Program-made: the position numbers and the translations under genes
Source: a virus
Reading direction: 5' to 3' (one strand)
IMG/VR virus record: IMGVR_UViG_3300050821_005389
Span: 32,001 to 96,000 of that record
Length of the DNA stretch: 64,000 bases
Notes under the pieces: generated by a model
The model's input: the letters and a program-made list of their open reading frames with translations, nothing else
Databases searched by the model: none
Told to the model about the DNA's origin: nothing
Shown: positions 1 to 64,000 of the stretch, piece by piece
Layout: every line of letters starts with the position of its first letter
Position numbering within the stretch: position 1 is the first letter of the stretch

Positions 1-2
1 TA

Positions 3-284
3 CTGGAACGTGGGCAGGTAAGAGATAAATATAATATTGTTGGTGAAAAAGAAGTTAGTAATCTCGAATTGGCTCAAATGATCGCCGCTATCTTAGACAA
101 GCCGCTGTATTATGAAATGGTTGACTTCCATTCCAGCCGTCCAGGTCACGACCTTCGTTACGCATTAGATGGAACTAAATTGAAAGAAATGGGTTGGGAT
201 ATACCTAAGAAATTTAATGATAGCCTCGAGAAAACTGTCCGTTGGATGATCCAGCCAGAAAATCTTCATTGGCTCGGCCTGTAA
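3..284 (+). CDS. rfbB: dTDP-glucose 4,6-dehydratase-like SDR, C-terminal part (5' end outside window)
   Basis: Frame is open from the window edge: LERGQVRDKYNIVGEKEVSNLELAQMI...RPGHDLRYALDGTKLKEMGW. YNIxG and RPGHDxRY are RmlB/RfbB C-terminal signatures. Confidence 0.85.
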   Translation: MERGQVRDKYNIVGEKEVSNLELAQMIAAILDKPLYYEMVDFHSSRPGHDLRYALDGTKLKEMGWDIPKKFNDSLEKTVRWMIQPENLHWLGL

Positions 285-300
285 TTAATTAAAGGAAAAA

Positions 301-3300
301 ATGCGACCGCAAAACCCTAAATCGCCGCCGATGTTCGCGCAGCTAGGTCCGAATCCGCAAGGCTTGGATATACTTCAAGTCGTTAATCCTGCGGGCGGTG
401 AAGGCATCGTTTACCGGTTGAATGAATTCCAGGCTAGTTGGTATGCAGGTTCAGGTAATCCGCCGACGATACCCGGCCAATTAGCGGGTAATCTTTATCT
501 TAACGTTACAAACGGTGACACTTGGCTCTGCAACGGATCAACCTGGACAGAAATAGCTAATCCGGCCGCTGGTGTTAATACGATTAACGGTTTGAACGGC
601 GATGTTACTATCGTCGGCGAAGAAGGTATTACTGTTACGTTATCCGGTCAACAGATTCAACTTCTCAATACGGGTGTTACGAGTTTAAATACTCTGACCG
701 GCGATATCTCTGTTACGCCCGGTGTTGGTATCCAAGTTGCTAATTCGGGCCAAAACATACAAGTTAGTAATACCCAGTTTACTATTTGGGCGGATATTCA
801 AAATTATGGTGGTGTTCCTAAGCCGCAAAGTATTACTCAACATACTACCGTAAACACAACTGGTGGCTTGCCAACTATTACCGTCGGAAGCGCACTGCCC
901 TATTTTCTGAACGGATCGGGTGTTTGTATCTGGCAAGGAGGAGTAGCTACTAGCCAATCAACGCCATCAGCTCCGACTGTTACTTCTCCGCCTGTTTCCG
1001 GTTCTCAAACTATAACTTATAAAATAGTCGGCGTTGATATGCAGTGTGGTTTGACTGCGGCGTCTTCGGCAGCAACGGTTTCAGCGCCTGCGGTATTTAG
1101 TCCCGTTGCGCAGGCAATCAGTTCTATAACAGCGTCGGCTGGAACAGTTACAGCTAATTTTGCCGCGCCGCTAAATACAACTGTTACGGCCGGCATGACG
1201 ATTCATATCGTCGGCGTAACCGGATCAGGTAGTGGTTGGAACGGTGTTTACACAATTGCTACGGCGCCAACTACGAGTCAAATAACTTATGCTGTCGTAG
1301 GTGCGACTGGTACAGGTACGGTTACCGGTGCGACTGGTCGAGTCAGCAATACGCAACTTATCACCGCGATTTCAAGAAATTCTTCCGGTGTTATCTCTGT
1401 CACGACTAGTCAAAATCATAATTTTAACGTCGGAACCGGAGCGCAACCAACAATCGTAATTATCGAAGGAGTCCAGCCTTACGATTTACAAGGACATTTC
1501 GTTTTAGCAACGACGCCTACTCCTACTACATTTACTTGTAATACTGGGAACTATAGAGCAGAAACTGGAACTTTAAATGCAAACGGAGCAGTTCAATCCG
1601 GATCACGCAATGCCGCATCCGCAACCGTCTGGGAATACACTTATCTAGCGTGTCCTGCTTTGTCTGGTACTACCAAGCAGTATTATATTTATTCGGATAA
1701 CGCGTCTCCCGGCGGTGCTTTAAATTTAATAGGTAAAACTCTTTACGGTGAAAGTCATTTTACTGATTACGGACCGAATTACGGCGGTGGCTTTGTTGCA
1801 CCAGGATATGTACCTACTACGGCACCTTCTGTTGCGCAAAATCAGCTTTTCTCGACGACGATTTTAAGCGGCCAAGGAACTACCAGTTTAACTCTAGCTG
1901 CCAATGTTCCGTCAACAGTAACAGGCGGCACGATATTGTACGACGACGGGCCGGCTTTAATCGCTGCCTGTAATGCTTTTCCTACCAGCGTCGATTCCAG
2001 CGGTCAAGTCGTCTTGTCTCCGTTGCGTAATCCTAATTCTATATCGCTACCGATGTATATGTTTAATTCTCCTATTAGCATTCCGGCTCTTAGAGAGATC
2101 ATCGTCGCTAGTGGAATGTGGATAAACGAGACGATTTATTTAAATCAATACGTAAGAATGAACGGATCCGCAGCGGCTAATTTTTCCGCAGCGTCTGATT
2201 TTACTGCCGTCGCTAATCCCATTTTATTTGGATTAGCCAGTCCGATGATTCAAGCGGGCATAGATCCAACGATTCAAACTACTGGATTTGTTTTTTCTAA
2301 CTTGCTTTTTCAGTGTACTCTTCAGAATATTAATGGACAATATGGGCTTTCTTTATTGGGTAGTAATTACGTAGAAATTTCAAATTGTGTCTTTGTGAGT
2401 TCGGATGCTTTAGCTGGCGGTACTAATGTTCCGTTGATGCTTAACGGAAACTGCGTCTCGGTTGATATTAATAATATTACTTACGACGGCGCAAGTGTAT
2501 ACGGCGATAATCAGCCGATCGGTCAGAGTTGTTGGGGGCCGTGTATAGGTAATATCGTCGTCAGAGCATCTGATAACCCCGGACAAGGAAATCAATCGCC
2601 TTCAAAAATTGTTATCTCCGGGATGAATACCTCGGCTAATCGAGGCATTTTAATCGACGGCCAGTATGCAACTACTAATAGTGCCGCCGATTTTGAATTC
2701 AGTCAAATATGGAATCAAGCCCCGACGACGCCGGCCGTAATGTTTTCTGGTTTCCAATCCCTGCCTCCTTCGGACATTCGAGTGCATCAGATCGTTAACG
2801 ATAGCGAGGCGACAGCGATTTTGGCAAATTGGACACCGCTGATTAATTCGGTTTTAATTGGAAACTGTGAAACGACTAATTCTGTTGTACCGTTAGTGAC
2901 CGGAAACTACATAAACGGTCTAGAAACTTACGGTAATATGACTCCTTTAGTCGGTCAGAATATAAACCGAACCGTAACCTTTTACGGGCCGGCGAATATA
3001 GGATCTGTCGTAACTACACCGCCGTATGAAGCAATTCAATCCAATACTTTTGCGCAAAGTCTAGGATTGACAGGAACAATTTTTAGTGCTTTTCCGTCTA
3101 CAACTGTAACAGCAGTGGCAACACACGGTGGCAGCATTCCGGCCGGAACTTATCCAGTTGTAGTAACTTTTGTAGGTTGGGACGGTGGAGAAGGCGGTCC
3201 TAATCCAAATATTCTTTTAAATGATCTGCCTGTTAATGTAACTTTGGCGGGGGCTAGTTTAGGAATTCAAGTAAGTTGGACGCCGCAGAGTGGCACGCAA

Positions 3301-3771
3301 GGCGCGTACATTTACATCAATGGGTTTAGAAATACGACGCTTTATACTACGTCGCCGCAGACTTTTACATCTTTGCCGGCAGATCATTCTCAGCCCCTTT
3401 GGGAAGGTTCCGGATTGCCTTTGTTGAATTCTTCCGGACTTTACACGCCGCAAATCGTAATGGCTTCCGGTTCAAACGAACTTGTTATAGCAACTCCAAC
3501 GATGACCGGTAATCGTACGATGTCATTTTGCGACGGAGCGAATAGTTCGGTAGTTTCTACGACTTTGACAACGACATTGAACGCATCGCCTTATGCGGTT
3601 ACATTGCAAGGCGCGACTAGCTCGAGTCACGCTTGGTTGCAACCAGCTAATGCTGCGGCAGCTACGGGATTGACCAGCGCCTATATTTCGGGCGTCGGTA
3701 CAGGAACGGTTACGGTAGTTACTTCAGGTACGGCGAGTCAAAACTTTAACGTATTTGCGACGGTGAACTAA
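301..3771 (+). CDS. Tailspike / tail fibre with beta-helix (pectate-lyase-like) region
   Basis: 1156 aa, Ser/Thr/Gly-rich. 34-aa tandem repeat GVNTINGLNGDVTIV/GVTSLNTLTGDISV. Split beta-helix cap WADIQNYGG...DDGPALIAAC followed by Asn-rich rungs. RBS AAGGA upstream. Confidence 0.7.
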   Translation: MRPQNPKSPPMFAQLGPNPQGLDILQVVNPAGGEGIVYRLNEFQASWYAGSGNPPTIPGQLAGNLYLNVTNGDTWLCNGSTWTEIANPAAGVNTINGLNGDVTIVGEEGITVTLSGQQIQLLNTGVTSLNTLTGDISVTPGVGIQVANSGQNIQVSNTQFTIWADIQNYGGVPKPQSITQHTTVNTTGGLPTITVGSALPYFLNGSGVCIWQGGVATSQSTPSAPTVTSPPVSGSQTITYKIVGVDMQCGLTAASSAATVSAPAVFSPVAQAISSITASAGTVTANFAAPLNTTVTAGMTIHIVGVTGSGSGWNGVYTIATAPTTSQITYAVVGATGTGTVTGATGRVSNTQLITAISRNSSGVISVTTSQNHNFNVGTGAQPTIVIIEGVQPYDLQGHFVLATTPTPTTFTCNTGNYRAETGTLNANGAVQSGSRNAASATVWEYTYLACPALSGTTKQYYIYSDNASPGGALNLIGKTLYGESHFTDYGPNYGGGFVAPGYVPTTAPSVAQNQLFSTTILSGQGTTSLTLAANVPSTVTGGTILYDDGPALIAACNAFPTSVDSSGQVVLSPLRNPNSISLPMYMFNSPISIPALREIIVASGMWINETIYLNQYVRMNGSAAANFSAASDFTAVANPILFGLASPMIQAGIDPTIQTTGFVFSNLLFQCTLQNINGQYGLSLLGSNYVEISNCVFVSSDALAGGTNVPLMLNGNCVSVDINNITYDGASVYGDNQPIGQSCWGPCIGNIVVRASDNPGQGNQSPSKIVISGMNTSANRGILIDGQYATTNSAADFEFSQIWNQAPTTPAVMFSGFQSLPPSDIRVHQIVNDSEATAILANWTPLINSVLIGNCETTNSVVPLVTGNYINGLETYGNMTPLVGQNINRTVTFYGPANIGSVVTTPPYEAIQSNTFAQSLGLTGTIFSAFPSTTVTAVATHGGSIPAGTYPVVVTFVGWDGGEGGPNPNILLNDLPVNVTLAGASLGIQVSWTPQSGTQGAYIYINGFRNTTLYTTSPQTFTSLPADHSQPLWEGSGLPLLNSSGLYTPQIVMASGSNELVIATPTMTGNRTMSFCDGANSSVVSTTLTTTLNASPYAVTLQGATSSSHAWLQPANAAAATGLTSAYISGVGTGTVTVVTSGTASQNFNVFATVN

Positions 3772-3971
3772 TGGCTTGGAGCCAAATTGACTCACGCAAT
3801 TATTATATCTTTCCAAATAGAACTTTAAATGTTCAAGGAACGTTGACGTATACAGTTCAAACGTCGAGTAACGCTGCGGTACCAGGTAAAGATAGTCGTG
3901 TTACAAAATCTACGGATAGTAGAATTTCTCCGAATATTCCTCAGAATAGTCGGAATGCGCCACCCTTTTAA
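3771..3971 (+). CDS. Small hypothetical protein in the virion operon
   Basis: 66 aa, TAATG-coupled on both sides, repeated D/N-S-R motif. Confidence 0.6.
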   Translation: MAWSQIDSRNYYIFPNRTLNVQGTLTYTVQTSSNAAVPGKDSRVTKSTDSRISPNIPQNSRNAPPF

Positions 3972-5044
3972 TGCCTTATACAAATACAGCTTCTACAGTT
4001 CGATTACAAAGGATTGTAAACTTAGCGAAAGCGAGAGGGGACATAAATCCAGTCCTAAACTTGCCCGCTTCGGATACGACCGTACCACTAGCTATCGCCA
4101 ACGATGCGATGAATGATATTTGTTCTCTTCCGTTTCCACAAAAATGGAATGAGATGATCATTCCGCCGTTTTATACTTCGAGCTTTCAGCAAGATTATGC
4201 CGGAATTTATCCGAACGGATCTTCTATTACGAATCTCAGTTGGCTCGAGCGTGGAATTGTCGTAGATATTAATAACGATGCTCAACCGAAACCTTATGAG
4301 CCTTTAGAGGTTGGGCGCCAGTTACCGCAAGCAACCGGAACGTTTTGGAATTCGGCGACGAATAACCCACTATTCTTGGTAAATTATTACCCGAATAACA
4401 CTCTTTATTATGGTACGTGGGGCGCAGCTAACAACGGTACAGGTTCTTTAGGAAATAATCCTACGCCGGGTTCTACATATACGTTCCCGCTCGGTGTAAA
4501 TAGTCAACCAGCCAATCCTATCACACAGATTCAAGATGCCAACGGTAATTTTCTAGTATTGACTACGTACGGTACGACGGGTGGAGTAGCGCCGGTTCTT
4601 CCTGCTTTGTCTACTCCCGGAACAACGATTCCAGACGGCTCATGTGTCTGGACTGTTGTAGATCCGAACGGGCAAGGATTTCGTATCGTACCGGTTCCTT
4701 CTTCTACTGGCTTAGTGTGGCAGTTTAATCTCGTAGGTCAGATGTTGCCTGTCCGATTCACGAATCTTCAGCAAACATTGGCGCCGTTGCCTGACCAGTA
4801 CGAACCTAACTTTCGGCAGATATTTATCGCGAGATGTTACCAGTACTCTCCAGAATCTGGTATTAGAGCGAAGTTTAAAGATGAACACGCCTTAGCTATG
4901 GAAGCACTCGTCAACTGTATGAAAAAGTCCGATAGAGAAACAGAAGAGAATATTTTTACGCCGGATCGTTCCATAATGTCTGGTGGGCAGCGTGGTGGCC
5001 GTAGGTTCGGGCCACAATTCCCGTTCAATTATAGCGGTCAATAA
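3971..5044 (+). CDS. Putative head-tail adaptor / tail tubular protein A-like, with one inserted Trp/Gly repeat module
   Basis: Lies before the nozzle-like gene. Motifs FPQKWNE, QQDY, LAPLPDQY are shared with the next ORF. Confidence 0.6.
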   Translation: MPYTNTASTVRLQRIVNLAKARGDINPVLNLPASDTTVPLAIANDAMNDICSLPFPQKWNEMIIPPFYTSSFQQDYAGIYPNGSSITNLSWLERGIVVDINNDAQPKPYEPLEVGRQLPQATGTFWNSATNNPLFLVNYYPNNTLYYGTWGAANNGTGSLGNNPTPGSTYTFPLGVNSQPANPITQIQDANGNFLVLTTYGTTGGVAPVLPALSTPGTTIPDGSCVWTVVDPNGQGFRIVPVPSSTGLVWQFNLVGQMLPVRFTNLQQTLAPLPDQYEPNFRQIFIARCYQYSPESGIRAKFKDEHALAMEALVNCMKKSDRETEENIFTPDRSIMSGGQRGGRRFGPQFPFNYSGQ

Positions 5045-5050
5045 GGATTC

Positions 5051-5773
5051 ATGTCTTACACTCTACAGCAAACTATAAATTGGGCGCAGACATATGTTCA
5101 GTATATTCCTTTAACTGCGGGAACGGGAAATGAGCCTGCTATTTCTATAGGTAATACGGTTCAATCTACCATTTTAAACGCACCTTTTGTTTGGCCATTT
5201 AATCGTAACGAATTTCCGATTGTTTTAGTCACGGGTCAACAAGATTATGTTTTTGATGTAACCGACTTTGCTTATTTAGAAAAAGTTTCGTTGTTAAGCG
5301 CGGACGGTAGTGATGGTTTTGAAGTCAAGGATGTTTATAACACGAATATTTTAGGATTGGCGGCAACAGGTAGTACGGCTCAACCCAATGCTGTTGCTGT
5401 GAAACTATATACTCCGGATACCAGTATTGCGCTGCGATTTTTAAGTAATCCCGATCAAGCGTACACCGGAACGTTAACTTATCAAGTTATTGTAGATCCT
5501 TTTACTGCTTTGGACGACCCTTGGGCGCCGATTCCCGACAGTTTCATTGACATTTTTAATAACCTTTTCTTGGCTGAAGTCATGGCTGTCGCAGATGATG
5601 CTCGAGAACAGCTTTATCGTCAACGTGGTATCGCTGCTCTCTTATCTAAGGCAGAAGGTTTGACTGAAATGCAGCGTAACGTTTATCTCGCTCAGTATCT
5701 TGCCCGCGGCTCTTCTATGACGTTGGCTGCGCAATTGAGAACGCAACAGGCAATTCAAGCGCGTGGGTTGTAA
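5051..5773 (+). CDS. Putative head-tail adaptor / tail tubular protein A-like (paralog of previous ORF)
   Basis: 240 aa with FVWPFNR, LVTGQQDY, WAPIPDSF and a helical C-terminus, as expected for a podovirus adaptor. Confidence 0.6.
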   Translation: MSYTLQQTINWAQTYVQYIPLTAGTGNEPAISIGNTVQSTILNAPFVWPFNRNEFPIVLVTGQQDYVFDVTDFAYLEKVSLLSADGSDGFEVKDVYNTNILGLAATGSTAQPNAVAVKLYTPDTSIALRFLSNPDQAYTGTLTYQVIVDPFTALDDPWAPIPDSFIDIFNNLFLAEVMAVADDAREQLYRQRGIAALLSKAEGLTEMQRNVYLAQYLARGSSMTLAAQLRTQQAIQARGL

Positions 5774-8700
5774 TGGCGCCTAATTTACTTCAGAACGCAG
5801 GCGCACAGCCGAACAAGCAACCGAAATATGTTCCGATTTTTATCGATCGGGCGTTTACCGGCATCTGGACGCAGCGTTCTGTACTTCACGATCCCTCGGA
5901 TATTGCGACGGCCCACTTTTATGGCGGTAGGCCGGATGCTCTTTGGCAAGGTTCAAACGTAGAGTTAACTAACAGATTGACGCTGCAACGCCGTCCCGGA
6001 TTGACTCCTTTTTCCGCCGCGACTTATCCGACGCCTCCGCAACGAGCTTTTGCGTTTGAATTAACCAACGGAACGATTCGGGTAATTATCGATACAGGTC
6101 CGAGTCCGGTATTTAATCTGTCATCAGTAAACGCGATTAGCGGTGCGGCGTATTATATCTTTACGTCGCCCGTGACATGCGCGGCGAATAATGCTTACGT
6201 CGGATTGATTTTTAACATCACCGGATTTGACCAGACGACTAATAACGGCGCATTCACTTGTACCGCTTCGACAAGTAGTTATTTACTTCTTTCGAATGCC
6301 TCGGCTATTAACGATACTTCGGCGGCGACCGCGGTAACTTCCGGTGGAGTTTATTGGGATACACAAGTCGGCGGTATTAGTTATCTGCTGTTTGCTAAAT
6401 CGGCTGATGCGGGTCAGACCGGATTTGTTTCCGTCGCTGGTACGCTTTATATGGGTGACGGCGTTGATACTAGGAAGTATACGCCGCTTAATAACAACGG
6501 TACGATTGCTAATAGTGTTGCCGGTCAAGGATCGATTTGGAATTATAGTATTGCCGCGCCGACTAGCCAGCCGGCTGTCACTATAGTAGAGTCCGGTGCA
6601 TCCGCTGTCCCTTGGGAGTCGTCGACATTTTACTCGACGATGGGCCTGTTAGTTGACAGTAACGGTAACATTGAGTACCTAACCGGTATTAATAATTCCG
6701 GAACCAATACTACTCAGTTCGGAACGACTGGCCAAGGGCAACCGCAGTGGAGTAGCGTTACTGGTAACCCGCCTGCGTCTGGTGAAGACGGTAGTTGTAA
6801 CTGGCTTTGCGCCGGGTCGTTATCTTTGTGGCAATCACAGACTGCCTACACCACCGGCGCTTGTATCTACGTTCCTGGTGTTGGCGGAACACCGCTGCCC
6901 GCTTTTTCAGAAACCAACGGGAATAATACCGGTGTCGGAGTTAATTGTCCTGGTACAACCGGTGGCGGTATTTGGCAAGCGTTTCCACACGGTGGTACTT
7001 CTGGATCGTCGACTCCTAAGTGGAGTCCGATTTCTAATACTCATACCGACGATTTTAATGGTACTGGTTCGAATGATATCGAGTGGCAATATCTCGGTCC
7101 GGCTATTCTATGGCAGCCTAACCACATTTATAACTCGTGGTGGGAACATCTCCAGATGTGCGTCGTTGAGCCATCTTTGCCTAATTTAGCTCTTCTTGAA
7201 GCTGGAACTCAGACGATTTTCGTTCAAACAAATAATAATCAATCTACTGGCAGTGTCAACGTTCAAGGAACTTCTGGATCCGGATATACTCCGCCGTGGC
7301 CTCTAGCAGCCAATACTAGCCCTAGTTCAGTAGGTCAAACTACGGGCGACGGCGATTTACAGTGGATTTGTCTCGGTTGGGGAACTTGGAAAGTTGACAC
7401 CGAATACGTTGCGTGGACCGCTGGCGCCAGCCAATTTAGTGCTATTAAAGACGGTAACAACAATTTTCAAGTTTGTCTTCAGGGTGGATTGTCTGGAATC
7501 AACATTGCTGCTACGCCTTATAACGGTTGGTTGCCTTCGCATGTTTATGCTACTAGCGCATTGATCGCGGTTAAGAGTACGGGTGGTTATTATCAATTTT
7601 CTGTATTGTTTGGCGGAGGAACTAGTAGTAGATCTACCGAACCGGTTTGGAATTTTACTACAGGTAATAACACGCATGACGGCAGCATAACTTGGCGATG
7701 CAACGGCCCGTTGCCGGCCAGTCAAGCGGTTTGGGGAACTACGTATGGTGCTCAGACACGAGATAACGAAGTTATTTGGACGTGTGTTGGCTCGGCAGTA
7801 GATTCTACCTGGACAGCTAGTACTCAGTGGTATTTTCCGGCCAGCGGTTTTGCTGCACCTACGTCCTCACAGGCTTACGGTGGTGCGGAAGTCATCGCAA
7901 ACGGCGATGTTCAAATTGTAATTGATTCCGGATTATCTGGATCGGCTACGCCGCATTGGGGGGCTATTGGTACTACCACGCAAGACGGTTTTGCTGTTTG
8001 GTATACCAATTCAGTTGTAAGTCCGAATTCGTTAGCGTGGCAAGTCGGATATGTTTACGCATATTCTTATAAAGCCCGCTCGTTAGACGATTATTATTCT
8101 ACACCGAGTTACGTTTATACAGGACCCGGACAGAGTACTTTCCAGATTCCGATTCCTCCGGGATTGAAATCAGCGTTACCGCCGCCATCAGGCTCGGAGA
8201 CGGAAGGTATTTCTACCGCCTCGCCGGTGTTTACAATCACAGGCGTGAATGCTGGCGCGGTTAACTATGTTACGGTTACAGGTTCTTTAGATCCGCAAGT
8301 TGACACGATTGTTATTTGGCGGTCTGCTGACGGGGGCGGACCGAGTAACATGTTCGAGTTGACCGAGATACCTAACCCAAAGCCAGTCAACGGGGCGCCG
8401 GGTGTAGCAACTTTTGCAGATTATTTACCAGATGTGGCTACTCTTTCGGCGACAGGGGTATTGTATCCTGGACTTGATGAAGAAATACCCGCTCCAATTG
8501 ACGGTATAAACAATCCCCCGTTAAGCAATTTTATTCCTATGACGTATAATTTTCAGCGGATATGGGGTGCGGCTGGGCAAGAAGTTCTTTGGAGTGGTGG
8601 TCCCGATACGTTGACAGGCACCCCGAATGAAGCTTACAACGTGTCGGATAATTTCAGTTACCTCGCGAACGTAACTAGAATAGTTAAGAATTCGCAAGGC

Positions 8701-9591
8701 CAAGTAGTTTTTTTAACCGACAGCGTAGAATTTATTGCGGGCGGCCCATCGACTCAATCATTTTTTTCTATAACGCTAGCCCCTGGAATAGGCTTAAATA
8801 ACTTTAACGCCGTCGATGTTTATGCTGGAGATCTGGTCTTCTTTTCATCTGATTCACAGTTGAAAAGCATTAACCCCTCTTTGCAATTGGCTAATATGGG
8901 TTTTCCGATCGGAGATCAGTTAGCTCTACTAGATTCGTCCGAAGTTGGCGTGGCGTATCACCAAAACGGAATCGATAATGCAATTTACGTAAGCGATAAC
9001 GATACCGGTTGGTGGCGTGTAAATCCTAGACAAATTCCGGGCGGCCTCAACGGCCCCGAGCCCGTCTGGAGCACTTTTTCCGCGATCACGGGCGGGGCGG
9101 GTATGGTTCAATCTGTTGAAACAACTCCCGGTATTAAGCAACTTTTAGTGGGTGGTACGGGGTGTAATCAACAAATATTGGTTAGGAATTTAAACGTATT
9201 TACCGATTATGTAAATGGGGTACAAACCCCTTACGATGCTTATTTTGTTATGGGTAGTGTGGTTTTAGCGCATCCCGGCCAATTGGCTATTTTACGTTTT
9301 ATTGAAATGGATTGTAGTGGCGTAAATTATCAACCTGTTGTTTCGGTTCTATTGAATGAGATTTCGGGAAATTTCCAAGTGCTCCCAACGACAGATGTTT
9401 TTGATCCGCCTAGCTTGTATGGTACTACAATCTCTCCTACGAGTTATTCTCCCCAAAGGTGGTATTTTGCGTCGACCGGTAGTTTAGCTCGCGCACGTCA
9501 TATACAAATAAAATGCGATCTAGGAACCACGAGTAATGGGGATGAAGTCTTGTCGCTAACAATTTACGGACGACTTATGGTAGAATTATAA
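5773..9591 (+). CDS. Putative tail nozzle / stabilisation protein (P22 gp10 / T7 gp12-like) with inserted repeat array
   Basis: 1272 aa. N-terminal NVELTNRLTLQRRPG, propeller-like C-terminal half (RIWGAAGQEVLWS), terminal RARHIQIK. Six W...Y..G...GxSG..PxW...TxDG...WxCxG modules in the middle. Confidence 0.65.
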   Translation: MAPNLLQNAGAQPNKQPKYVPIFIDRAFTGIWTQRSVLHDPSDIATAHFYGGRPDALWQGSNVELTNRLTLQRRPGLTPFSAATYPTPPQRAFAFELTNGTIRVIIDTGPSPVFNLSSVNAISGAAYYIFTSPVTCAANNAYVGLIFNITGFDQTTNNGAFTCTASTSSYLLLSNASAINDTSAATAVTSGGVYWDTQVGGISYLLFAKSADAGQTGFVSVAGTLYMGDGVDTRKYTPLNNNGTIANSVAGQGSIWNYSIAAPTSQPAVTIVESGASAVPWESSTFYSTMGLLVDSNGNIEYLTGINNSGTNTTQFGTTGQGQPQWSSVTGNPPASGEDGSCNWLCAGSLSLWQSQTAYTTGACIYVPGVGGTPLPAFSETNGNNTGVGVNCPGTTGGGIWQAFPHGGTSGSSTPKWSPISNTHTDDFNGTGSNDIEWQYLGPAILWQPNHIYNSWWEHLQMCVVEPSLPNLALLEAGTQTIFVQTNNNQSTGSVNVQGTSGSGYTPPWPLAANTSPSSVGQTTGDGDLQWICLGWGTWKVDTEYVAWTAGASQFSAIKDGNNNFQVCLQGGLSGINIAATPYNGWLPSHVYATSALIAVKSTGGYYQFSVLFGGGTSSRSTEPVWNFTTGNNTHDGSITWRCNGPLPASQAVWGTTYGAQTRDNEVIWTCVGSAVDSTWTASTQWYFPASGFAAPTSSQAYGGAEVIANGDVQIVIDSGLSGSATPHWGAIGTTTQDGFAVWYTNSVVSPNSLAWQVGYVYAYSYKARSLDDYYSTPSYVYTGPGQSTFQIPIPPGLKSALPPPSGSETEGISTASPVFTITGVNAGAVNYVTVTGSLDPQVDTIVIWRSADGGGPSNMFELTEIPNPKPVNGAPGVATFADYLPDVATLSATGVLYPGLDEEIPAPIDGINNPPLSNFIPMTYNFQRIWGAAGQEVLWSGGPDTLTGTPNEAYNVSDNFSYLANVTRIVKNSQGQVVFLTDSVEFIAGGPSTQSFFSITLAPGIGLNNFNAVDVYAGDLVFFSSDSQLKSINPSLQLANMGFPIGDQLALLDSSEVGVAYHQNGIDNAIYVSDNDTGWWRVNPRQIPGGLNGPEPVWSTFSAITGGAGMVQSVETTPGIKQLLVGGTGCNQQILVRNLNVFTDYVNGVQTPYDAYFVMGSVVLAHPGQLAILRFIEMDCSGVNYQPVVSVLLNEISGNFQVLPTTDVFDPPSLYGTTISPTSYSPQRWYFASTGSLARARHIQIKCDLGTTSNGDEVLSLTIYGRLMVEL
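6610..8010 (+). repeat. Six degenerate Trp-rich protein repeats (CBM5/12-like), one nested inside another
   Basis: Starts PWESSTFY, LWQSQTAY, LWQPNHIY, TWKVDTEY, GWLPSHVY, TWTASTQW. Ends DGSCNWLC, DIEWQYLG, DGDLQWIC, DGSITWRC, DNEVIWTC, DGFAVWYT. Boundaries approximate. Confidence 0.75.
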
Positions 9592-9607
9592 AGTTGTGGC
9601 TAACAAA

Positions 9608-9654
9608 TAGGGGGGTGCCAGTTACACCCCTCTAATCCTTTAACTGGAAGGATT
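9608..9654 (+). promoter_or_regulatory. Twin-hairpin element with complementary loops covering the RBS of the HNH gene
   Basis: Hairpin 1 TAGGGGGGTG-CCAGTTA-CACCCCTCTA (9608-9634). Hairpin 2 AATCCTT-TAACTGG-AAGGATT (9634-9654). The loops are exact reverse complements. GGAAGGA at 9646-9652 precedes the ATG at 9659. Confidence 0.7.
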
Positions 9655-9658
9655 TTTT

Positions 9659-10549
9659 ATGTACGAAATAGGTAGTATTGTTGAAAAAGAACTTTTTCTT
9701 AGGTCACGAGATAATCCTCGGTCTACACAGATGTGGCGAGCTTATATTTCGTTTTTAGAAAATTGCCCTTATTTAGAAACTTGGACACCTAATTCTGTAG
9801 TTCATCATATACTTTGGCGAGCCGAATACCCCCAGTTTGTTAAATCGAAATGGAATTTGATTCGACTGTCTCATGATGATCATACTGCCGCCGCAGCTCT
9901 GATGTTAGGGGCGGAACCTAAAAATAGAGGGTTGTTGGACGGTTTTAAATTTACCTCCAAATTAACAGCCGGAATCCGCCCGAGTTGGCAACCTAAAAAT
10001 CCTCGGCGTGTAATTAGATTATACACAAAAGAACGTTGGTCAGCCGCGCGGATAGGATGTAAATTTAAAGTTGGTATATATCGGGTAATTCATTTTCTTA
10101 GAAGAAATAAAATAGAGATATCTTCTAGAAATCACGGACGAAGCCTGCTCTTTAGATTTTCTAAAAAAGAAATAAAGCAGATGATTCGCATGTATTTAAG
10201 AGAATTAAAAACATCCGTGGTTATCGGAAAGAAATTTGGACTTTCTTCTAGTGGTGTTATGTCAATTCTTCGGCGAAACAATGTGCCCATCAGAGATCTT
10301 TCTATTAGTCACCAAAGCCATCAGTGGTTTGCTCAACAAACAAAAACAGCGATTCGTCTTTATACGAAAAAGTTTTGGGGAACCGAACGAATTGGTCGAT
10401 ATTTAAACATTCCCGAGGGCTGTGTTGCCGGGCATCTTATTCGTAACGGAATCAGGATTCGTACACAAAGCGAAGCGTCGAAATTAATAAAAATTCGTGT
10501 CAGAAAAGAAAAATCAAACCCCGGAAGAAGACAATTACGGGCTGCCTAG
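9659..10549 (+). CDS. Free-standing HNH homing-endonuclease-like protein with three HTH repeats
   Basis: VVHHILWR...NLIRLSHDDH, then three IRLY/IRMY...IGxxF/L...LxRNxI repeats. Very basic and AT-rich; interrupts the structural operon and overlaps the next gene. Confidence 0.75.
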   Translation: MYEIGSIVEKELFLRSRDNPRSTQMWRAYISFLENCPYLETWTPNSVVHHILWRAEYPQFVKSKWNLIRLSHDDHTAAAALMLGAEPKNRGLLDGFKFTSKLTAGIRPSWQPKNPRRVIRLYTKERWSAARIGCKFKVGIYRVIHFLRRNKIEISSRNHGRSLLFRFSKKEIKQMIRMYLRELKTSVVIGKKFGLSSSGVMSILRRNNVPIRDLSISHQSHQWFAQQTKTAIRLYTKKFWGTERIGRYLNIPEGCVAGHLIRNGIRIRTQSEASKLIKIRVRKEKSNPGRRQLRAA

Positions 10550-11903
10550 CAACTTCGTCCCGATCGACGCACCTCCAATAAACCCGAATCAACCTGTAGG
10601 AGCACCCCCACCGCCTTCTGGTGTCAACCCCTACGGTTCCGGTAGTCTACCCAGTAATCTCGGTTACCAACCGGCCTTGGTTAAAACGGGTTTTCCGGGT
10701 TCTTCAACTGGCCCGATCGACTTATTCCCGATTCAAAGTTTAGCGGCCGCGAATGCTAAATCACAAGGCGTAGCCGCTACTGTAGCGGCGCCAGCTATTA
10801 CTAATGCCGCCGCTGCTAATACGACGGCTAAAGCCGCCAACGTTACCGCCAATACCGCTAACACAACGGCTAATACAGCTAACACGAACGCCACGACAGC
10901 CGTAACCGGCGTTAGCACTATCAACAGTCAGACGGCTGTAGCCATAGTATCCGGCGTTCTTCAACAGATTCCTATATCGACTTTAGGAAGCACGACGACA
11001 ACCCCTAACTTAGATAATTTAAACGACGGATCAACGTATAAACGCGTCTCGGCCACGGCACTGACTAATCACCTTGTAGACAGTACGCAAGCTGGTTTTA
11101 AATGCCAAGCCGGCAGCGTCGTGCCTCAAATCGTCGGAGGTTCGGCGTCCTTTTTTACTTATACTAGCACAACTTCGTCGATAGATATTTCTTGGTCGAA
11201 TGAACCAGTTTTGTACGGTGATACTACTTCGAGTACTATCGTAGGCAGTTCCCAAAACGTTACGGGTTTATCAGCTAGCACGACCTATTACTTTTATGCT
11301 TATTCATTCGGATCCTCGGTGACTTTTGTTCAAGTTTCAGGCGGCACAGGAACACCGGCGATGCTTTATACTCCGCAAAGTCCTACGGCTGCTCAGGCAT
11401 TAAATAACCAGGCTGTCATCGCGTTGTCAAATGGTGGAGTCGCGAGTACAACGCCTAGTAGTGGTTCTGGTGGAGGATCCGGTGGCGGTTCTGGATTATG
11501 TGTCCGAGACAACACGATTGTTCTACATAGAGAAAAAGGCGAGATTCCGCTTCTAGATTGTCAGATTGGCGATTTCATAATGGGTCGCACCGCCTGGACC
11601 GAGATCGTTGCGATGCAGGTTTTACCGATGGATGAGTTTGTTCGCATCACGGTTGAAGGGGAATCGGTTTCTATTACGCCAACGCATCACACAACGACAG
11701 CCGATGAACGAAGTGTCGCTGGTAAAGATTTGACTTTGAAAGACTATCTGATTCGTAGAAAAGGGTACTCAAAGATCAAAACTCTAGAATTGGTTGAAGA
11801 AGAAGGTAGAAAGATAACTGTGACTTGTCTTCCGGAGCACGAATATTTCGCAGGCGAGGTTCATCCGACTATCCTAGTACATAATTCGGTTCCATTATCG
11901 TGA
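10497..11903 (+). CDS. Tail needle/fibre-like protein with C-terminal Hint (intein-like) domain
   Basis: Pro-rich N-terminus, ANTT coiled-coil-like repeats, beta-rich domain, linker SSGSGGGSGGGSGL, then C335-VRDNT...ITPTHH...ILVHN463-SVPLS. Confidence 0.8.
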   Translation: MSEKKNQTPEEDNYGLPSNFVPIDAPPINPNQPVGAPPPPSGVNPYGSGSLPSNLGYQPALVKTGFPGSSTGPIDLFPIQSLAAANAKSQGVAATVAAPAITNAAAANTTAKAANVTANTANTTANTANTNATTAVTGVSTINSQTAVAIVSGVLQQIPISTLGSTTTTPNLDNLNDGSTYKRVSATALTNHLVDSTQAGFKCQAGSVVPQIVGGSASFFTYTSTTSSIDISWSNEPVLYGDTTSSTIVGSSQNVTGLSASTTYYFYAYSFGSSVTFVQVSGGTGTPAMLYTPQSPTAAQALNNQAVIALSNGGVASTTPSSGSGGGSGGGSGLCVRDNTIVLHREKGEIPLLDCQIGDFIMGRTAWTEIVAMQVLPMDEFVRITVEGESVSITPTHHTTTADERSVAGKDLTLKDYLIRRKGYSKIKTLELVEEEGRKITVTCLPEHEYFAGEVHPTILVHNSVPLS

Positions 11904-12208
11904 AAAATATCCATCATTTGACAAAAGAAGTTTGTTTAAAGCATCTTAAAAACTATCGCCAGTCCGCTTATCTCGATCTGCCTGACGGCACTGTTATCAT
12001 AACTGGTACGATCGACTCTCATTACCGAAAGCTACTGGAGCAAGAGTCTGGTACCACTGCGATTCCTTTTGTTGGTTCTGGTGACCTAGTGCCATCGCAC
12101 GTAGTCAACTCTCTTCAACATCTCGGTGTTACTGAAACCGACGACACCATGAAAGCCGTTCTTAAAATCTGTAAAGTACACCCATCGTTTCATCCAAGCG
12201 AACTCTAA
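11900..12208 (+). CDS. Hypothetical protein
   Basis: 102 aa, GTGA overlap with the Hint gene stop. Confidence 0.6.
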   Translation: MKNIHHLTKEVCLKHLKNYRQSAYLDLPDGTVIITGTIDSHYRKLLEQESGTTAIPFVGSGDLVPSHVVNSLQHLGVTETDDTMKAVLKICKVHPSFHPSEL

Positions 12209-12227
12209 CTAAAAATTCGGGAGGCTT

Positions 12228-12635
12228 ATGAAGTTTACATCTACTTTGTTAGATGATATGCCGCAAATCGCCCGTTGGATAGAGTTAGACCCGTTTCATT
12301 GTAATCGAGGAACTAAACCAGAATGGTGGATCACGGGAGCAGATTGTTACGTAGCATTTTGTATTGAAGATGATTCAGGCCCGGTAATATACGTCAGGCT
12401 GGAAGAAGACGAAGATTTAATCCGGTTACATTGCCAATTTGGGCCGGAAAACGAAGTTAGTAAGCGCCGGGTCGCCGTAGCGATTTCAGAAGCTTTGCCG
12501 GCCGTAGAAATAATGGCGAGACAGAAAGGCAGTACTGGTTTGATTTATGAAAGTTCGTCGCCTGGATTAATAAAGTTTTTAGAGAAACGCGGATATGTTC
12601 CCGCCGAAACAAATCAATTCGTAAAGATTTTTTAA
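12228..12635 (+). CDS. GNAT-fold-like protein (T7 gp13-like position before ejection genes)
   Basis: 135 aa with GNAT-like C-terminus GLIKFLEKRGY. RBS GGAGG. Synteny with ejection genes. Confidence 0.55.
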   Translation: MKFTSTLLDDMPQIARWIELDPFHCNRGTKPEWWITGADCYVAFCIEDDSGPVIYVRLEEDEDLIRLHCQFGPENEVSKRRVAVAISEALPAVEIMARQKGSTGLIYESSSPGLIKFLEKRGYVPAETNQFVKIF

Positions 12636-12656
12636 AAGATTTTAGAGAGGTGTACC

Positions 12657-13346
12657 ATTTGCGGTCCTTCCGGAACACAAAGTTCCCTCGAGAAGCAGGA
12701 AGCTAATTTTTCGCAACTGTTGTCACAGGATTTTGGCAGCAGATTTGCTGGCCAAAATGAAACGTTAGCTTCTTTGGGAAATATTCTTCAAAACGTCCAA
12801 GAAGGTAAACTGGTTCCTGGTTTTAGCCCTCAGACACTGGCTGCGCTTAATACCTCGGCAATTGATACAACGGCAGGTAACTTTGCAAACGCTCAACGCG
12901 CTGCTAATAACGCTAATGCGGGCCGCGGTGGAAATAGCGGATTGCAGCCAGGGACAGTGGGCCAAGAGAACGCGACGATAGCCAGTGCGGGTGCATCGCA
13001 ACTATCCAATGAGCAGCAACAGATTCAACTGGCTAATCAAAATCAAGCCGAACAGAATACGCAGATGGCTATAGGCGGTGAATCTACCTTGGCCGGATTG
13101 CAAAATCCTCTAGGCTTTGCTGGTGCTACTACTCAATCACAAGGCCAAGCATTTAACGCCGCGACACAAATAAATCAAGAACAGAATCAGGAAGAAGCTG
13201 ATATTGCCGGTGGTATTGCAGGATTGGCTGGCGGCGTATTAGGCGGTCCTATCGGTGGAATGATAGGTAGTTCTATTGGTGGCTTGATGAATCCCGGTAC
13301 CAGTTCGGTTCTTCCTAGCGATAGTGGAGGCTTGATCGGTGCATAA
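12657..13346 (+). CDS. Small ejection (internal virion) protein; start probably at an ATT codon
   Basis: Gln/Asn/Ala/Gly-rich with glycine-zipper C-terminus IAGGIAGLAGGVLGG. Frame is open upstream of TTG 12720 to ATT 12657, giving (M)CGPSG, just after GAGGTG. Confidence 0.65.
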   Translation: MCGPSGTQSSLEKQEANFSQLLSQDFGSRFAGQNETLASLGNILQNVQEGKLVPGFSPQTLAALNTSAIDTTAGNFANAQRAANNANAGRGGNSGLQPGTVGQENATIASAGASQLSNEQQQIQLANQNQAEQNTQMAIGGESTLAGLQNPLGFAGATTQSQGQAFNAATQINQEQNQEEADIAGGIAGLAGGVLGGPIGGMIGSSIGGLMNPGTSSVLPSDSGGLIGA

Positions 13347-13355
13347 GGAGCAAAG

Positions 13356-15521
13356 ATGGCGTTAGTACCCGATGCAGTTTTAGCAGGCGGACCGAGCGGT
13401 TTAGTCGGTCAACCAGACTCAGCTCCGACCGCGCCTAATCTTGCTGTACCAGATACTACTAACACCGGCGGCGCATCTTTATTGTCAGGATTGCCCCCCG
13501 CTCCGAAACCAGGCGGCATATCAGAGAGTCCTCAAGACCAATTTAGACGTTTAGTCGCCCAGAACGCTAATACCGCTATTAAAGGGGCATCGGATCCTTC
13601 AGCACCGTTTGCTTGGGCTAAAGCACTCGTCGGATCTGTAATTCCTTCGCTCGCAGGCACGGCATTGGGTGGACTCGGTGCCGCAGCAGATATAGGTCGC
13701 GTCCCGCCGGGAGCCGGCGCCCTTTACGGTATAAATAAAACAGTTGCCGGATTAAATGCGCAAAAAGCAGAACAACAGAAGCAAGCGGCGCAACAGAAAC
13801 AACAAGCTTTTGAAAACGATTATAAAACACAAGAACTTCAGTTAAGGAAAGATGCACAGCAAGCTCAACAAGCTGCTAATTTAGTCCAATCTCAAAAAGC
13901 CCTGCACGAATTGGATAAAGAAGCCCAAGACACTTTATTTACTGCTACTGCACCTTGGCGTGATGCTGCTGAAAAAGCCGGTCAACAGAAAATTCAAGAC
14001 GGTCTGACTTCCAACGACATTAATGAAATAAAAATGCAGCACGCTACGAAAGATGATCCGAACGGCACTAAATGGGCAATGGATCAGAATATTAAACAAA
14101 CAGGTTGGCAACCGATTACGAATGAAAACGGCGATCCTACAGGTCAGCGGCGAGCTACGTACTCGATATATACTTGGGGCGATCCGGTCCAGGTAAACGA
14201 CCAAATGTCTGCCGATGCTAAGAAATATCTAGATAAGGATCTTCCAAAAGGCACGATTCTCGATCCCAAAGATAGTCGAACAGTCGAGTTGCAAATCCAG
14301 AAAGCTCGAACCGACGAGATGGTTGGACTCGGTGCATTGGCCGCAGCAGGTAAACTACAAAACGAAATAGATACTTATAAGAAAAATTCTGATTTTAAGG
14401 CGGCGTCTGAGACATTGGTTCCTTGGCTGGTGGATGCGCACGGGGACTACGGCCTTGCGATGACGAGAATGCAAGATGCGGCTAATGAGAAAGATGCCGC
14501 TGGCCAGCTTACTACTCATGCTCAAGAGGTCCAGAAACAGTTCCTTCAAGTTCAACGCGGTTTAAGTCCAGAAATCGTTAAAACTGATATGGATTTATCA
14601 GAAAAGAAAGCTATCGAAGAAGTTAAAGCAAACGCTAAATCCGCTGCCGAAGGTAAAAAAACCGAGGCACAGGGTGATACAAATTTAACCGGTTTGGCTT
14701 ATTTAAATTCTATACAAGATCCTTCAGAGCGGAATCTTGTCAATCAGATCGGTAACGGACAGTTGCCCGTAAATCGAATCGAATATTTGCTTGCTAGAAA
14801 TCCTCGTATCCTTCAAGAAGTATCTTTAGCATTTCCAGATATTGACGCTGGTAAATTCCCCGGATATATCGCGGCGATTAAAGAATTCAATACAGGAAAA
14901 GCCGCGACTCAAATTAAAGCCATTAATACAGCTCTTCCTCACTTGGATCAACTATATACGGCTGTTGAAAACGGATTCGGTACGACCATTCCGGGTATAT
15001 CAAATGTTGAACGCGCCTTGGGCAACCAAAATGCAATTGACGTAAATAACCTTCGAACTATTGCATCGCAAGAATTAGCAAAAATTTACGCCACCGGTGC
15101 CGTAACCGATCAAGAACGGAAAGAATTTAATAATCAAATACAAGGTTTTCAGACACCGGCGGAATTAAAGGGTACTGTTTATGCGATGGTTAACGCTTTG
15201 ACTAAGCAAGTAGACTCTCTAGAAAATCAGTGGGAGACATCGCTGCCTAGTAAGCGGTTCCGTCCAGCACGGGCTATTATTGATCAAGATGCTCAGAAAG
15301 CTATGGCGGATATAGTCTCAAGACATAGTGGTGCTGGTCCGATGGCTCAAACGCCGGCTCAACAGCAGCAAGACTCGGTTCAGAGATTGAATAGTGCAGC
15401 CGGTCAACCAGCGGCGCATAAGATCGGTGATATAATTTTGCAAGCTGGTGTACCTTTTAAAGTTACTAGTGTAGACGCGAATGGCAAGGTCACAGGAGCC
15501 GATTTTAATGGGCCAAGATAG
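13356..15521 (+). CDS. Ejection / DNA transfer protein
   Basis: 721 aa, helical, Gln/Ala/Lys-rich with an N-terminal hydrophobic Gly-rich segment. RBS AAGGAG. Middle gene of three. Confidence 0.6.
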   Translation: MALVPDAVLAGGPSGLVGQPDSAPTAPNLAVPDTTNTGGASLLSGLPPAPKPGGISESPQDQFRRLVAQNANTAIKGASDPSAPFAWAKALVGSVIPSLAGTALGGLGAAADIGRVPPGAGALYGINKTVAGLNAQKAEQQKQAAQQKQQAFENDYKTQELQLRKDAQQAQQAANLVQSQKALHELDKEAQDTLFTATAPWRDAAEKAGQQKIQDGLTSNDINEIKMQHATKDDPNGTKWAMDQNIKQTGWQPITNENGDPTGQRRATYSIYTWGDPVQVNDQMSADAKKYLDKDLPKGTILDPKDSRTVELQIQKARTDEMVGLGALAAAGKLQNEIDTYKKNSDFKAASETLVPWLVDAHGDYGLAMTRMQDAANEKDAAGQLTTHAQEVQKQFLQVQRGLSPEIVKTDMDLSEKKAIEEVKANAKSAAEGKKTEAQGDTNLTGLAYLNSIQDPSERNLVNQIGNGQLPVNRIEYLLARNPRILQEVSLAFPDIDAGKFPGYIAAIKEFNTGKAATQIKAINTALPHLDQLYTAVENGFGTTIPGISNVERALGNQNAIDVNNLRTIASQELAKIYATGAVTDQERKEFNNQIQGFQTPAELKGTVYAMVNALTKQVDSLENQWETSLPSKRFRPARAIIDQDAQKAMADIVSRHSGAGPMAQTPAQQQQDSVQRLNSAAGQPAAHKIGDIILQAGVPFKVTSVDANGKVTGADFNGPR

Positions 15522-17748
15522 TCAGGCTCAAGCGCCTGCGTTTGACCCTAGTGCTCCGTATCAAGCAGCATCGACTCCTGCGATTCCGGCTTTTAATCCG
15601 AGTGCTCCTTATCAAACCGCACCTGTTACTCAAATACGCTATACAGCACCGGGCCAAGGCGTTCAAGAGTTCGTTAAAGGTTCTACTGACGAGCAACAGT
15701 TCTTGCAAAGATTTCCCGGTGCTAAAGCGATTCCCGGATCATACCAAAGACCTTTACAACCAAATGAACAAGTAGATACGGAAACGCCAGCGACTAGAAC
15801 GGCTCGACAAACGAAACAGGGCAAGCAGATGCTCGAAACAACAGGAGCGCTTGCCGGTTCGATTATAGCTCCTGAATTGTTGCCGGAAGCCGCTGGACTA
15901 TTAGCTACGTCTGCTGCCACAGCCGGAGGTGCGGCATTAGGGACAGCCGCTGGTCAAACTGCAATAGGTGAGAATCCGGTAAGTAAAGAAAACCTAGAAG
16001 AGTCCGGAAAGAATGCAGCGATCTACGGCGGCGGTAATCTCGTGTTTGGTGCCGGTGGTAAGCTACTCGGAAAAGTAGCAGATCGAGCTAAAGAGTTACT
16101 TACTCCTGTCGGCGATATCGGCGAAGAAGGTAATGCTCTTGTAGAAAAAATTGCCGGACAACCGATTGATCAGCAAAAAGTAGTTGCAAAGGTTCAGCAG
16201 GATTTAGGCAAGGCCGAGCAAAAGCTCCATCAAGATTACGAAGCAAAATTTAATCAGATTAGTCAGCGGGCCCAGAATCTTCCTGTCGATATCAATCAAA
16301 GTCCTTTACAACAGGCTGCCCAGAAATTACTGGTAGATACTAAAATCCCAGAAAATATTCGAGCCGCCTTAAAAGGAGTAGCACCGGATAGTGAACGATT
16401 AATTCCCTTATTGGAAGAATTCACCGGCAAAGAAGGTTCGCCGACTGTTTACACATTTGATGAAATCGAAGGAACCCGACAGGTCATAGGCGATCTATTC
16501 AGAAAGACGCCGTATGGTAGTCCGTTAAAACCTGATTTATATCAACTTCGAAGTGCAATTGATGACACTCTGGAGAAAGCGGTTACAGATGCGGGTCCGG
16601 CGTATAAGCCTGTACTAGACGATATGAAGGCTCTCCGCGCCAATTACGCTGATAAAATCGGAAGTTTTCATAATAAAGCTATCGAAGCTTTGCAAGATAA
16701 AAGCCCGGATATGGTCGCCGATATCTTGATGAACAAGCAGAACTCTATCGAGCGGGTCAAGGATCTTCAAAATCTCATAGGCGAAGAGAATATGAAGCCG
16801 GTAGAGGGCAGCATTCTGGATCGTCTGATCCAAAAAGCAACAGTCGGTTCCGGTGATACCGCTGTGATAAACGCGGATAAACTCCGCAATGCTTTCTCAA
16901 ATATCAGCCCGAACGTCAGACAAGCTATTTGGGGAGAAAATCTTCCTGCCGTTACTGATTTCATGGAAGGCGTAGTTAGAAATAATACTAAAGGCGTTGC
17001 GAGTCGGCGAGCCATAGCGCTTTTGTCTAAATACGGATTAGGAAACGGCGCCGCAGGCGGCGGTTTAACCGGCGGTATAATCGGACTGGTTCGAGGCGAC
17101 GATCCGGAAAAATTCTTAAGAGATGTCGCCATCGGTACAACTTTAGGTGCTGCCCCGAATTTAATTACCAGGTTTGGACCTAGTGCTATCGAGGGAATTG
17201 AGGGTTTAGAAGGCGCGGCTAGCGCGATTAAAGCATCTGGCGCTCCTTTAGTAGCAGAACGCGCAGCAGAGGCTAGTACAGCTTCGGCAGCTAGCGGTGA
17301 ACAGCCATCGGCTCCACCCGCCAAGATTGTAACTGCACCTAGAGAAGCAGAAGTGGCTCCTGACGTTCCCAGTTTAATCGACAAAGCTTCTGCCACTTAC
17401 GGTATCCCCGCCAACTTGCTTCGTGCCCAAGCTGGCGTCGAATCCGGTTTTGATAATGAAGCGGAAAGCCCGAAAGGTGCCAAGGGCGTTATGCAGTTAA
17501 TGCCCAAAACGGCGGAAGCTTTAGGTGTCGATCCTGAAGATCCGGAACAGAACGTTGACGGTGGCGCTCGGTATCTTAGCCAGTTGCATAAAAGATTTGG
17601 TCGATATGATCGAGCACTGGCTGCTTATAATTGGGGTCCGTCTAATGTGCAAACGGCGATTGATAAACACGGTGACAACTGGTTAGAATTTGCCCCGATC
17701 GAAACTCAGCGGTACGTTCATCAAATACTAAGACGCGCAATACAGTAG
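15508..17748 (+). CDS. Large ejection protein with C-terminal soluble lytic transglycosylase (SLT/GH23) domain
   Basis: VESGFDNEAESPKGAKGVMQLMP, ALAAYNWGP and ETQRYV motifs. ATG 15508 preferred over 15481 because of the AGGAG RBS. Confidence 0.85.
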   Translation: MGQDSQAQAPAFDPSAPYQAASTPAIPAFNPSAPYQTAPVTQIRYTAPGQGVQEFVKGSTDEQQFLQRFPGAKAIPGSYQRPLQPNEQVDTETPATRTARQTKQGKQMLETTGALAGSIIAPELLPEAAGLLATSAATAGGAALGTAAGQTAIGENPVSKENLEESGKNAAIYGGGNLVFGAGGKLLGKVADRAKELLTPVGDIGEEGNALVEKIAGQPIDQQKVVAKVQQDLGKAEQKLHQDYEAKFNQISQRAQNLPVDINQSPLQQAAQKLLVDTKIPENIRAALKGVAPDSERLIPLLEEFTGKEGSPTVYTFDEIEGTRQVIGDLFRKTPYGSPLKPDLYQLRSAIDDTLEKAVTDAGPAYKPVLDDMKALRANYADKIGSFHNKAIEALQDKSPDMVADILMNKQNSIERVKDLQNLIGEENMKPVEGSILDRLIQKATVGSGDTAVINADKLRNAFSNISPNVRQAIWGENLPAVTDFMEGVVRNNTKGVASRRAIALLSKYGLGNGAAGGGLTGGIIGLVRGDDPEKFLRDVAIGTTLGAAPNLITRFGPSAIEGIEGLEGAASAIKASGAPLVAERAAEASTASAASGEQPSAPPAKIVTAPREAEVAPDVPSLIDKASATYGIPANLLRAQAGVESGFDNEAESPKGAKGVMQLMPKTAEALGVDPEDPEQNVDGGARYLSQLHKRFGRYDRALAAYNWGPSNVQTAIDKHGDNWLEFAPIETQRYVHQILRRAIQ

Positions 17749-17754
17749 AGGGCC

Positions 17755-18771
17755 ATGCAAGCAAGACTAGGAATCGCATATAAAAATTTTGCAGCTTGGC
17801 GCGGAATTTCTCACGTCGGTCTCGGCATAGCGGCTCAAGCTAATGCTGAGTATCTTAACGCGCATGGCGAGCACGCCGTCGTTTTTCCTGTTCGTCATAA
17901 TATAGATATCGTTAATTCTATAAACCAATACAATTCCGAACACGCCGAACCTCTTACGCACGTAGTTATTTCAGCACCTTGGTTAAGTTGTCGCGACATG
18001 GCGGCTCTTGTAGAACACTTTAAGATGATCCAGTTCGCCATTGTAAGTCATTCTAATGTTGGATTCCTTCAAGCCGATCCTAGTGGAATAGCACTTCTTC
18101 GGGATTATATCGAGCTTTCGTACAAATACGATAATTTAACCGTCGGCGGTAACAGCGAACGATTTACTAAATGGCTATCAGAAGCTTACGATACTTTTAC
18201 CGTACTATTGCCGAATATGTACCCGATCCCAGCTTTTGTTCCGCATAAGTCATTGGGCGACGTAATCCGAATCGGATCGTTCGGGGCGATCCGACCGCTG
18301 AAGAATCAACTGACAGCAGCCGCGGCAGCTATAATTATAGGTGAGAGACTTGAGAAACCAATCGAGTTTCATCTCAGCGCTGGCCGCGAAGAAGGCGGTG
18401 GCAACATCGTTTTAAGCGCCATCCAACAGATGGTAAAAGACGTTCTCGGTTTTACTTTAGTCTTAGACGGTTGGAGTCCCTGGTCGGATTTTAATGAAAC
18501 CGTAGCCAATATGGACTTATTAATTCATCCGAGTTATACTGAATCATTCAATATTGTTTCAGCCGACGGTATTAGTCAAGGTGTACCGGTCGTCGGATCA
18601 ACGGCTATCAACTGGCTACCGAAAGACTGGCAGGCTGATTCGGACGACGCTGTTGAGATAGCTGAACGAGGGATACAACTTCTAGGCAAAGGTGTGCATC
18701 AAGGAATAGAAGCGCTTACAGAACACAATCATTTTGGATTTAAGCACTGGAAAAAGTTCCTAGCTTCGTAA
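17755..18771 (+). CDS. Glycosyltransferase, GT-B fold (GT4-like)
   Basis: IGSFGAIRPLKNQ and DLLIHPSYTESFNIVSADGISQGVPVVGS motifs. Confidence 0.8.
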   Translation: MQARLGIAYKNFAAWRGISHVGLGIAAQANAEYLNAHGEHAVVFPVRHNIDIVNSINQYNSEHAEPLTHVVISAPWLSCRDMAALVEHFKMIQFAIVSHSNVGFLQADPSGIALLRDYIELSYKYDNLTVGGNSERFTKWLSEAYDTFTVLLPNMYPIPAFVPHKSLGDVIRIGSFGAIRPLKNQLTAAAAAIIIGERLEKPIEFHLSAGREEGGGNIVLSAIQQMVKDVLGFTLVLDGWSPWSDFNETVANMDLLIHPSYTESFNIVSADGISQGVPVVGSTAINWLPKDWQADSDDAVEIAERGIQLLGKGVHQGIEALTEHNHFGFKHWKKFLAS

Positions 18772-18780
18772 AGGGTAGAC

Positions 18781-18808
18781 TTGACAATTACTAGTCTAGG
18801 TGTACAAT
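18781..18808 (+). promoter_or_regulatory. Sigma70-type promoter
   Basis: TTGACA-N16-TACAAT in an intergenic gap, followed by AGGAGG (18815-18820) and ATG 18826. Confidence 0.7.
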
Positions 18809-18825
18809 AGAAATAGGAGGTAGTA

Positions 18826-18966
18826 ATGGGTAAAGGTTATGGGGATAAATTAGCATCGGGTAGTGTCAAAGCTACATTCCCGACGACAGAACATAGAATG
18901 ACCGACGAAGAGTGGCAAGCAATGTTCCAGCCAGAAAAACCGGAAGAAAAACCAAAACAAGAATGA
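18826..18966 (+). CDS. 46-aa small protein not in the ORF track
   Basis: MGKGYGDKLASGSVKATFPTTEHRMTDEEWQAMFQPEKPEEKPKQE. Perfect RBS; its stop overlaps the next ATG (ATGA). Confidence 0.7.
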   Translation: MGKGYGDKLASGSVKATFPTTEHRMTDEEWQAMFQPEKPEEKPKQE

Positions 18967-19745
18967 TTCAAGATTCGGTTTTTTGTATTCCTACAGCGAA
19001 GCGACCCGAGTTCCTTGCATTATGTCTTGAGAAACTAGCAAAAATTCCCGATATTGAGCAAGCCGATATTCGTATATTTTTAGATACTTGTACAGACGAA
19101 CGACTAACCGACGTTGAATATTGTCGTGATACTTTTCTTCCTGTAGCCGAAATTTTCAGGGCCGATAAGCATGTTTTCGCATTAAGCGGATGCTGGAATA
19201 TTTTAAGAAGCTTGCACGAAGGCTGGCGAACTAATAAGGAATACGTATTTTTTGTAGAAGAAGATGTATTAGTCTTACCGACCTTTACGAAGTTTCATTG
19301 GAACGTACACAATTCCGGTAACTATTTCGTGACGTGTGGGCGCCGTCATTCCAGTATGCCGTTGGATTTTTACAGCAATCCCGGTACTTGCTATCGTCAT
19401 AAATCACTCGATCACGTCGTACCGCACATCAACGATGATTATTTTCGAGACACGACTGTTTATCTCGACAAACACTTCCCTGGTATGAAAGGTATGGACG
19501 GCACATTGGATGACGGATTGATTCGTAAAGTTCAACGTTCGGTGAACGGTAAAGTTTTATGTGCTGAACCGCCTGTGGCGTTTCATTCCGGATTTCATTA
19601 TTATGATCGACTTGAAGAATATAAAAACAAAGGTGTAACGATTCAAGAACGTATCGAGTATCTTCGTAAAATGCTTCCAACTTTAACCAAACAGTCAAGG
19701 TACACGCATGACTGGGAGCCGTATATTGAACCTGTCGGCTGCTAA
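18963..19745 (+). CDS. Glycosyltransferase, GT-A fold
   Basis: FCIPTAKRPEFLALCL at the N-terminus and VFFVEEDVLV (DxD-like). Start reassigned to ATG 18963. Confidence 0.7.
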   Translation: MIQDSVFCIPTAKRPEFLALCLEKLAKIPDIEQADIRIFLDTCTDERLTDVEYCRDTFLPVAEIFRADKHVFALSGCWNILRSLHEGWRTNKEYVFFVEEDVLVLPTFTKFHWNVHNSGNYFVTCGRRHSSMPLDFYSNPGTCYRHKSLDHVVPHINDDYFRDTTVYLDKHFPGMKGMDGTLDDGLIRKVQRSVNGKVLCAEPPVAFHSGFHYYDRLEEYKNKGVTIQERIEYLRKMLPTLTKQSRYTHDWEPYIEPVGC

Positions 19746-21024
19746 AAAGTTCTTTAGAAAATCTAAGGCCCAAGTGAAAGAACCCGTTCTTGTCGACGTA
19801 AATAAAATGACGCCGGAAGCGCAGTCGTTGGAAAAGTACTTGCTTCGAGGTATTGTGGGACAAGACAGAGCAGTTCACCAACTAGTGAGAGCGTTTGAAT
19901 CGTATCAAGCGGGTATCGAGGATCCCACCAAGCCATTATCCAATCTATTGTTTCTCGGTCCAACCGGCGCGGGTAAAACACGTACTATAGAAGTTTTTTG
20001 TGAATACTTCTGGGGCAGTCCGAACGCGATGATTAAAATGGATTGTTCTGAATTTACTCATAGTCATGAAATCGCTAAGTTGATCGGATCCCCGCCTGGG
20101 TATCTTGGACATAAGGAAACGCAGGCTAGGATCTGTAAATCCAAATTAGAAGCGTATTGGGACCGCGGACCTAAGTTTTCTGTCCTGTTGTTTGACGAGA
20201 TAGAAAAGGGTCATTCCGATCTTCACCAGTTGCTTTTGGGTATTATGGATAAGGGTATTCTGACTCTAGGAACTAATGATGAAGTTGATTTGAAAAAATG
20301 TTTCGTTATCATGACCTCGAATTTAGGCGCGAAGGCCGTTAGTAAGCATTTAAATAGTCGCGAAATTGGTTACGCTAATAAAGAAGACACAAACGAGAAA
20401 ATAGATCAAGCCATTTATAAAACCAGCATGGCAGCCGTCAAGAAATTCTTTGAACCAGAGTTCGTCAATCGCGTCGACAGGGTTATAGTATTTCGAGCAT
20501 TATCCGATGATACGATCCGGTCTATTTTAGATCTCGAACTAGAAAAGGTGCAGCGCCGCCTAAAGGACTCTAATAAATATATCGTTATAGGATGCTCTAA
20601 GCCAGCCAAAGAATTCTTGATTAAAGAAGGCACGAATTCCGAATTCGGTGCTCGCGAGCTTCGCCGAACGGTCGAGCGGGAAGTTGTTAATAAATTAGCT
20701 CGTGTGATAGCAACTAAGCAAGCCGTAGACGGCGATCTTATCAAAATAGAATACAATACCGGAGATAAGAATTTAACGTTTTCAGTATTTAAAAATGTCG
20801 TAGATATTCCGAAAATTAAACCCGCGCCAGTTGAAGAGTCGGAGAAGAAGCCTGTTGCTCCTAGTCAGGAAGATAAAACAGTTAATATGACGCAGGAGTT
20901 CGGTGACGTTGCTATTTGTTTCGTTCTGCCAAATATGGAGCCGTGTATCGGCTGTGGCGCAAGGTATTTACATCGAACTGACTGTCCTGAGAAAAAGGAA
21001 AACAATCCGTATGTTAAAAATTAA
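19708..21024 (+). CDS. ClpB/ClpC-like AAA+ ATPase with only the second (D2) module
   Basis: IVGQDRAV, LFLGPTGAGKT (Walker A), DCSEF...KLIGSPPGYLG, VLLFDEIEKGH (Walker B), IMTSNLG, PEFVNRVD, FGARELRR. Confidence 0.9.
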   Translation: MTGSRILNLSAAKKFFRKSKAQVKEPVLVDVNKMTPEAQSLEKYLLRGIVGQDRAVHQLVRAFESYQAGIEDPTKPLSNLLFLGPTGAGKTRTIEVFCEYFWGSPNAMIKMDCSEFTHSHEIAKLIGSPPGYLGHKETQARICKSKLEAYWDRGPKFSVLLFDEIEKGHSDLHQLLLGIMDKGILTLGTNDEVDLKKCFVIMTSNLGAKAVSKHLNSREIGYANKEDTNEKIDQAIYKTSMAAVKKFFEPEFVNRVDRVIVFRALSDDTIRSILDLELEKVQRRLKDSNKYIVIGCSKPAKEFLIKEGTNSEFGARELRRTVEREVVNKLARVIATKQAVDGDLIKIEYNTGDKNLTFSVFKNVVDIPKIKPAPVEESEKKPVAPSQEDKTVNMTQEFGDVAICFVLPNMEPCIGCGARYLHRTDCPEKKENNPYVKN

Positions 21025-21370
21025 ACTAATAGCTTTATTCTTGTTTCTGTTCATTTGCACCGGTACGGCGTTCGGTCAAGGTACTTCGGTTCCGCCGCTG
21101 AATTCGACGGCAGTTGATACGGGATGTGCTAGCTTTTCTGCTTGTACTTATACGGATTTAAATGTTCCTCCAGGTCAACATTTTTATTTTGTCATCGCGA
21201 TGAACGCGGCTGGCTATAGCGGACCGTCAAACGCTTTTTATTGCACCGTGCCAGCGGGCAGTCATAACGTCGTATTAAACTGGAATCCTAGTAATTCAGA
21301 TCCTACAGTCGGGTACTTTCTTTGGAGGGGAGCTCCGCCGACCAATATTAATGCGATCGGCACGTTCTGA
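21011..21370 (+). CDS. Secreted FN3-like protein, circularly permuted
   Basis: Signal peptide MLKIKLIALFLFLFICTGTAFG. The C-half of the FN3 module (TYTD...FYFV...SGPSN) precedes the N-half (HNVVLNW...GYFLWRG). Confidence 0.65.
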   Translation: MLKIKLIALFLFLFICTGTAFGQGTSVPPLNSTAVDTGCASFSACTYTDLNVPPGQHFYFVIAMNAAGYSGPSNAFYCTVPAGSHNVVLNWNPSNSDPTVGYFLWRGAPPTNINAIGTF

Positions 21371-21618
21371 TGTTCGGTCGTCGTTCTATAAAACTCACTT
21401 GGCACCCGTCGCCTGAACGCGTTGATGGATATTACGTCTACCGAGGAAGAAATTCTGGTCAAGAAGGATTACTTCCTGTTAATAAAACGATTGTATTAGG
21501 AACTAGTTATACTGACCAAGTCCCAATTATAGGAACTTTTTATTACGTAGTACGATCTAGTCGTAATGGCGTTTTTTCTAAGCCTTCTAATGAAGTTAAG
21601 ACAAAGAGATTATTTTAA
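21370..21618 (+). CDS. Single FN3-like module protein
   Basis: SIKLTW...VDGYYVYRG...GTSYTD...FYYVVRS...SKPSNEV. Confidence 0.75.
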   Translation: MFGRRSIKLTWHPSPERVDGYYVYRGRNSGQEGLLPVNKTIVLGTSYTDQVPIIGTFYYVVRSSRNGVFSKPSNEVKTKRLF

Positions 21619-21636
21619 CATTTTTTAAGGAGAAAC

Positions 21637-21915
21637 ATGGCACATTCTGTAAATCTTAGTTGGACCGGTTCGGCAGATTCGGTTTCCGGTTACAATGTTT
21701 ATCGTGGATCTTCGGCTGGAGGAGAAGGTCCGACACCGCTTAACGCGGCGTTGATCACCGGTACGACTTTCGATGATACTACAGTTGTTCCCGGTAATTG
21801 GTTCTACGTTGTCAAATCAGTTTTAAATGGCGTTTCGTCACAAGCTAGTAATGAAGTAGAAGCTACGATTCTTCCTGCTCCTCCTTCCGCTCTAGTCATA
21901 GTCTCAGAAAATTAA
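21637..21915 (+). CDS. Single FN3-like module protein with C-terminal PAPPSAL extension
   Basis: HSVNLSW...VSGYNVYRG...TTFDD...WFYVVKS...SQASNEV. RBS AAGGAG. Confidence 0.8.
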   Translation: MAHSVNLSWTGSADSVSGYNVYRGSSAGGEGPTPLNAALITGTTFDDTTVVPGNWFYVVKSVLNGVSSQASNEVEATILPAPPSALVIVSEN

Positions 21916-21938
21916 CTAAGAATAAAATTTTAAAATTC

Positions 21939-21969
21939 AAGGGAGACGGCACGTAGCGTCTCCTTTTTT
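21939..21969 (+). terminator. Rho-independent terminator
   Basis: GGAGACG-(8 nt)-CGTCTCC stem followed by TTTTTT. Confidence 0.75.
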
Positions 21970-21984
21970 ATTTAGGAGAAATTC

Positions 21985-22431
21985 ATGGCGGGAGAAAAGG
22001 GAAACCAAAATTCGATCGGGTTTCTTTCTTTATTATTTCAGGCAGTCGTTTCTACAAGTTATGCTAACCTGGCAGCTAACTCCGGCAGCAGTCCACTGAC
22101 AGTTCTTTACGTCAGTCTTCATACAGCCGATCCAGGTGCCGGCGGTAACCAAAACACGTCGGAAGCTGCTTATACTGGCTATGCTCGCGTATCAGTAGCT
22201 AGAACTACGGGCGGTTGGTCGATTTCAGGTGAAACGATTACAAACGTTTCATCTATTACTTTTCCAGCTTGCACTGGCGGCTCAGAAACAGAAACAAACG
22301 TCGGCATCGGTACAGCCTCGTCCGGAGCGGGTATTTTGCTTTGGACTGGTCCGTTGACGGCTTCGTTGGCTGTCTCTAGCGGTATTACGCCTTCATTTGG
22401 TGCGGGCGAATTGTCAGTGACCGAGGGATGA
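21985..22431 (+). CDS. Putative virion fibre/decoration structural protein
   Basis: LYVSLHTADPG...EAAYTGYARVSVAR...ITFPACT pattern, recognised from phage fibre modules. RBS AGGAG. Confidence 0.65.
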   Translation: MAGEKGNQNSIGFLSLLFQAVVSTSYANLAANSGSSPLTVLYVSLHTADPGAGGNQNTSEAAYTGYARVSVARTTGGWSISGETITNVSSITFPACTGGSETETNVGIGTASSGAGILLWTGPLTASLAVSSGITPSFGAGELSVTEG

Positions 22432-22436
22432 CCTAG

Positions 22437-23357
22437 ATGCCAACTCCAAATACTATACCAATTACTCCGGGTACAGGACAAAACCTGGATTCTTTACAAG
22501 TATCCACTTCGGCCGGAACGGTCAGCAGAGAAGTAGTCACAATAGGTGATGCATCCACGGGAGCGAACGTGGCTGCAGTAAGTTCGGTTGGTGCAGTAAG
22601 CACGAATTTAACACAAGTAGCAGGAAGTTCTGTAATAGCCATCGCGACAGGTATTCAAGCCGTGGGCACTTTGGGCCATAACGGACTTAGTTTTGATAAT
22701 CCTTCGGGATCCGCGCCACCTTCAAGTGCGCTTTGGATCGGCTATAAAGTAAGCGGCGTGGATTTTGAAGGTGTATCTCTTTCTAATCCGCTGCCAGAAA
22801 ATATAGCTCAAATTGCCGGTAGCACTGTAACCACGGCCGCAACCGGCGTCCAGCAAGTCGGCGTAGTCGGTAACGCAGGCGCCGCTTTCGACGCCGCTAC
22901 AGCCGCCCCTGTCCCTGCCAATGCTATTCAACAGGGCGTTCGAGCCGCTACTGCATATCCAACAGCCGTAACAAACGGCCAATTAGTCGGCGCAATGTCA
23001 GATAAAGCAGGTCGTGCCGCCGTCGTCCTTAATTCGCCTCGAGATCTTGTCGGTACGGCAGCTTTAACTTCTGCTTCTGGTTCAGCTACTAGTTTCATTG
23101 CCGCCGGAGCTGCCAACGTATTCAACGATATCGTATCACTGGTGATTACTAACTCAACTGCGACAGCTACCACAGTAACATTAAGCGATAACGGTTCCGG
23201 CGGCAATACATATCTTTTCGATCTCGCCGGTAACGGCGGTATCGTTATGAATTTTCCTACGCCTCTTCCTCAAGGAACTGCTGCTGCTGCTTGGGATGTA
23301 CTTAATAGCGCAGCAGTTTCACTACATTATACTTGTATCTTTATTAAAAATAAATAG
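22437..23357 (+). CDS. Putative virion structural/fibre protein
   Basis: 306 aa, Ala/Thr/Val-rich. Internal repeat NLTQVAGSSV.../NIAQIAGSTV... and a jelly-roll-like C-terminus. Confidence 0.55.
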   Translation: MPTPNTIPITPGTGQNLDSLQVSTSAGTVSREVVTIGDASTGANVAAVSSVGAVSTNLTQVAGSSVIAIATGIQAVGTLGHNGLSFDNPSGSAPPSSALWIGYKVSGVDFEGVSLSNPLPENIAQIAGSTVTTAATGVQQVGVVGNAGAAFDAATAAPVPANAIQQGVRAATAYPTAVTNGQLVGAMSDKAGRAAVVLNSPRDLVGTAALTSASGSATSFIAAGAANVFNDIVSLVITNSTATATTVTLSDNGSGGNTYLFDLAGNGGIVMNFPTPLPQGTAAAAWDVLNSAAVSLHYTCIFIKNK

Positions 23358-24017
23358 ATGGCCATTTCATTTGTAGGCGGAGCTTCCGCCGTCAGTTCTA
23401 GTGGTAGTACTGTCGCAGTTACTTATTCTCCTACTGCGGGAAATACAGTTATTGTTCTGGTGTCCTGCACTTCGACACAATCGGTTTCGGGCGTCGTCGA
23501 TAATGCTACCGGCGGGAGCTCTACGTATACTCAACAAGTAACCGTGGCCAACGGTTGCGATGTAGAAATTTGGTCAACTACGGTAAACGGTGCGAAAGCT
23601 GGCGCCACAACTATTACGGCCACCGTGACAGGCTCGACTCAAAAACCAGTTGCTTGTGTCGTAGAATATTCCGGCGTTACTAACTTCGGAAATACGGCTA
23701 ATAATACCGGAGCTACTACACCACTGACTGTTACGATTACAGCCCAAGATAATAACAGCGTTTTAATCGCCGGCTACGGGCAAAAATATTCCGGAACATT
23801 TACTCAAATTACCGGAAATCTCCGAGAAAAATCCGGACCGAGTAGCAACGGAAACGTCAATTGCGCTATCGTTGAGGATGCGGTTGTAGCTGCGGGTAGT
23901 GCGGTAATTTCATTGCACGGTACTACAGTGAATTATGGCGCCGTTGCTTTAGAACTTCTTCAAGCCGCCGCAACCGGACCTAATAACCAGTTAATGATGA
24001 CAGGCGCTGGAACATAG
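23358..24017 (+). CDS. Putative beta-sandwich fibre-associated protein
   Basis: 219 aa, all-beta Ser/Thr/Val pattern; ends QLMMTGAGT. Confidence 0.55.
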   Translation: MAISFVGGASAVSSSGSTVAVTYSPTAGNTVIVLVSCTSTQSVSGVVDNATGGSSTYTQQVTVANGCDVEIWSTTVNGAKAGATTITATVTGSTQKPVACVVEYSGVTNFGNTANNTGATTPLTVTITAQDNNSVLIAGYGQKYSGTFTQITGNLREKSGPSSNGNVNCAIVEDAVVAAGSAVISLHGTTVNYGAVALELLQAAATGPNNQLMMTGAGT

Positions 24018-24040
24018 TTAGAAGAATTTAGGAGTCAAGC

Positions 24041-25603
24041 TTGATAGCAGCAATTCTGGCTACCCGAGGTGCAGCTAGTAACCTCGCAGCGGCGATTAAT
24101 GGCCACGGATCTGTAACCGGAACATTAAGCACGCCCGGCCAGATTCAAGCCTCTGTAGCAGGTCATGCCTCAGTCTCAGGTCTTTTAATTCAAGCACATC
24201 ATGTAAATGTTACTTGGACTGCTGCGTCTGATCAGGTAGATGGTTACAATGTTTACCGTGGGTCGACTTCGGGCGGTGAAAGCGGAGTTCCGCTTAATTC
24301 TAGTATTATTACTGGTACTAGTTTCATAGACTACAGTCCGAATCTCGGACCTAATTTTTACATCGTAAGGTCAAGTATAGCGGGCGTTCTTAGCCAGATC
24401 TCGCCGGAAGTTGAAGTATTTATTGGCCAACAAGCTAGTTTTGGCGGTCACGCCACTGTTGGCGGAACGCTTATCGGTAAAACGGCATTAGTTTCCGCTA
24501 TTACCGGACACGCGTCTATTACAGCAACTGGTCCGGGAATTGGCAAGTTAATTGCATCGATCAATGGTCGCGCTTCTGTCTCGGGAACTTTATTTGGTAA
24601 AGCGGCTTTAATAGGATCCGTCGCGGGTCAAGCATCTGTTTCCGGAACGATTCAAGCAGTTCATACTACGTCTTCGGCGATAACTGGACACGCCACAGTT
24701 TCTGGAACGGCTGGCTCTTTTGGATTTTTGCAGTCAAGTATTACCGGGCACGCGACTGTTTTCGCAACGCCTCCTGGATTTGGACATTTACTAGCATCGG
24801 TTAATGGTCAAGCTACTGTCTCCGGACATATCGCCGGCGGCAGCCATATGGTCGGTAATATAAAAGGCCAAGCTACCGTTACCGGAACTTTAACCGGTCA
24901 AGCTATTATCGTACCGATATTCGCTAATATAAATGGCCAAGCCGTAGTTTCTTGTTCGCTAAATGGTCTTCAATTAACGCCACCACTATTTACTTTTGGT
25001 GTCTCGAGTCAAAATCCTGCTATATTAAATTTTACGCAGACTAGTGAAAGTAATTTTTATAAACCGGATATTTCGCCTTCGGGAAGTTTCTGGCCGTTAT
25101 CAGCTTTACCGGTCAATCAAGGTCAGTTAGGATGGGAAGCCGCTCGTAACCAGTTGTTAGTCCTACCTAGCTACGCATGGCTAGGAAGCCACCCAGCTAA
25201 AATTAATGCCGCTGGATATGTTTTAGCTCCGCGACAATCCCGTGGTGAATTTAATATCGTACTGTTACAGAATTATTTTCAGCAGACAGGGAGCGGTCCG
25301 GCAGGTATTGTAGTTTATAGCGATACATTAGCAACGTTTCCATTGAATAATATAATCGATCCCGGCACAACATGGCGTTGGAGTCTTCAAGCAGGTTTAA
25401 CCATCGGAAACGGTGGTATTGGCTGCGGGTATTCTATCACGCTGAACGGTACGACTTTTTACGGATCTGGTTTTTCTAATAGATACCAACAATTTAACAA
25501 AATCGTACAACCCGTCCAGTTAAGTATCGCTGGTTTCTTCTCCGGAACTACCTTTGGTTCTGATTTTTGCCAGTTGGGTTTGACCCAGTTCGAAGTTCGT
25601 TAA
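24041..25603 (+). CDS. Fibre-like protein with eleven ~20-aa repeats and an inserted FN3-like module
   Basis: Repeat consensus xLxAsIxG(H/Q)A(S/T)VSGTLxGxx. FN3 insert HHVNVTW...DGYNVYRG...FYIVRS. TTG start with AGGAG RBS. Confidence 0.7.
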   Translation: MIAAILATRGAASNLAAAINGHGSVTGTLSTPGQIQASVAGHASVSGLLIQAHHVNVTWTAASDQVDGYNVYRGSTSGGESGVPLNSSIITGTSFIDYSPNLGPNFYIVRSSIAGVLSQISPEVEVFIGQQASFGGHATVGGTLIGKTALVSAITGHASITATGPGIGKLIASINGRASVSGTLFGKAALIGSVAGQASVSGTIQAVHTTSSAITGHATVSGTAGSFGFLQSSITGHATVFATPPGFGHLLASVNGQATVSGHIAGGSHMVGNIKGQATVTGTLTGQAIIVPIFANINGQAVVSCSLNGLQLTPPLFTFGVSSQNPAILNFTQTSESNFYKPDISPSGSFWPLSALPVNQGQLGWEAARNQLLVLPSYAWLGSHPAKINAAGYVLAPRQSRGEFNIVLLQNYFQQTGSGPAGIVVYSDTLATFPLNNIIDPGTTWRWSLQAGLTIGNGGIGCGYSITLNGTTFYGSGFSNRYQQFNKIVQPVQLSIAGFFSGTTFGSDFCQLGLTQFEVR

Positions 25604-28600
25604 TTAACAACTCCGGTCAACCCAGTCGGTGGCGGAGGAATCGTTCCACTATTGATAATATAAGTCGCTTGGCTCGGTGGCGTCGTGTCGTTAAATCCGG
25701 TCAGCGTGCCGATCGCTGTCAAAACGGTAGTTCCGGTAGCGACTGGTATAGCAGTTCCAATATAAGTTTGAGTCGTTCCGCCGGAACAAACATGGCTAAC
25801 TTCCGTAGGTGTTGAGCCGTCGGTAGTATAGCAAATCGTAACGGAGCCGGGTGTAGTAACAGATAGCGTGACGTTTTGCGATCCCGTATAGGTCCCGCCT
25901 GCGGGAGCGAATGTTACTTGAGAAACGGTCGGTGTAGTTGATTGTTGCTGCTGGTAAGCGAATAAAGCCGCAGTGCAAACCAGTCCACTAGCGCAACTAA
26001 AAGATTGACTCGTAGCCGTTGATAGCGGTTGTGGATAAACCGGCGTTGACGCAAAAAAATTGACCGTTTTATCTGGCGTAACACCGGGTTCCCAACAGCC
26101 AGGACTTTGACCCGTCACCGGATCGAGGGCGGCGTTTAAACCGCCATTGCAAGGATTATTGGCGATTAATCCGGTACCGTTGGTACACTCAATAGTCAAT
26201 GAACTAGTCTGACAGTTATTATGAAATTTCTGCCAATTGACGATTTGCAACCCGTTCGGAGTAGAGTTTCCGCAACCGCCCGCAGCGTTTGAGTTGGCAA
26301 CGCAACTGTACGTTAAGAACCAATACGGCGTAGGATTACCATTTGGTGCCGGCAACAAAAATGGTATCGAAGTGGAACTAGCCCAATTAGTATTGCATGT
26401 CGACGGTCCGTTACAGTGTCCTCCGGCTAATCCGTTCACGGTAAATCCTTGCATGGGTTGCAGCGTTGCAACGTTTGTATCCGGTGTATATTGACTCGTC
26501 AACGCCGAACCCTTTAGAATACAATTATCAGTTACGTAATACTGGTGACTATATCTTTCCTGTGGATACGATCCACCGATCGATTGAACCAATTGTAAAT
26601 ACAATTCGTAATCTGGCTGCCACTCGTTTGCCGCAGTCGTAGAGTTACTAGGTATTCCGATCTTCGGGCCTACGACACCGCACAATCCATATCCCCAGTC
26701 GCCGTAACTGGTCCCGTTTGCTACGCCATTAGGCAAAGAAAGCTTGGCTGGACCACCGGTAAAAGCTGGCGGCGTTGTATTTAAAAAGTGGTGGAAATTG
26801 TCGTAGCCTAATCCGCCGGGATTCCACAAAGTTTTTGGCTGGAAATGTTCTTGGTCGATGTAATTTCCTATGGCATAAGCACTTTGCAGTAAACTACGAT
26901 CGCTCAGTATTTGTGTATTGCTACTCGTCCCGTTTAAAACCCCCGTAAATGTCACTCCACTCCAATCATACCCTCTGATATACTCTTCCGTTTGAGCAAA
27001 TTCAAAAATTCCTTCTTCAAGCTGCGAAGTCATAAAAGCTTTTGTCGTTGCGTGATTCGTAGGATCATCACCCGGTGGAATAGCTGCGTTTATTTGCATC
27101 GTAGCGGCACTCGACGGACCCGGCGAAACTCCGCAAGTTGCTCCGCTACTCAACCCAGTGCAACCCGAAGGCGATCCGGTTCCGGTCGGAGTATTGCTGC
27201 TATACGTGATTGTTACATTTGTTCCAGTTACATATGCTGAAGCGCATCCTACCGGATGGCAATCAAAAGCTACAGGCGTTACGCCCGAGACATAAACTGG
27301 CGTTGGCGATCCCGACGAAGTACTTATTCCGTCACAATTTGCTCCGGTCGAATCTGTCGGATAAACGTTTGTGCAAGCTGCGGTTACTACAGTAGGCGGT
27401 CCTGCACTCGTGACTGAAATCGATGAAATAGGAATCGTAGCGATAAAACTGTCGCTGACTCCATTATATTGAAAACCTCGGACTGGACTGATACCGGAAG
27501 AACACGGTCCGGCGCCTTGTCCGCCGGTGATAAAGCCGTCAGGACAATTAGTAGAGTCTGTCAACCCTAAAGGAAAGCCGGCGTCTATTTGAGGATTCTG
27601 GACAACGTAAGCTATGATATTTTCACCAGCCAAGGAAATACCAGTAGCTTTTCCAACAGGAGTTATCAACGGGTGAGGATAAGTATAAGGCGTATATGTA
27701 TAAACGACCGGACATCCCGCCGATTGATCTGCCGCCGATTCGCATCGATTCAGTGTTGCGGGTGCACTAGCCGGAAGGACTAAATCGCAAGGATTATGAT
27801 TCGGAGATACGGAAGCACAAGCACCTACGCTAGCCCCTGATTGAATATAGGTCGTATTTCCGTTGAATAATTTCCATAAAGCCGTATTGCCAGAAATACC
27901 CCAAATGTAAGCAGGACTTGATGTTTGATTGATACCTCTACCTATTTGAGTTTGCAAAGGATAAGTCGCCCCAGGCTGGCAATCTTCGGTATACTCAAAC
28001 GCTCCTTGAATAGTGTTACCGCCGGTTACCGTTTCATTAAATTCTATTCCACTACCGCCGCGGAGAGAAGTATAGTTTGATTGGTTAATTCCGGCAAATG
28101 TATTATACGTGTTGTTGTAAAGCTCCCAAAAACGAGTACTGTTTTCTGAATCAGTAGGTGTACAAGAAACCGATCCTCCGCTACCGTGTGCGTCAAACTG
28201 CATGTTATTTAATGTGTTGTGGCGAGCTGTTATGCGAGCAGCACTAAAATTTTCAATGCACGAAGACGCGTCGAAGAATCCACTAGTTGATAAATAGGTA
28301 CAAGTATTATCTTCAAAAAATCCCGATACCGGACCGCCCGGAACATAATCATTCGTCCATCCAGTAGGAAAAGTTCCGAACCAAGAATTATGAACTAACT
28401 CATCTGATCCGTGATGGGCAGTCAGAGTGTTATGATCCATTAACCAGGCGCCACCGCCAGAAAAAGCTACGATTGTTCCTTGCGCTGCCGGCGAACCGTC
28501 ATCAAAAGTATTGTGATCGAGTCTAAATGTAGCTCCTGTCGTTGAATTACCAGTATTAACATGAATCGCAGACTGCCCGTTATTTAATGATCCGGTGAAA

Positions 28601-31600
28601 TTAAAATTTGTAATTCGTTGAAGTCCTGTAGCTGGAGTTGTCACAACAACGGCCGATAAATTCCCGTTGTTAGTTGTACCCATATTAATATTTGCTCCAC
28701 CGCCATCTATAGTAATTAAATTAGAAGCGGTAAGAGTCAGCGGACTGGTCAATGTCCAAGTACAGTTTCCGCCGGGTACATATACCGTATCGCCTGCGGT
28801 AGATAGATTTATTTGCGTCGTAATATCCGAAACTGAACACGACGCTGCTGTACGGGCTACGCCAGTACCAAAACCACCGGGACAAGGAGAATTTGTATCG
28901 CCGGTAGTAGGATAATTCGCATTTCCTGTATCATAAGAAAATCTGCAAAGTTCACTGATCCAATGCAAAGCATGACCCGTCGCTCGAGTCACACCCATAT
29001 TCCCGTGTCCGGGATTCGGGCCAGTCAATCCGTTGCTATAGCCAAGTTGTAGATTGAATCGATCGTAACCACCTTGGTGAATTGAATCCAGCAGGTTACG
29101 ATCACCAGTAAGATAATACCACTCGACAATTCCCGCCGGCCAGCAATGGTCTAGGCTGGTTAATTCGTCGCACCAGTTCTCTATACCCATATTTGCGGTA
29201 TTAGTTCCGGCTGGAAGAATCATTTGTATTTTTTGCGGCCAGCCCCATTGGTCAAACGTATTGGCTGGACACGACGGCGCGGCTGGAGTTCCAGTACACA
29301 ACGATCGCCAATGACCTGTCCAATCCGAATGAGGCAATGCCGTATCAGCGACGTTAGTAATAAAGTTTAATCCGTAAGCGTATCTTCCGGGAACGCTTCC
29401 TGAAGTAGTGTTATATCCTCGTTGAATCCAATTCTGTATAAAAGATTCCATTACGTCGTGTTGATTACCAGCGCCGGCTTCGCCCCAAAGATACGCCGGA
29501 TAAACCGCCATATCAACGGGTTGAGTTCCTTTAGCCGTAATTGGGTAAGCAATACTTGTTGCCGTTGACGGCGTGTTATTCGAACCAAATTTCAATGTCG
29601 TCGAGGTAACAGCGGTTACTGTCAACGTAGCAGGTGAACAACCACCGGTACAACCGTAAAATGATACGACGGTTGCCGGACTACTTGAATATGCGTCCGT
29701 AGTATTCGGAACAGTAATTGTAGGAGTCCCGGCACCGCTCGTAATGGCTACTACGTTCTGTTGATCTTGAACGTCGTCTAAGCATTGGCCGGGGCTATTA
29801 GCTACCGTCTGACTACATGCTAATCCTATGCTCAGGTGATACGCATCTTCCTGCGAAGGATCAGGAATTTGATTCGGAAAGAAACAAACCGGTGTACTGG
29901 CCGAACAAGCTTGGTTATAATAAGCTACGGGTGCTCGAGCTATCAAAGGATGTTGAAAATCTAAAAACTCTTCGTTAGCCGCAGCGTAGTTTGATCCACT
30001 GACTACAGCGGGGTGGAAAAACCACAAAGTATTTGTATCGTTGCAATAATACGTATAACTGCAAACATAATCTTGTCCACCACCACCAAGGAATAAAGAT
30101 TGATCAGGAGCGATCGCAACGTGAAGTTCGGCGCCGCCAGAAGCTAGTTCAAGAGCCTTCGGCCAATGTGCTGCTAAATCGTCTATACCAATTTCTACGC
30201 CTTGAACACCATTGTCAACGTCAGCCCAACCCGCAGGATATTGGCTGGCTTGGCCTGAAAATTGAGTAGTTTGGGTTCCTATCGTGCCTAGATTAATCTG
30301 ATAACCGCATTGCGTATAAAACCAGCCTGTCGTCAAACCCGGACACGGCGTGCCTGTTGATCTAGCAATCGGAGACGTAAAACAATCCCAATTATTTGCC
30401 GCCGTGGTTGTTCCTGTGGCATTACATTGTGGTAAACCATTTGAAGCTGTTGCTATATCGGATGCTAAATGCTTATTCTGAAAACCAGTAGTAAGATCGG
30501 CGACTTGAGTTCCAGATAAGGTTGTGCCGGTTGTTGGAACCGTAGTGTGATTTCCTATACCCCAATTGGCGTTAACGCTTAATCCCGCCCATGTTACAAT
30601 TAATTCGGCCGATTTATATTGCTTATATGCGGTTTGAAGATCGTTACCAGGCGCTGTTAAAGAACCGGGTTGCTGCGCATTTTGTGGACAGACGGATACT
30701 ATTTTTACGTCAGAGCGACCAGCGTAAAAGTGCATTCGGACGTGACAAGCTACATAAGTATCACCTGACCCGTCGTTCGGTAGCGTGTTGACTAAAATAG
30801 CCGTTCGCATACTTCCGGCTTCTTCAATCGTAGCTGTACTAGTCGAGTCTTGGTTAGATAGATACGCCGTGTTACATCCTGCGGCGCAGCTAACTTGGTT
30901 TGTTACGCCGGATTGTCCCGGCGTTGGACCTAGAATTCTTATACCGTCGTTAGCGCCGTGGCTTCCCGTAGCGACAAAATGGTAAATTCCCGTACCCGCT
31001 GTCGTGCAGGCTAGATTGCCGCAATTGATATCTACGGCGTCGAATAAATTAAAATTATTTTTCTTAATGCTAAAACAAGCTGAGATTGCTGAAGGGCTGC
31101 AAACACCGTTCGACGTTGCTGCCGCACCGATCGTACGAACTATAATATGATTGCTGTCCGGACAATAAAGATCCGGCGTATTAGGTGCCGTACAATTTAT
31201 AGCTAGATTCGCAGATGGCTGGTTTCCTCCTGTTGCTGGCGTATACGTCAGAACATGACTGCTGTCTACGCCAGTAGGTCCGGAAGTAAATGTAGATTCT
31301 TGAAAATCGGCCAAAAGTACTTTAGTTTTTCCTGAAGGCCAATTAGCCAGAATCTGACAACTCCAATTTTGCGCTACGCTATTTACTTGAAGTTGAAAAT
31401 CTTGACAGCCATTCGCCCCGACAGATTCTGCTACAGGAACTCCTACTGTAACGGGAAGATTTGTATCTGTACCGGACGGACAAGTCGATCCGGGCCAGCA
31501 CTTATTTTGAACTGTCAAAGGAGCTAAAGCACCCGATGATGTAATCGGCACAGGCAGCATCCAAATTTGTTCAGCATTCGCGCCGGAGATAGTGGCGTTT

Positions 31601-33516
31601 TTCACGAATGCCACGAAGCAACCAGCGATAGTTTGGTGCAGCGGCGCTTGATTGCAATTGAAGGCATCCGTAACGTTGGGATCAAAGGCTCCGGTAGCAT
31701 TAAAGTTAGTCGGAGAATTGTTTTGGCAGGAGTTATTGGATAGCGCAGTACAAAACGTATTCTTGAATCCGGTCGGACCGGTAGGCGACGTAAGCGACGA
31801 TATATTTAAATCAGTCCAGGTTCCCGCTTGCCACTGGGCTAATGTAGTGCTGCCGCAACTTCCACCGCTGGGCCTGAACGCCCAAGTATGCGCCGCCGGA
31901 GCCTGACCGTCTACTAACATGACTTCATTAAGCGAACAAATATAGCTCATTAACGGATTCATAGTAGGCGGCGGTTGATTGACTGGACAGCTCGAATAGC
32001 AATTATCTTGTACTCGCTTCCACGTTCCTGCTGTAGCAGAAGTCAGGTTAAGAACCCAAGTGTCATTAAAAGTAGTAGCCGCCGTATTTGTATACTGAAA
32101 CCCGAACATTATGAGATTTCCGTTACCGTCGCCAGGAATAGTAGATTGTGATTGCGCCCAACGCGGATAAGGATAGGTTCCACCCGAGAAGTTCGTCGTC
32201 GGACACGGATAAGTACCGCCGCTACCAGGCGCAGTTTCGAGATTTGTCCATGTTCCTGTATTGATGGCGTATAACAGTGTTTCGCATTGGCTATTAGATG
32301 ACCAAGCGCCCCCAAAAAAGACTAGGACGTTGTATTTCGCGTCGTAACCCGTTAGAGGAAAATTGTACCCACAGGCTTGACTAACAGTACAGGGAATACC
32401 GTTCCCAGCGGGTGTAGAAACCTGCGCGTTTGGCGTAGCGCACCAAGTTCCAGCAGCAATGCCGCATATTGCGTTAAACACGTAACACTTCGCCCCTGTT
32501 GTGCATCCAGACGTCGAATTATTTTCCACGGCTTCGTACAAATCCATTATTCCAGCATGAGTAGTATAAATACGTGTTGCTCCGCCGCTACTATCACCCA
32601 CGCCTGCGCCCATCCAGAAATTTCCGTTTTTATCAAAAGCGGATCCTTCCGAGTGCCGTCCAACAGGCGTGAGTGGCGCGTCCGCAGGCCCAATGATTTT
32701 AGTCGGCGCTGGTTGTGCGCCAGAAGTGGTACAAGCTGGAGGAGAAGTACACGTATAAGACATTATTTGCGGGGTATTAGGCTCGTTATAAGTAAATTGT
32801 TGGCACAAATAAGTCGGAGTAGTCGGACTTCCGATACAATTGGATACGCTAGCAATTTGGTATTGTCCGTTATAAGCGCAATCCGGTGAGCTGCCATTCA
32901 TGATACCAGTATTGTCTACGCCTACGGTCGTACAATTAGTAGGAAGAGGGCCGACATATTGCGGGGCGTTTCCGCCCCCGACACTTATCGTAGATGGTCC
33001 TGCGCACCACGGCCAAGGATTAGCTACGCTGGCACAAAAAGATCTCGTACCCGCTGCGGTAGTAATCACAGTGACAACGCCAGCAGACCAGCTGATCGAT
33101 TGAATAGCTGTTCCGATGACAGAACCGTTTCCGCCGTTTTGGTGAAGCATACTGTCGTATAAAAGAAACATTCCGCCTGAAGTTCCGCCAGGGGAAGGAC
33201 AAGTATTATTAGTGTTATTTGGATCGTAGGCGAATAACGATTGACCCCACTCGTGACCGCCGCTTTGATTATCAGGCCACCAGGATTCGAGCATCCCATC
33301 TCCCGGATTGTACAGCAACGTCTGTTGTGCCGTCTGACTAGCCGGGACAGTACAATAAGGCACGTAAGTGTTCGAGGGAGCGCCACCACCGGTAGGATTA
33401 GGCGGAAATCCATTCGCGCCGTAGACTTTTTGCGACCAGGGGAATTGAGCTTTAGCCAACGGACAGAAAGCGAGAAAAACAAGAACAGCTAGAAGTCTTT
33501 TAAATTTAAATGTCAA
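25600..33516 (-). CDS. Giant secreted Cys-rich multidomain protein (propeller, lyase-like core, beta-helix, Fn3-associated domain)
   Basis: 2638 aa. Signal peptide MTFKFKRLLAVLVFLAFCPLAKA. Kelch-like LVFFGG/NDTWVL motifs. VTVGVP...LANWPSG resembles the PL26-type N-domain. GDTVYVPGGNCTW...YTPYTYPHPL beta-helix block. TFAPAGGTY...YTTDGSTPT. Ends PPPPTGLTGVVN. Confidence 0.75.
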   Translation of the reverse strand: MTFKFKRLLAVLVFLAFCPLAKAQFPWSQKVYGANGFPPNPTGGGAPSNTYVPYCTVPASQTAQQTLLYNPGDGMLESWWPDNQSGGHEWGQSLFAYDPNNTNNTCPSPGGTSGGMFLLYDSMLHQNGGNGSVIGTAIQSISWSAGVVTVITTAAGTRSFCASVANPWPWCAGPSTISVGGGNAPQYVGPLPTNCTTVGVDNTGIMNGSSPDCAYNGQYQIASVSNCIGSPTTPTYLCQQFTYNEPNTPQIMSYTCTSPPACTTSGAQPAPTKIIGPADAPLTPVGRHSEGSAFDKNGNFWMGAGVGDSSGGATRIYTTHAGIMDLYEAVENNSTSGCTTGAKCYVFNAICGIAAGTWCATPNAQVSTPAGNGIPCTVSQACGYNFPLTGYDAKYNVLVFFGGAWSSNSQCETLLYAINTGTWTNLETAPGSGGTYPCPTTNFSGGTYPYPRWAQSQSTIPGDGNGNLIMFGFQYTNTAATTFNDTWVLNLTSATAGTWKRVQDNCYSSCPVNQPPPTMNPLMSYICSLNEVMLVDGQAPAAHTWAFRPSGGSCGSTTLAQWQAGTWTDLNISSLTSPTGPTGFKNTFCTALSNNSCQNNSPTNFNATGAFDPNVTDAFNCNQAPLHQTIAGCFVAFVKNATISGANAEQIWMLPVPITSSGALAPLTVQNKCWPGSTCPSGTDTNLPVTVGVPVAESVGANGCQDFQLQVNSVAQNWSCQILANWPSGKTKVLLADFQESTFTSGPTGVDSSHVLTYTPATGGNQPSANLAINCTAPNTPDLYCPDSNHIIVRTIGAAATSNGVCSPSAISACFSIKKNNFNLFDAVDINCGNLACTTAGTGIYHFVATGSHGANDGIRILGPTPGQSGVTNQVSCAAGCNTAYLSNQDSTSTATIEEAGSMRTAILVNTLPNDGSGDTYVACHVRMHFYAGRSDVKIVSVCPQNAQQPGSLTAPGNDLQTAYKQYKSAELIVTWAGLSVNANWGIGNHTTVPTTGTTLSGTQVADLTTGFQNKHLASDIATASNGLPQCNATGTTTAANNWDCFTSPIARSTGTPCPGLTTGWFYTQCGYQINLGTIGTQTTQFSGQASQYPAGWADVDNGVQGVEIGIDDLAAHWPKALELASGGAELHVAIAPDQSLFLGGGGQDYVCSYTYYCNDTNTLWFFHPAVVSGSNYAAANEEFLDFQHPLIARAPVAYYNQACSASTPVCFFPNQIPDPSQEDAYHLSIGLACSQTVANSPGQCLDDVQDQQNVVAITSGAGTPTITVPNTTDAYSSSPATVVSFYGCTGGCSPATLTVTAVTSTTLKFGSNNTPSTATSIAYPITAKGTQPVDMAVYPAYLWGEAGAGNQHDVMESFIQNWIQRGYNTTSGSVPGRYAYGLNFITNVADTALPHSDWTGHWRSLCTGTPAAPSCPANTFDQWGWPQKIQMILPAGTNTANMGIENWCDELTSLDHCWPAGIVEWYYLTGDRNLLDSIHQGGYDRFNLQLGYSNGLTGPNPGHGNMGVTRATGHALHWISELCRFSYDTGNANYPTTGDTNSPCPGGFGTGVARTAASCSVSDITTQINLSTAGDTVYVPGGNCTWTLTSPLTLTASNLITIDGGGANINMGTTNNGNLSAVVVTTPATGLQRITNFNFTGSLNNGQSAIHVNTGNSTTGATFRLDHNTFDDGSPAAQGTIVAFSGGGAWLMDHNTLTAHHGSDELVHNSWFGTFPTGWTNDYVPGGPVSGFFEDNTCTYLSTSGFFDASSCIENFSAARITARHNTLNNMQFDAHGSGGSVSCTPTDSENSTRFWELYNNTYNTFAGINQSNYTSLRGGSGIEFNETVTGGNTIQGAFEYTEDCQPGATYPLQTQIGRGINQTSSPAYIWGISGNTALWKLFNGNTTYIQSGASVGACASVSPNHNPCDLVLPASAPATLNRCESAADQSAGCPVVYTYTPYTYPHPLITPVGKATGISLAGENIIAYVVQNPQIDAGFPLGLTDSTNCPDGFITGGQGAGPCSSGISPVRGFQYNGVSDSFIATIPISSISVTSAGPPTVVTAACTNVYPTDSTGANCDGISTSSGSPTPVYVSGVTPVAFDCHPVGCASAYVTGTNVTITYSSNTPTGTGSPSGCTGLSSGATCGVSPGPSSAATMQINAAIPPGDDPTNHATTKAFMTSQLEEGIFEFAQTEEYIRGYDWSGVTFTGVLNGTSSNTQILSDRSLLQSAYAIGNYIDQEHFQPKTLWNPGGLGYDNFHHFLNTTPPAFTGGPAKLSLPNGVANGTSYGDWGYGLCGVVGPKIGIPSNSTTAANEWQPDYELYLQLVQSIGGSYPQERYSHQYYVTDNCILKGSALTSQYTPDTNVATLQPMQGFTVNGLAGGHCNGPSTCNTNWASSTSIPFLLPAPNGNPTPYWFLTYSCVANSNAAGGCGNSTPNGLQIVNWQKFHNNCQTSSLTIECTNGTGLIANNPCNGGLNAALDPVTGQSPGCWEPGVTPDKTVNFFASTPVYPQPLSTATSQSFSCASGLVCTAALFAYQQQQSTTPTVSQVTFAPAGGTYTGSQNVTLSVTTPGSVTICYTTDGSTPTEVSHVCSGGTTQTYIGTAIPVATGTTVLTAIGTLTGFNDTTPPSQATYIINSGTIPPPPTGLTGVVN

Positions 33517-33866
33517 TTATTATTCTCCATCAACAATTTAACTTGTACAATTTGACCTGGTGCGACATAAGTCGCATAAGGAGGATCTTTTAAAAATCGC
33601 GGTGCCCAGAAGCCATTTTGAATCATTTGTTTAATTTTCTCTGTTAACTTGTCTTCGGGCAAATCAACCGTCAGCGAAGTCTTAAATCCGTCGTCAAAAC
33701 AACAATCTGTCTTCAGATAAACCCTGGCTCGAATCGTAGCCGGTTTTTCAAATTCATCCTTGAACTCTTCCCACAACTGGTTCCGAGTCATTTTACTAAA
33801 CCGGCGAATCATCGCACGACGTGCCCGAAGCCTGATTTCTTCTCTACGCCGTCTAGCACCGTTCAA
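33513..33866 (-). CDS. Hypothetical protein
   Basis: 117 aa, 4-nt overlaps on both sides. Confidence 0.55.
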   Translation of the reverse strand: MNGARRRREEIRLRARRAMIRRFSKMTRNQLWEEFKDEFEKPATIRARVYLKTDCCFDDGFKTSLTVDLPEDKLTEKIKQMIQNGFWAPRFLKDPPYATYVAPGQIVQVKLLMENNN

Positions 33867-34102
33867 ATCTTTTTGCCTTTATAAACGAGGAAGCAGCGGA
33901 GATCTTTGTCGTCACCTTTGATTAAACCGATTCCATCCAAGATAAGGAACTCTTGTTGTCCTTTAGTCACGACTCGCACGTCTTGATAACCTACTGCGAT
34001 CAGTTTCGATTTAATTTCTTCGTAAGTTTCCGCCGTTAATGCCAGCGTGCTCTCGACTTTACTTTCGCTTTTTGTCGGCATCGTGTTCGGCGAGGATTTC
34101 AC
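33863..34102 (-). CDS. Hypothetical protein
   Basis: 79 aa in a tightly packed operon. Confidence 0.5.
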   Translation of the reverse strand: MKSSPNTMPTKSESKVESTLALTAETYEEIKSKLIAVGYQDVRVVTKGQQEFLILDGIGLIKGDDKDLRCFLVYKGKKI

Positions 34103-34373
34103 GGACTACTTTGGCGATTTCTTCTTTCTTTTTAGCTTCTGCTGTTTGTTTATTAAGTTCGTCGGTGATCCAATTAAGATGGTGGAGTACGCCATCAAAA
34201 AATAAATTTTCCGGTCTAGGAAGTTTTAGAGTAGGGTGGTTTAGAGCCGCAGTCAAAAAATTTCTAATTCCAGCATTTTTCTCGTCTAAATACCTATCGT
34301 ACCTATTCGCTTTCTCAATTGCGCTATTTAAATCATCGGTCAGTTCGTCGATTCGGTGATAGTTGAACATCAC
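34059..34373 (-). CDS. Hypothetical protein
   Basis: 104 aa, helical and charged, coupled to the upstream gene. Confidence 0.55.
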   Translation of the reverse strand: MMFNYHRIDELTDDLNSAIEKANRYDRYLDEKNAGIRNFLTAALNHPTLKLPRPENLFFDGVLHHLNWITDELNKQTAEAKKKEEIAKVVREILAEHDADKKRK

Positions 34374-34852
34374 TCTCCTTGTCCGTCAGTAATAGTTTTC
34401 TCGCACCACATGCAAACTGGTACAGGTTCTATCTGTTCAAGCATATCATAAACAGGCTGAAAACAAAAGGTACACCGTACGTCGGGCGGACTAGGCGGTT
34501 CAAATGGCTTGAACGGAACTTCATACCGTTGCTCCGGTTCGGATTGCTTAAATTGTGGTCTAATTGCCTTTTGTCGTTTCTTGGCATCTTTTAATAACGC
34601 CTGTTTTTCTTTACCCTCGGTTACCAGTTGGCTAAACTTGGCTAGCGCGTCTTGCGCTATCTTTATGCCCGAAGCTGGCTGGTGCTTCTGGAGATACTTC
34701 AGGCACTTTAGTCTAGTAGTATACCATATCCAACTGGGCGGTCCGGTTGTACGGAAGCCGGCCGCCTTGGCTGCGTCCAGATCATCTCGAAAATAGTTTG
34801 AGTCGAATTGCAGTTCAAATTGGTTATCCTTACTGTTCCAGATAATCCGCAT
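34370..34852 (-). CDS. Hypothetical protein with C-terminal CxxC...CxxC
   Basis: AKAAGFR...WIWYT segment; CTFC and CMWC pairs. Confidence 0.6.
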   Translation of the reverse strand: MRIIWNSKDNQFELQFDSNYFRDDLDAAKAAGFRTTGPPSWIWYTTRLKCLKYLQKHQPASGIKIAQDALAKFSQLVTEGKEKQALLKDAKKRQKAIRPQFKQSEPEQRYEVPFKPFEPPSPPDVRCTFCFQPVYDMLEQIEPVPVCMWCEKTITDGQGE

Positions 34853-35073
34853 TAGACAAGAGCGGAGTCCACTTGCATCTTTAAACTTTCAAAAATCGAC
34901 CGATGCGTTTGCATCTTTCTGCGATATTCTCGAAGAGCACCGTCTATTACTCGAAGATACTGCTTGGCGACTTCCGGATCGTTCGCCGTTTTGACACCGA
35001 GATAATCATAGCCAGCGCTGTCGATCCACTGCTCCAGGAATCCGATTGCGTAAGCTGTTGCTTCGTCACCCAT
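34852..35073 (-). CDS. Hypothetical protein
   Basis: 73 aa, GAGGT RBS, TAATG coupling. Confidence 0.55.
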   Translation of the reverse strand: MGDEATAYAIGFLEQWIDSAGYDYLGVKTANDPEVAKQYLRVIDGALREYRRKMQTHRSIFESLKMQVDSALV

Positions 35074-35275
35074 CTTTTACCTCACTTGCGCCGTTACCGT
35101 TTTCTTTTTTCTTTAAAGCTGTTTTTCTTTTGGCTTCCCGCCAAGCCTTCCGTTCCTCATGTCTTTCCTTGTGCATATGATATACACCGCGTTCATATCG
35201 TCTTATCGCTTCGCCTTGGATAACGATCCATATTAATAATGCGATTTCAATCCAAAGAGCTATTTTCTCTTGCAT
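35066..35275 (-). CDS. Small membrane protein (one TM helix, basic tail); possible lysis accessory
   Basis: IALWIEIALLIWIVI then a Lys/Arg-rich tail; lies close to the endolysin. Confidence 0.5.
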   Translation of the reverse strand: MQEKIALWIEIALLIWIVIQGEAIRRYERGVYHMHKERHEERKAWREAKRKTALKKKENGNGASEVKDG

Positions 35276-35427
35276 TTATTTTTATCGTCTTTCGGTTCTT
35301 CCGATAAGATGATTAAATATTCTTGATTCAACTGTTGTATTTCGTCGTGGTGACGCTTTTCTACCAACCGTCGTTTTTCCTGGTGAGCCAGTCTTTTTAA
35401 TAACCAATTACGATATTTTTGGCCCAC
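35260..35427 (-). CDS. 55-aa hypothetical protein not in the ORF track
   Basis: GTG after AAGGAG; MGQKYRNWLLKRLAHQEKRR...; fills the gap. Confidence 0.45.
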   Translation of the reverse strand: MGQKYRNWLLKRLAHQEKRRLVEKRHHDEIQQLNQEYLIILSEEPKDDKNKCKRK

Positions 35428-35566
35428 TTAGCTCCTTTGGTTTAAAAGCTTCCAGTTGCGTCATTCGATCACTCAATACGACTTTAGCGGCCATATAGTC
35501 ACGTTCAAGTCTGCGTTCATCGTCGTAAATCTTTTGGCGCTCTTTACTGTATTCTTCCCAAGTCAC
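35408..35566 (-). CDS. 52-aa hypothetical protein not in the ORF track
   Basis: MTWEEYSKERQKIYDDERRLERDY...; GTGA overlap with the endolysin stop. Confidence 0.5.
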   Translation of the reverse strand: MTWEEYSKERQKIYDDERRLERDYMAAKVVLSDRMTQLEAFKPKELSGPKIS

Positions 35567-36090
35567 GAATTTATCCGGCGAATCCAACTGCTAATAAATG
35601 ACCGCTCGTTAGGATTATTGCTGGCTGCTTGGATAGCGTTGGCTACTAATCGCGTTTTATAAGCTACTAAGAGAGACACAGGTTCAGAAGCGTTCACAGC
35701 AGCTAAAGTACGTTGTCCGAATTGCATATCCGGGACTACTTCCGGAAATTGTGGTTGAAGAATTTCCTGGAGATCTTTTACGGCTCGCGGTGGTCCGAAT
35801 AGCACGCCTACGTCAAAAACTTTATTGCAGACGAACTGATCTTTAATTTGTTCGTACAAAGGATTCCAAAATTCTTTCGGGGACGTGAAATAAAGTTCTT
35901 TAGCGCGATCTACGGTCAAATTTTCTATATCTTCAGTAGGGAATTGTGATGCAGAGATACCGTACTTAGTCCCCTTTAACTCACCTACGTTTACTTGACC
36001 GCCAGTCCAGTTGCCTTTATCTGAAGGGATTTTTTGAAATCCCCCTTCGTTGACGAGCGTAAGGGCGACTGAAATATCAAAATTACCCAC
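35563..36090 (-). CDS. Endolysin, glycoside hydrolase family 108 with PG-binding C-terminus
   Basis: NEGGF...DKGNWTGG...GTKYGISA and C-terminal FISSWIRRI. GTG 36090 follows GAGGAGG. Confidence 0.85.
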   Translation of the reverse strand: MGNFDISVALTLVNEGGFQKIPSDKGNWTGGQVNVGELKGTKYGISASQFPTEDIENLTVDRAKELYFTSPKEFWNPLYEQIKDQFVCNKVFDVGVLFGPPRAVKDLQEILQPQFPEVVPDMQFGQRTLAAVNASEPVSLLVAYKTRLVANAIQAASNNPNERSFISSWIRRINS

Positions 36091-36281
36091 TAGAGTTCCG
36101 CCTCCTCGCCCCAACGAGTCGCAGGTTGCGGACCCGCTGACCTTTCATATGCACAAGCGCGACAGGACCAACCGTTCCCTGGAGGACTACCAGGACGATC
36201 ATAGACGTAGAGAATCATTTCTTCTTTATGTTTTTCACAAACCGGCGGATTTTGTAAATTATTTAAGGAATGTATGGACAT
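36090..36281 (-). CDS. Small Zn-ribbon-like protein
   Basis: 63 aa with CEKH...WSCRAC. Confidence 0.5.
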   Translation of the reverse strand: MSIHSLNNLQNPPVCEKHKEEMILYVYDRPGSPPGNGWSCRACAYERSAGPQPATRWGEEAEL

Positions 36282-37224
36282 TTGTCGTACTCTCCGGGTA
36301 TGTATTCATCATTTACTAATTCTCCCGTATTTTTAATCACTTGAATAGCTCGGTCATCCCATATTTCTAATACGTTATGAGTTTTCATACAGGTGATAGG
36401 AAGCTTTACTCCTACGTATTTTAAACACCATTTGTCAAGGCGTTTACAAAGTTCATTTAATTCTTCTCGGGTTTGTAAATTACCGTGTCTATCAAAAGGA
36501 TTAACTCGGGCCGTAAAAAGTCGAACCTCGATACCAACAAAAAGCCATTTTTTAACGCGATCAAGCATCAATTCAACGGGTTTTCCTAAAGGGCCATTCC
36601 ATTTTTTGGTTCTTCCAACAGCTAAAGTTCCGTCAAAATCGACTGCCACATAGCCCTTATTTTCTACCCCACCACCCCCATTTAGCAATTTCTTTTTTTG
36701 TAAAGTAATTGCTATCGGTCGCCATCTAAAAACGTCCTTGGTTTTTTTCCGGTGACACGGGGAACAAAGTGTCAAACCATTCGAAACATCGTATCGAAAG
36801 TCCTTAAAATACGCCCACGGCAATATGTGGTGGGCTTCCTTAGTTCCCGATTTTTTACTACACTCAACACAAATGTATTTATCTCTTTCAAATACAGCCT
36901 TTCTCCATTGTCGATACTCTACTGTTGTAAGATCGGCTTTACGTCTCTTCGTGACTCCACCTCGCCAGTTCGAATTCTTTTCTTTACTTCTAGATTTCCT
37001 TAAACACACTTTAGAACACGTACTAAATCTTTTACTGATACTCCTACCTTTTATAAAAACTGTTCCGCAAACCTTACAAGTAAATTTTGAACTCGCATCT
37101 TAGCAAAAGTTTGTTCTCGCCATGCTAACCGACAAACCGAAGAACAGAAATGATGCTTAGATTTTTTAACTTGGGAGACCCTGTGATCAGCTTCTCGACT
37201 GCATAATTCACAAACAACAATCAC
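36263..37224 (-). CDS. Frameshifted Zn-finger/HNH endonuclease fused to a HAD-family phosphatase-like domain
   Basis: ORF 37224-37051 (CELC...FCSSVC) continues in the -1 frame as FTCKVCG...TCSKVC...NWRGG...WRKAVFERD...CVEC...AHHI...NGLTLCSPCH, then VAVDFDGTLA...FTAR...WDDRA. Confidence 0.75.
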
Positions 37225-37759
37225 TAGATTCCTTCAAATGTTCTGTAAGAATATGATTCAAAGAAAGATGAAAGTCTTCTATAATTCCGTAGTCAACACT
37301 TGAACAAACTAGAGCAACGTCGGTTAAATCGATTAACTTTCCGCCAGCCATCCCTATCAAACCTATAATGTAGGCGCCTTTCTCATTAGCATAGCTTGCG
37401 GCCGAAAGAATATTGGGCGACGTACCAGATGCTGAGATAGCTATCAAAACATCTTCTTCCTGTATCAAAGTTTTCAACTGGTTAGCAAAAACTTGTTCAT
37501 AAGAATCGTCATTGGACCAAGCTGTAATCGCTGATGCATCTGTCAGACTGATAGCTCGAAGTCCTCCGACCTTGTTGAGATCCAAAGCCATATGCGAAGC
37601 TGTGCTGGCACTTCCGCCGTTGCCGATAATGAAAACGTTTTTGTTCTTTTCCCTGGTTTCAGTAAGCAAGATAGCCGCGTAATCCAACTCTTCAAAAGAC
37701 AATTCTTCCCAACATTGCTGTAAGCCTTCCCGATAAAACTGTGTTTTAGCTTCCAACAT
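37208..37759 (-). CDS. gmhA: Phosphoheptose isomerase (SIS domain)
   Basis: IGNGGSASTASH, TAWSND, ISASGTSPNI, IEDFH; adjacent to hddA. Confidence 0.85.
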   Translation of the reverse strand: MLEAKTQFYREGLQQCWEELSFEELDYAAILLTETREKNKNVFIIGNGGSASTASHMALDLNKVGGLRAISLTDASAITAWSNDDSYEQVFANQLKTLIQEEDVLIAISASGTSPNILSAASYANEKGAYIIGLIGMAGGKLIDLTDVALVCSSVDYGIIEDFHLSLNHILTEHLKESSDCCL

Positions 37760-38699
37760 AAATAATCTTACTCCCTTCCGGCTCGAAGTTAAAAGGAATT
37801 CGACGCAAAGGCCACACGGCTCGTTCTATTGCCCGTTGATGTTTCATCTCGCTAAAAAACAGAAGAAAGCCAGTCTGGCCAGCGCCGAGCAACTTACCGC
37901 CTAACGCTCCTACCCGCCTAGCTTTGGCATAATAATCATCGATCGTAGAATTGGTTACACCGCCCATTTGCTTCTTAAACGTCCAGCCAGCGTCTAGTAC
38001 CTCGCCTAGCTGTCTTATGTCCGAATTACCCGTTAAAATACCCCAGAAGTCGTCGACTAGTCTCCGGAGATGCTTTAAAGGGGTCAAATTGGTGTCCTGA
38101 AGCACGCTGGAAGCCTCTCTATAACCACCGACATAGAACATCGATAAATTACTAAAAAACACCTTACGGCGCTCCGGTGAGCAGATCAATGGATTAACAA
38201 ATACCGAGCCGTCAGAATTGAACTCATATTTCTTTAAACCACCGTAGCTAGCGGCATATTGGTCTTGTTTGCCTATCTTCTTTTCTAACACATCCAGTTC
38301 AATTTTGCAAGCCTGTCGGGCTAAATGTTCCGCTGTTTGCATCCTGCCGCGATAGCCATAAAGAGCGTTCAAAAGTCCTACCGCAAAACTAGAAGAAGAA
38401 CCTAAACCGGTACCAGTTGGAACGTCGGCTACGGCAGTAATTTCAACGCCGCTGGTGACACCGGCTTCGCGCATCGTTTCTCGGAATAAATCGTTCTCGA
38501 GATTGTCGACAGTATCAACGAGCTCGGTTTGCGAGTAACTCGCTCTTATGCTCGAGTCGAATCGTTTATTAACAGCTATGTAAACGTAGCGATCAAAACT
38601 AGTACTAATTACCGCTCCTGGAACTTCTTTATAGAAAGCTGGAAGATCCGTTCCGCCGCCAACAAACGAAATTCTTAGCGGTGTTTTACTTATAATCAC
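37746..38699 (-). CDS. hddA: D-glycero-D-manno-heptose 7-phosphate kinase (GHMP family)
   Basis: KTPLRISFVGGGTD, PTGTGLGSSS, IGKQDQYAASYGG, GGKLLGAG. Confidence 0.9.
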   Translation of the reverse strand: MIISKTPLRISFVGGGTDLPAFYKEVPGAVISTSFDRYVYIAVNKRFDSSIRASYSQTELVDTVDNLENDLFRETMREAGVTSGVEITAVADVPTGTGLGSSSSFAVGLLNALYGYRGRMQTAEHLARQACKIELDVLEKKIGKQDQYAASYGGLKKYEFNSDGSVFVNPLICSPERRKVFFSNLSMFYVGGYREASSVLQDTNLTPLKHLRRLVDDFWGILTGNSDIRQLGEVLDAGWTFKKQMGGVTNSTIDDYYAKARRVGALGGKLLGAGQTGFLLFFSEMKHQRAIERAVWPLRRIPFNFEPEGSKIIYVGS

Positions 38700-39454
38700 A
38701 ACAATCCGGCTTGCCGAGCCGAAGAAACATCCAAAGATACGAAGTCGATTTCTCCTTCTCGCTTGGGTTTATAAACGACCTCTACGTTGCGTTCTCGACC
38801 GTATTGTTGCGCTATGAAACTAACCTTAGTTTCTACACCGCTACCTATGTTATACGTGCCGAACGGCCCTCCGTATTTAGCGGCCTGTACAAAGGCTTGG
38901 CAGACAGTTTCGATTCGAACGAAGTCCCGGCACTGATCACCGCCATACACAACGATAGGATCATCTTTTCGGAAATGCGTATGCGCAGCCCACTCGGCGC
39001 GATCTTCATCGTGTCCGCCATAAACATTTCCTAAACGGAGAATACAGTGATTATTAGGACAAAGACGACGGATTATTTCTTCGGCCAGAAACTTAGATTG
39101 ACCGTATGGCGAACGGCACCCAGCCCAAGAAGCCTCATTTTCCTTAGCGAAGTGTCGATCGCCATAAATGGCTCCGCCAGTTGAAGCAAATATAAACTTT
39201 CCGATCTTGTTATTCTTGATAAAAGGAATCAATTTGAAAGCATTGTTGTTTAGACAAGCGTACGGATCATTGAGTGATTGAGTCACGGAAGCCGATGCAG
39301 CTAAATGAATTATGGCATCGAATTCTTGATCTCTAATTTCACTAAAATCGCTGTAGTATGGATTTTGATAATCACAACATTGAAGATTCCAATCGTTCTT
39401 AAAATGAGGAAATAAATGCGATCCGATATAGCCCAACTGGCCGGTTATGAGCAC
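38696..39454 (-). CDS. NAD-dependent epimerase/dehydratase (SDR)
   Basis: VLITGQLGYIGS, ASTGGAIYG, YGQSK, LRLGNVYG, RDFV. GTG 39454 follows AAGGA. Confidence 0.85.
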   Translation of the reverse strand: MLITGQLGYIGSHLFPHFKNDWNLQCCDYQNPYYSDFSEIRDQEFDAIIHLAASASVTQSLNDPYACLNNNAFKLIPFIKNNKIGKFIFASTGGAIYGDRHFAKENEASWAGCRSPYGQSKFLAEEIIRRLCPNNHCILRLGNVYGGHDEDRAEWAAHTHFRKDDPIVVYGGDQCRDFVRIETVCQAFVQAAKYGGPFGTYNIGSGVETKVSFIAQQYGRERNVEVVYKPKREGEIDFVSLDVSSARQAGLL

Positions 39455-40092
39455 TCTGTTTCCTTCATTTGTTGATAGAATTTCGGCATCCAAGCGGGGT
39501 CATATGGCCTCGTTCTTAACGCGCTAGGCAAGTGGAGTGTAGCCATATTGCGATCTACAACCTCCTCCGGCTTCCAACGGTAATTAACATCCCATCTCGG
39601 TAGGATCCCTTTTTCTTTTAAAGCCAACGCGACGAAGACATCCTCGGCCCATGAAGTCACCACAGAATCCACGACTATCTGCATAGCTTTTCGACTCAAC
39701 CAATAGCCGGCACCACCGCTACAAAAGTAGCCCGTCTCCTCCCAGTTTTCGGCGCCGTAATAGTCATGGTTAGCGAAATCACTCGCTAGAAGGTTCTTTG
39801 GATTAACCAACGTGTCTGTGTCCGTCTTAAATAAAAATGAGTATTCATGATCAAGCGCCCATTTACAAAGCAACTTCACTTTGGCTGGCAGACTAGGATA
39901 GAGTTTCAATCCCCGCCGCGGATCTATGACATCTTCACCTAATTGGACTTCATCCGACTGAAGATTATCCGAATGACCTACAAAATAACGGAAGTCGATT
40001 CCTAGCGGGATATCTTTTACCCATGTTGCTCTCTGAGCGTCCTGCCAACTAGAGTGCTGCTTACAAGAGCAAATCGCCAGTAATAATTTCAA
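39445..40092 (-). CDS. Glycosyltransferase, GT31 / Fringe-like
   Basis: RATW, FLFKTDTDTLV, CSGGAGYWLS, AEDVFV motifs. Confidence 0.8.
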   Translation of the reverse strand: MKLLLAICSCKQHSSWQDAQRATWVKDIPLGIDFRYFVGHSDNLQSDEVQLGEDVIDPRRGLKLYPSLPAKVKLLCKWALDHEYSFLFKTDTDTLVNPKNLLASDFANHDYYGAENWEETGYFCSGGAGYWLSRKAMQIVVDSVVTSWAEDVFVALALKEKGILPRWDVNYRWKPEEVVDRNMATLHLPSALRTRPYDPAWMPKFYQQMKETECS

Positions 40093-40859
40093 CGCGTTTG
40101 AATCTCCGGTAGCGGTCGAGTCACTTTATAATCGGGGACAATAGCTCGAAATTGTATTTCAGCCTCTTCAGCACAACAGTCAAGAACAAAGGCTCCTATG
40201 TTGACCAACTTAGTTTCCATATCTAGGAAAAATTGAGGCGATACATCTTCTCTTTTCAGTCGTGGTGTCCACGTTAAATTCCGTGATTCAGTATTATCGT
40301 CATGACAACGAATGACCATCATCTTGCCGATCGGAGCGGCGGCTAATTGATCGGCTATCCTAGCTTCACGACCGAATACGGCGTCCTCACCGACGCAGCA
40401 ATCCGGAAACGGATGTTCTTCCCACCAAGATTTCCAATAACACTGGCTGGTTCCGGAAACATAGTAGGGAGGACCGCCTTTCTGTAAATGTAGGTTGCCA
40501 GTTTTTTCGTCAAAAATTACGGTGTCGTAGTAACCGGTAACAGCCTTGCCCGTTTTTTGAAGACGCTGAACTTGATCAAAAATTCTCGCCGGGTGTTGCC
40601 AATCATCGTCATCTCCGGCTGCGCAGATGTCACCGGTAGCAATTCTCGCACCTAAATTTCTCTTAGCTCCGGTAGTAATCTTATTATCCAAGTGAACATA
40701 GTTGATTCGAGGATCTTTCGGTATGTCCAGTCGCTCTGGTCCGTCACAAATAATTACCAGTTCGAGATCGGGCCAAGTCTGTTGGTAAAAGCAGCGGAGA
40801 ACGATAGGCATGTACTTTGCCCTCTTCGATTGGGTGGGGCATACGATCGAGACACGCAA
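40089..40859 (-). CDS. Glycosyltransferase family 2
   Basis: VSIVCPT, QQTWPDLELVIICD, GAKRN, GDDDDW, GED. Confidence 0.85.
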   Translation of the reverse strand: MRVSIVCPTQSKRAKYMPIVLRCFYQQTWPDLELVIICDGPERLDIPKDPRINYVHLDNKITTGAKRNLGARIATGDICAAGDDDDWQHPARIFDQVQRLQKTGKAVTGYYDTVIFDEKTGNLHLQKGGPPYYVSGTSQCYWKSWWEEHPFPDCCVGEDAVFGREARIADQLAAAPIGKMMVIRCHDDNTESRNLTWTPRLKREDVSPQFFLDMETKLVNIGAFVLDCCAEEAEIQFRAIVPDYKVTRPLPEIQTR

Positions 40860-41693
40860 CTATCGTTCTCCGTGTACAAATCTAGGATCAATATCCAGCG
40901 CTTCATTAATTGCTTTAATGACCCGATCAAACGGCTTGGCGTACGTTAAAGCCTTATGATAATTCTCTTCTACGGCATCCTTCTTCAACATGTAATAATC
41001 TGGACTTAACCCGTTCAGAATACTCCGTAGATCGTGACCTCGCTCTAATGGATTCTCGGCGACTTGATCGATGCACTGGAAAGGAATTATGCCTTCTTTA
41101 TTGAAAAAGTCATTAATCGTAGGACAGCCCCAGTAGATTGGGATAGTTTTGCTGGCCATGCAATCCAAAATCTTCTCGGTAAAGTATCCGGGTCGGCGAC
41201 AGTTTTCCATAATGATGCTGTACTGGAAAGGTTCAAAAATTTCTCTTTTGTCTGGAATTGCAGGCGGACTGCGATGCTTCCAGATAGCCATCTTACCAAT
41301 CGAAGGCGGAAGATGCTCGAATACGTGTTGCCGGTATCTGTGGCCGGAACAGTCCTTTTTATTACTAGTAAGATAACTCGTAGCGAATCGCTTTTTATTA
41401 ACTTCCGGGAAGTGATTCCAGACAGCGCTACAAGGAAACAATTTGGTATGACCGCACTCGCTTAATAGCTCGTTGTCCCAAGTGAGTACGAGGTCGTAGA
41501 ATTCCCAATGTTTCTTAAGCATAGCTACTGTATTAGGCATAATTTCTGGCGGTTCTACTTGCCAGAACACTTTAAACGGCGTAGTATCGGCAAAATTAAA
41601 CCGATCAATAGAAATGGACACTTTCCAATTGAATTCGGGAAAGCCTGCTGAAAAATCGCAATCACTAAACAGTACGGGGCGGAAGCCCATCAA
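40860..41693 (-). CDS. Glycosyltransferase family 10 (alpha-1,3/4-fucosyltransferase-like)
   Basis: FQYSIIMEN...GYFTEKILDC...TIPIYWG signature. Confidence 0.85.
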   Translation of the reverse strand: MMGFRPVLFSDCDFSAGFPEFNWKVSISIDRFNFADTTPFKVFWQVEPPEIMPNTVAMLKKHWEFYDLVLTWDNELLSECGHTKLFPCSAVWNHFPEVNKKRFATSYLTSNKKDCSGHRYRQHVFEHLPPSIGKMAIWKHRSPPAIPDKREIFEPFQYSIIMENCRRPGYFTEKILDCMASKTIPIYWGCPTINDFFNKEGIIPFQCIDQVAENPLERGHDLRSILNGLSPDYYMLKKDAVEENYHKALTYAKPFDRVIKAINEALDIDPRFVHGER

Positions 41694-42228
41694 TGTATCC
41701 TTGAACTGATTGTGCTCGTTTATCTTTCGTAGAAAGAATCGGCGTTTCGATACCCCAGTCGACCCCTATCTTCGGATCGTTCCACCTGATGGCGCCGTCT
41801 GCGGTCGGATTGAACTGGGCAGTACATTTATATTGAACTTCTGTATCATCACAAAGCGCCCGGAAACCTCGAGCGAATCCAGCCGGTGCCCAAACTTGGT
41901 ACATATTCCACTCGGTAGCGTACGTTTGAACCCAATCCAAGAATGTCGCCGATTGCGGTCGAATATCAACAGCTACTAGGATAGCTTCGCCTCGGGTCAC
42001 GCGCATCAACTTACCCATTGGAGGATCGAGTTGGAAATGTAAACCGCGAACGACATCCTTTAATGATCGAGAATGATTATCTTGGACAAATTCTGTAGGC
42101 AATCCCAGCTCTTCAAAATCATCTTTTCGATAAGTCGGAGTATACGATCCACGGAAATCCTTAAATACAGTTGGAACGATTAACTTAACGCCATTCAAAC
42201 ATTCGCCAACTAGACTAAACAACCCCAT
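41665..42228 (-). CDS. rfbC: dTDP-4-dehydrorhamnose 3,5-epimerase-like cupin
   Basis: FVQDNHSRS, VVRGLHFQ, VAVDIR, PAGFARGF, IRWNDP. ATG 42228 follows AAGGA. Confidence 0.9.
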   Translation of the reverse strand: MGLFSLVGECLNGVKLIVPTVFKDFRGSYTPTYRKDDFEELGLPTEFVQDNHSRSLKDVVRGLHFQLDPPMGKLMRVTRGEAILVAVDIRPQSATFLDWVQTYATEWNMYQVWAPAGFARGFRALCDDTEVQYKCTAQFNPTADGAIRWNDPKIGVDWGIETPILSTKDKRAQSVQGYIDGLPPRTV

Positions 42229-43228
42229 AGAGTCCTTTCTGCCAATTAATAGTCTTCTCAAGACCATCTTGTAAACTGGTGTACTTCAATTTGCCGAATT
42301 CTTTTTCATACCTTCGAAGATCCATCTTGACTCTTTTCGGGGCTCCGAAATCATAATGATGCTTTCTCGGTATAGTTACCTCAGCGCTTGTAATCTCACC
42401 GATCGTTTTAGCTAGTTTGGCTATAGTCGTACCGGAATTACCGCCGGCGTTATAAACGGGACGAGTACCGTGTAGAACGATGTTCCAAAGCTGGGTTACC
42501 ACGTCCGTGATATAACAATATGTTCTGATAGTCGTTCCCGCGTCTTTTAATTCAATCTGTCCGGTCGTAAGAGCTTTCTGGATGAATTCGTTTAATGCTC
42601 GAGTGTCGTTTCGTTTGGTACCGGGACCGTAGGCTAATGAAATTCTAGCTGACATGGCGTGTACACCGCGCTCGCGATGAGCGTTGACGATTGCTTCACC
42701 GCATCGTTTGCCTTCAATATAGGCTGCTCTCGTATGCAGCGGAGAAGTCGTGCCGATATCTGTCTCACTTGCGGATAGCTTCTTAAGTCCGCTATAAACT
42801 TCGCTGGAACTTGCATACAGAAATGAACCTCCTTTTCGGAGTTTTTCTAGGAGGCGCATCGTACCTAGAGTGTTGATAGCGATTGTCTCTAGAGGATTAC
42901 CAACGAACCGACTAGGCTGGGCGTATCCATGAAATGCTAAAATTACATCTGTTCGTGGAAGAAGAGAGTCGTAACGACTCAAATCGCCTTGCAGCGTATC
43001 AAATTTTCCACGTTGTACGATTTCTTTACTATACTCGCTTAACTCAGATTGATGATAAGCATAAACGACTCGCGGCTTAGATTCTTTCGGTAAATCTACC
43101 AGTGAGGCTAAAAGGTGCGTTCCAATCATTCCCGAAGCGCCCGTAATTAGAATGTGTTGGTCTTTCAATCCGGTTAAATCAACAGATTCTCGGATTTTTC
43201 TGGCGTCTTCTAAAATGATCTCATTCAT
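42215..43228 (-). CDS. NAD-dependent epimerase/dehydratase, UDP-glucuronate decarboxylase-like
   Basis: ILITGASGMIG, ASSSEVY, RAAYIEGKR, YGPG, RTYCYITD. Confidence 0.8.
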   Translation of the reverse strand: MNEIILEDARKIRESVDLTGLKDQHILITGASGMIGTHLLASLVDLPKESKPRVVYAYHQSELSEYSKEIVQRGKFDTLQGDLSRYDSLLPRTDVILAFHGYAQPSRFVGNPLETIAINTLGTMRLLEKLRKGGSFLYASSSEVYSGLKKLSASETDIGTTSPLHTRAAYIEGKRCGEAIVNAHRERGVHAMSARISLAYGPGTKRNDTRALNEFIQKALTTGQIELKDAGTTIRTYCYITDVVTQLWNIVLHGTRPVYNAGGNSGTTIAKLAKTIGEITSAEVTIPRKHHYDFGAPKRVKMDLRRYEKEFGKLKYTSLQDGLEKTINWQKGLYGVV

Positions 43229-44055
43229 ATCTTAAAGAAGTTTCGAATACTCTTTTCTATCTGAGGTGCCGTTAATTCGCAAGCTTCGTCGTGTTCTTGA
43301 ACAGTACCGTAATTGGTTTGAAATATTCTTGGTACGCCTATCGAATGAACTTTGCGGTCATAAAACTCATGTGCCAGAGTGCCAGCGTAAAACGGTTCCA
43401 CTATGACCAGATCGCCTTCGTCAACGGAAGAATTCAATCCGGACAAGTACGTTACATAGTTTATCGTAACATCCAGATTTTTGCAAGCTTCTATAGTTCT
43501 ATCAAGCATCGGACCGACTGCTACGACAGTACCTTTAGTACCTTGTTTTACGTGAAATCCGTGGTGATCTTTATTCGGATATTCCGTTAAACGATAATAC
43601 GTAGGTCGTGGGCTGGCGTAGTGGTCACGAAATATGTGATCGAACTCTTCCGGATGGCCGGGAACCATAACGTCTAGACCGGGAATCGTTTTTAAAAGGG
43701 CTACGTCACCGGGACAGTGATGCGTCGGGCCGAGTTTTGAATAGTCGTAACTGGCACCGACTGAGACAAAGTTACCACCTAGTTTCTGGTAACCAAAGTC
43801 AACTTTTATTTGCTCGAAGGCTCTTTCAACTAGGAACGGCGCGATAGTGTGAACTATCGGTATCATTCCGGCAGCAGACAGTCCGGCGGCAAGACTGACC
43901 ATACTTTGTTCAAGGATCCCAATATTATAAACACGATCAGGGAAGCGTTCGAAAGCTTCCTTGAATCCGTGAACACCGATGTCACCGAGAAGTAGAACAA
44001 CTTTATCGTCTTGTTCGAGTAATGAAAGAACGGTTTTTGTGAATTGTTTCCTCAA
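43225..44055 (-). CDS. Transketolase, C-terminal (pyrimidine-binding) subunit
   Basis: YNIGILEQSMV, FLVERAFEQIK, GPTHH. Confidence 0.9.
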   Translation of the reverse strand: MRKQFTKTVLSLLEQDDKVVLLLGDIGVHGFKEAFERFPDRVYNIGILEQSMVSLAAGLSAAGMIPIVHTIAPFLVERAFEQIKVDFGYQKLGGNFVSVGASYDYSKLGPTHHCPGDVALLKTIPGLDVMVPGHPEEFDHIFRDHYASPRPTYYRLTEYPNKDHHGFHVKQGTKGTVVAVGPMLDRTIEACKNLDVTINYVTYLSGLNSSVDEGDLVIVEPFYAGTLAHEFYDRKVHSIGVPRIFQTNYGTVQEHDEACELTAPQIEKSIRNFFKI

Positions 44056-44831
44056 ACGACACCGTTAGCGGAGTTTTCGAAATTATCTAGTTCTGCTAAA
44101 ATCTCATTTAACTCGGAACGATTCGGCGTTTTATGATGCCACTCCGGATTATCTTCCATTCGCTTACAACCTTTGCCCTTCAGTGTTTCTGCGATAATCG
44201 CAATCGGATAATCGCAATCGTACGTGAAGCAAGCTGCGGCGATTTTTGAGTGCTCGTGACCGGGGATGAATATAGTAAAATAACCAAATGTACGAAACTT
44301 ATCGGGAAGGAATCTTAAATTCAATGCTCGATCATTCGAATGATTATTATCGACTATTACAACTAAATTGGTTAATTCATGTTCATAGGCCAGCAATAAA
44401 GCTTCCCAAATAGCACCTTCGTTACATTCGCCGTCACCGATAAGACAGTAGACTCGACCGGGCTTCTTTTGGACCTTGAGTGCTAGGGCCAAACCAACCG
44501 CTTGCGGTAAACCGTGCCCGAGTGAACCGGTAGAAAATACAACGCCAGGAATCTTATTCCGATCCGGATGACCTCCAAGCGGACTGTTATATTCTGTAAA
44601 GTGATCTAGCCATTCCCGAGGGATTACTCCCTTATCAGCCAGTACAGCGTACAGTGCCAAACTAGCATGGCCCTTTGAGAGCACGAAGTAATCTTCTGGT
44701 TTCAGAACTTGATTATACAAGACGTACAAGATGTCCAATATACTAAACGCGCTGGCTAGATGACCCTCTCCGGCGCGATAGGCGGCGATGACTATGCGTT
44801 TCTTTAACTCATTCACCGTGGAATTCGGCAT
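44052..44831 (-). CDS. Transketolase, N-terminal (ThDP-binding) subunit
   Basis: FVLSKGHA, STGSLGHG, GDGECNEG...WEA...DNN, TLKGKG, WHH. Confidence 0.9.
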   Translation of the reverse strand: MPNSTVNELKKRIVIAAYRAGEGHLASAFSILDILYVLYNQVLKPEDYFVLSKGHASLALYAVLADKGVIPREWLDHFTEYNSPLGGHPDRNKIPGVVFSTGSLGHGLPQAVGLALALKVQKKPGRVYCLIGDGECNEGAIWEALLLAYEHELTNLVVIVDNNHSNDRALNLRFLPDKFRTFGYFTIFIPGHEHSKIAAACFTYDCDYPIAIIAETLKGKGCKRMEDNPEWHHKTPNRSELNEILAELDNFENSANGVV

Positions 44832-45759
44832 CTACCATAATCCTTACGAGTTGTTCAAATCTAACTTTGGGCTTCCAGCGAAGATTAATCTCTGCCTTGG
44901 TATAATCTCCCAATAAGGCGTTTACTTCAGAAGGACGATAATAGCGCGAATCTGTTACGACGTGCTTTTCCCACCTGATACCGATATACCTCGAGACGGC
45001 ATTGAGAAAATCTCGTACAGAATGCGATTCTTCGGTCGCTAAGACGTAGTCGTCCGGCTTATCTTGCTGGAGCATACGCCACATTCCGTCTACAAATTCA
45101 GGGGCAAACCCCCAGTCTCTTTTTGCGTCCAGATTTCCCAATCTTAATTCGGTCTGTTTTCCGAGATGGATATTTACCAATCCTCGCACGATCTTCCTAG
45201 TAACAAAGGTCTCGCCACGCCTCGGTGACTCGTGGTTGAATAAAATACCGCTACTAACAAACATACCCCGATTCCGAAAATTTCTGGCGCTATAGAAAGC
45301 AGCCTGCTTGGAGACTGCGTAAGGACTCTTAGGATTAAACGGCGTTTCTTCGTTTTGCGGTTCGGTATAATCTCCGCCAAATAACTCACTGGTGCCAGCT
45401 TGGTAAAATCGCACACCGGGTACCGTTTGAAAAGCAATTTCAAGAAGATTCTGAGTACCGGTTGCGTTGGTATTAAAAGTATACTCAGGAAGTTCCCAAC
45501 TTACAGCTACATGACTTTGCGCGGCTAAATGGTAAATTTCATCCGGTTGTGCTGCTTGAACAATATGCGCGAGTGATCGACTGTCCGTCATGTCACCGTG
45601 ATAAAGATGCAACTTACTAAAAATCTTATCAATGCGACCTGTGTTGAAACTAGATGATCTGCGAATAATACCGTGGACCTCGTAGTCCTTTTCAAGAAGT
45701 AATTCGCACAAGTAGCTGCCGTCTTGACCGGCACAACCAGTTACTAACGCTCGTTTCAC
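44809..45759 (-). CDS. gmd: GDP-mannose 4,6-dehydratase
   Basis: ALVTGCAGQDGSYL, LAAQSHV, TSELFG, SPYAVSK, ILFNHESPRRGETFVTRKI, LGNLDAKRDWG. Confidence 0.92.
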   Translation of the reverse strand: MKRALVTGCAGQDGSYLCELLLEKDYEVHGIIRRSSSFNTGRIDKIFSKLHLYHGDMTDSRSLAHIVQAAQPDEIYHLAAQSHVAVSWELPEYTFNTNATGTQNLLEIAFQTVPGVRFYQAGTSELFGGDYTEPQNEETPFNPKSPYAVSKQAAFYSARNFRNRGMFVSSGILFNHESPRRGETFVTRKIVRGLVNIHLGKQTELRLGNLDAKRDWGFAPEFVDGMWRMLQQDKPDDYVLATEESHSVRDFLNAVSRYIGIRWEKHVVTDSRYYRPSEVNALLGDYTKAEINLRWKPKVRFEQLVRIMVDAEFHGE

Positions 45760-46313
45760 TCAAACTCCGGAATATTAAACTGTCCTCGATGCATCAAAAC
45801 AATCCCCGTCCGATAGTCCCTGATCCATCCTGATAAATCCAAATCTTTTGGCCAAACGGGACTATCCTCGAAAGCAGTCCCCGACATATCATCAACTAGG
45901 ATTAAAGACTCTGGCCGATACTGCGTAATAACCTTTAGTTCCTCCGGCAGCGGATCGCCGTCATGCGCCGTCAACCCGCCGGAAAAGTGCGCGTCTAGCC
46001 AGAACATCAAAGGATCGACGATCAGTCGGCTCAGTACTTCTTTTAAAATGACTCGACTGCTTCCCTGATGTTGGTAAATATTCGGAAAGGACTGTAGCAT
46101 TTCTCGCGACCGTTGGTAAAACACAGGCGATAATTCTATAGTATCGATGCGGTCAAAATACGGGCTGAGTTCTAAAGCCATACCGCCCATATGAGTACCG
46201 GTTTCTACTAAATTGCGGATACCGGTTTCGCCAGCTAGCCAGATAATGAAGTCGCGTTTCCATTCTCTCAAAACCGGATCGGGCCACTTCTGGAATCCCG
46301 GAGCGCCTTTCAC
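45756..46313 (-). CDS. Class I SAM-dependent methyltransferase-like protein
   Basis: LVETGTHMG, TIELS, FWLDAH, ILVDD. Confidence 0.7.
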   Translation of the reverse strand: MKGAPGFQKWPDPVLREWKRDFIIWLAGETGIRNLVETGTHMGGMALELSPYFDRIDTIELSPVFYQRSREMLQSFPNIYQHQGSSRVILKEVLSRLIVDPLMFWLDAHFSGGLTAHDGDPLPEELKVITQYRPESLILVDDMSGTAFEDSPVWPKDLDLSGWIRDYRTGIVLMHRGQFNIPEFE

Positions 46314-47494
46314 TTCTCGTAAACCAAATTATAGCAATTTCCTTCGCCGACTTCGGCTCGACACTGCAATTCTTCGCGAATCTTTTCAAAACCGGCGTTT
46401 TTCATAAAAGCGTCTATTTCAGAAATCGTCGCGCCGTTTTTATAAGCAATGAAGTCAGTTGACTCGACCTCAACAAACTGAACCTTATCCAAAAACTCTG
46501 TGGCACCACGTAAAACATTTAATTCAGCGCCTTGGGCATCGACGATCAAAGCTTGGTAGCTTTTCATATTTAAATCTTGATCCTGAAAGAAATGATCCAG
46601 TGTTGAACCCCTGACTGTTTCAACCCGACCGGTGTATTTCACATTAGGCCAGGCTCGTGAGTGTTCAGCAAATTCCAGAACAGATGACGATGCGCCGCCG
46701 TTATCGGCGACGTTTAATTGATAAGGTTTATTCTCGTCCGATATAAGTAACTGGTAAGCTCTTTGCTTCGGATACGTCCAAATGTTCTCTTGCAGCGTCT
46801 TATAAGCTGTAGGATCTGGCTCGAACCAGATAACATCCATATCGTACTGATCGTAAATCTGCCGTTCGCTTCCTACGCCGGCGCCAACGTGAACTACACC
46901 AAATGCGTTCTGAAGGAAATCGTAATTTGGTAGCTTTTTCCAAACGCGTAATAACCCGTTCTTCAGTTCCCAGGCCCATTCAGGAAACTGGTCAACAAAA
47001 TTAGATACCGCTTCAGGCGCTGGAATATCGTTCCAATAACCTTGCATGTCGTCAATTAAGATAATACCTGTAAAACCGGATCGGAAGATAGCTTCTAGTT
47101 CTCTCGTGACTGGACATGAGCTATTCGAAGTCTTACCGCCCGAATAGTGAGCGTCTAGATAGAACAAAACAGGCTGGCGCGGTATTTTCTGGAGAAGGTT
47201 AGCCAATTCTACGCCGCTATCTCCTTCGATAATTGCTATATTGGTGTTTTTAAACTCTTCCCGGCCTTTTTCGACGTAATGCTTACTTAATTCAATTGAA
47301 TATACTTTCTCAAAGCTGTCATGAATAGCTCGAACGGTATTGCCGTCACATAACCCAGTTTCAATAAAAGTCTTTAACTGGAGACGTTTGGCGAAATCGC
47401 GAATAAGGTCGTGTTTGTATTGCTCGGTAGGAAACCAGCGGCCGCCATCTTTTTCATCTTCCCAGCGAAGATCTAATTTAACCGTATCCTTCAC
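46310..47494 (-). CDS. Two-domain methyltransferase (ETG-type domain + FkbM domain)
   Basis: N-half FIETG...SIELS...FYLDAH...ILIDD; C-half VVHVGAG...WFEP...TLD...VDAQGAEL. Confidence 0.8.
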   Translation of the reverse strand: MKDTVKLDLRWEDEKDGGRWFPTEQYKHDLIRDFAKRLQLKTFIETGLCDGNTVRAIHDSFEKVYSIELSKHYVEKGREEFKNTNIAIIEGDSGVELANLLQKIPRQPVLFYLDAHYSGGKTSNSSCPVTRELEAIFRSGFTGIILIDDMQGYWNDIPAPEAVSNFVDQFPEWAWELKNGLLRVWKKLPNYDFLQNAFGVVHVGAGVGSERQIYDQYDMDVIWFEPDPTAYKTLQENIWTYPKQRAYQLLISDENKPYQLNVADNGGASSSVLEFAEHSRAWPNVKYTGRVETVRGSTLDHFFQDQDLNMKSYQALIVDAQGAELNVLRGATEFLDKVQFVEVESTDFIAYKNGATISEIDAFMKNAGFEKIREELQCRAEVGEGNCYNLVYEK

Positions 47495-48216
47495 TCAAAC
47501 CTCACGTAAATGTCGCCCATTAAGGAATTGTTACCTTCATACTGTATCAGTTTACCCTGTAGAAATCCAGGCGTGACCCAGCCGCTTAATTCGAACTGTT
47601 CCGGAGCGTGGTTCAATGTATAATTGGTTTCATACCAGCCTAGAGAATCTAGATGATCAAAAACTTCATCTACCATAAACAAAACTTCCGGAGTGAATTC
47701 AAACGACAGCAAGTTGACTGGTTGGGATAGTCCGCGCACGACGTTGGGCTCGTAGCCTTCGACATCTATCTTGATGAAGTCCGGAACGCCGAACTGTTCG
47801 ATTAACAGGTCGAGTGTTACGACCTCGACCGATTCCGACTGGTACCAGTGCATATCGCCGAACCTTCCCGATTTCCCGACTTCTTTTACGAAGCGATTGG
47901 ACATAGATGCTGTCGTGGACACGTTTCCGGGTTTGCAAATTAAATCTTTGCCGATGAAACTTCCTACGGCTTTGTTAACGACTGTGACATTGGTATTCTC
48001 AAATTTACTGGTCAAGACTGTTGAGCATTCTAGGAGAGGTTCGACGGCTATGACTTTATCGGCCAGTTCGGAAAATAAAATCGTTTTCTCACCGATATTA
48101 GCGCCGATGTCGAAAACCAGATCGTCTTTTCCTATCAGTTGGGCGAAAAAAGTCATAGGCGGATCCAATGTGTTGGACATAAGTCCCTTGTATCGATTGA
48201 TTCGTTCACGAACCAT
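47491..48216 (-). CDS. FkbM-family methyltransferase
   Basis: VFDIGANIG, VIAVEP, VTLD, DFIKIDVEGYE. True start may be ATG 48180. Confidence 0.9.
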   Translation of the reverse strand: MVRERINRYKGLMSNTLDPPMTFFAQLIGKDDLVFDIGANIGEKTILFSELADKVIAVEPLLECSTVLTSKFENTNVTVVNKAVGSFIGKDLICKPGNVSTTASMSNRFVKEVGKSGRFGDMHWYQSESVEVVTLDLLIEQFGVPDFIKIDVEGYEPNVVRGLSQPVNLLSFEFTPEVLFMVDEVFDHLDSLGWYETNYTLNHAPEQFELSGWVTPGFLQGKLIQYEGNNSLMGDIYVRFE

Positions 48217-48896
48217 TTCTTAGGTGCTATAGATATTCTACCAGGGCGATCCCCGAGGTAATTAGCCCACCAAGAAAATGACGAGTTGGCACCGATGCCG
48301 TGACAACATTTAGACATTAAATGTAGCTCGTCCCGAGACGTGGGGCAGTGAAGAACCTGATAGGGCATATTTTTTCGGCACCAATCGAGGTCGTCTGAAA
48401 AAACCAAAAAACACGGATCTTCAACCCGTTCTTTTATGTAGTTAATCGCTGTTTCGTAATAGCTGTTTAGATCGACCCCGTGGTACTCTCTGGTTCCGCT
48501 ATTGAGGTAATCACCTCGTCGTATATGGATGAAAACTGTATTTCTAAATTTGAAAGAGTCTCCCCAAGGCGGCGGTTCTTTAAAACCAACTTCCTTACGG
48601 ATTATATCAGCATAATCTTTAAAATATCTTGGTGACTGCCAGTAACCACGATAGTAACTTTCTGGATCAGCATCGAAAACTCCGGGATCGAATGCAAACC
48701 CTGGTTCTTCATAAATAGGGCCGGAAGGGCGCGGAACAAAATCAAGATTCAAATTATAGCGAATCAATTCATAATCTCTCGTTGCTCGCTCGAGATAGAA
48801 TTGGAGTGGTAAACCTCGTTTCAAAGAAAGAGCACGACCAAAAGCATATTGAAAAAGTTGATTGCCTGTTCCACCACAAACCATCCGTACAATCAT
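48153..48896 (-). CDS. Glycosyltransferase family 11 (alpha-1,2-fucosyltransferase-like)
   Basis: GGTGNQLFQYA, GYWQS, IHIRRGDY, VFSDD, ANSSFSWWA. ATG 48896 overlaps the upstream stop. Confidence 0.9.
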   Translation of the reverse strand: MIVRMVCGGTGNQLFQYAFGRALSLKRGLPLQFYLERATRDYELIRYNLNLDFVPRPSGPIYEEPGFAFDPGVFDADPESYYRGYWQSPRYFKDYADIIRKEVGFKEPPPWGDSFKFRNTVFIHIRRGDYLNSGTREYHGVDLNSYYETAINYIKERVEDPCFLVFSDDLDWCRKNMPYQVLHCPTSRDELHLMSKCCHGIGANSSFSWWANYLGDRPGRISIAPKKWFVNESIDTRDLCPTHWIRL

Positions 48897-49546
48897 ACTT
48901 GTCCTGAATACATCTTTTCCATCCACTGTTCACTAGGATCGTACTGCCAAGCACCGTAACCCACATTAGGGTAGTGCCAAGAAATCCCTCTAGGCATATT
49001 GCCTTTTTTCATCTCCGGATGCTTTCCCATAACATCTCCGACAAAAATATCCTCGGCCCATGTTTCCGGCTCGGCTGCCACGACCAGTTCGGCCGCTCGT
49101 CGTGATAAGAAATAGCCGAACCCGCCGGACGCCCACGGAAAAGTTTGGGGATTATACCAGTCTTTCTTCTCTCGATCAATGGCGTGGTAAGGAAATGTTA
49201 CGTCCCACGGTTTGCTGTTTACACCGAAATAATCGTAATTCTCAAAGCCGGACTTCATTAATAAATCAACGGCAACAAAAGTGTCGGTGTCTGCCAAAAA
49301 TACGTATGAATAATCTCTTTTAAGTGCCCATTTCAAGATGGTTCGAGTCTTATACGGTAAACCTTCGTAAGAATCGGGGGTATCAAGCCAAACCTCATCT
49401 TGGCGAAGCGGCAATAAAATTCCCGATCCGTTTCCTAAAAAGAAACGCAAATCGCCTTTAACATCACAACCCCACGTATTTCTTATCGGATTATGAAACC
49501 CGCCGTCTCGATGAGCAAAACAGCTTTTGATAGCAAAAAGGATCAA
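48893..49546 (-). CDS. Glycosyltransferase, GT31 / Fringe-like (paralog of 39445-40092)
   Basis: IRNTW, DSYEGLPYKT, FLADTDTFV, ASGGFGYFLS, WAEDIFVG. Confidence 0.8.
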   Translation of the reverse strand: MILFAIKSCFAHRDGGFHNPIRNTWGCDVKGDLRFFLGNGSGILLPLRQDEVWLDTPDSYEGLPYKTRTILKWALKRDYSYVFLADTDTFVAVDLLMKSGFENYDYFGVNSKPWDVTFPYHAIDREKKDWYNPQTFPWASGGFGYFLSRRAAELVVAAEPETWAEDIFVGDVMGKHPEMKKGNMPRGISWHYPNVGYGAWQYDPSEQWMEKMYSGQV

Positions 49547-50331
49547 CGAGTTATTGGTTCCTTATACTCAATTCTTTCGTAATCTACTTGTCCCGTTCCA
49601 AGCACATATTTACGAATACCCCGTTTATCAAAACACGGTCGCGCTTTACTAGATGCCCGTCTGCGATATTGATTATAGCGCTCACTGTCTTCGCCCTTCT
49701 GTTCAGAAATTTGTACAGTAGGGACGACAGCTACACGGAAACAAGCTCGTTTGGCGTCGATGAACCATGCGCCGTGCTCGCCACCCCCGATCTTCACATC
49801 GTCATCCCAATGCACAACTTTAAGTACATCGGCTCGAATCAAGGAACAGTTGATCGTTAAGTCACAATCAACAAACCAAAGATCTTCATAGCCAGAAATA
49901 CAAACAGGATGTTCGATTATTGTATCACCACGATCCTCTAGAGTAAATTCATACGGTCCCCGAACGCGACCACCCACGATATCCACGTCGGTGTGATCTA
50001 GTACATCAGTTAATTTTTCTAGTCCCTTTCTAGCCGTCGGCGGCCTGAAATCGAAATCATCGCTCGCCATAAAAAGATAGGGTGTGTCTAGAGACTGAGC
50101 CAATGCATTGGACATCCGACCGAACCCGGCATCATAATCCAGCCAAATAACTTTATGGCCCGAACGGATAAGATCGGCGTAAATGCCATCCTTTTCTTCG
50201 TTGTGTTCTCCACAATCGGCAACCGTAATTTTTACCTCGGGCATGGTATCTCTAATAGCACCGAGAGTATTGAAAAGTTTATGATCTCTTAAAAAAGTGC
50301 GGACGCCAATCGTAACTTTTTCTAGTGTCAC
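49543..50331 (-). CDS. GT-A glycosyltransferase resembling GT12 (B4GALNT-type) / GT2
   Basis: VTIGVRTFLR, ITVAD, TPYLFMASDDFDF, LEKLTDVL...DIVGG, EHGAWFID. Confidence 0.7.
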   Translation of the reverse strand: MTLEKVTIGVRTFLRDHKLFNTLGAIRDTMPEVKITVADCGEHNEEKDGIYADLIRSGHKVIWLDYDAGFGRMSNALAQSLDTPYLFMASDDFDFRPPTARKGLEKLTDVLDHTDVDIVGGRVRGPYEFTLEDRGDTIIEHPVCISGYEDLWFVDCDLTINCSLIRADVLKVVHWDDDVKIGGGEHGAWFIDAKRACFRVAVVPTVQISEQKGEDSERYNQYRRRASSKARPCFDKRGIRKYVLGTGQVDYERIEYKEPITR

Positions 50332-50528
50332 GGTCTGCTCCCCGGAGCGATTAAACCGAAATTAATCTTTCTAGCGATTTGTTGCTGTTTCCGTTTCAGC
50401 TTATCTTTCCTACGCTGTTTCTTTTTGGCTGCTTTCCAGCCGGCTTTTCTGATCGATTTCTCTTTGGCACGTTTTTCTACGGCTTCACGTGCTTCGGCGA
50501 TTTTTTGTTCTAGAATTAAATCACCCAC
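50328..50528 (-). CDS. Small basic hypothetical protein
   Basis: 66 aa, Lys/Arg-rich, coupled to the GT operon. Confidence 0.5.
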   Translation of the reverse strand: MGDLILEQKIAEAREAVEKRAKEKSIRKAGWKAAKKKQRRKDKLKRKQQQIARKINFGLIAPGSRP

Positions 50529-50616
50529 GGTGATCCCACAAAACGAGTATCATATAAAAAGATTCCAGTATGATGACTATTAATAAAGCGATGTTGAATA
50601 GACCACGACCTTTCAC
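50521..50616 (-). CDS. 31-aa single-TM peptide not in the ORF track
   Basis: MKGRGLFNIALLIVIILESFYMILVLWDHRG; GTGA overlap with the upstream stop; fills the gap exactly. Confidence 0.5.
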   Translation of the reverse strand: MKGRGLFNIALLIVIILESFYMILVLWDHRG

Positions 50617-51062
50617 CAGACATCCTTAAAAGCGCCTTGCTCGGCTAGATTCAACATGCAATTTTGCCATGCTGTTCCGTGATTTTCCTGATAGTCTGCG
50701 CCTTTGCCTTCTTTCTCGTATCGCTCCCAGATCAAAATGTGGCAGCTTTCGTGACTAATTGAAAGTACCTCCTCATTCAGCGTTGGGTTATAGGTTGGTG
50801 AAATACGTATTTTATACCAATGGCCGCCTAAAGCATGTTCTGTATCAGCCATAAAAACGTGATTGGGTTTTGAATCAATAATATCTTCTTCTACGACTTC
50901 AGCATTCGGCAACTGCCCGAGAAAATAGGTTTCATTATAATAGTCAAACAGGGATTTCGGATCGGCGGACAAGTGATGCTTTTTAGGAGAAGCTTGGACT
51001 AAAATAGCGATAATCAGTGTAACCGGAATGACGCCTATCAAAAAGTATCGTATGTGCCGCAT
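50613..51062 (-). CDS. SprT-like zinc metalloprotease with N-terminal signal/anchor
   Basis: FDYYNETYF...LP, SHESCHI (HExxH), HGTAWQ. ATG 51062 follows AGGAG. Hydrophobic FLIGVIPVTLIIAILVQA. Confidence 0.75.
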   Translation of the reverse strand: MRHIRYFLIGVIPVTLIIAILVQASPKKHHLSADPKSLFDYYNETYFLGQLPNAEVVEEDIIDSKPNHVFMADTEHALGGHWYKIRISPTYNPTLNEEVLSISHESCHILIWERYEKEGKGADYQENHGTAWQNCMLNLAEQGAFKDVW

Positions 51063-51078
51063 AACTATCTCCTGCACA

Positions 51079-51107
51079 ATATTACGATTAATCTGAGGTA
51101 TTGTCAA
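51079..51107 (-). promoter_or_regulatory. Sigma70-type promoter upstream of the protease and glycan operon
   Basis: TTGACA-N17-TAATAT on the minus strand, directly before the AGGAG RBS of 51062. Confidence 0.65.
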
Positions 51108-51873
51108 TAGTAAATCCTCCAACAGTTCGTTGATCGCGGCCAAAAGTAAAGAGCGTGCGACCATGAAACGGGTCGGGCTGAAACGGTACAATTAACTTTT
51201 TCCGGAACGTCATGGCAATTTCGTGGCAATATTGGATATATTCTCGGTATTGTTTCCTGATTCTGCGTTCAAATTTATCTTCGTCTTCTCGTTCAGTTAT
51301 GGCTGCGCAAACCGCCTCTGCCCACGCCTTCTCTTCGGCCAGAGAATCGGCTACAAAGTTCTCTTCCGAGATACCATCGAAAATAAAATTGATATGAAAC
51401 TCGAACTTCTTCTTTCTAGGATTATAGATGTAAACGTTTGACTGACGTTCGCTCCCGTAATTGGCTCTTTGAATATCCGCGGCCGTCACGAGATCAATAC
51501 GAGGTACTTTTTCTCGCACGACAGGCAGCCAGATACGATCCTCATCTTTAATAACCCGGCCATTTTTGTATCGGACTATCCGAAGAGCCTTACCAATACT
51601 AATGAACTCATCCGCTCTATAATACGTGACGTAGCGCCGACAGCGACATGACTTTGGGAGAGGATAGTAGTCAATACCGTCGATGACTTCCCGATCGACT
51701 ACGGCATCCCAACTTTCTTTCTTGGTTAATCCTGGTATCTTGCCTAGATCCTTTTCCTTATGACTACGAATCTTCTCGACGTACCGCTCGTCGATTTTTA
51801 AACTGTCGGCAGTTCGAATTATAGGTTGGATTTTACAACTATGGACAAGTACGGGATAATGAATTGTCTTCAA
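51088..51873 (-). CDS. Hypothetical protein
   Basis: 261 aa, charged, no recognised motif. Confidence 0.6.
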   Translation of the reverse strand: MKTIHYPVLVHSCKIQPIIRTADSLKIDERYVEKIRSHKEKDLGKIPGLTKKESWDAVVDREVIDGIDYYPLPKSCRCRRYVTYYRADEFISIGKALRIVRYKNGRVIKDEDRIWLPVVREKVPRIDLVTAADIQRANYGSERQSNVYIYNPRKKKFEFHINFIFDGISEENFVADSLAEEKAWAEAVCAAITEREDEDKFERRIRKQYREYIQYCHEIAMTFRKKLIVPFQPDPFHGRTLFTFGRDQRTVGGFTIDNTSD

Positions 51874-52259
51874 CTTCTGGGCCTGCCTTTGCGCTTTCCA
51901 GCTTTTTTACCGGTATCGGCTCGTAATCCTTCTGCGGCTCTCTTAATCGATCTTATAATAGAATTAATGCTGTTATAAGTTTTATTCAACTCTTGGGCGA
52001 TTTGACCGCGGCTCCACTGTTGATTGAAATACAAATAGGCTACTCTGGCCCAGATGCCGGCCCGTTCGCGCTGTTTAGAATCAGTTTCCAACTGGGGGAA
52101 TACACGAATCAAGAACAAACGGATGTCGTCTTGACTGTGCGCCCACACCGGCGCCTTTTTTCTAGGTCGCCGTATTTTAAGAATCTGATGACCCCACGTC
52201 ATAAAAGGGTCTTGACTATCTATATGCTTTCGGAGTTCTCCGAAGCTGTCAATAGCCAA
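51870..52259 (-). CDS. HTH DNA-binding protein (sigma region-4-like)
   Basis: LYFNQQWSRGQIAQELNKTYNSINSIIRSIK; AT-hook-like KGRPR tail. Confidence 0.65.
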   Translation of the reverse strand: MAIDSFGELRKHIDSQDPFMTWGHQILKIRRPRKKAPVWAHSQDDIRLFLIRVFPQLETDSKQRERAGIWARVAYLYFNQQWSRGQIAQELNKTYNSINSIIRSIKRAAEGLRADTGKKAGKRKGRPRS

Positions 52260-52452
52260 TATCTTGATCCGGTGCGTATGGTTCCGAATCGTCTGTTATC
52301 TCAGGCATGTTTTCTCGCCAATCGTTAGCTGATAATGACAGATCGATTCGTTTTTGTATTGTTTTATCGGCGCAATTTGAACACATGCCGTTCCAAGCCT
52401 TGTTACCTTTCCCAGTACACAGTTTGCTAATTTTAGCTTTGCAAATCATCAC
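52249..52452 (-). CDS. Small Cys-containing hypothetical protein
   Basis: 67 aa with four Cys including CSNC. Confidence 0.5.
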   Translation of the reverse strand: MMICKAKISKLCTGKGNKAWNGMCSNCADKTIQKRIDLSLSANDWRENMPEITDDSEPYAPDQDIGY

Positions 52453-52676
52453 TCCCTCACTTTGCTTTGACCGCTCTGAAATGATTTGTCAAACTGAAAT
52501 TCTTGAAAGTGTACGTCTTCGTCTCGAGAATCGCTGTTATGTACAAAACGTCCTACGGCGGCAAGCTGATGGGCGCGGGGATGAAAGCGACATATATAAC
52601 GGGCATCTTTACTAACTGCCTCCTCAGTCTTGAATACTTCTTGACAACCACGGACCTGACAAACTATTTCGTTCAA
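52449..52676 (-). CDS. Small hypothetical protein
   Basis: 75 aa with CQVRGC...ICRFH. Confidence 0.5.
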   Translation of the reverse strand: MNEIVCQVRGCQEVFKTEEAVSKDARYICRFHPRAHQLAAVGRFVHNSDSRDEDVHFQEFQFDKSFQSGQSKVRE

Positions 52677-53884
52677 TCCACTCCTTCTGGTTCGGGCTCA
52701 TCCTCGAAAAAATCATCTTCTGGACTGGCTATTTTAAAGTGTTCATCTCGGTATGCGGTGTCATTTAAACTAAACGCCTTGAAATACGGATCGTGGCGAT
52801 CGTCTTGTGGATAAACTATGCTAAAAGTGTCCGGCCAATCGTTGTTTTTCCAACTGTTAACGATTTGAACTATTTGTCTAGCGGCTACAGAAGCGGCACT
52901 CCTGGCAAACTCTTCTGTAATACGGCCGGCGTTAAATTGAATCCTCTGACGAGTAAATCCTGAATCTGATACCGGATAACCGTTATCTGCTAGCCACGCT
53001 GATTTACGTTCTTTTGCTGCCTTAGTAGTATCTAAACTACCGTCTGCTTTCTTTCCTTGCGCTTCGGCCATCGCATCCAGTGCCATTTGACTGCTTACTA
53101 AAAAGGCGCCGACATCTGTTGGTTCGGCGACAAACATCTCTGTTCCTGCTTTAAAAACATCAATGTCTGTTAAAAGCGTAACTCGAGATCCTTTCTTGTA
53201 ACCAAGGCTTTTCTTAATAAAAGCTAAAAAAGCTACGTCGCGTATTCCAGATTGCCAAGAATACCGTCGGAGCTGTTTGGCGTATGAGGCCATTCCAGGC
53301 CGTTCGTCATAGTCCTGGCCGGATGTCTTGATGTCGATGATTACTGGCCGGAGTAAACCCCATTCCGGTTTCCATTCAATTTTGGGTAATAGTGGATGAT
53401 TAGGATCGACGTAAGAAACTACGTCTAATCTACCTTCATCAAATATCTCTCCATAGTTCTCATCACCAGGGAAGACTTCCTTAGAATATACTCTTTGAAA
53501 AACCGATGCGCCGCCTAGAGGAATTGGTAAAGAAGGTTGCTTTATAATATAAAGCTTGCTCCAATCGGCACCTATTTTGTTACAAGTTTCCCAATCTTTT
53601 TCTACTCTTGTGTAAAGTAAGTTAGCTTCTTTCGCTGGCGCCCAAAGTTCTTGGAACTTCTCAACCATTCCTTTACCACCGTTGTCGTGGTGAAACTCCA
53701 AAGCTTGCTCGACTGCTTTGCCAAGAGCAAATCGCGCCATATCGTCCTTCTCGATCCAACCGACGACACGTCTGAGATAGTAGCGACTAGGCGATTTATC
53801 GTAATCCAGCCCAGCCGAATAGCTGTGTTTTTGATGCGGTTTTCCATCTTGTCTAATATACAGACAGGCCAATAGCCGCTCCAT
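52673..53884 (-). CDS. PD-(D/E)xK nuclease (RecB-like exonuclease)
   Basis: HSYSA...SPSRYY, LGKAVE, GRLDVV, IIDIKTS, KQLRRY. Confidence 0.8.
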   Translation of the reverse strand: MERLLACLYIRQDGKPHQKHSYSAGLDYDKSPSRYYLRRVVGWIEKDDMARFALGKAVEQALEFHHDNGGKGMVEKFQELWAPAKEANLLYTRVEKDWETCNKIGADWSKLYIIKQPSLPIPLGGASVFQRVYSKEVFPGDENYGEIFDEGRLDVVSYVDPNHPLLPKIEWKPEWGLLRPVIIDIKTSGQDYDERPGMASYAKQLRRYSWQSGIRDVAFLAFIKKSLGYKKGSRVTLLTDIDVFKAGTEMFVAEPTDVGAFLVSSQMALDAMAEAQGKKADGSLDTTKAAKERKSAWLADNGYPVSDSGFTRQRIQFNAGRITEEFARSAASVAARQIVQIVNSWKNNDWPDTFSIVYPQDDRHDPYFKAFSLNDTAYRDEHFKIASPEDDFFEDEPEPEGVD

Positions 53885-55451
53885 GTTTTACAATACGATC
53901 TTGATACGGTAAAAGATACATACTTAAGTTCTTATGAAAACTTATGTGAAGCTCCTTACAAGCTCTCGACGCGGCCACGAAAAAAATTCTGGCTTCTTCG
54001 TTCAACTCTCCTTCTCTATGCGGCATGACTCCTTGATCGGTACCTATCAAGTATACCACATCTATCTCCATTCCCTTAAATTGGTGTACCGTGGATAGCG
54101 TAAGACTCTTCGCTTTCTTTGCGTGTGTTATTCTACGGATATAATCTAGAAACTCTTTAATCGACTTTCCCTTACTGGCCGCGATTTTGACAATGCCGTT
54201 TAGATTCTCGACAGGACTAGCTTCCATTGGGTTGCCGCTACCGACCTTTGAGTAGATATGAAGCAATCTCTTTTCATGGATAATTCCTTTTAGAACTTCA
54301 TCGGCAGGTTCGTCTGGCGGTGCGCTTTTGGCGTAACTCAGAAGCTTCTTTACTTCATTTTGATCCCAGAGATCCTTACGACCGAGGAAATTACAGCGAA
54401 TTCCTTTAGTAGCACAAATGCGTTGAAACAAGAACAATTGTCGATTGGTACGAGCGATTACGGCAGTGTTTTCGGGATCGGTAATTTTCTTTAAAACCTG
54501 TTCGGCTTCTTCTTCGTCATCTTCGTACTTGGTAATGGTAAACGGTACACCTTCCGGGTTGTAAGTAGTCATCCTAGAAGCCAAACCGTTGTCGACCGGA
54601 AGGATTTCTTTTAAGAAATTTACCAAAGAAGCCGACGACCTGTGATTCGTCCCGAGATACAATACTTTGGCGCCAGGAAACACTCTAGCGAAATTCGTTA
54701 GGTTATTCGGGCGGGCGTCTCTGAACTCGTAGATAAGTTGGTTTTCGTCGCCCACTGCAAACACGTTTCCGTCAAACAAAAGCTGAAGGAGCTTAAATTG
54801 AATCTCAGAACAGTCTTGCGCCTCGTCTACGGAAAGATACTTTCTTTTATACTTGCCTTTTACTTCCTGATTTGTCTCTAGTAGATTGACTGTTTCCAAA
54901 ATAAGATTATCGAAGTCAAGCCAGCCCTGTTCTCTACTTTTAAGCTCATAATCTCGATACCCGAGAGCGTAGAAATATTCGACACCGCTATTTCTAGACT
55001 CATCAATCGCTTGGTCCGGACGAATATTTGAATTCTTCCACGCAGCGATTTTATCCCGTAGAGTTCGCCAGTTGATAGCTCGATTGTAGACATCTACCAA
55101 TTCAAATAACAGCGTGTATTCTTGTAATTCGACCGGTATAATCGTTTCGCAAGTCTCGAACGGTAGTTTATCTCGCTCTTTTTTCAATAACTCCAAACAA
55201 AAACTATGAAATGTGCGGAAAACAGAATCAGCGTCCAGTATCCCTGACCGGGAGGCCATCTCTTGCGCAGCTCCCCTAGTAAAAGTCAAGTTTAGCATAC
55301 TTTCAAAAGGGACGCCGTCTCGAAGCATCTTAAGGTACCGCTCAACAAGGCATCTCGACTTACCGCTACCTGGGCCCGCCAACACCACCCACACTCCGTC
55401 TCGAGCATTAACTACGGTTTGTTGTTCCTCATTAAGAACGACGTTAGACAA
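53853..55451 (-). CDS. UvrD/Rep superfamily 1 helicase
   Basis: LNEEQ, LAGPGSGKS, LTFT, RTFHSF, VDEAQD, VGDENQLIYEFR, NHRS, STVHQFKGME, FFVAASRA. Confidence 0.93.
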   Translation of the reverse strand: MSNVVLNEEQQTVVNARDGVWVVLAGPGSGKSRCLVERYLKMLRDGVPFESMLNLTFTRGAAQEMASRSGILDADSVFRTFHSFCLELLKKERDKLPFETCETIIPVELQEYTLLFELVDVYNRAINWRTLRDKIAAWKNSNIRPDQAIDESRNSGVEYFYALGYRDYELKSREQGWLDFDNLILETVNLLETNQEVKGKYKRKYLSVDEAQDCSEIQFKLLQLLFDGNVFAVGDENQLIYEFRDARPNNLTNFARVFPGAKVLYLGTNHRSSASLVNFLKEILPVDNGLASRMTTYNPEGVPFTITKYEDDEEEAEQVLKKITDPENTAVIARTNRQLFLFQRICATKGIRCNFLGRKDLWDQNEVKKLLSYAKSAPPDEPADEVLKGIIHEKRLLHIYSKVGSGNPMEASPVENLNGIVKIAASKGKSIKEFLDYIRRITHAKKAKSLTLSTVHQFKGMEIDVVYLIGTDQGVMPHREGELNEEARIFFVAASRACKELHISFHKNLSMYLLPYQDRIVKHGAAIGLSVY

Positions 55452-55701
55452 TTTTCTGTCGCCTTACGCGGGTCATTGGATCGCCGGGATCACCGTCTGC
55501 GGATTCAAGGAAATCAGGATCTTTCAACCTCGTCATTATCAAATCGTATGAAGCACCTTCTGAGAATATCTTACGGAAATTATCCGGTTGCAAGATAGGC
55601 ATATTCAGAGCAAAGGAAGGATGAACCCAAGGCCGTTGGCGAAGAATGGCGCTACCATCGTCAAATTCGGCTGTTTCAACTGTTACTCTTACGACTTTCA
55701 A
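55444..55701 (-). CDS. Hypothetical protein
   Basis: 85 aa, coupled overlaps. Confidence 0.5.
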   Translation of the reverse strand: MKVVRVTVETAEFDDGSAILRQRPWVHPSFALNMPILQPDNFRKIFSEGASYDLIMTRLKDPDFLESADGDPGDPMTRVRRQKIV

Positions 55702-55982
55702 TCTGGATACTCCTTCTTCGGGGGTTTAAACCCCAAAGTCTTACCACCGCTGACTTCTAAAACCCAGCCTATTTGTTTAGCTTCGTATTCGGTCATTTGA
55801 TTCTTCTTACAAAAATCGCTACATTCCACAACGGGAAAAGGAAGATGTAATCTTTCCAAACCTCGGTTGGTGCAGTATACTTTTTCCTGACCCTGTTGCG
55901 GGCCTTTTATGACGTGACCGTAATCACAAGAATCGCAGAGTCTTTTATCAGGCCTAGTTCCATCCAGAATCTTAAAACTCAC
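55698..55982 (-). CDS. Cys-rich hypothetical protein
   Basis: 94 aa with CDSC...YC...CSDF. Confidence 0.55.
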   Translation of the reverse strand: MSFKILDGTRPDKRLCDSCDYGHVIKGPQQGQEKVYCTNRGLERLHLPFPVVECSDFCKKNQMTEYEAKQIGWVLEVSGGKTLGFKPPKKEYPD

Positions 55983-56107
55983 TTAGGTTGTGTTAACCTC
56001 GGCGTCGGTAGATCGGAACGCATCTTTAAAACCCAATCTCGAACTTCGGAGTGAATTAATTTTAAAGGAATTTGAGACGGATAAAGCCAATACCAGATTT
56101 TACGCAT
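55979..56107 (-). CDS. 42-aa hypothetical protein not in the ORF track
   Basis: MRKIWYWLYPSQIPLKLIHSEVRDW... after AAGGAG; its stop overlaps the next GTG. Confidence 0.5.
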   Translation of the reverse strand: MRKIWYWLYPSQIPLKLIHSEVRDWVLKMRSDLPTPRLTQPK

Positions 56108-57008
56108 TCGCGGTCTCCTTCTTCGGATCGATTTGTTCGTAGATGTGCTGAACTAGCCAAGGAAAACCTTTTATGGCTTTATTCATATCCAGAAACATAA
56201 TCAGCGATTCCCATTGTTCAACTGATAACGTTTGAGTCGTTTTCCCTGGATACATCTTTTTTACAAATGCCTTCATCTGATCCAGTCGGCTACCTAGCTT
56301 TTCAGACTGCTGAAATCCTGCCGCAATAAACTCGTTGTTATTAATGTACCTATCTTTGATCTGTCTGCCAAATTCCTTCTTTTGCTCTTCCGTTGGTACA
56401 GTTTCAGATACGGAAGCGGCCGGAGCCGCCGTAACTTCCTTTCCGCCAGTTTCCTCCGGCGGCTCGGCCTTGACCTCCTTGCCTGCTTCATTATTTACAA
56501 AAACACTCGGTTGTGCGGCAATATTAGATAACGGTGTCGATGATGATGCTATGTTAGTAGTCTTTTCGTGGAACTCGGTAATGTCTGAAAAGCCGCCACC
56601 TACAAATTGCAAAGTCATACGACGGCACGCCTTGGTTTGAGCAGCCATTACACAATTCGCGTGCTGCTGGCCCTTAAGTCCGAGTGTAGACACTGTACCG
56701 ATAGCCATTTCGTGACGACCGGTTTTATCATGTCCTTTTACGAGCCAGCCTACGTAGCCATCGCCGTTTACTGGTTCCATTGAGTCAACGTCTATACCCA
56801 TATTCTTTCTTATGATATCGGTGGCACCGCGATCGATACAAATCATCAAATGGCGTTTACCGTCTCCGGAGTCGTGGAGTCTTAGATTAACGGCACCGAT
56901 TTCCGGCGGTACGCTAAGAAATTCGCATACGTCTAGAACGTATTTCTGGCGCTCTTCTTCCGTTAATTTTTCAAGATCGCCTAATATTGGCACGAATTTC
57001 TTTTTCAT
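56100..57008 (-). CDS. Single-strand annealing protein (RecT/Redbeta-like)
   Basis: GDLEKLTEEERQKYVLDVC...NCVMAAQTKACRRMTL pattern, acidic linker, neighbouring helicase and nuclease. Confidence 0.6.
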   Translation of the reverse strand: MKKKFVPILGDLEKLTEEERQKYVLDVCEFLSVPPEIGAVNLRLHDSGDGKRHLMICIDRGATDIIRKNMGIDVDSMEPVNGDGYVGWLVKGHDKTGRHEMAIGTVSTLGLKGQQHANCVMAAQTKACRRMTLQFVGGGFSDITEFHEKTTNIASSSTPLSNIAAQPSVFVNNEAGKEVKAEPPEETGGKEVTAAPAASVSETVPTEEQKKEFGRQIKDRYINNNEFIAAGFQQSEKLGSRLDQMKAFVKKMYPGKTTQTLSVEQWESLIMFLDMNKAIKGFPWLVQHIYEQIDPKKETANA

Positions 57009-57148
57009 TAATCTCGTTCCATTTCGTCTATTTCAGATAGCCAATTTCCAATTCTAGCACGAATACCTTCCAGAAGCAAATCGAAGCCGAATCGAAATTC
57101 TAGGCCGAATAGAACTCCTACTGTTACTGCTATGAGTCGGATTAACAT
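57008..57148 (-). CDS. 46-aa protein with hydrophobic N-terminus, not in the ORF track
   Basis: MLIRLIAVTVGVLFGLEFRFGF... after AGGAGG; TAATG-coupled to the SSAP gene. Confidence 0.65.
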   Translation of the reverse strand: MLIRLIAVTVGVLFGLEFRFGFDLLLEGIRARIGNWLSEIDEMERD

Positions 57149-57163
57149 ATAACCTCCTAACGA

Positions 57164-57191
57164 ATCATAATACAAACGGAAAGGATGTCAA
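57164..57191 (-). promoter_or_regulatory. Sigma70-type promoter of the recombination operon
   Basis: TTGACA-N16-TATGAT on the minus strand, followed by AGGAGG. Confidence 0.7.
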
Positions 57192-57198
57192 GCTATTT

Positions 57199-59349
57199 TT
57201 ACTTTCTGTAATATTTTCCTTCGAAGCCGTCGGAAGCAAGGGGCAAACTCGGAATCCAAGCAACAAATTCCGCCATTATCCGATTCATTTCTTCTAATCC
57301 GGGTTCAAGAGGATCGTCATCCGTTTCTGTGCCTGCTTCGTCGTGTACGTGAAGCACTACCGGTAAACCAGCTTCTTCAAAGGCTAATAACTTGGTAGCT
57401 AGCACGTCTCGTGCGATCCCCTGTACGATATTTTCGAATACTTTTCCACCGTGCGATGTTATATCTTGAATCCACTGTTTAGAAACTTGATCTTGACCCG
57501 CATAACAAAGGCTTGGCTTATAGACATCCTCGCCGTCTCTTTGCCAAGGCATTTTAGTTGGCGCAACACGAGCATCTAGGTAATGAAGGAAGCGGCCGGA
57601 TGGTAGTTGGATACGAAGAATCGTCCGCGGTACTTCGTTGCACTTAAATATCAACTTGTCGAATTTAACACAGCCGTCTACGCCAACTCGGCGTTTTACT
57701 CGTTTAGTTCCGGGCTTTAATACATCCTTGATAGCGTCTTCAATCGCGTACCAAATCTGCTCGATTTCAGAAAAAGAGTGACGGAATACTTTGACGATTT
57801 TCTCAGCATCCTCGAGTGTCATTTTGATACCGTTCCGTTCGGCATAAGCCAAAAGCCCCGGAGCGCCGGCACGATAGATGCATTGTAAAACACCTACTTT
57901 ACCGAATTGGCGCCACGTTTTAGCTCGAATCTTAATAACTTCATTTTCTTTGTTATTTATGTCTCTTTCCAAAATCTCGTATACGATTCCACTAAGATCA
58001 ACGGCGAAGTAGAGATATGGATCGCGGCCTTTTGGCGGGTACTTGACGCTGTCAAAAACATCCAGAAGCGGCTGGCAACCGGCGACATGAGCACCTACTC
58101 GGGTTTCAATGGCATTCAAATCGGCGACATTTAATCGTTTACCGGGTGCTGCGATAAATGCCGTACGGATGTTATATTTTACGGTTAAAAGCACCGAACC
58201 GAACATGTCTTTGATACCTTGATAATCTTCCGCGAAAATCATCGCTCGGGCTTTCTTAACGTTGTCCTGAATTTCGAATACCTCGTTAGGGCGAGCCATG
58301 TTGTGGAGCTGAACGGCGTTTCCGGACCAACGGCCCGCTCTTGAAGATCCGAGATAAATAAATTGGTTCCGTAATCGATGATCTGGCGAAACTTGCCGAA
58401 GAATCGCCGACATTTTCTTATACGACGTAGACGAAGCAGATTTTCGAACTTCTAGAACCTGTCGGGCTAGCGGAGTTAAAGCATCGTTATTTTTTAACTG
58501 GTGCTGAACTACTTTTTCCTCGATTGTATATTCAGATTTACCTTTCTTCTTGTTTTTGGGCTTCAGACCATTGTAACCTTGAGTCAAAAGCCAATTAAGC
58601 ATTTGTTCGTTAGAATTAGAGTTTTCAAGACCGGTTAATTTGTCATTCTCTTTGATCTTTTCTTCTTTTTCTTGAGACGCTAGCTTTAAACCTTTACGTA
58701 CAAAATCCATGTCTACGAAAACGCCCCTGTCGTTGATACGTTGGTCCATTAGCCATATCTTTCTTTCAAAAGGCGGCAATGGCCAAGCGCCTAATAGTTT
58801 TTCACGGCGCATTACTTCTCGTTCAGCCAGAACATCTCGTCGGCAGTATTCTATAAATTTTAACCAATCTTCAGGATCCGTATTCCAATCTCGAAAATAA
58901 AACTCGTCCGGTTCACCTCGTTTCTTCTTACGTTTAGAAGGTTCGCTAAACTTCTCTAACAGTCGTTTTCCTTCTTTATCCTTGGCGAGTTCAGCAGGCA
59001 ACCCCAAAATTTCTCCTACGTCTTCGAGATTTTTTGGCATTGAAAGATACAAGGCGCTAGGAGATGCGTCTTCAAATCGCTCGATAGGGAGGTTTAAACC
59101 GAGTTTAAAGTTGCTTATATAACGTTCAAACGTAGAGTTAAAAGCAGCCAATTGTTGATTCGGATCTTCGAACCCCTTACGGAGTTTATCCGGCATCGAA
59201 TCGCGAATAATTTCCCATACTTCTACAGGTTCGTTATCGTATGCCCAGCCGAGAAGCAAAGGCTCTGTTTCGGGATGGTTGGCGTAATTCCAAACGCCGA
59301 CTTCTCGGAGGTCTTGGGTCGAACGACTTTCGTAGTCGATGTGGAGCAT
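57199..59349 (-). CDS. Phage DNA polymerase family A (3'-5' exonuclease + polymerase)
   Basis: HIDYES, AFNSTFER, YCRRDV, GRWSG...QLHN, ADLNAIETRV (motif A), RQFGKVGVLQCIY (B), ENIVQGIARD, HVHDE (C). Confidence 0.93.
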   Translation of the reverse strand: MLHIDYESRSTQDLREVGVWNYANHPETEPLLLGWAYDNEPVEVWEIIRDSMPDKLRKGFEDPNQQLAAFNSTFERYISNFKLGLNLPIERFEDASPSALYLSMPKNLEDVGEILGLPAELAKDKEGKRLLEKFSEPSKRKKKRGEPDEFYFRDWNTDPEDWLKFIEYCRRDVLAEREVMRREKLLGAWPLPPFERKIWLMDQRINDRGVFVDMDFVRKGLKLASQEKEEKIKENDKLTGLENSNSNEQMLNWLLTQGYNGLKPKNKKKGKSEYTIEEKVVQHQLKNNDALTPLARQVLEVRKSASSTSYKKMSAILRQVSPDHRLRNQFIYLGSSRAGRWSGNAVQLHNMARPNEVFEIQDNVKKARAMIFAEDYQGIKDMFGSVLLTVKYNIRTAFIAAPGKRLNVADLNAIETRVGAHVAGCQPLLDVFDSVKYPPKGRDPYLYFAVDLSGIVYEILERDINNKENEVIKIRAKTWRQFGKVGVLQCIYRAGAPGLLAYAERNGIKMTLEDAEKIVKVFRHSFSEIEQIWYAIEDAIKDVLKPGTKRVKRRVGVDGCVKFDKLIFKCNEVPRTILRIQLPSGRFLHYLDARVAPTKMPWQRDGEDVYKPSLCYAGQDQVSKQWIQDITSHGGKVFENIVQGIARDVLATKLLAFEEAGLPVVLHVHDEAGTETDDDPLEPGLEEMNRIMAEFVAWIPSLPLASDGFEGKYYRK

Positions 59350-61406
59350 TATTCGTCCTCATATCGTTTCGGAATTCCAACCCATTTAGCTAATCGGTTT
59401 GCTTCAGTTCGTTCTTCCCACTGAACGAGTTCTTTACTACCGGTTAGACTCTTCCAGGCCCGCTCCCATTCACCTCCGAATCGCAGATAATCCATATCCC
59501 GACACAATTCGCGATACTTTATTTTCCCGCCGGCTTGTTTGACTTCTCGAAGTATCTCCTTTTGTAATCGCCCCTGCTGGTTGTCAGCCTCAATTGGGTC
59601 TAGAAAGGTTCTCACATCGTCTCTATAAGTGACTAAAGCTTTAGCTTTCTCGACGCAATCAGTCGTAATGTAATCTTCTTCTAGGTCAACTGCGAAATAC
59701 AACGCGAGCATCTGGAGTAGTTGCATACTTCTAGGATTCATACCGCGCAAAATTTCACGCGCTTCGTCTAGATTCTCGAAACTGTAAACTTCTTTTTTAA
59801 TAGCCGCATCTAGAACTTGTCGCGTCCTTAACGCACCTAATTGACATTCCGGATCGCTATAAACTTGTGTTTCAGCCGCTACTTTTGGGCTCAATACAAA
59901 AAACAGGCGATCTTCCATGCCAGAGGCTAGACCAGCTATTTTGGCCCACTGGCGATTAAACCCTCGATCAGTAGTACACCACAGCCAGCTAAAACAATAA
60001 CTTTTGGCTGGAAATGAAAAAGAGTTCTTACTATTCAAAGTGTTATTGCCCCAGTTAGCGGAGCCGTACCAACTTAAAATGCTGCTCGCGAACGAACTAT
60101 TCTCGATACCGATCTTCGCCACACATTGCGATAGCTCGTCGTTGAAAAGTACAGCCCGACGAATACCTGATCCGCTCGTGACCGATAGCATTGTTTTGCC
60201 GAAACCTTCGGTGCTACCGGCTTGGATAATGACTATTTTACCTTCGGCGTTACGCATTCCTGAAGTGTGCGTCACCGATACTGCGGCGTACTCGAAATAT
60301 TTGTGCGCAAGCTCGCAACTGCTCCCCTTAAAGAAGTGGCCGGGCGGTGAAATTAAACCAACGAACATATTAAGGTTCACGTCCTGATTTTTTATAGAAA
60401 CTCTTCCGTACAGATAATTAAGGAATAACTGTACTGCCGGCAGAAAGATAAACTGAGGTTGCTTTGAAGACGTCTTAAGTGTCGGGGCGATGAGTCCGTC
60501 AAACAGTGACGTATTTTGGATGGCCCATAAGGGAAATACTGGGCGAGGCATTAGTCCGGCGGTTTCAATTTCCGGTGGCGCCGAAACGACTGTTTGACCG
60601 GAAGGCAAGATCATTCCGGTAGGTTTTTTAGTACCCGAGACGACTACACCTTCTTTACCAACTTCATACCGAGAAACCGATCTAGCGATGGTTTCTACTT
60701 CTGATTCCGGCAAAGGCGGCTGGCAGCGTTCTGCATTAATCCGTTGCAAGACACCTTGGATTTCTTCGTAAACCAACCCTTTGTATCGCAGCCCGCCGCC
60801 GATCGACGCCAGCGAGTCATTCCGGGCGCTTTGAGGAATAGGTTCGCTGCTATTCGCATCTGCGATTTTCTTTTTGTCTAATTTTTGGGAAATTAGCCAA
60901 TCGATTAGCCAATCCGGTGCCTCAACAATCGGACGATCTGAGATAATTTCATAAGGTTTACCCGTGGTGGGGTGGAGACTACCTGGTGAAATTACGTATT
61001 GCTCACTTACTCTAGCAGACCAGTCGTTGCCTATAACAAATCCTTGCGAAATATTCCCCATCGCAATACTTTTTGCAGATTGTTTGAAATGAAAGTGACC
61101 CTTACCGGGGCTTGATCGAACGCGGAAATAATCGGATAATTTCTTCCCAGTCTCTTCTTCCATGCGACGAATCGCTTTTGTCGAATCCACCTCCCAGAAC
61201 CAATAACCTCCGATTACAGCCTTTGCAACGGAAGCGGCATTGGCGTCGGGCGTCTCTTTTGACCACCCGGAAAGAATCGAAACATCGGTGGTAGCCAAGG
61301 CAGGCCAATTCAAATCAAACGCAATTTTAGATTGAGGACGTATTCGTATCTGTGGTTCGCCGCGCAATACCATCGGCTCGGCTATATCGTAGAAGGACAA
61401 ACCCAA
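59349..61406 (-). CDS. Primase-polymerase with PriCT domain and C-terminal helicase-like domain
   Basis: WEVDS, GHFHF, YVISPGSLHPTTG...APDWL, RNDSL...CQPPLPESEV. C-terminal SPPGHFFKGSS / STEG / FNDE; winged-helix-like end. Confidence 0.85.
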   Translation of the reverse strand: MGLSFYDIAEPMVLRGEPQIRIRPQSKIAFDLNWPALATTDVSILSGWSKETPDANAASVAKAVIGGYWFWEVDSTKAIRRMEEETGKKLSDYFRVRSSPGKGHFHFKQSAKSIAMGNISQGFVIGNDWSARVSEQYVISPGSLHPTTGKPYEIISDRPIVEAPDWLIDWLISQKLDKKKIADANSSEPIPQSARNDSLASIGGGLRYKGLVYEEIQGVLQRINAERCQPPLPESEVETIARSVSRYEVGKEGVVVSGTKKPTGMILPSGQTVVSAPPEIETAGLMPRPVFPLWAIQNTSLFDGLIAPTLKTSSKQPQFIFLPAVQLFLNYLYGRVSIKNQDVNLNMFVGLISPPGHFFKGSSCELAHKYFEYAAVSVTHTSGMRNAEGKIVIIQAGSTEGFGKTMLSVTSGSGIRRAVLFNDELSQCVAKIGIENSSFASSILSWYGSANWGNNTLNSKNSFSFPAKSYCFSWLWCTTDRGFNRQWAKIAGLASGMEDRLFFVLSPKVAAETQVYSDPECQLGALRTRQVLDAAIKKEVYSFENLDEAREILRGMNPRSMQLLQMLALYFAVDLEEDYITTDCVEKAKALVTYRDDVRTFLDPIEADNQQGRLQKEILREVKQAGGKIKYRELCRDMDYLRFGGEWERAWKSLTGSKELVQWEERTEANRLAKWVGIPKRYEDE

Positions 61407-61423
61407 AGATACTCCTTATATAG

Positions 61424-61448
61424 AAAAAGCGGATTGCTCTGAATCCGC
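61424..61448 (-). terminator. Terminator-like hairpin before the primase RBS
   Basis: Minus strand GCGGATT-CAGAGC-AATCCGC-TTTTT. Confidence 0.6.
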
Positions 61449-61505
61449 GAAGTCACGCTCTAGTAAGCCGGCGTTCGCCTGCCCCGAAGGGCATCTTGTT
61501 ACACC

Positions 61506-62069
61506 TTAAAATACGGCGTCTTCTTCTTGAGTAACGACAGGATTAGCCTGTCCTTGCACCGTTGGTTGAGCCGTAGGTGTATTTCCTACCGTAGTCGCCG
61601 CTTGTGTTTGTGCTGTTGCGGCCTTAGCTTTTGCTTCACCGTTATCTCTTACAAAACCTTCCGGAGCCTTCGGGCCTACAGCGCCTTCTGGCAAGGGAAG
61701 AATTACTTTTATATTGACGTATTCACCCTCCTTGACCAACGTTAACTCGTTGGATCGACCGATTAAAGATTCTGTATCAAACAACAAGCCCGGAGGAGTA
61801 CCGAAGACACCCTCGGCTATTTTGTAAAGATTGGAAGCTTGTTTATTTTTAAATGGGGGTGTAATTTTAGCATTTACGTCCCACATGACACGGAAAGGTC
61901 TGTTGTGAGAATCTGACCGATCTAGTACCCACACTACGCGATATCTCTGCTGCTCTACACCTTTTGCGTCAACTCTCTTACCGATATCGATACAATCGAT
62001 CACGGTTGCCAAAAAACGTCCCTGCGAAGGCCGTTCGAAAGGCTGATTTTTGTTTTCAATTATAGCCAT
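61506..62069 (-). CDS. Putative ssDNA-binding / replication protein
   Basis: OB-fold-like beta pattern, low-complexity linker, acidic-aromatic tail EEDAVF. ATG 62069 follows AAGGAG. Confidence 0.6.
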   Translation of the reverse strand: MAIIENKNQPFERPSQGRFLATVIDCIDIGKRVDAKGVEQQRYRVVWVLDRSDSHNRPFRVMWDVNAKITPPFKNKQASNLYKIAEGVFGTPPGLLFDTESLIGRSNELTLVKEGEYVNIKVILPLPEGAVGPKAPEGFVRDNGEAKAKAATAQTQAATTVGNTPTAQPTVQGQANPVVTQEEDAVF

Positions 62070-62131
62070 GTAGGCTCCTTTTGGGTTTTTTTTGTTTACT
62101 TCTTTCGGTAAAACCGAAACTTTTTCAGACA

Positions 62132-62704
62132 CTATTGAGCATTTTTTCTCTTCAGAATTTTATTTCTTTCAGCAACGCTGCAACTTTTTGTATGATCCTT
62201 GCCATAAGCCGGACATCGATCCTTTACACCTTTAGCTAAATTACACGATACGCATAATACTTGAAAACCGGCAGGATAATTGCCGTCTCGTAACTCGCGG
62301 TACAACCGCATACCAGTAACTTTCTCTCCTCGATTTGGTATGATATGATCTATAGTTAAACCTTCTAAAAAACGAATCGGGCAACCTTCACATTGACAAA
62401 ACGGAGCCCTACCTCCACAATAATAGGTCAAAACAATCAACTTCAATTTTCTATGCGAACGTGCCGTTGACTGGCTGTCTTGTAGTTTCCTAGTTTTGCG
62501 ATATTTGGCATCATAAATTTTTCTTTCTTCGCGGTGTTCCCTAAAATATTTTGCATTGTAAGCCTTTCGAATTTCTCGACGGCTTTCGCAGTACTTTTTC
62601 GAACACTTTTTACATAAACCGCCCTTGATTTCAACTACACTAGGAAAAGATATCTCCAAAGTGTGCTTTCTTTTACACCAAGGGCATCTACCGGATCGCG
62701 CCAT
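62132..62704 (-). CDS. HNH endonuclease-like protein
   Basis: CPWC...CKKC, basic helix, CQCEGC...LTIDHI...FQVLCVSCNLAKG. Confidence 0.8.
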   Translation of the reverse strand: MARSGRCPWCKRKHTLEISFPSVVEIKGGLCKKCSKKYCESRREIRKAYNAKYFREHREERKIYDAKYRKTRKLQDSQSTARSHRKLKLIVLTYYCGGRAPFCQCEGCPIRFLEGLTIDHIIPNRGEKVTGMRLYRELRDGNYPAGFQVLCVSCNLAKGVKDRCPAYGKDHTKSCSVAERNKILKRKNAQ

Positions 62705-63430
62705 TTAGTCATACCAGAGCCTTTCTAAAAGTATTTCAGGAGGAGCCACGCTAACGTTAAACGGTGCCGCTGAAATTTCTGTTTCTTTATCTAATTCCTT
62801 TACTGCCTTCCACCATATTCTCAAATTGCTAGACCACCGAAATTTTCTTTTCTTGGCTAGCTCATTATCTTCGCGCTTTTGTTGGGACAACAAAACGATT
62901 GTAGGACTCGCAGCCCGCTCAAATACTTTCGGAACGTCTTCAATTTCCAACAATTTCAGAACAGACTGGCAATCAGCAATAGCGGAATGAGGTGCAAAAT
63001 TGATCCACCCGTTATCACATAACATATAGCCGAGATGTTTTCCCTCAGTCTTTAATAGATCGGTTCTGGTATCAATCCACAATCGATCGATTAACTTTTT
63101 GTTTTCTCTCTTGCACCAGTTCTCTAAAACTCTCTTATCAAATCTTACCACATTCTGACCTATAAAAGCATCCGCTTGCGCGGCCATTTTTAGGATAACA
63201 TCTATGGCATCACTCGGCTCGCGTCCAAATTCCTCAATAGCCTTTTGCGAAATCCCCGTAAGACGCACGACTTCTTCCGGAATTATTTTATCGGTTCGAA
63301 CTAAAAACCCCAAGGACTCAAGACATCGTTTTTGTGTCGTATCGAAAAGAATTAATCCTACTTCAATGACGCGATCTTCTACGACATTTAATCCCGAAGT
63401 TTCGAAGTCCAGCGCGAGCAAAATAGACAT
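62705..63430 (-). CDS. DnaQ-like DEDDh 3'-5' exonuclease with C-terminal small domain
   Basis: LDFETSG, GQNVVRFDK, WIDT, HSAIADC; tail ELAKKRKFRWS...WWK. Confidence 0.9.
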   Translation of the reverse strand: MSILLALDFETSGLNVVEDRVIEVGLILFDTTQKRCLESLGFLVRTDKIIPEEVVRLTGISQKAIEEFGREPSDAIDVILKMAAQADAFIGQNVVRFDKRVLENWCKRENKKLIDRLWIDTRTDLLKTEGKHLGYMLCDNGWINFAPHSAIADCQSVLKLLEIEDVPKVFERAASPTIVLLSQQKREDNELAKKRKFRWSSNLRIWWKAVKELDKETEISAAPFNVSVAPPEILLERLWYD

Positions 63431-63744
63431 TATGAAAAAATATCCTCCGGCTCATCAACCATTCTAGTCGTGGTCGTAGTTAAATGCGTCGCAAGGGTCA
63501 GCGGAACAAATATTCTGAGATCCATCGTTTCAACGTCGTCTTGAAGCACTTTATTGGTATCCTTCAAAAAGACGAACCCACCTTGCCGCCCAAACGTAAT
63601 AATCTGCTTATCTACTTCCGCCCGTAGTTCTTGAATGTTATTGACATTATTGTACGACGCAACATTCAAAACTGGATTCGGCCAGTCGGGGGGCTTCAGG
63701 GCTTCGATCAAATGTAGCTTATACGTTACGAGATATTCAGCCAA
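63430..63744 (-). CDS. Hypothetical protein
   Basis: 104 aa, TAATG-coupled to the exonuclease. Confidence 0.55.
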   Translation of the reverse strand: MAEYLVTYKLHLIEALKPPDWPNPVLNVASYNNVNNIQELRAEVDKQIITFGRQGGFVFLKDTNKVLQDDVETMDLRIFVPLTLATHLTTTTTRMVDEPEDIFS

Positions 63745-63748
63745 ATTT

Positions 63749-64000
63749 TTATCCCTTAAATTGAAGTCCTCGTCCCGCCTTCAACGCCTTCGTAGCATCT
63801 TCCGCTGCTTTAGCGTTCGCCGCAGCCGCCGCCAAAGTATTGGCGCCTTCCGGCACCAAAATGCTCTTACGCTCTTGCGGCGTGAAAAAGTCTGCTTCTA
63901 TGGCATCTAGCCGGCATTTATCGCTGCAAAGCACAAACGTCTGACCAGTGACAACCTGCTGAACTAGTGTTGCGGTTTTTACCCACGGGTGACTTTCTAA
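63749..64000 (-). CDS. Hypothetical protein, 5' end outside window
   Basis: Frame is open from the window edge (LESHPWVKTATLVQQ...LCSDKC...). Confidence 0.55.
   Translation of the reverse strand, partial: LESHPWVKTATLVQQVVTGQTFVLCSDKCRLDAIEADFFTPQERKSILVPEGANTLAAAAANAKAAEDATKALKAGRGLQFKG

What the first reader, a model, noticed from the sequence alone, without database searches (positions are those of the whole stretch)
21011..25650. FN3 modules missing strand A plus proteins ending in a free strand A: possible donor-strand assembly system
Seen: the FN3-like modules at 21370, 21637 and inside 24041 all begin at the 'HSVxLxW' strand with no preceding PxAPxNL strand. Three proteins end in such a strand: PAPPSALVIVSEN (21637), GAPPTNINAIGTF (21011) and PPPPTGLTGVVN (the 2638-aa protein). 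Known: FN3 strand A has the consensus PxPPxNLxV, and Ig-fold pili polymerise by donor-strand complementation. Inference: the 92-aa protein has both a vacant groove and a C-terminal donor strand, so it could polymerise. It has a strong RBS and a terminator right after it, as expected of an abundant subunit. The 82-aa protein (groove only) would cap, 24041 would anchor, and the giant protein would plug in as cargo.
Basis: partly seen in the sequence, partly recalled or inferred. Interest (0 to 1): 0.75.

Follow-up and report, generated by a model that had tools for sequence, protein, structure and literature searches.

The report
Split FN3 plug-and-socket proteins in phage
A 117-kb phage of soil bacteria encodes four small fibronectin-type domains that lack their first strand and three proteins that end in exactly that strand, so the parts most likely snap together strand-into-groove, a joining principle known from pili but not described for this fold, and not yet tested at the bench.

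Summary
The complete 117-kb phage genome has four FN3-like modules and all lack strand A. Of 364 ORFs, exactly three end in a strand-A peptide, PP[ST]x[LIV] plus 5-6 residues, against about 0.2 expected. I first read the 119-aa protein's end as strand C', but a profile test showed it is the same tail as the 92-aa protein's.

The tails are conserved. All 24 clusters of the 92-aa family start at strand B and end in LPAPPTxL plus six residues. All 12 clusters of the permuted, signal-peptide family end in APPTxL.

A three-copy model places each tail antiparallel on strand B of the next copy, in the canonical strand-A register (ipSAE 0.78, best control 0.00).

In other phages and in Acidobacteriota genomes, genes ending in this tail lie right after genes ending in an A-less FN3.

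Binding has not been measured. Filament formation and the cap, anchor and cargo roles are inferred. The 520-aa protein looks more like the 'rope' of a GP4-type chain-like fibre.

Earlier notes of this scan describe the same split-FN3 idea on other DNA. Four literature searches found no paper on it.

The parts
21011..21370 (+). 119-aa protein. It has a signal-peptide-like N-terminus (aa 1-22, ends TAFG|Q), then a circularly permuted A-less FN3 in the order C'-E-F-G-B-C, then a 12-residue strand-A tail. It is both socket and plug, and is exported.
   Evidence: Profile hits in swapped order. Family of 12 clusters with P109, P110 and T111 invariant. AF2 model has helix 3-17, strands 45-52, 55-65, 73-80, 83-89 and 101-107, and a tail without strand at pLDDT about 53.
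21332..21367 (+). Strand-A tail (plug) of the 119-aa protein.
   Evidence: Scores best at the tail position of the 92-aa family profile: 21.1 against 6.2 at the next place.
21370..21618 (+). 82-aa protein. An A-less FN3 with no tail (socket only). Its start overlaps the stop of the 119-aa gene (TGATG).
   Evidence: A homologue without a tail sits in the same position in L001/L054.
21637..21915 (+). 92-aa protein. An A-less FN3 (strands B to G) plus a strand-A tail (socket and plug). It has no signal peptide.
   Evidence: AF2 mean pLDDT 94.8. FN3 fold by Foldseek and by PDB profile, 3mpc_A 6.2e-10. Family of 24 clusters. Three-copy model ipSAE 0.78 against 0.00.
21877..21912 (+). Strand-A tail (plug) of the 92-aa protein.
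   Evidence: P80 in 24/24, P83 in 22/24, T/S84 in 24/24, L86 in 23/24. In the model, residues 77-92 contact 3-14 and 57-74 of the next copy.
21939..21966 (+). Terminator-like hairpin with a T-run after the 92-aa gene.
   Evidence: 10-pair stem with 5 GC pairs, followed by TTTATTT.
21985..22431 (+). 148-aa homologue of the GP4 fibre I protein gp80. This is context only: the bead of a chain-like fibre.
   Evidence: PF23140 at 2.4e-20. PDB 8jou_a at 3.1e-08.
24041..25603 (+). 520-aa protein. It has 11 repeats G[HQR]A[ST]V.. at exact 20-residue spacing, an A-less FN3 inserted after repeat 2, and a C-terminal domain of about 200 aa. It is a candidate rope protein carrying one socket.
   Evidence: Repeat positions 21, 41, 136, 156 ... 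276, 299. No PDB or Pfam sequence match.
24197..24424 (+). A-less FN3 module (socket) inside the 520-aa protein, aa 53-128.
25600..33516 (-). 2638-aa exported protein ending in a CHB_HEX_C_1 domain (aa 2538-2611) followed by a strand-A tail. It is plug only.
25603..25638 (-). Strand-A tail (plug) of the giant protein.
   Evidence: Best at profile position 80: 26.1 against 7.3. The one close homologue found lacks it.

Best explanation
The locus encodes a genetically split FN3 'plug-and-socket' system.

SOCKETS. These are FN3 domains made without strand A, so strand B is an open edge and part of the core is uncovered. There are four: the 82-aa protein, the 92-aa protein, the module in the 520-aa protein, and the permuted domain of the 119-aa protein.

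PLUGS. These are 11-12-residue C-terminal tails, [AP]PP[ST]x[LIV] plus 5-6 residues. They have the sequence, and the spacing from the preceding strand, that strand A of the next repeat has in a tandem FN3 array.

MECHANISM. A plug lies antiparallel on strand B of a socket on another chain. It puts its conserved Pro and Leu into that chain's core and rebuilds a complete FN3 with a nick in the A-B loop. No chaperone, usher or protease is needed.

CONSEQUENCES. Proteins with both parts (92-aa, 119-aa) can chain head to tail into a non-covalent copy of a tandem FN3 array. Socket-only proteins (82-aa, 520-aa) can only receive. The plug-only giant enzyme can only dock.

The parts probably form two sets. 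One is exported (giant and 119-aa). The other is made in the cytoplasm with the virion (92-aa, 82-aa, 520-aa).

SHOWN: the sequence features, their conservation, their recurrence as neighbouring genes elsewhere, and a model. INFERRED: binding, chain length, which plug goes into which socket, and the biological purpose.
For: 1. INVENTORY. There are four A-less modules, no complete FN3, and three tails in a genome that CheckV estimates as 100% complete.

2. SELECTION ON THE 92-aa DESIGN. 24 of the 25 scored candidates matched, at 53-67% identity. All start MAH/MSH at strand B. All end about six residues after the tail's Leu. The Atlas holds viral clusters of 103 and 73 members.

3. SELECTION ON THE 119-aa DESIGN. 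12 of 15 candidates matched. PPT is invariant and the tail length is the same.

4. THE THREE TAILS ARE ONE ELEMENT. 13 of 13 tails score best at the tail position of the 92-aa family profile.

5. THREE-COPY MODEL.
- ipSAE was 0.78, 0.79 and 0.77 in three runs. The best of 3 controls was 0.00.
- The runs agree in at least 98% of contacts, and the partner's pLDDT is at least 91.
- The tool's calibration: the mark was reached by 20 of 30 proteins solved as pairs of one chain and by 1 of 23 solved as single chains. These counts hold only roughly here, because I used my own alignment and three copies.
- The register is antiparallel and canonical: 88 with 5, 86 with 7-9, 83 with 9-12.
- P83 lies on W9, and L86 lies against 57-59 and 71-74.
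- The last copy's own tail is not in any interface, so the chain is open.

6. GEOMETRY (FN3 topology is established knowledge; the register is). Strand G ends at the pole opposite to where strand A starts. Only four residues (79-82) separate them here, the same as in tandem arrays. A canonical fold-back in cis is therefore not possible.

7. RECURRENCE ELSEWHERE.
- In phage locus L036, a signal-peptide protein ending in an A-less FN3 is followed by two signal-peptide enzymes that end in the same tail. L038 has a like pair.
- In 80 Acidobacteriota-type loci, the three best tail scores among 4880 frames belong to the genes placed directly after the socket gene: L078, L101 and L120, at 34.6, 28.9 and 29.3 against a mean of -4.2 and sd of 6.8.
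- The 119-aa-like and 92-aa-like genes are neighbours in 5 of the 6 metagenome loci I inspected, out of 27 found.

8. ONLY ONE MODULE IN RELATED PHAGES. In 5 of 5 related phage records the 92-aa-like gene is the only such module. Two of these records are at least 95% complete. There its plug must meet its own kind of socket or a non-FN3 partner.

9. SIZE-MATCHED PAIR. The window's 119-aa protein has Phe where 11 of 12 family members have Val (the position equal to 74). It has Ala where 8 of 12 have Ile or Val (equal to 88). The giant protein's tail has Gly there. Residues 88 and 74 touch in the model.
Against: - No experiment exists. The model may reproduce tandem FN3 arrays from memory, since a tail plus the next subunit equals a nicked array. 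The tool itself warns that a pass can reflect likeness.
- The AF2 monomer of the 92-aa protein gives its tail pLDDT 85-94 without a DSSP strand. The tail may therefore pack on its own domain in a non-canonical way.
- A-less modules of this subtype end 64 of 80 bacterial proteins with no tail, and only 3 of the 80 loci have a plug gene nearby. An unfilled groove is evidently tolerated.
- The giant protein's tail is absent from its one close homologue, P0179 (56% identity over 304 residues, then divergent).
- The two proteins with signal peptides and the three without would meet only after lysis. The gene order (119-aa tail, then 82-aa body) points to a pairing across compartments.
- The size-matched pair is a single case. 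Two family members with Gly at that tail position keep Val in the groove.
Confidence: 0.5

Rival explanations
1. Self-capped monomers. The tail folds back on its own domain in a non-canonical, parallel or irregular way. It shields the exposed edge of strand B against aggregation. The proteins act as ordinary single Ig-like decoration or adhesion domains.
For: The AF2 monomer gives the 92-aa tail pLDDT 85-94. A-less modules without any partner are common: 64 of 80. Monomeric type V pilins also hold their donor strand in a self-complementing form before assembly (PMC13655056, passages).
Against: The conserved Pro and Leu, and the four-residue linker, match the inter-domain geometry of tandem arrays, which does not allow canonical cis insertion. 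The 119-aa tail is modelled as free, at pLDDT about 53. Large enzymes that have no FN3 body of their own carry the same tail, so for them a cis cap makes no sense.
Confidence: 0.2
2. The tails dock onto something other than the phage's own sockets. Candidates are capsid or tail proteins, or the many C-terminal A-less FN3 modules of host (Acidobacteriota) surface proteins. The phage's sockets would then be unrelated decoration domains.
For: Host-type genomes are full of terminal A-less modules of the same subtype. In two near-complete related phages the 92-aa-like gene is the only FN3 module.
Against: The plug and the socket are conserved together in the same small proteins, and plug genes lie beside socket genes. 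Cognate pairs encoded together are therefore the simpler reading. Nothing was tested against host proteins.
Confidence: 0.15
3. Evolutionary debris. The ORFs are fragments of a decayed tandem FN3 array, and the tails are meaningless leftovers of domain boundaries.
For: The module is an ordinary tandem-array repeat: 9957 hits, the best being arrays with up to 44 repeats. The giant protein's tail is not conserved in P0179.
Against: The exact start and end points are kept at only 53-67% identity in 24 and 12 clusters, with invariant tail residues. No frameshifted continuation exists in any frame. The genes have an RBS, translational coupling and a terminator.
Confidence: 0.03

Closest known systems
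Type V pili of Bacteroidota (FimA, Mfa1): protease-mediated strand exchange (PMC13655056, abstract and passages read)
   Same: The donor strand is C-terminal. It fills a groove left by a missing N-terminal strand of the next subunit. Subunits with both parts polymerise head to tail. Tip and anchor subunits lack one of the two parts.
   Different: Type V pilins are two-domain lipoproteins. Their groove is opened by gingipain cleavage of an N-terminal anchor strand, and the final pairing described is parallel. Here the fold is a single FN3. The N-terminal strand is absent from the gene, so no protease is needed. The modelled pairing is antiparallel and canonical for FN3. Three of the five proteins have no export signal.
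Chaperone-usher pili (Pap/Fim, Caf1) and related donor-strand systems (CPR Pam pili, PMC13278184, passages read; TasA, PMC9674648, search listing only)
   Same: An incomplete Ig-like fold is completed by a strand from the next subunit. Acceptor-only tip subunits exist.
   Different: In these systems the missing strand is the last one and the donor is an N-terminal extension or a linker. Periplasmic PapD-like chaperones are required. No PapD_N match exists in this genome.
Chain-like fibres of podophages GP4 and A1002 and whiskers of myophage Bas63 (PMC13730344 and PMC12609058, passages read; the GP4 paper itself, J Mol Biol 2023, was not seen)
   Same: These are phage virion parts joined by strand complementation in trans. 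The rope runs through grooves of gp80-like monomers and completes their incomplete sandwiches. This window encodes a gp80 homologue and a repeat protein beside the FN3 genes.
   Different: There the donor is an internal repeat of a long rope, and the acceptor is the gp80 fold, not FN3. The 92-aa family also occurs without any gp80 homologue: 0 of 5 related records have one.
Strand exchange in isolated FN3 or Ig domains: the Tencon N-terminal strand-swapped form (PDB 4m6a) and the myomesin My4 extension with obscurin-like-1 (PDB 5fm5)
   Same: Both appear among the Foldseek matches of the 92-aa model. They show that FN3 strand A can be exchanged between chains, and that an extension after an FN3 can join a partner's Ig-like domain. 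The mechanistic detail for 5fm5 is recalled, not read here.
   Different: One is an engineered scaffold and the other a muscle protein pair. Neither is a gene-encoded split of FN3 used as a repeated docking code.

Membership tests
Fibronectin type III fold | Seven-strand beta-sandwich similar to solved FN3 domains, with a conserved Trp in strand B and Tyr in strands C and F | tested here: met
   AF2 pLDDT 94.8 with five of the strands assigned. Foldseek probability 1.00 and TMq 0.6-0.7 to many FN3 structures, best E-value 1.6e-3. Profile hit to 3mpc_A at 6.2e-10. W9 in 23/24, Y19 in 24/24, Y57 in 24/24. Pfam PF00041 itself does not match.
Fibronectin type III fold | Strand A at the N-terminus of the same chain | tested here: not met
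   The ORFs start at strand B, and no upstream frame encodes a strand A. The strand-A-like peptide sits at the C-terminus.
Chaperone-usher donor-strand pili | Periplasmic PapD-like chaperone (and usher) encoded with the subunits | tested here: not met
   PF00345 PapD_N has 0 matches at E <= 0.01 in the complete genome. The usher family was not searched.
Chaperone-usher donor-strand pili | N-terminal extension as donor, C-terminal strand G missing | tested here: not met
   The donor is C-terminal and the missing strand is A.
Type V pili | C-terminal donor strand inserted into the next subunit | tested here: inconclusive
   Met in a model only: ipSAE 0.78 against best control 0.00, with the calibration counts given in the For line. 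There is no experiment.
Type V pili | Lipoprotein precursor whose N-terminal strand is removed by a protease to open the groove; FimA/Mfa1 two-domain fold | tested here: not met
   The 82-aa and 92-aa proteins have no signal or lipobox and begin at strand B. The fold is a single FN3.
GP4-type chain-like fibre | gp80-like bead protein | tested here: met
   PF23140 at 2.4e-20 (cut-off 27 bits, score 73.6). 8jou_a at 3.1e-08.
GP4-type chain-like fibre | Rope protein with serial docking strands for the beads | tested here: inconclusive
   The 520-aa protein has 11 repeats at 20-residue spacing. It has no sequence match to any solved chain, and no complex was modelled.

The most novel reading that the evidence does not exclude
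Soil Acidobacteriota and their phages share a general, gene-encoded docking code. An FN3 domain is split at the A-B loop into a 12-residue C-terminal plug and an A-less socket. It is used like a non-covalent tag and catcher.

In this phage there are two orthogonal sets, matched by residue size: Phe in the groove with Ala or Gly on the plug, against Val in the groove with Ile on the plug. One set assembles exported proteins and tethers a 2638-aa glycan-active enzyme. The other builds a bead-chain of 92-aa subunits on the virion.

Because host surface proteins end in the same kind of socket, phage plugs could also insert into host sockets.
Probability: 0.3. Interest if true: 0.85.

Novelty: new variant of a known kind. 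Interest (0 to 1): 0.7.

Why it matters
If the tails do plug into the A-less domains, this is a chaperone-free, protease-free form of donor-strand complementation built on the commonest extracellular fold.

- It would explain a family of small phage proteins with more than 170 members that has no annotation.
- It would show how separate genes can build fibres of variable length and tether large enzymes.
- It would offer a natural 12-residue tag and 80-residue catcher pair for protein engineering.
- It would change how the many 'truncated' FN3 domains and odd C-terminal PPTxL peptides in metagenomes are annotated.

Tried and rejected
1. I first read the 119-aa protein's end as the C-C' region of a truncated FN3, from an alignment by eye. 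I rejected this after the family alignment and the profile slide.

2. I tested whether the 92-aa protein is the Ig-like collar of a GP4-type fibre. No gp80 homologue occurs in 0 of 5 related phage records. The GP4 collar is described as a jelly-roll (PMC13730344 passages). The idea is not supported.

3. A prophage-junction origin for the giant protein's truncated end is rejected. The record is a complete phage genome, and no FN3 continuation follows the stop in any frame.

4. IMG/VR scans with the giant protein's C-terminus and with the 520-aa protein found no relative. The scan with the 119-aa protein found one partial match.

5. Tandem Repeats Finder sees no DNA repeat in the 520-aa gene. 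The periodicity is at the protein level only.

6. PHROGs and Pfam give no function for the small membrane proteins next to 92-aa-like genes, apart from DUF5317.

7. A motif search for those neighbours in this genome found nothing.

8. A frameshift fusion of the 119-aa and 82-aa genes was considered. There is no slippery site, and the L001 homologue has a different junction. I did not pursue it.

9. Literature searches found no paper describing split FN3 docking. The terms were: 'donor strand' + bacteriophage + 'fibronectin type III'; 'strand complementation' + phage + Ig-like + capsid; 'fibronectin type III' + 'strand swapping' + polymerization + 'donor strand'; 'strand complementation' + FN3. 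The library lacks most subscription journals, and supplements were closed, so this is not proof of absence.

10. I could not inspect model coordinates. Where the 92-aa tail lies in the monomer model is therefore unknown.

Full report
WHAT THE WINDOW IS

The window is bases 32001-96000 of a single 117,043-bp virus record. CheckV rates the record 100% complete. The flagged region lies in the virion arm. The order of genes is:
- ejection and lytic-transglycosylase proteins;
- two glycosyltransferases;
- a ClpB-D2-like ATPase at 19708-21024;
- three small FN3 genes;
- a homologue of the GP4 fibre I protein gp80 at 21985-22431 (PF23140 2.4e-20; PDB 8jou_a 3.1e-08);
- two fibre-like genes;
- a 520-aa gene at 24041-25603;
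- a convergent 2638-aa gene at 25600-33516, overlapping the 520-aa gene by four bases.

The FN3 subtype is overwhelmingly that of Acidobacteriota genomes: nearly all of the 80 loci kept, and the structure neighbours. The host is therefore probably an acidobacterium. This is an inference.

CHECKING THE OBSERVATION

I built a profile from the three named modules and searched all six frames of the genome. Four frames scored below E = 0.63:
- the 82-aa ORF;
- the 92-aa ORF;
- the 520-aa ORF, with the module at aa 53-128;
- the 119-aa ORF, whose match comes in two pieces in swapped order, profile 26-75 and then profile 4-27.

The first three built the profile and so match it by construction.

Pfam's fn3 model finds nothing in the genome at E <= 1. 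The genome therefore has four FN3-like modules and none of them has a strand A. The 82-aa and 92-aa ORFs begin at strand B. Nothing like PxxPxxL precedes the 520-aa module. No alternative frame supplies the strand.

Of 364 ORFs of at least 60 aa, exactly three end in PP[ST]x[LIV] plus 5-6 residues. About 0.2 are expected. The pattern was chosen after seeing them.

A phmmer search of 1.84 billion representatives gave 9957 hits at E <= 0.001. The top 150 are large proteins with 3 to 44 matched stretches. In all 7 that I inspected, the segment aligned with the 92-aa tail is the PxAPxGL strand A of the next repeat. So the 92-aa protein is a normal tandem-array unit whose reading window is shifted by one strand.

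A CORRECTION OF MY OWN

The family alignment (12 of 15 candidates) shows an invariant PPT and a tail of the same length as in the 92-aa family. In an ungapped slide against the 92-aa family profile, all 12 tails and the giant protein's tail score best at position 80 or 81. Scores there are 20-32, against 2-10 elsewhere, with z of 3.5-7.4 against shuffled tails.

The AF2 model of the 119-aa protein has mean pLDDT 73.8. It shows a signal-like helix at 3-17 and strands in the order E, F, G, B, C. The tail has no strand and a pLDDT of about 53. This is a permuted A-less core with a free tail.

CONSERVATION

The 92-aa design is a real family.
- 24 clusters of 90-121 aa (24 of 25 candidates), at 53-67% identity to the window's protein.
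- H3 and P80 are invariant.
- P83 is in 22/24, T84 in 23/24 and L86 in 23/24.
- Every member ends about six residues after the Leu.
- IMG/VR holds further stand-alone members of 94-100 aa with the same ends: L014-L018 and L020, out of 37 loci found.
- The Atlas lists viral clusters of 103 and 73 members.

The trio of this window recurs in L001/L054, next to terminase and portal genes rather than fibre genes. The pair of 119-aa-like and 92-aa-like genes is adjacent in 5 of the 6 metagenome loci I inspected, out of 27 found. In those loci, and at the 119-aa/82-aa junction here (TGATG overlap), the gene boundary falls exactly in the A-B loop of what would otherwise be one FN3.

MODELLING

The AF2 monomer of the 92-aa protein is confident (pLDDT 94.8). 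Strands B, C, E, F and G are assigned. The tail has pLDDT 85-94 but no DSSP strand. I could not inspect coordinates.

Foldseek and a PDB profile search confirm the FN3 fold.

Three copies of the 92-aa protein, folded with the family alignment, gave the following:
- ipSAE of 0.78, 0.79 and 0.77, against 0.00 for the best of three controls;
- at least 98% contact agreement between runs, and partner pLDDT of at least 91;
- by the tool's calibration, the mark was reached by 20 of 30 proteins solved as pairs of one chain and 1 of 23 solved as single chains. These counts hold only roughly here;
- residues 77-92 of one copy touch 3-14 and 57-74 of the next, in an antiparallel register (88 with 5; 86 with 7-9; 83 with 9-12);
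- Pro83 lies on Trp9, and Leu86 lies among strands B, F and G. This is the canonical strand-A packing;
- the last copy's tail is in no interface, so the chain is open rather than a closed swap.

This shows that the parts fit. It does not show that they bind. A tail plus the next subunit is simply a nicked tandem array, which the model knows well.

Geometry gives independent support. In FN3, strand G ends at the pole opposite the start of strand A. Only residues 79-82 lie between them here, as in covalent arrays. A canonical cis insertion is therefore impossible.

RECURRENCE BEYOND THIS PHAGE

I scored C-termini in the loci I had fetched. Observed against expected counts were:
- 12 against 0.64 in IMG/VR loci L014-L049 (seven are 92-aa-like proteins, selected by the query itself);
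- 7 against 0.42 in metagenome loci;
- 3 against 1.08 in 80 bacterial loci.

The independent cases are telling.

In phage locus L036, a 601-aa signal-peptide protein ends in an A-less FN3. It is followed, with overlapping stop and start, by a 524-aa and a 383-aa signal-peptide enzyme-like protein that both end in the same PPTGLTAVPH tail. L038 has a like pair.

In the bacterial loci, the three best tail scores among 4880 frames are 34.6, 29.3 and 28.9, against a mean of -4.2 and sd of 6.8. They belong to L078, L120 and L101. Each is the gene directly downstream of the gene that ends in the A-less module.

Here plug and socket proteins share an export signal, so the compartment objection does not arise.

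EVIDENCE THAT CUTS THE OTHER WAY

- In 64 of 80 bacterial loci the A-less module is simply the last domain of a multi-Ig protein and ends within six residues of strand G. Only 4 of 80 have PxxPxx[LIV] upstream, and only 3 have a plug gene nearby. An empty groove is evidently viable.
- The giant protein's one close homologue (P0179, 56% identity over 304 residues) diverges before the CHB_HEX_C domain and has no such tail.
- The monomer model's confident tail leaves room for a non-canonical self-cap.
- In this window two proteins have signal peptides and three do not.

HOW THE PARTS MAY SORT

In 5 of 5 related phage records, two of them at least 95% complete, the 92-aa-like gene is the only such module. 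There the plug's FN3 partner can only be its own kind. This favours self-association.

In this window the exported proteins (119-aa socket and plug; giant protein plug) and the non-exported ones (82-aa socket; 92-aa socket and plug; 520-aa socket) each form a workable set.

One sequence detail fits this.
- The 119-aa groove has Phe where 11 of 12 relatives, and the 92-, 82- and 520-aa modules, have Val.
- Its own plug has Ala where 8 of 12 relatives have Ile or Val.
- The giant protein's plug has Gly there, and the 92-aa plug has Ile.
- These two positions (74 and 88) touch in the model.

It is a single case. Two relatives with Gly on the plug keep Val in the groove.

THE 520-aa PROTEIN

It carries 11 repeats of G[HQR]A[ST]V... 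at exactly 20-residue spacing. Two lie before and nine after the FN3 module. A C-terminal domain of about 200 aa follows.

Papers on A1002 and Bas63 (passages read) describe GP4-type chain-like fibres. In these, gp80-like dimers with incomplete sandwiches are strung 'like beads on a string' on a rope that completes them. GP4 has five dimers on a separately encoded rope.

With a gp80 homologue three genes upstream, the 520-aa protein is best read as such a rope, bearing one FN3 socket, rather than as a mere anchor. This rests on analogy. It has no sequence match in the PDB.

The 92-aa family itself is not tied to this fibre type: gp80 is found in 0 of 5 related records.

COMPARISON WITH KNOWN SYSTEMS

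The mechanism works most like type V pili. There too the donor is C-terminal, the groove is left by a missing N-terminal strand, and some subunits lack one of the two parts (PMC13655056). But it is not a member of that family:
- the fold is FN3;
- no protease step is needed, because the strand is absent from the gene;
- there is no lipoprotein precursor.

It is not a chaperone-usher system either. The polarity is wrong, and no PapD_N match exists.

Strand complementation between phage virion proteins is known from the GP4/Bas63 rope. Exchange of FN3 strand A between chains is known from an engineered scaffold (4m6a).

Four full-text searches found no paper on a gene-encoded split FN3 used for docking. 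The library is incomplete and supplements were closed.

Earlier AI notes of this scan describe the same idea on other DNA, including another Acidobacteria phage and enzyme-lipoprotein pairs. They are not independent evidence. My own survey agrees with them.

VERDICT

A plug-and-socket reading is the best explanation, at about 0.5. Self-chaining of the 92-aa protein is plausible. The cap, anchor and cargo roles are unproven.

This is a new variant of donor-strand complementation. Interest is 0.7.

Noticed in passing
window 24041-25603: The 520-aa protein has 11 repeats G[HQR]A[ST]V.. at exactly 20-residue spacing, 2 before and 9 after the FN3 insert. It lies three genes after a gp80-like gene. 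It looks like the rope of a GP4-type chain-like fibre, with roughly one repeat per bead monomer.
   Followed up: partly
window 21367-21372; L051-L055: The gene boundary after the 119-aa protein's tail (TGATG overlap) falls in the A-B loop. Tail plus next gene reads like one intact FN3 cut by a stop and a start. In four metagenome loci the next gene is the 92-aa-like one instead of the 82-aa one.
   Followed up: partly
L036 3450-7974; L038 3657-6748; L078 3470-6177; L101 3815-6071; L120 4177-6042: Signal-peptide proteins ending in an A-less FN3 are followed directly by enzyme-like proteins of 380-620 aa that end in PPT.[LV]..V.H-stop. Some have a 'DMGAYE/DMGAF' end typical of beta-helix enzymes; that motif reading is recalled, not tested.
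   Followed up: partly
L078-L157 (80 loci, mostly Acidobacteriota MAGs): The same FN3 subtype is the very last domain of many secreted multi-Ig (ASH/HYDIN-like) proteins. It starts at HSVxLxW right after '..LSGTG' and stops within 6 residues of strand G in 64 of 80 loci. This is a possible general socket or sorting domain.
   Followed up: partly
L021, L023, L039 (IMG/VR): Proteins of about 400-510 aa begin, right at the start codon, with an A-less FN3. They continue into a repeat-rich region ('..gdvgv.pgtsitgf..') that resembles ice-binding-like DUF3494. The family name is recalled, not tested.
   Followed up: no
L014 5326-5616: Next to a 92-aa-like gene lies a second A-less FN3. In place of the strand-A tail it ends in an amphipathic, Trp-rich helix-like peptide.
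   Followed up: no
P0185, P0207, P0212, P0220, P0221: Several large proteins that share the giant protein's CHB_HEX_C end finish with short, very hydrophobic beta-like tails (for example ..PP.IINGxIIIGxPIxK). These may be another kind of docking strand.
   Followed up: no
window 19708-21024: A stand-alone ClpB D2-type AAA+ gene (AAA_2 2.3e-34, ClpB_D2-small 1.2e-18) overlaps the start of the 119-aa gene. It is not next to the trio in L001/L054, so no conserved link was seen.
   Followed up: partly
L015-L018, L001, L051: 92-aa-like genes usually sit beside small membrane proteins (DUF5317-like, 4e-10 and 6.8e-11; and a 72-83-aa 'MK.FIK..FSDNG' protein) and close to the large terminase gene. No homologue of these membrane proteins was found in this genome by motif.
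   Followed up: partly
window 21011-21370 and 25603-25638: The window's 119-aa protein alone has Phe at groove position G+3 (Val in 11 of 12 relatives) and Ala at the facing plug position. The giant protein's plug has Gly there. This is a possible specificity switch that separates the exported set from the virion set.
   Followed up: partly
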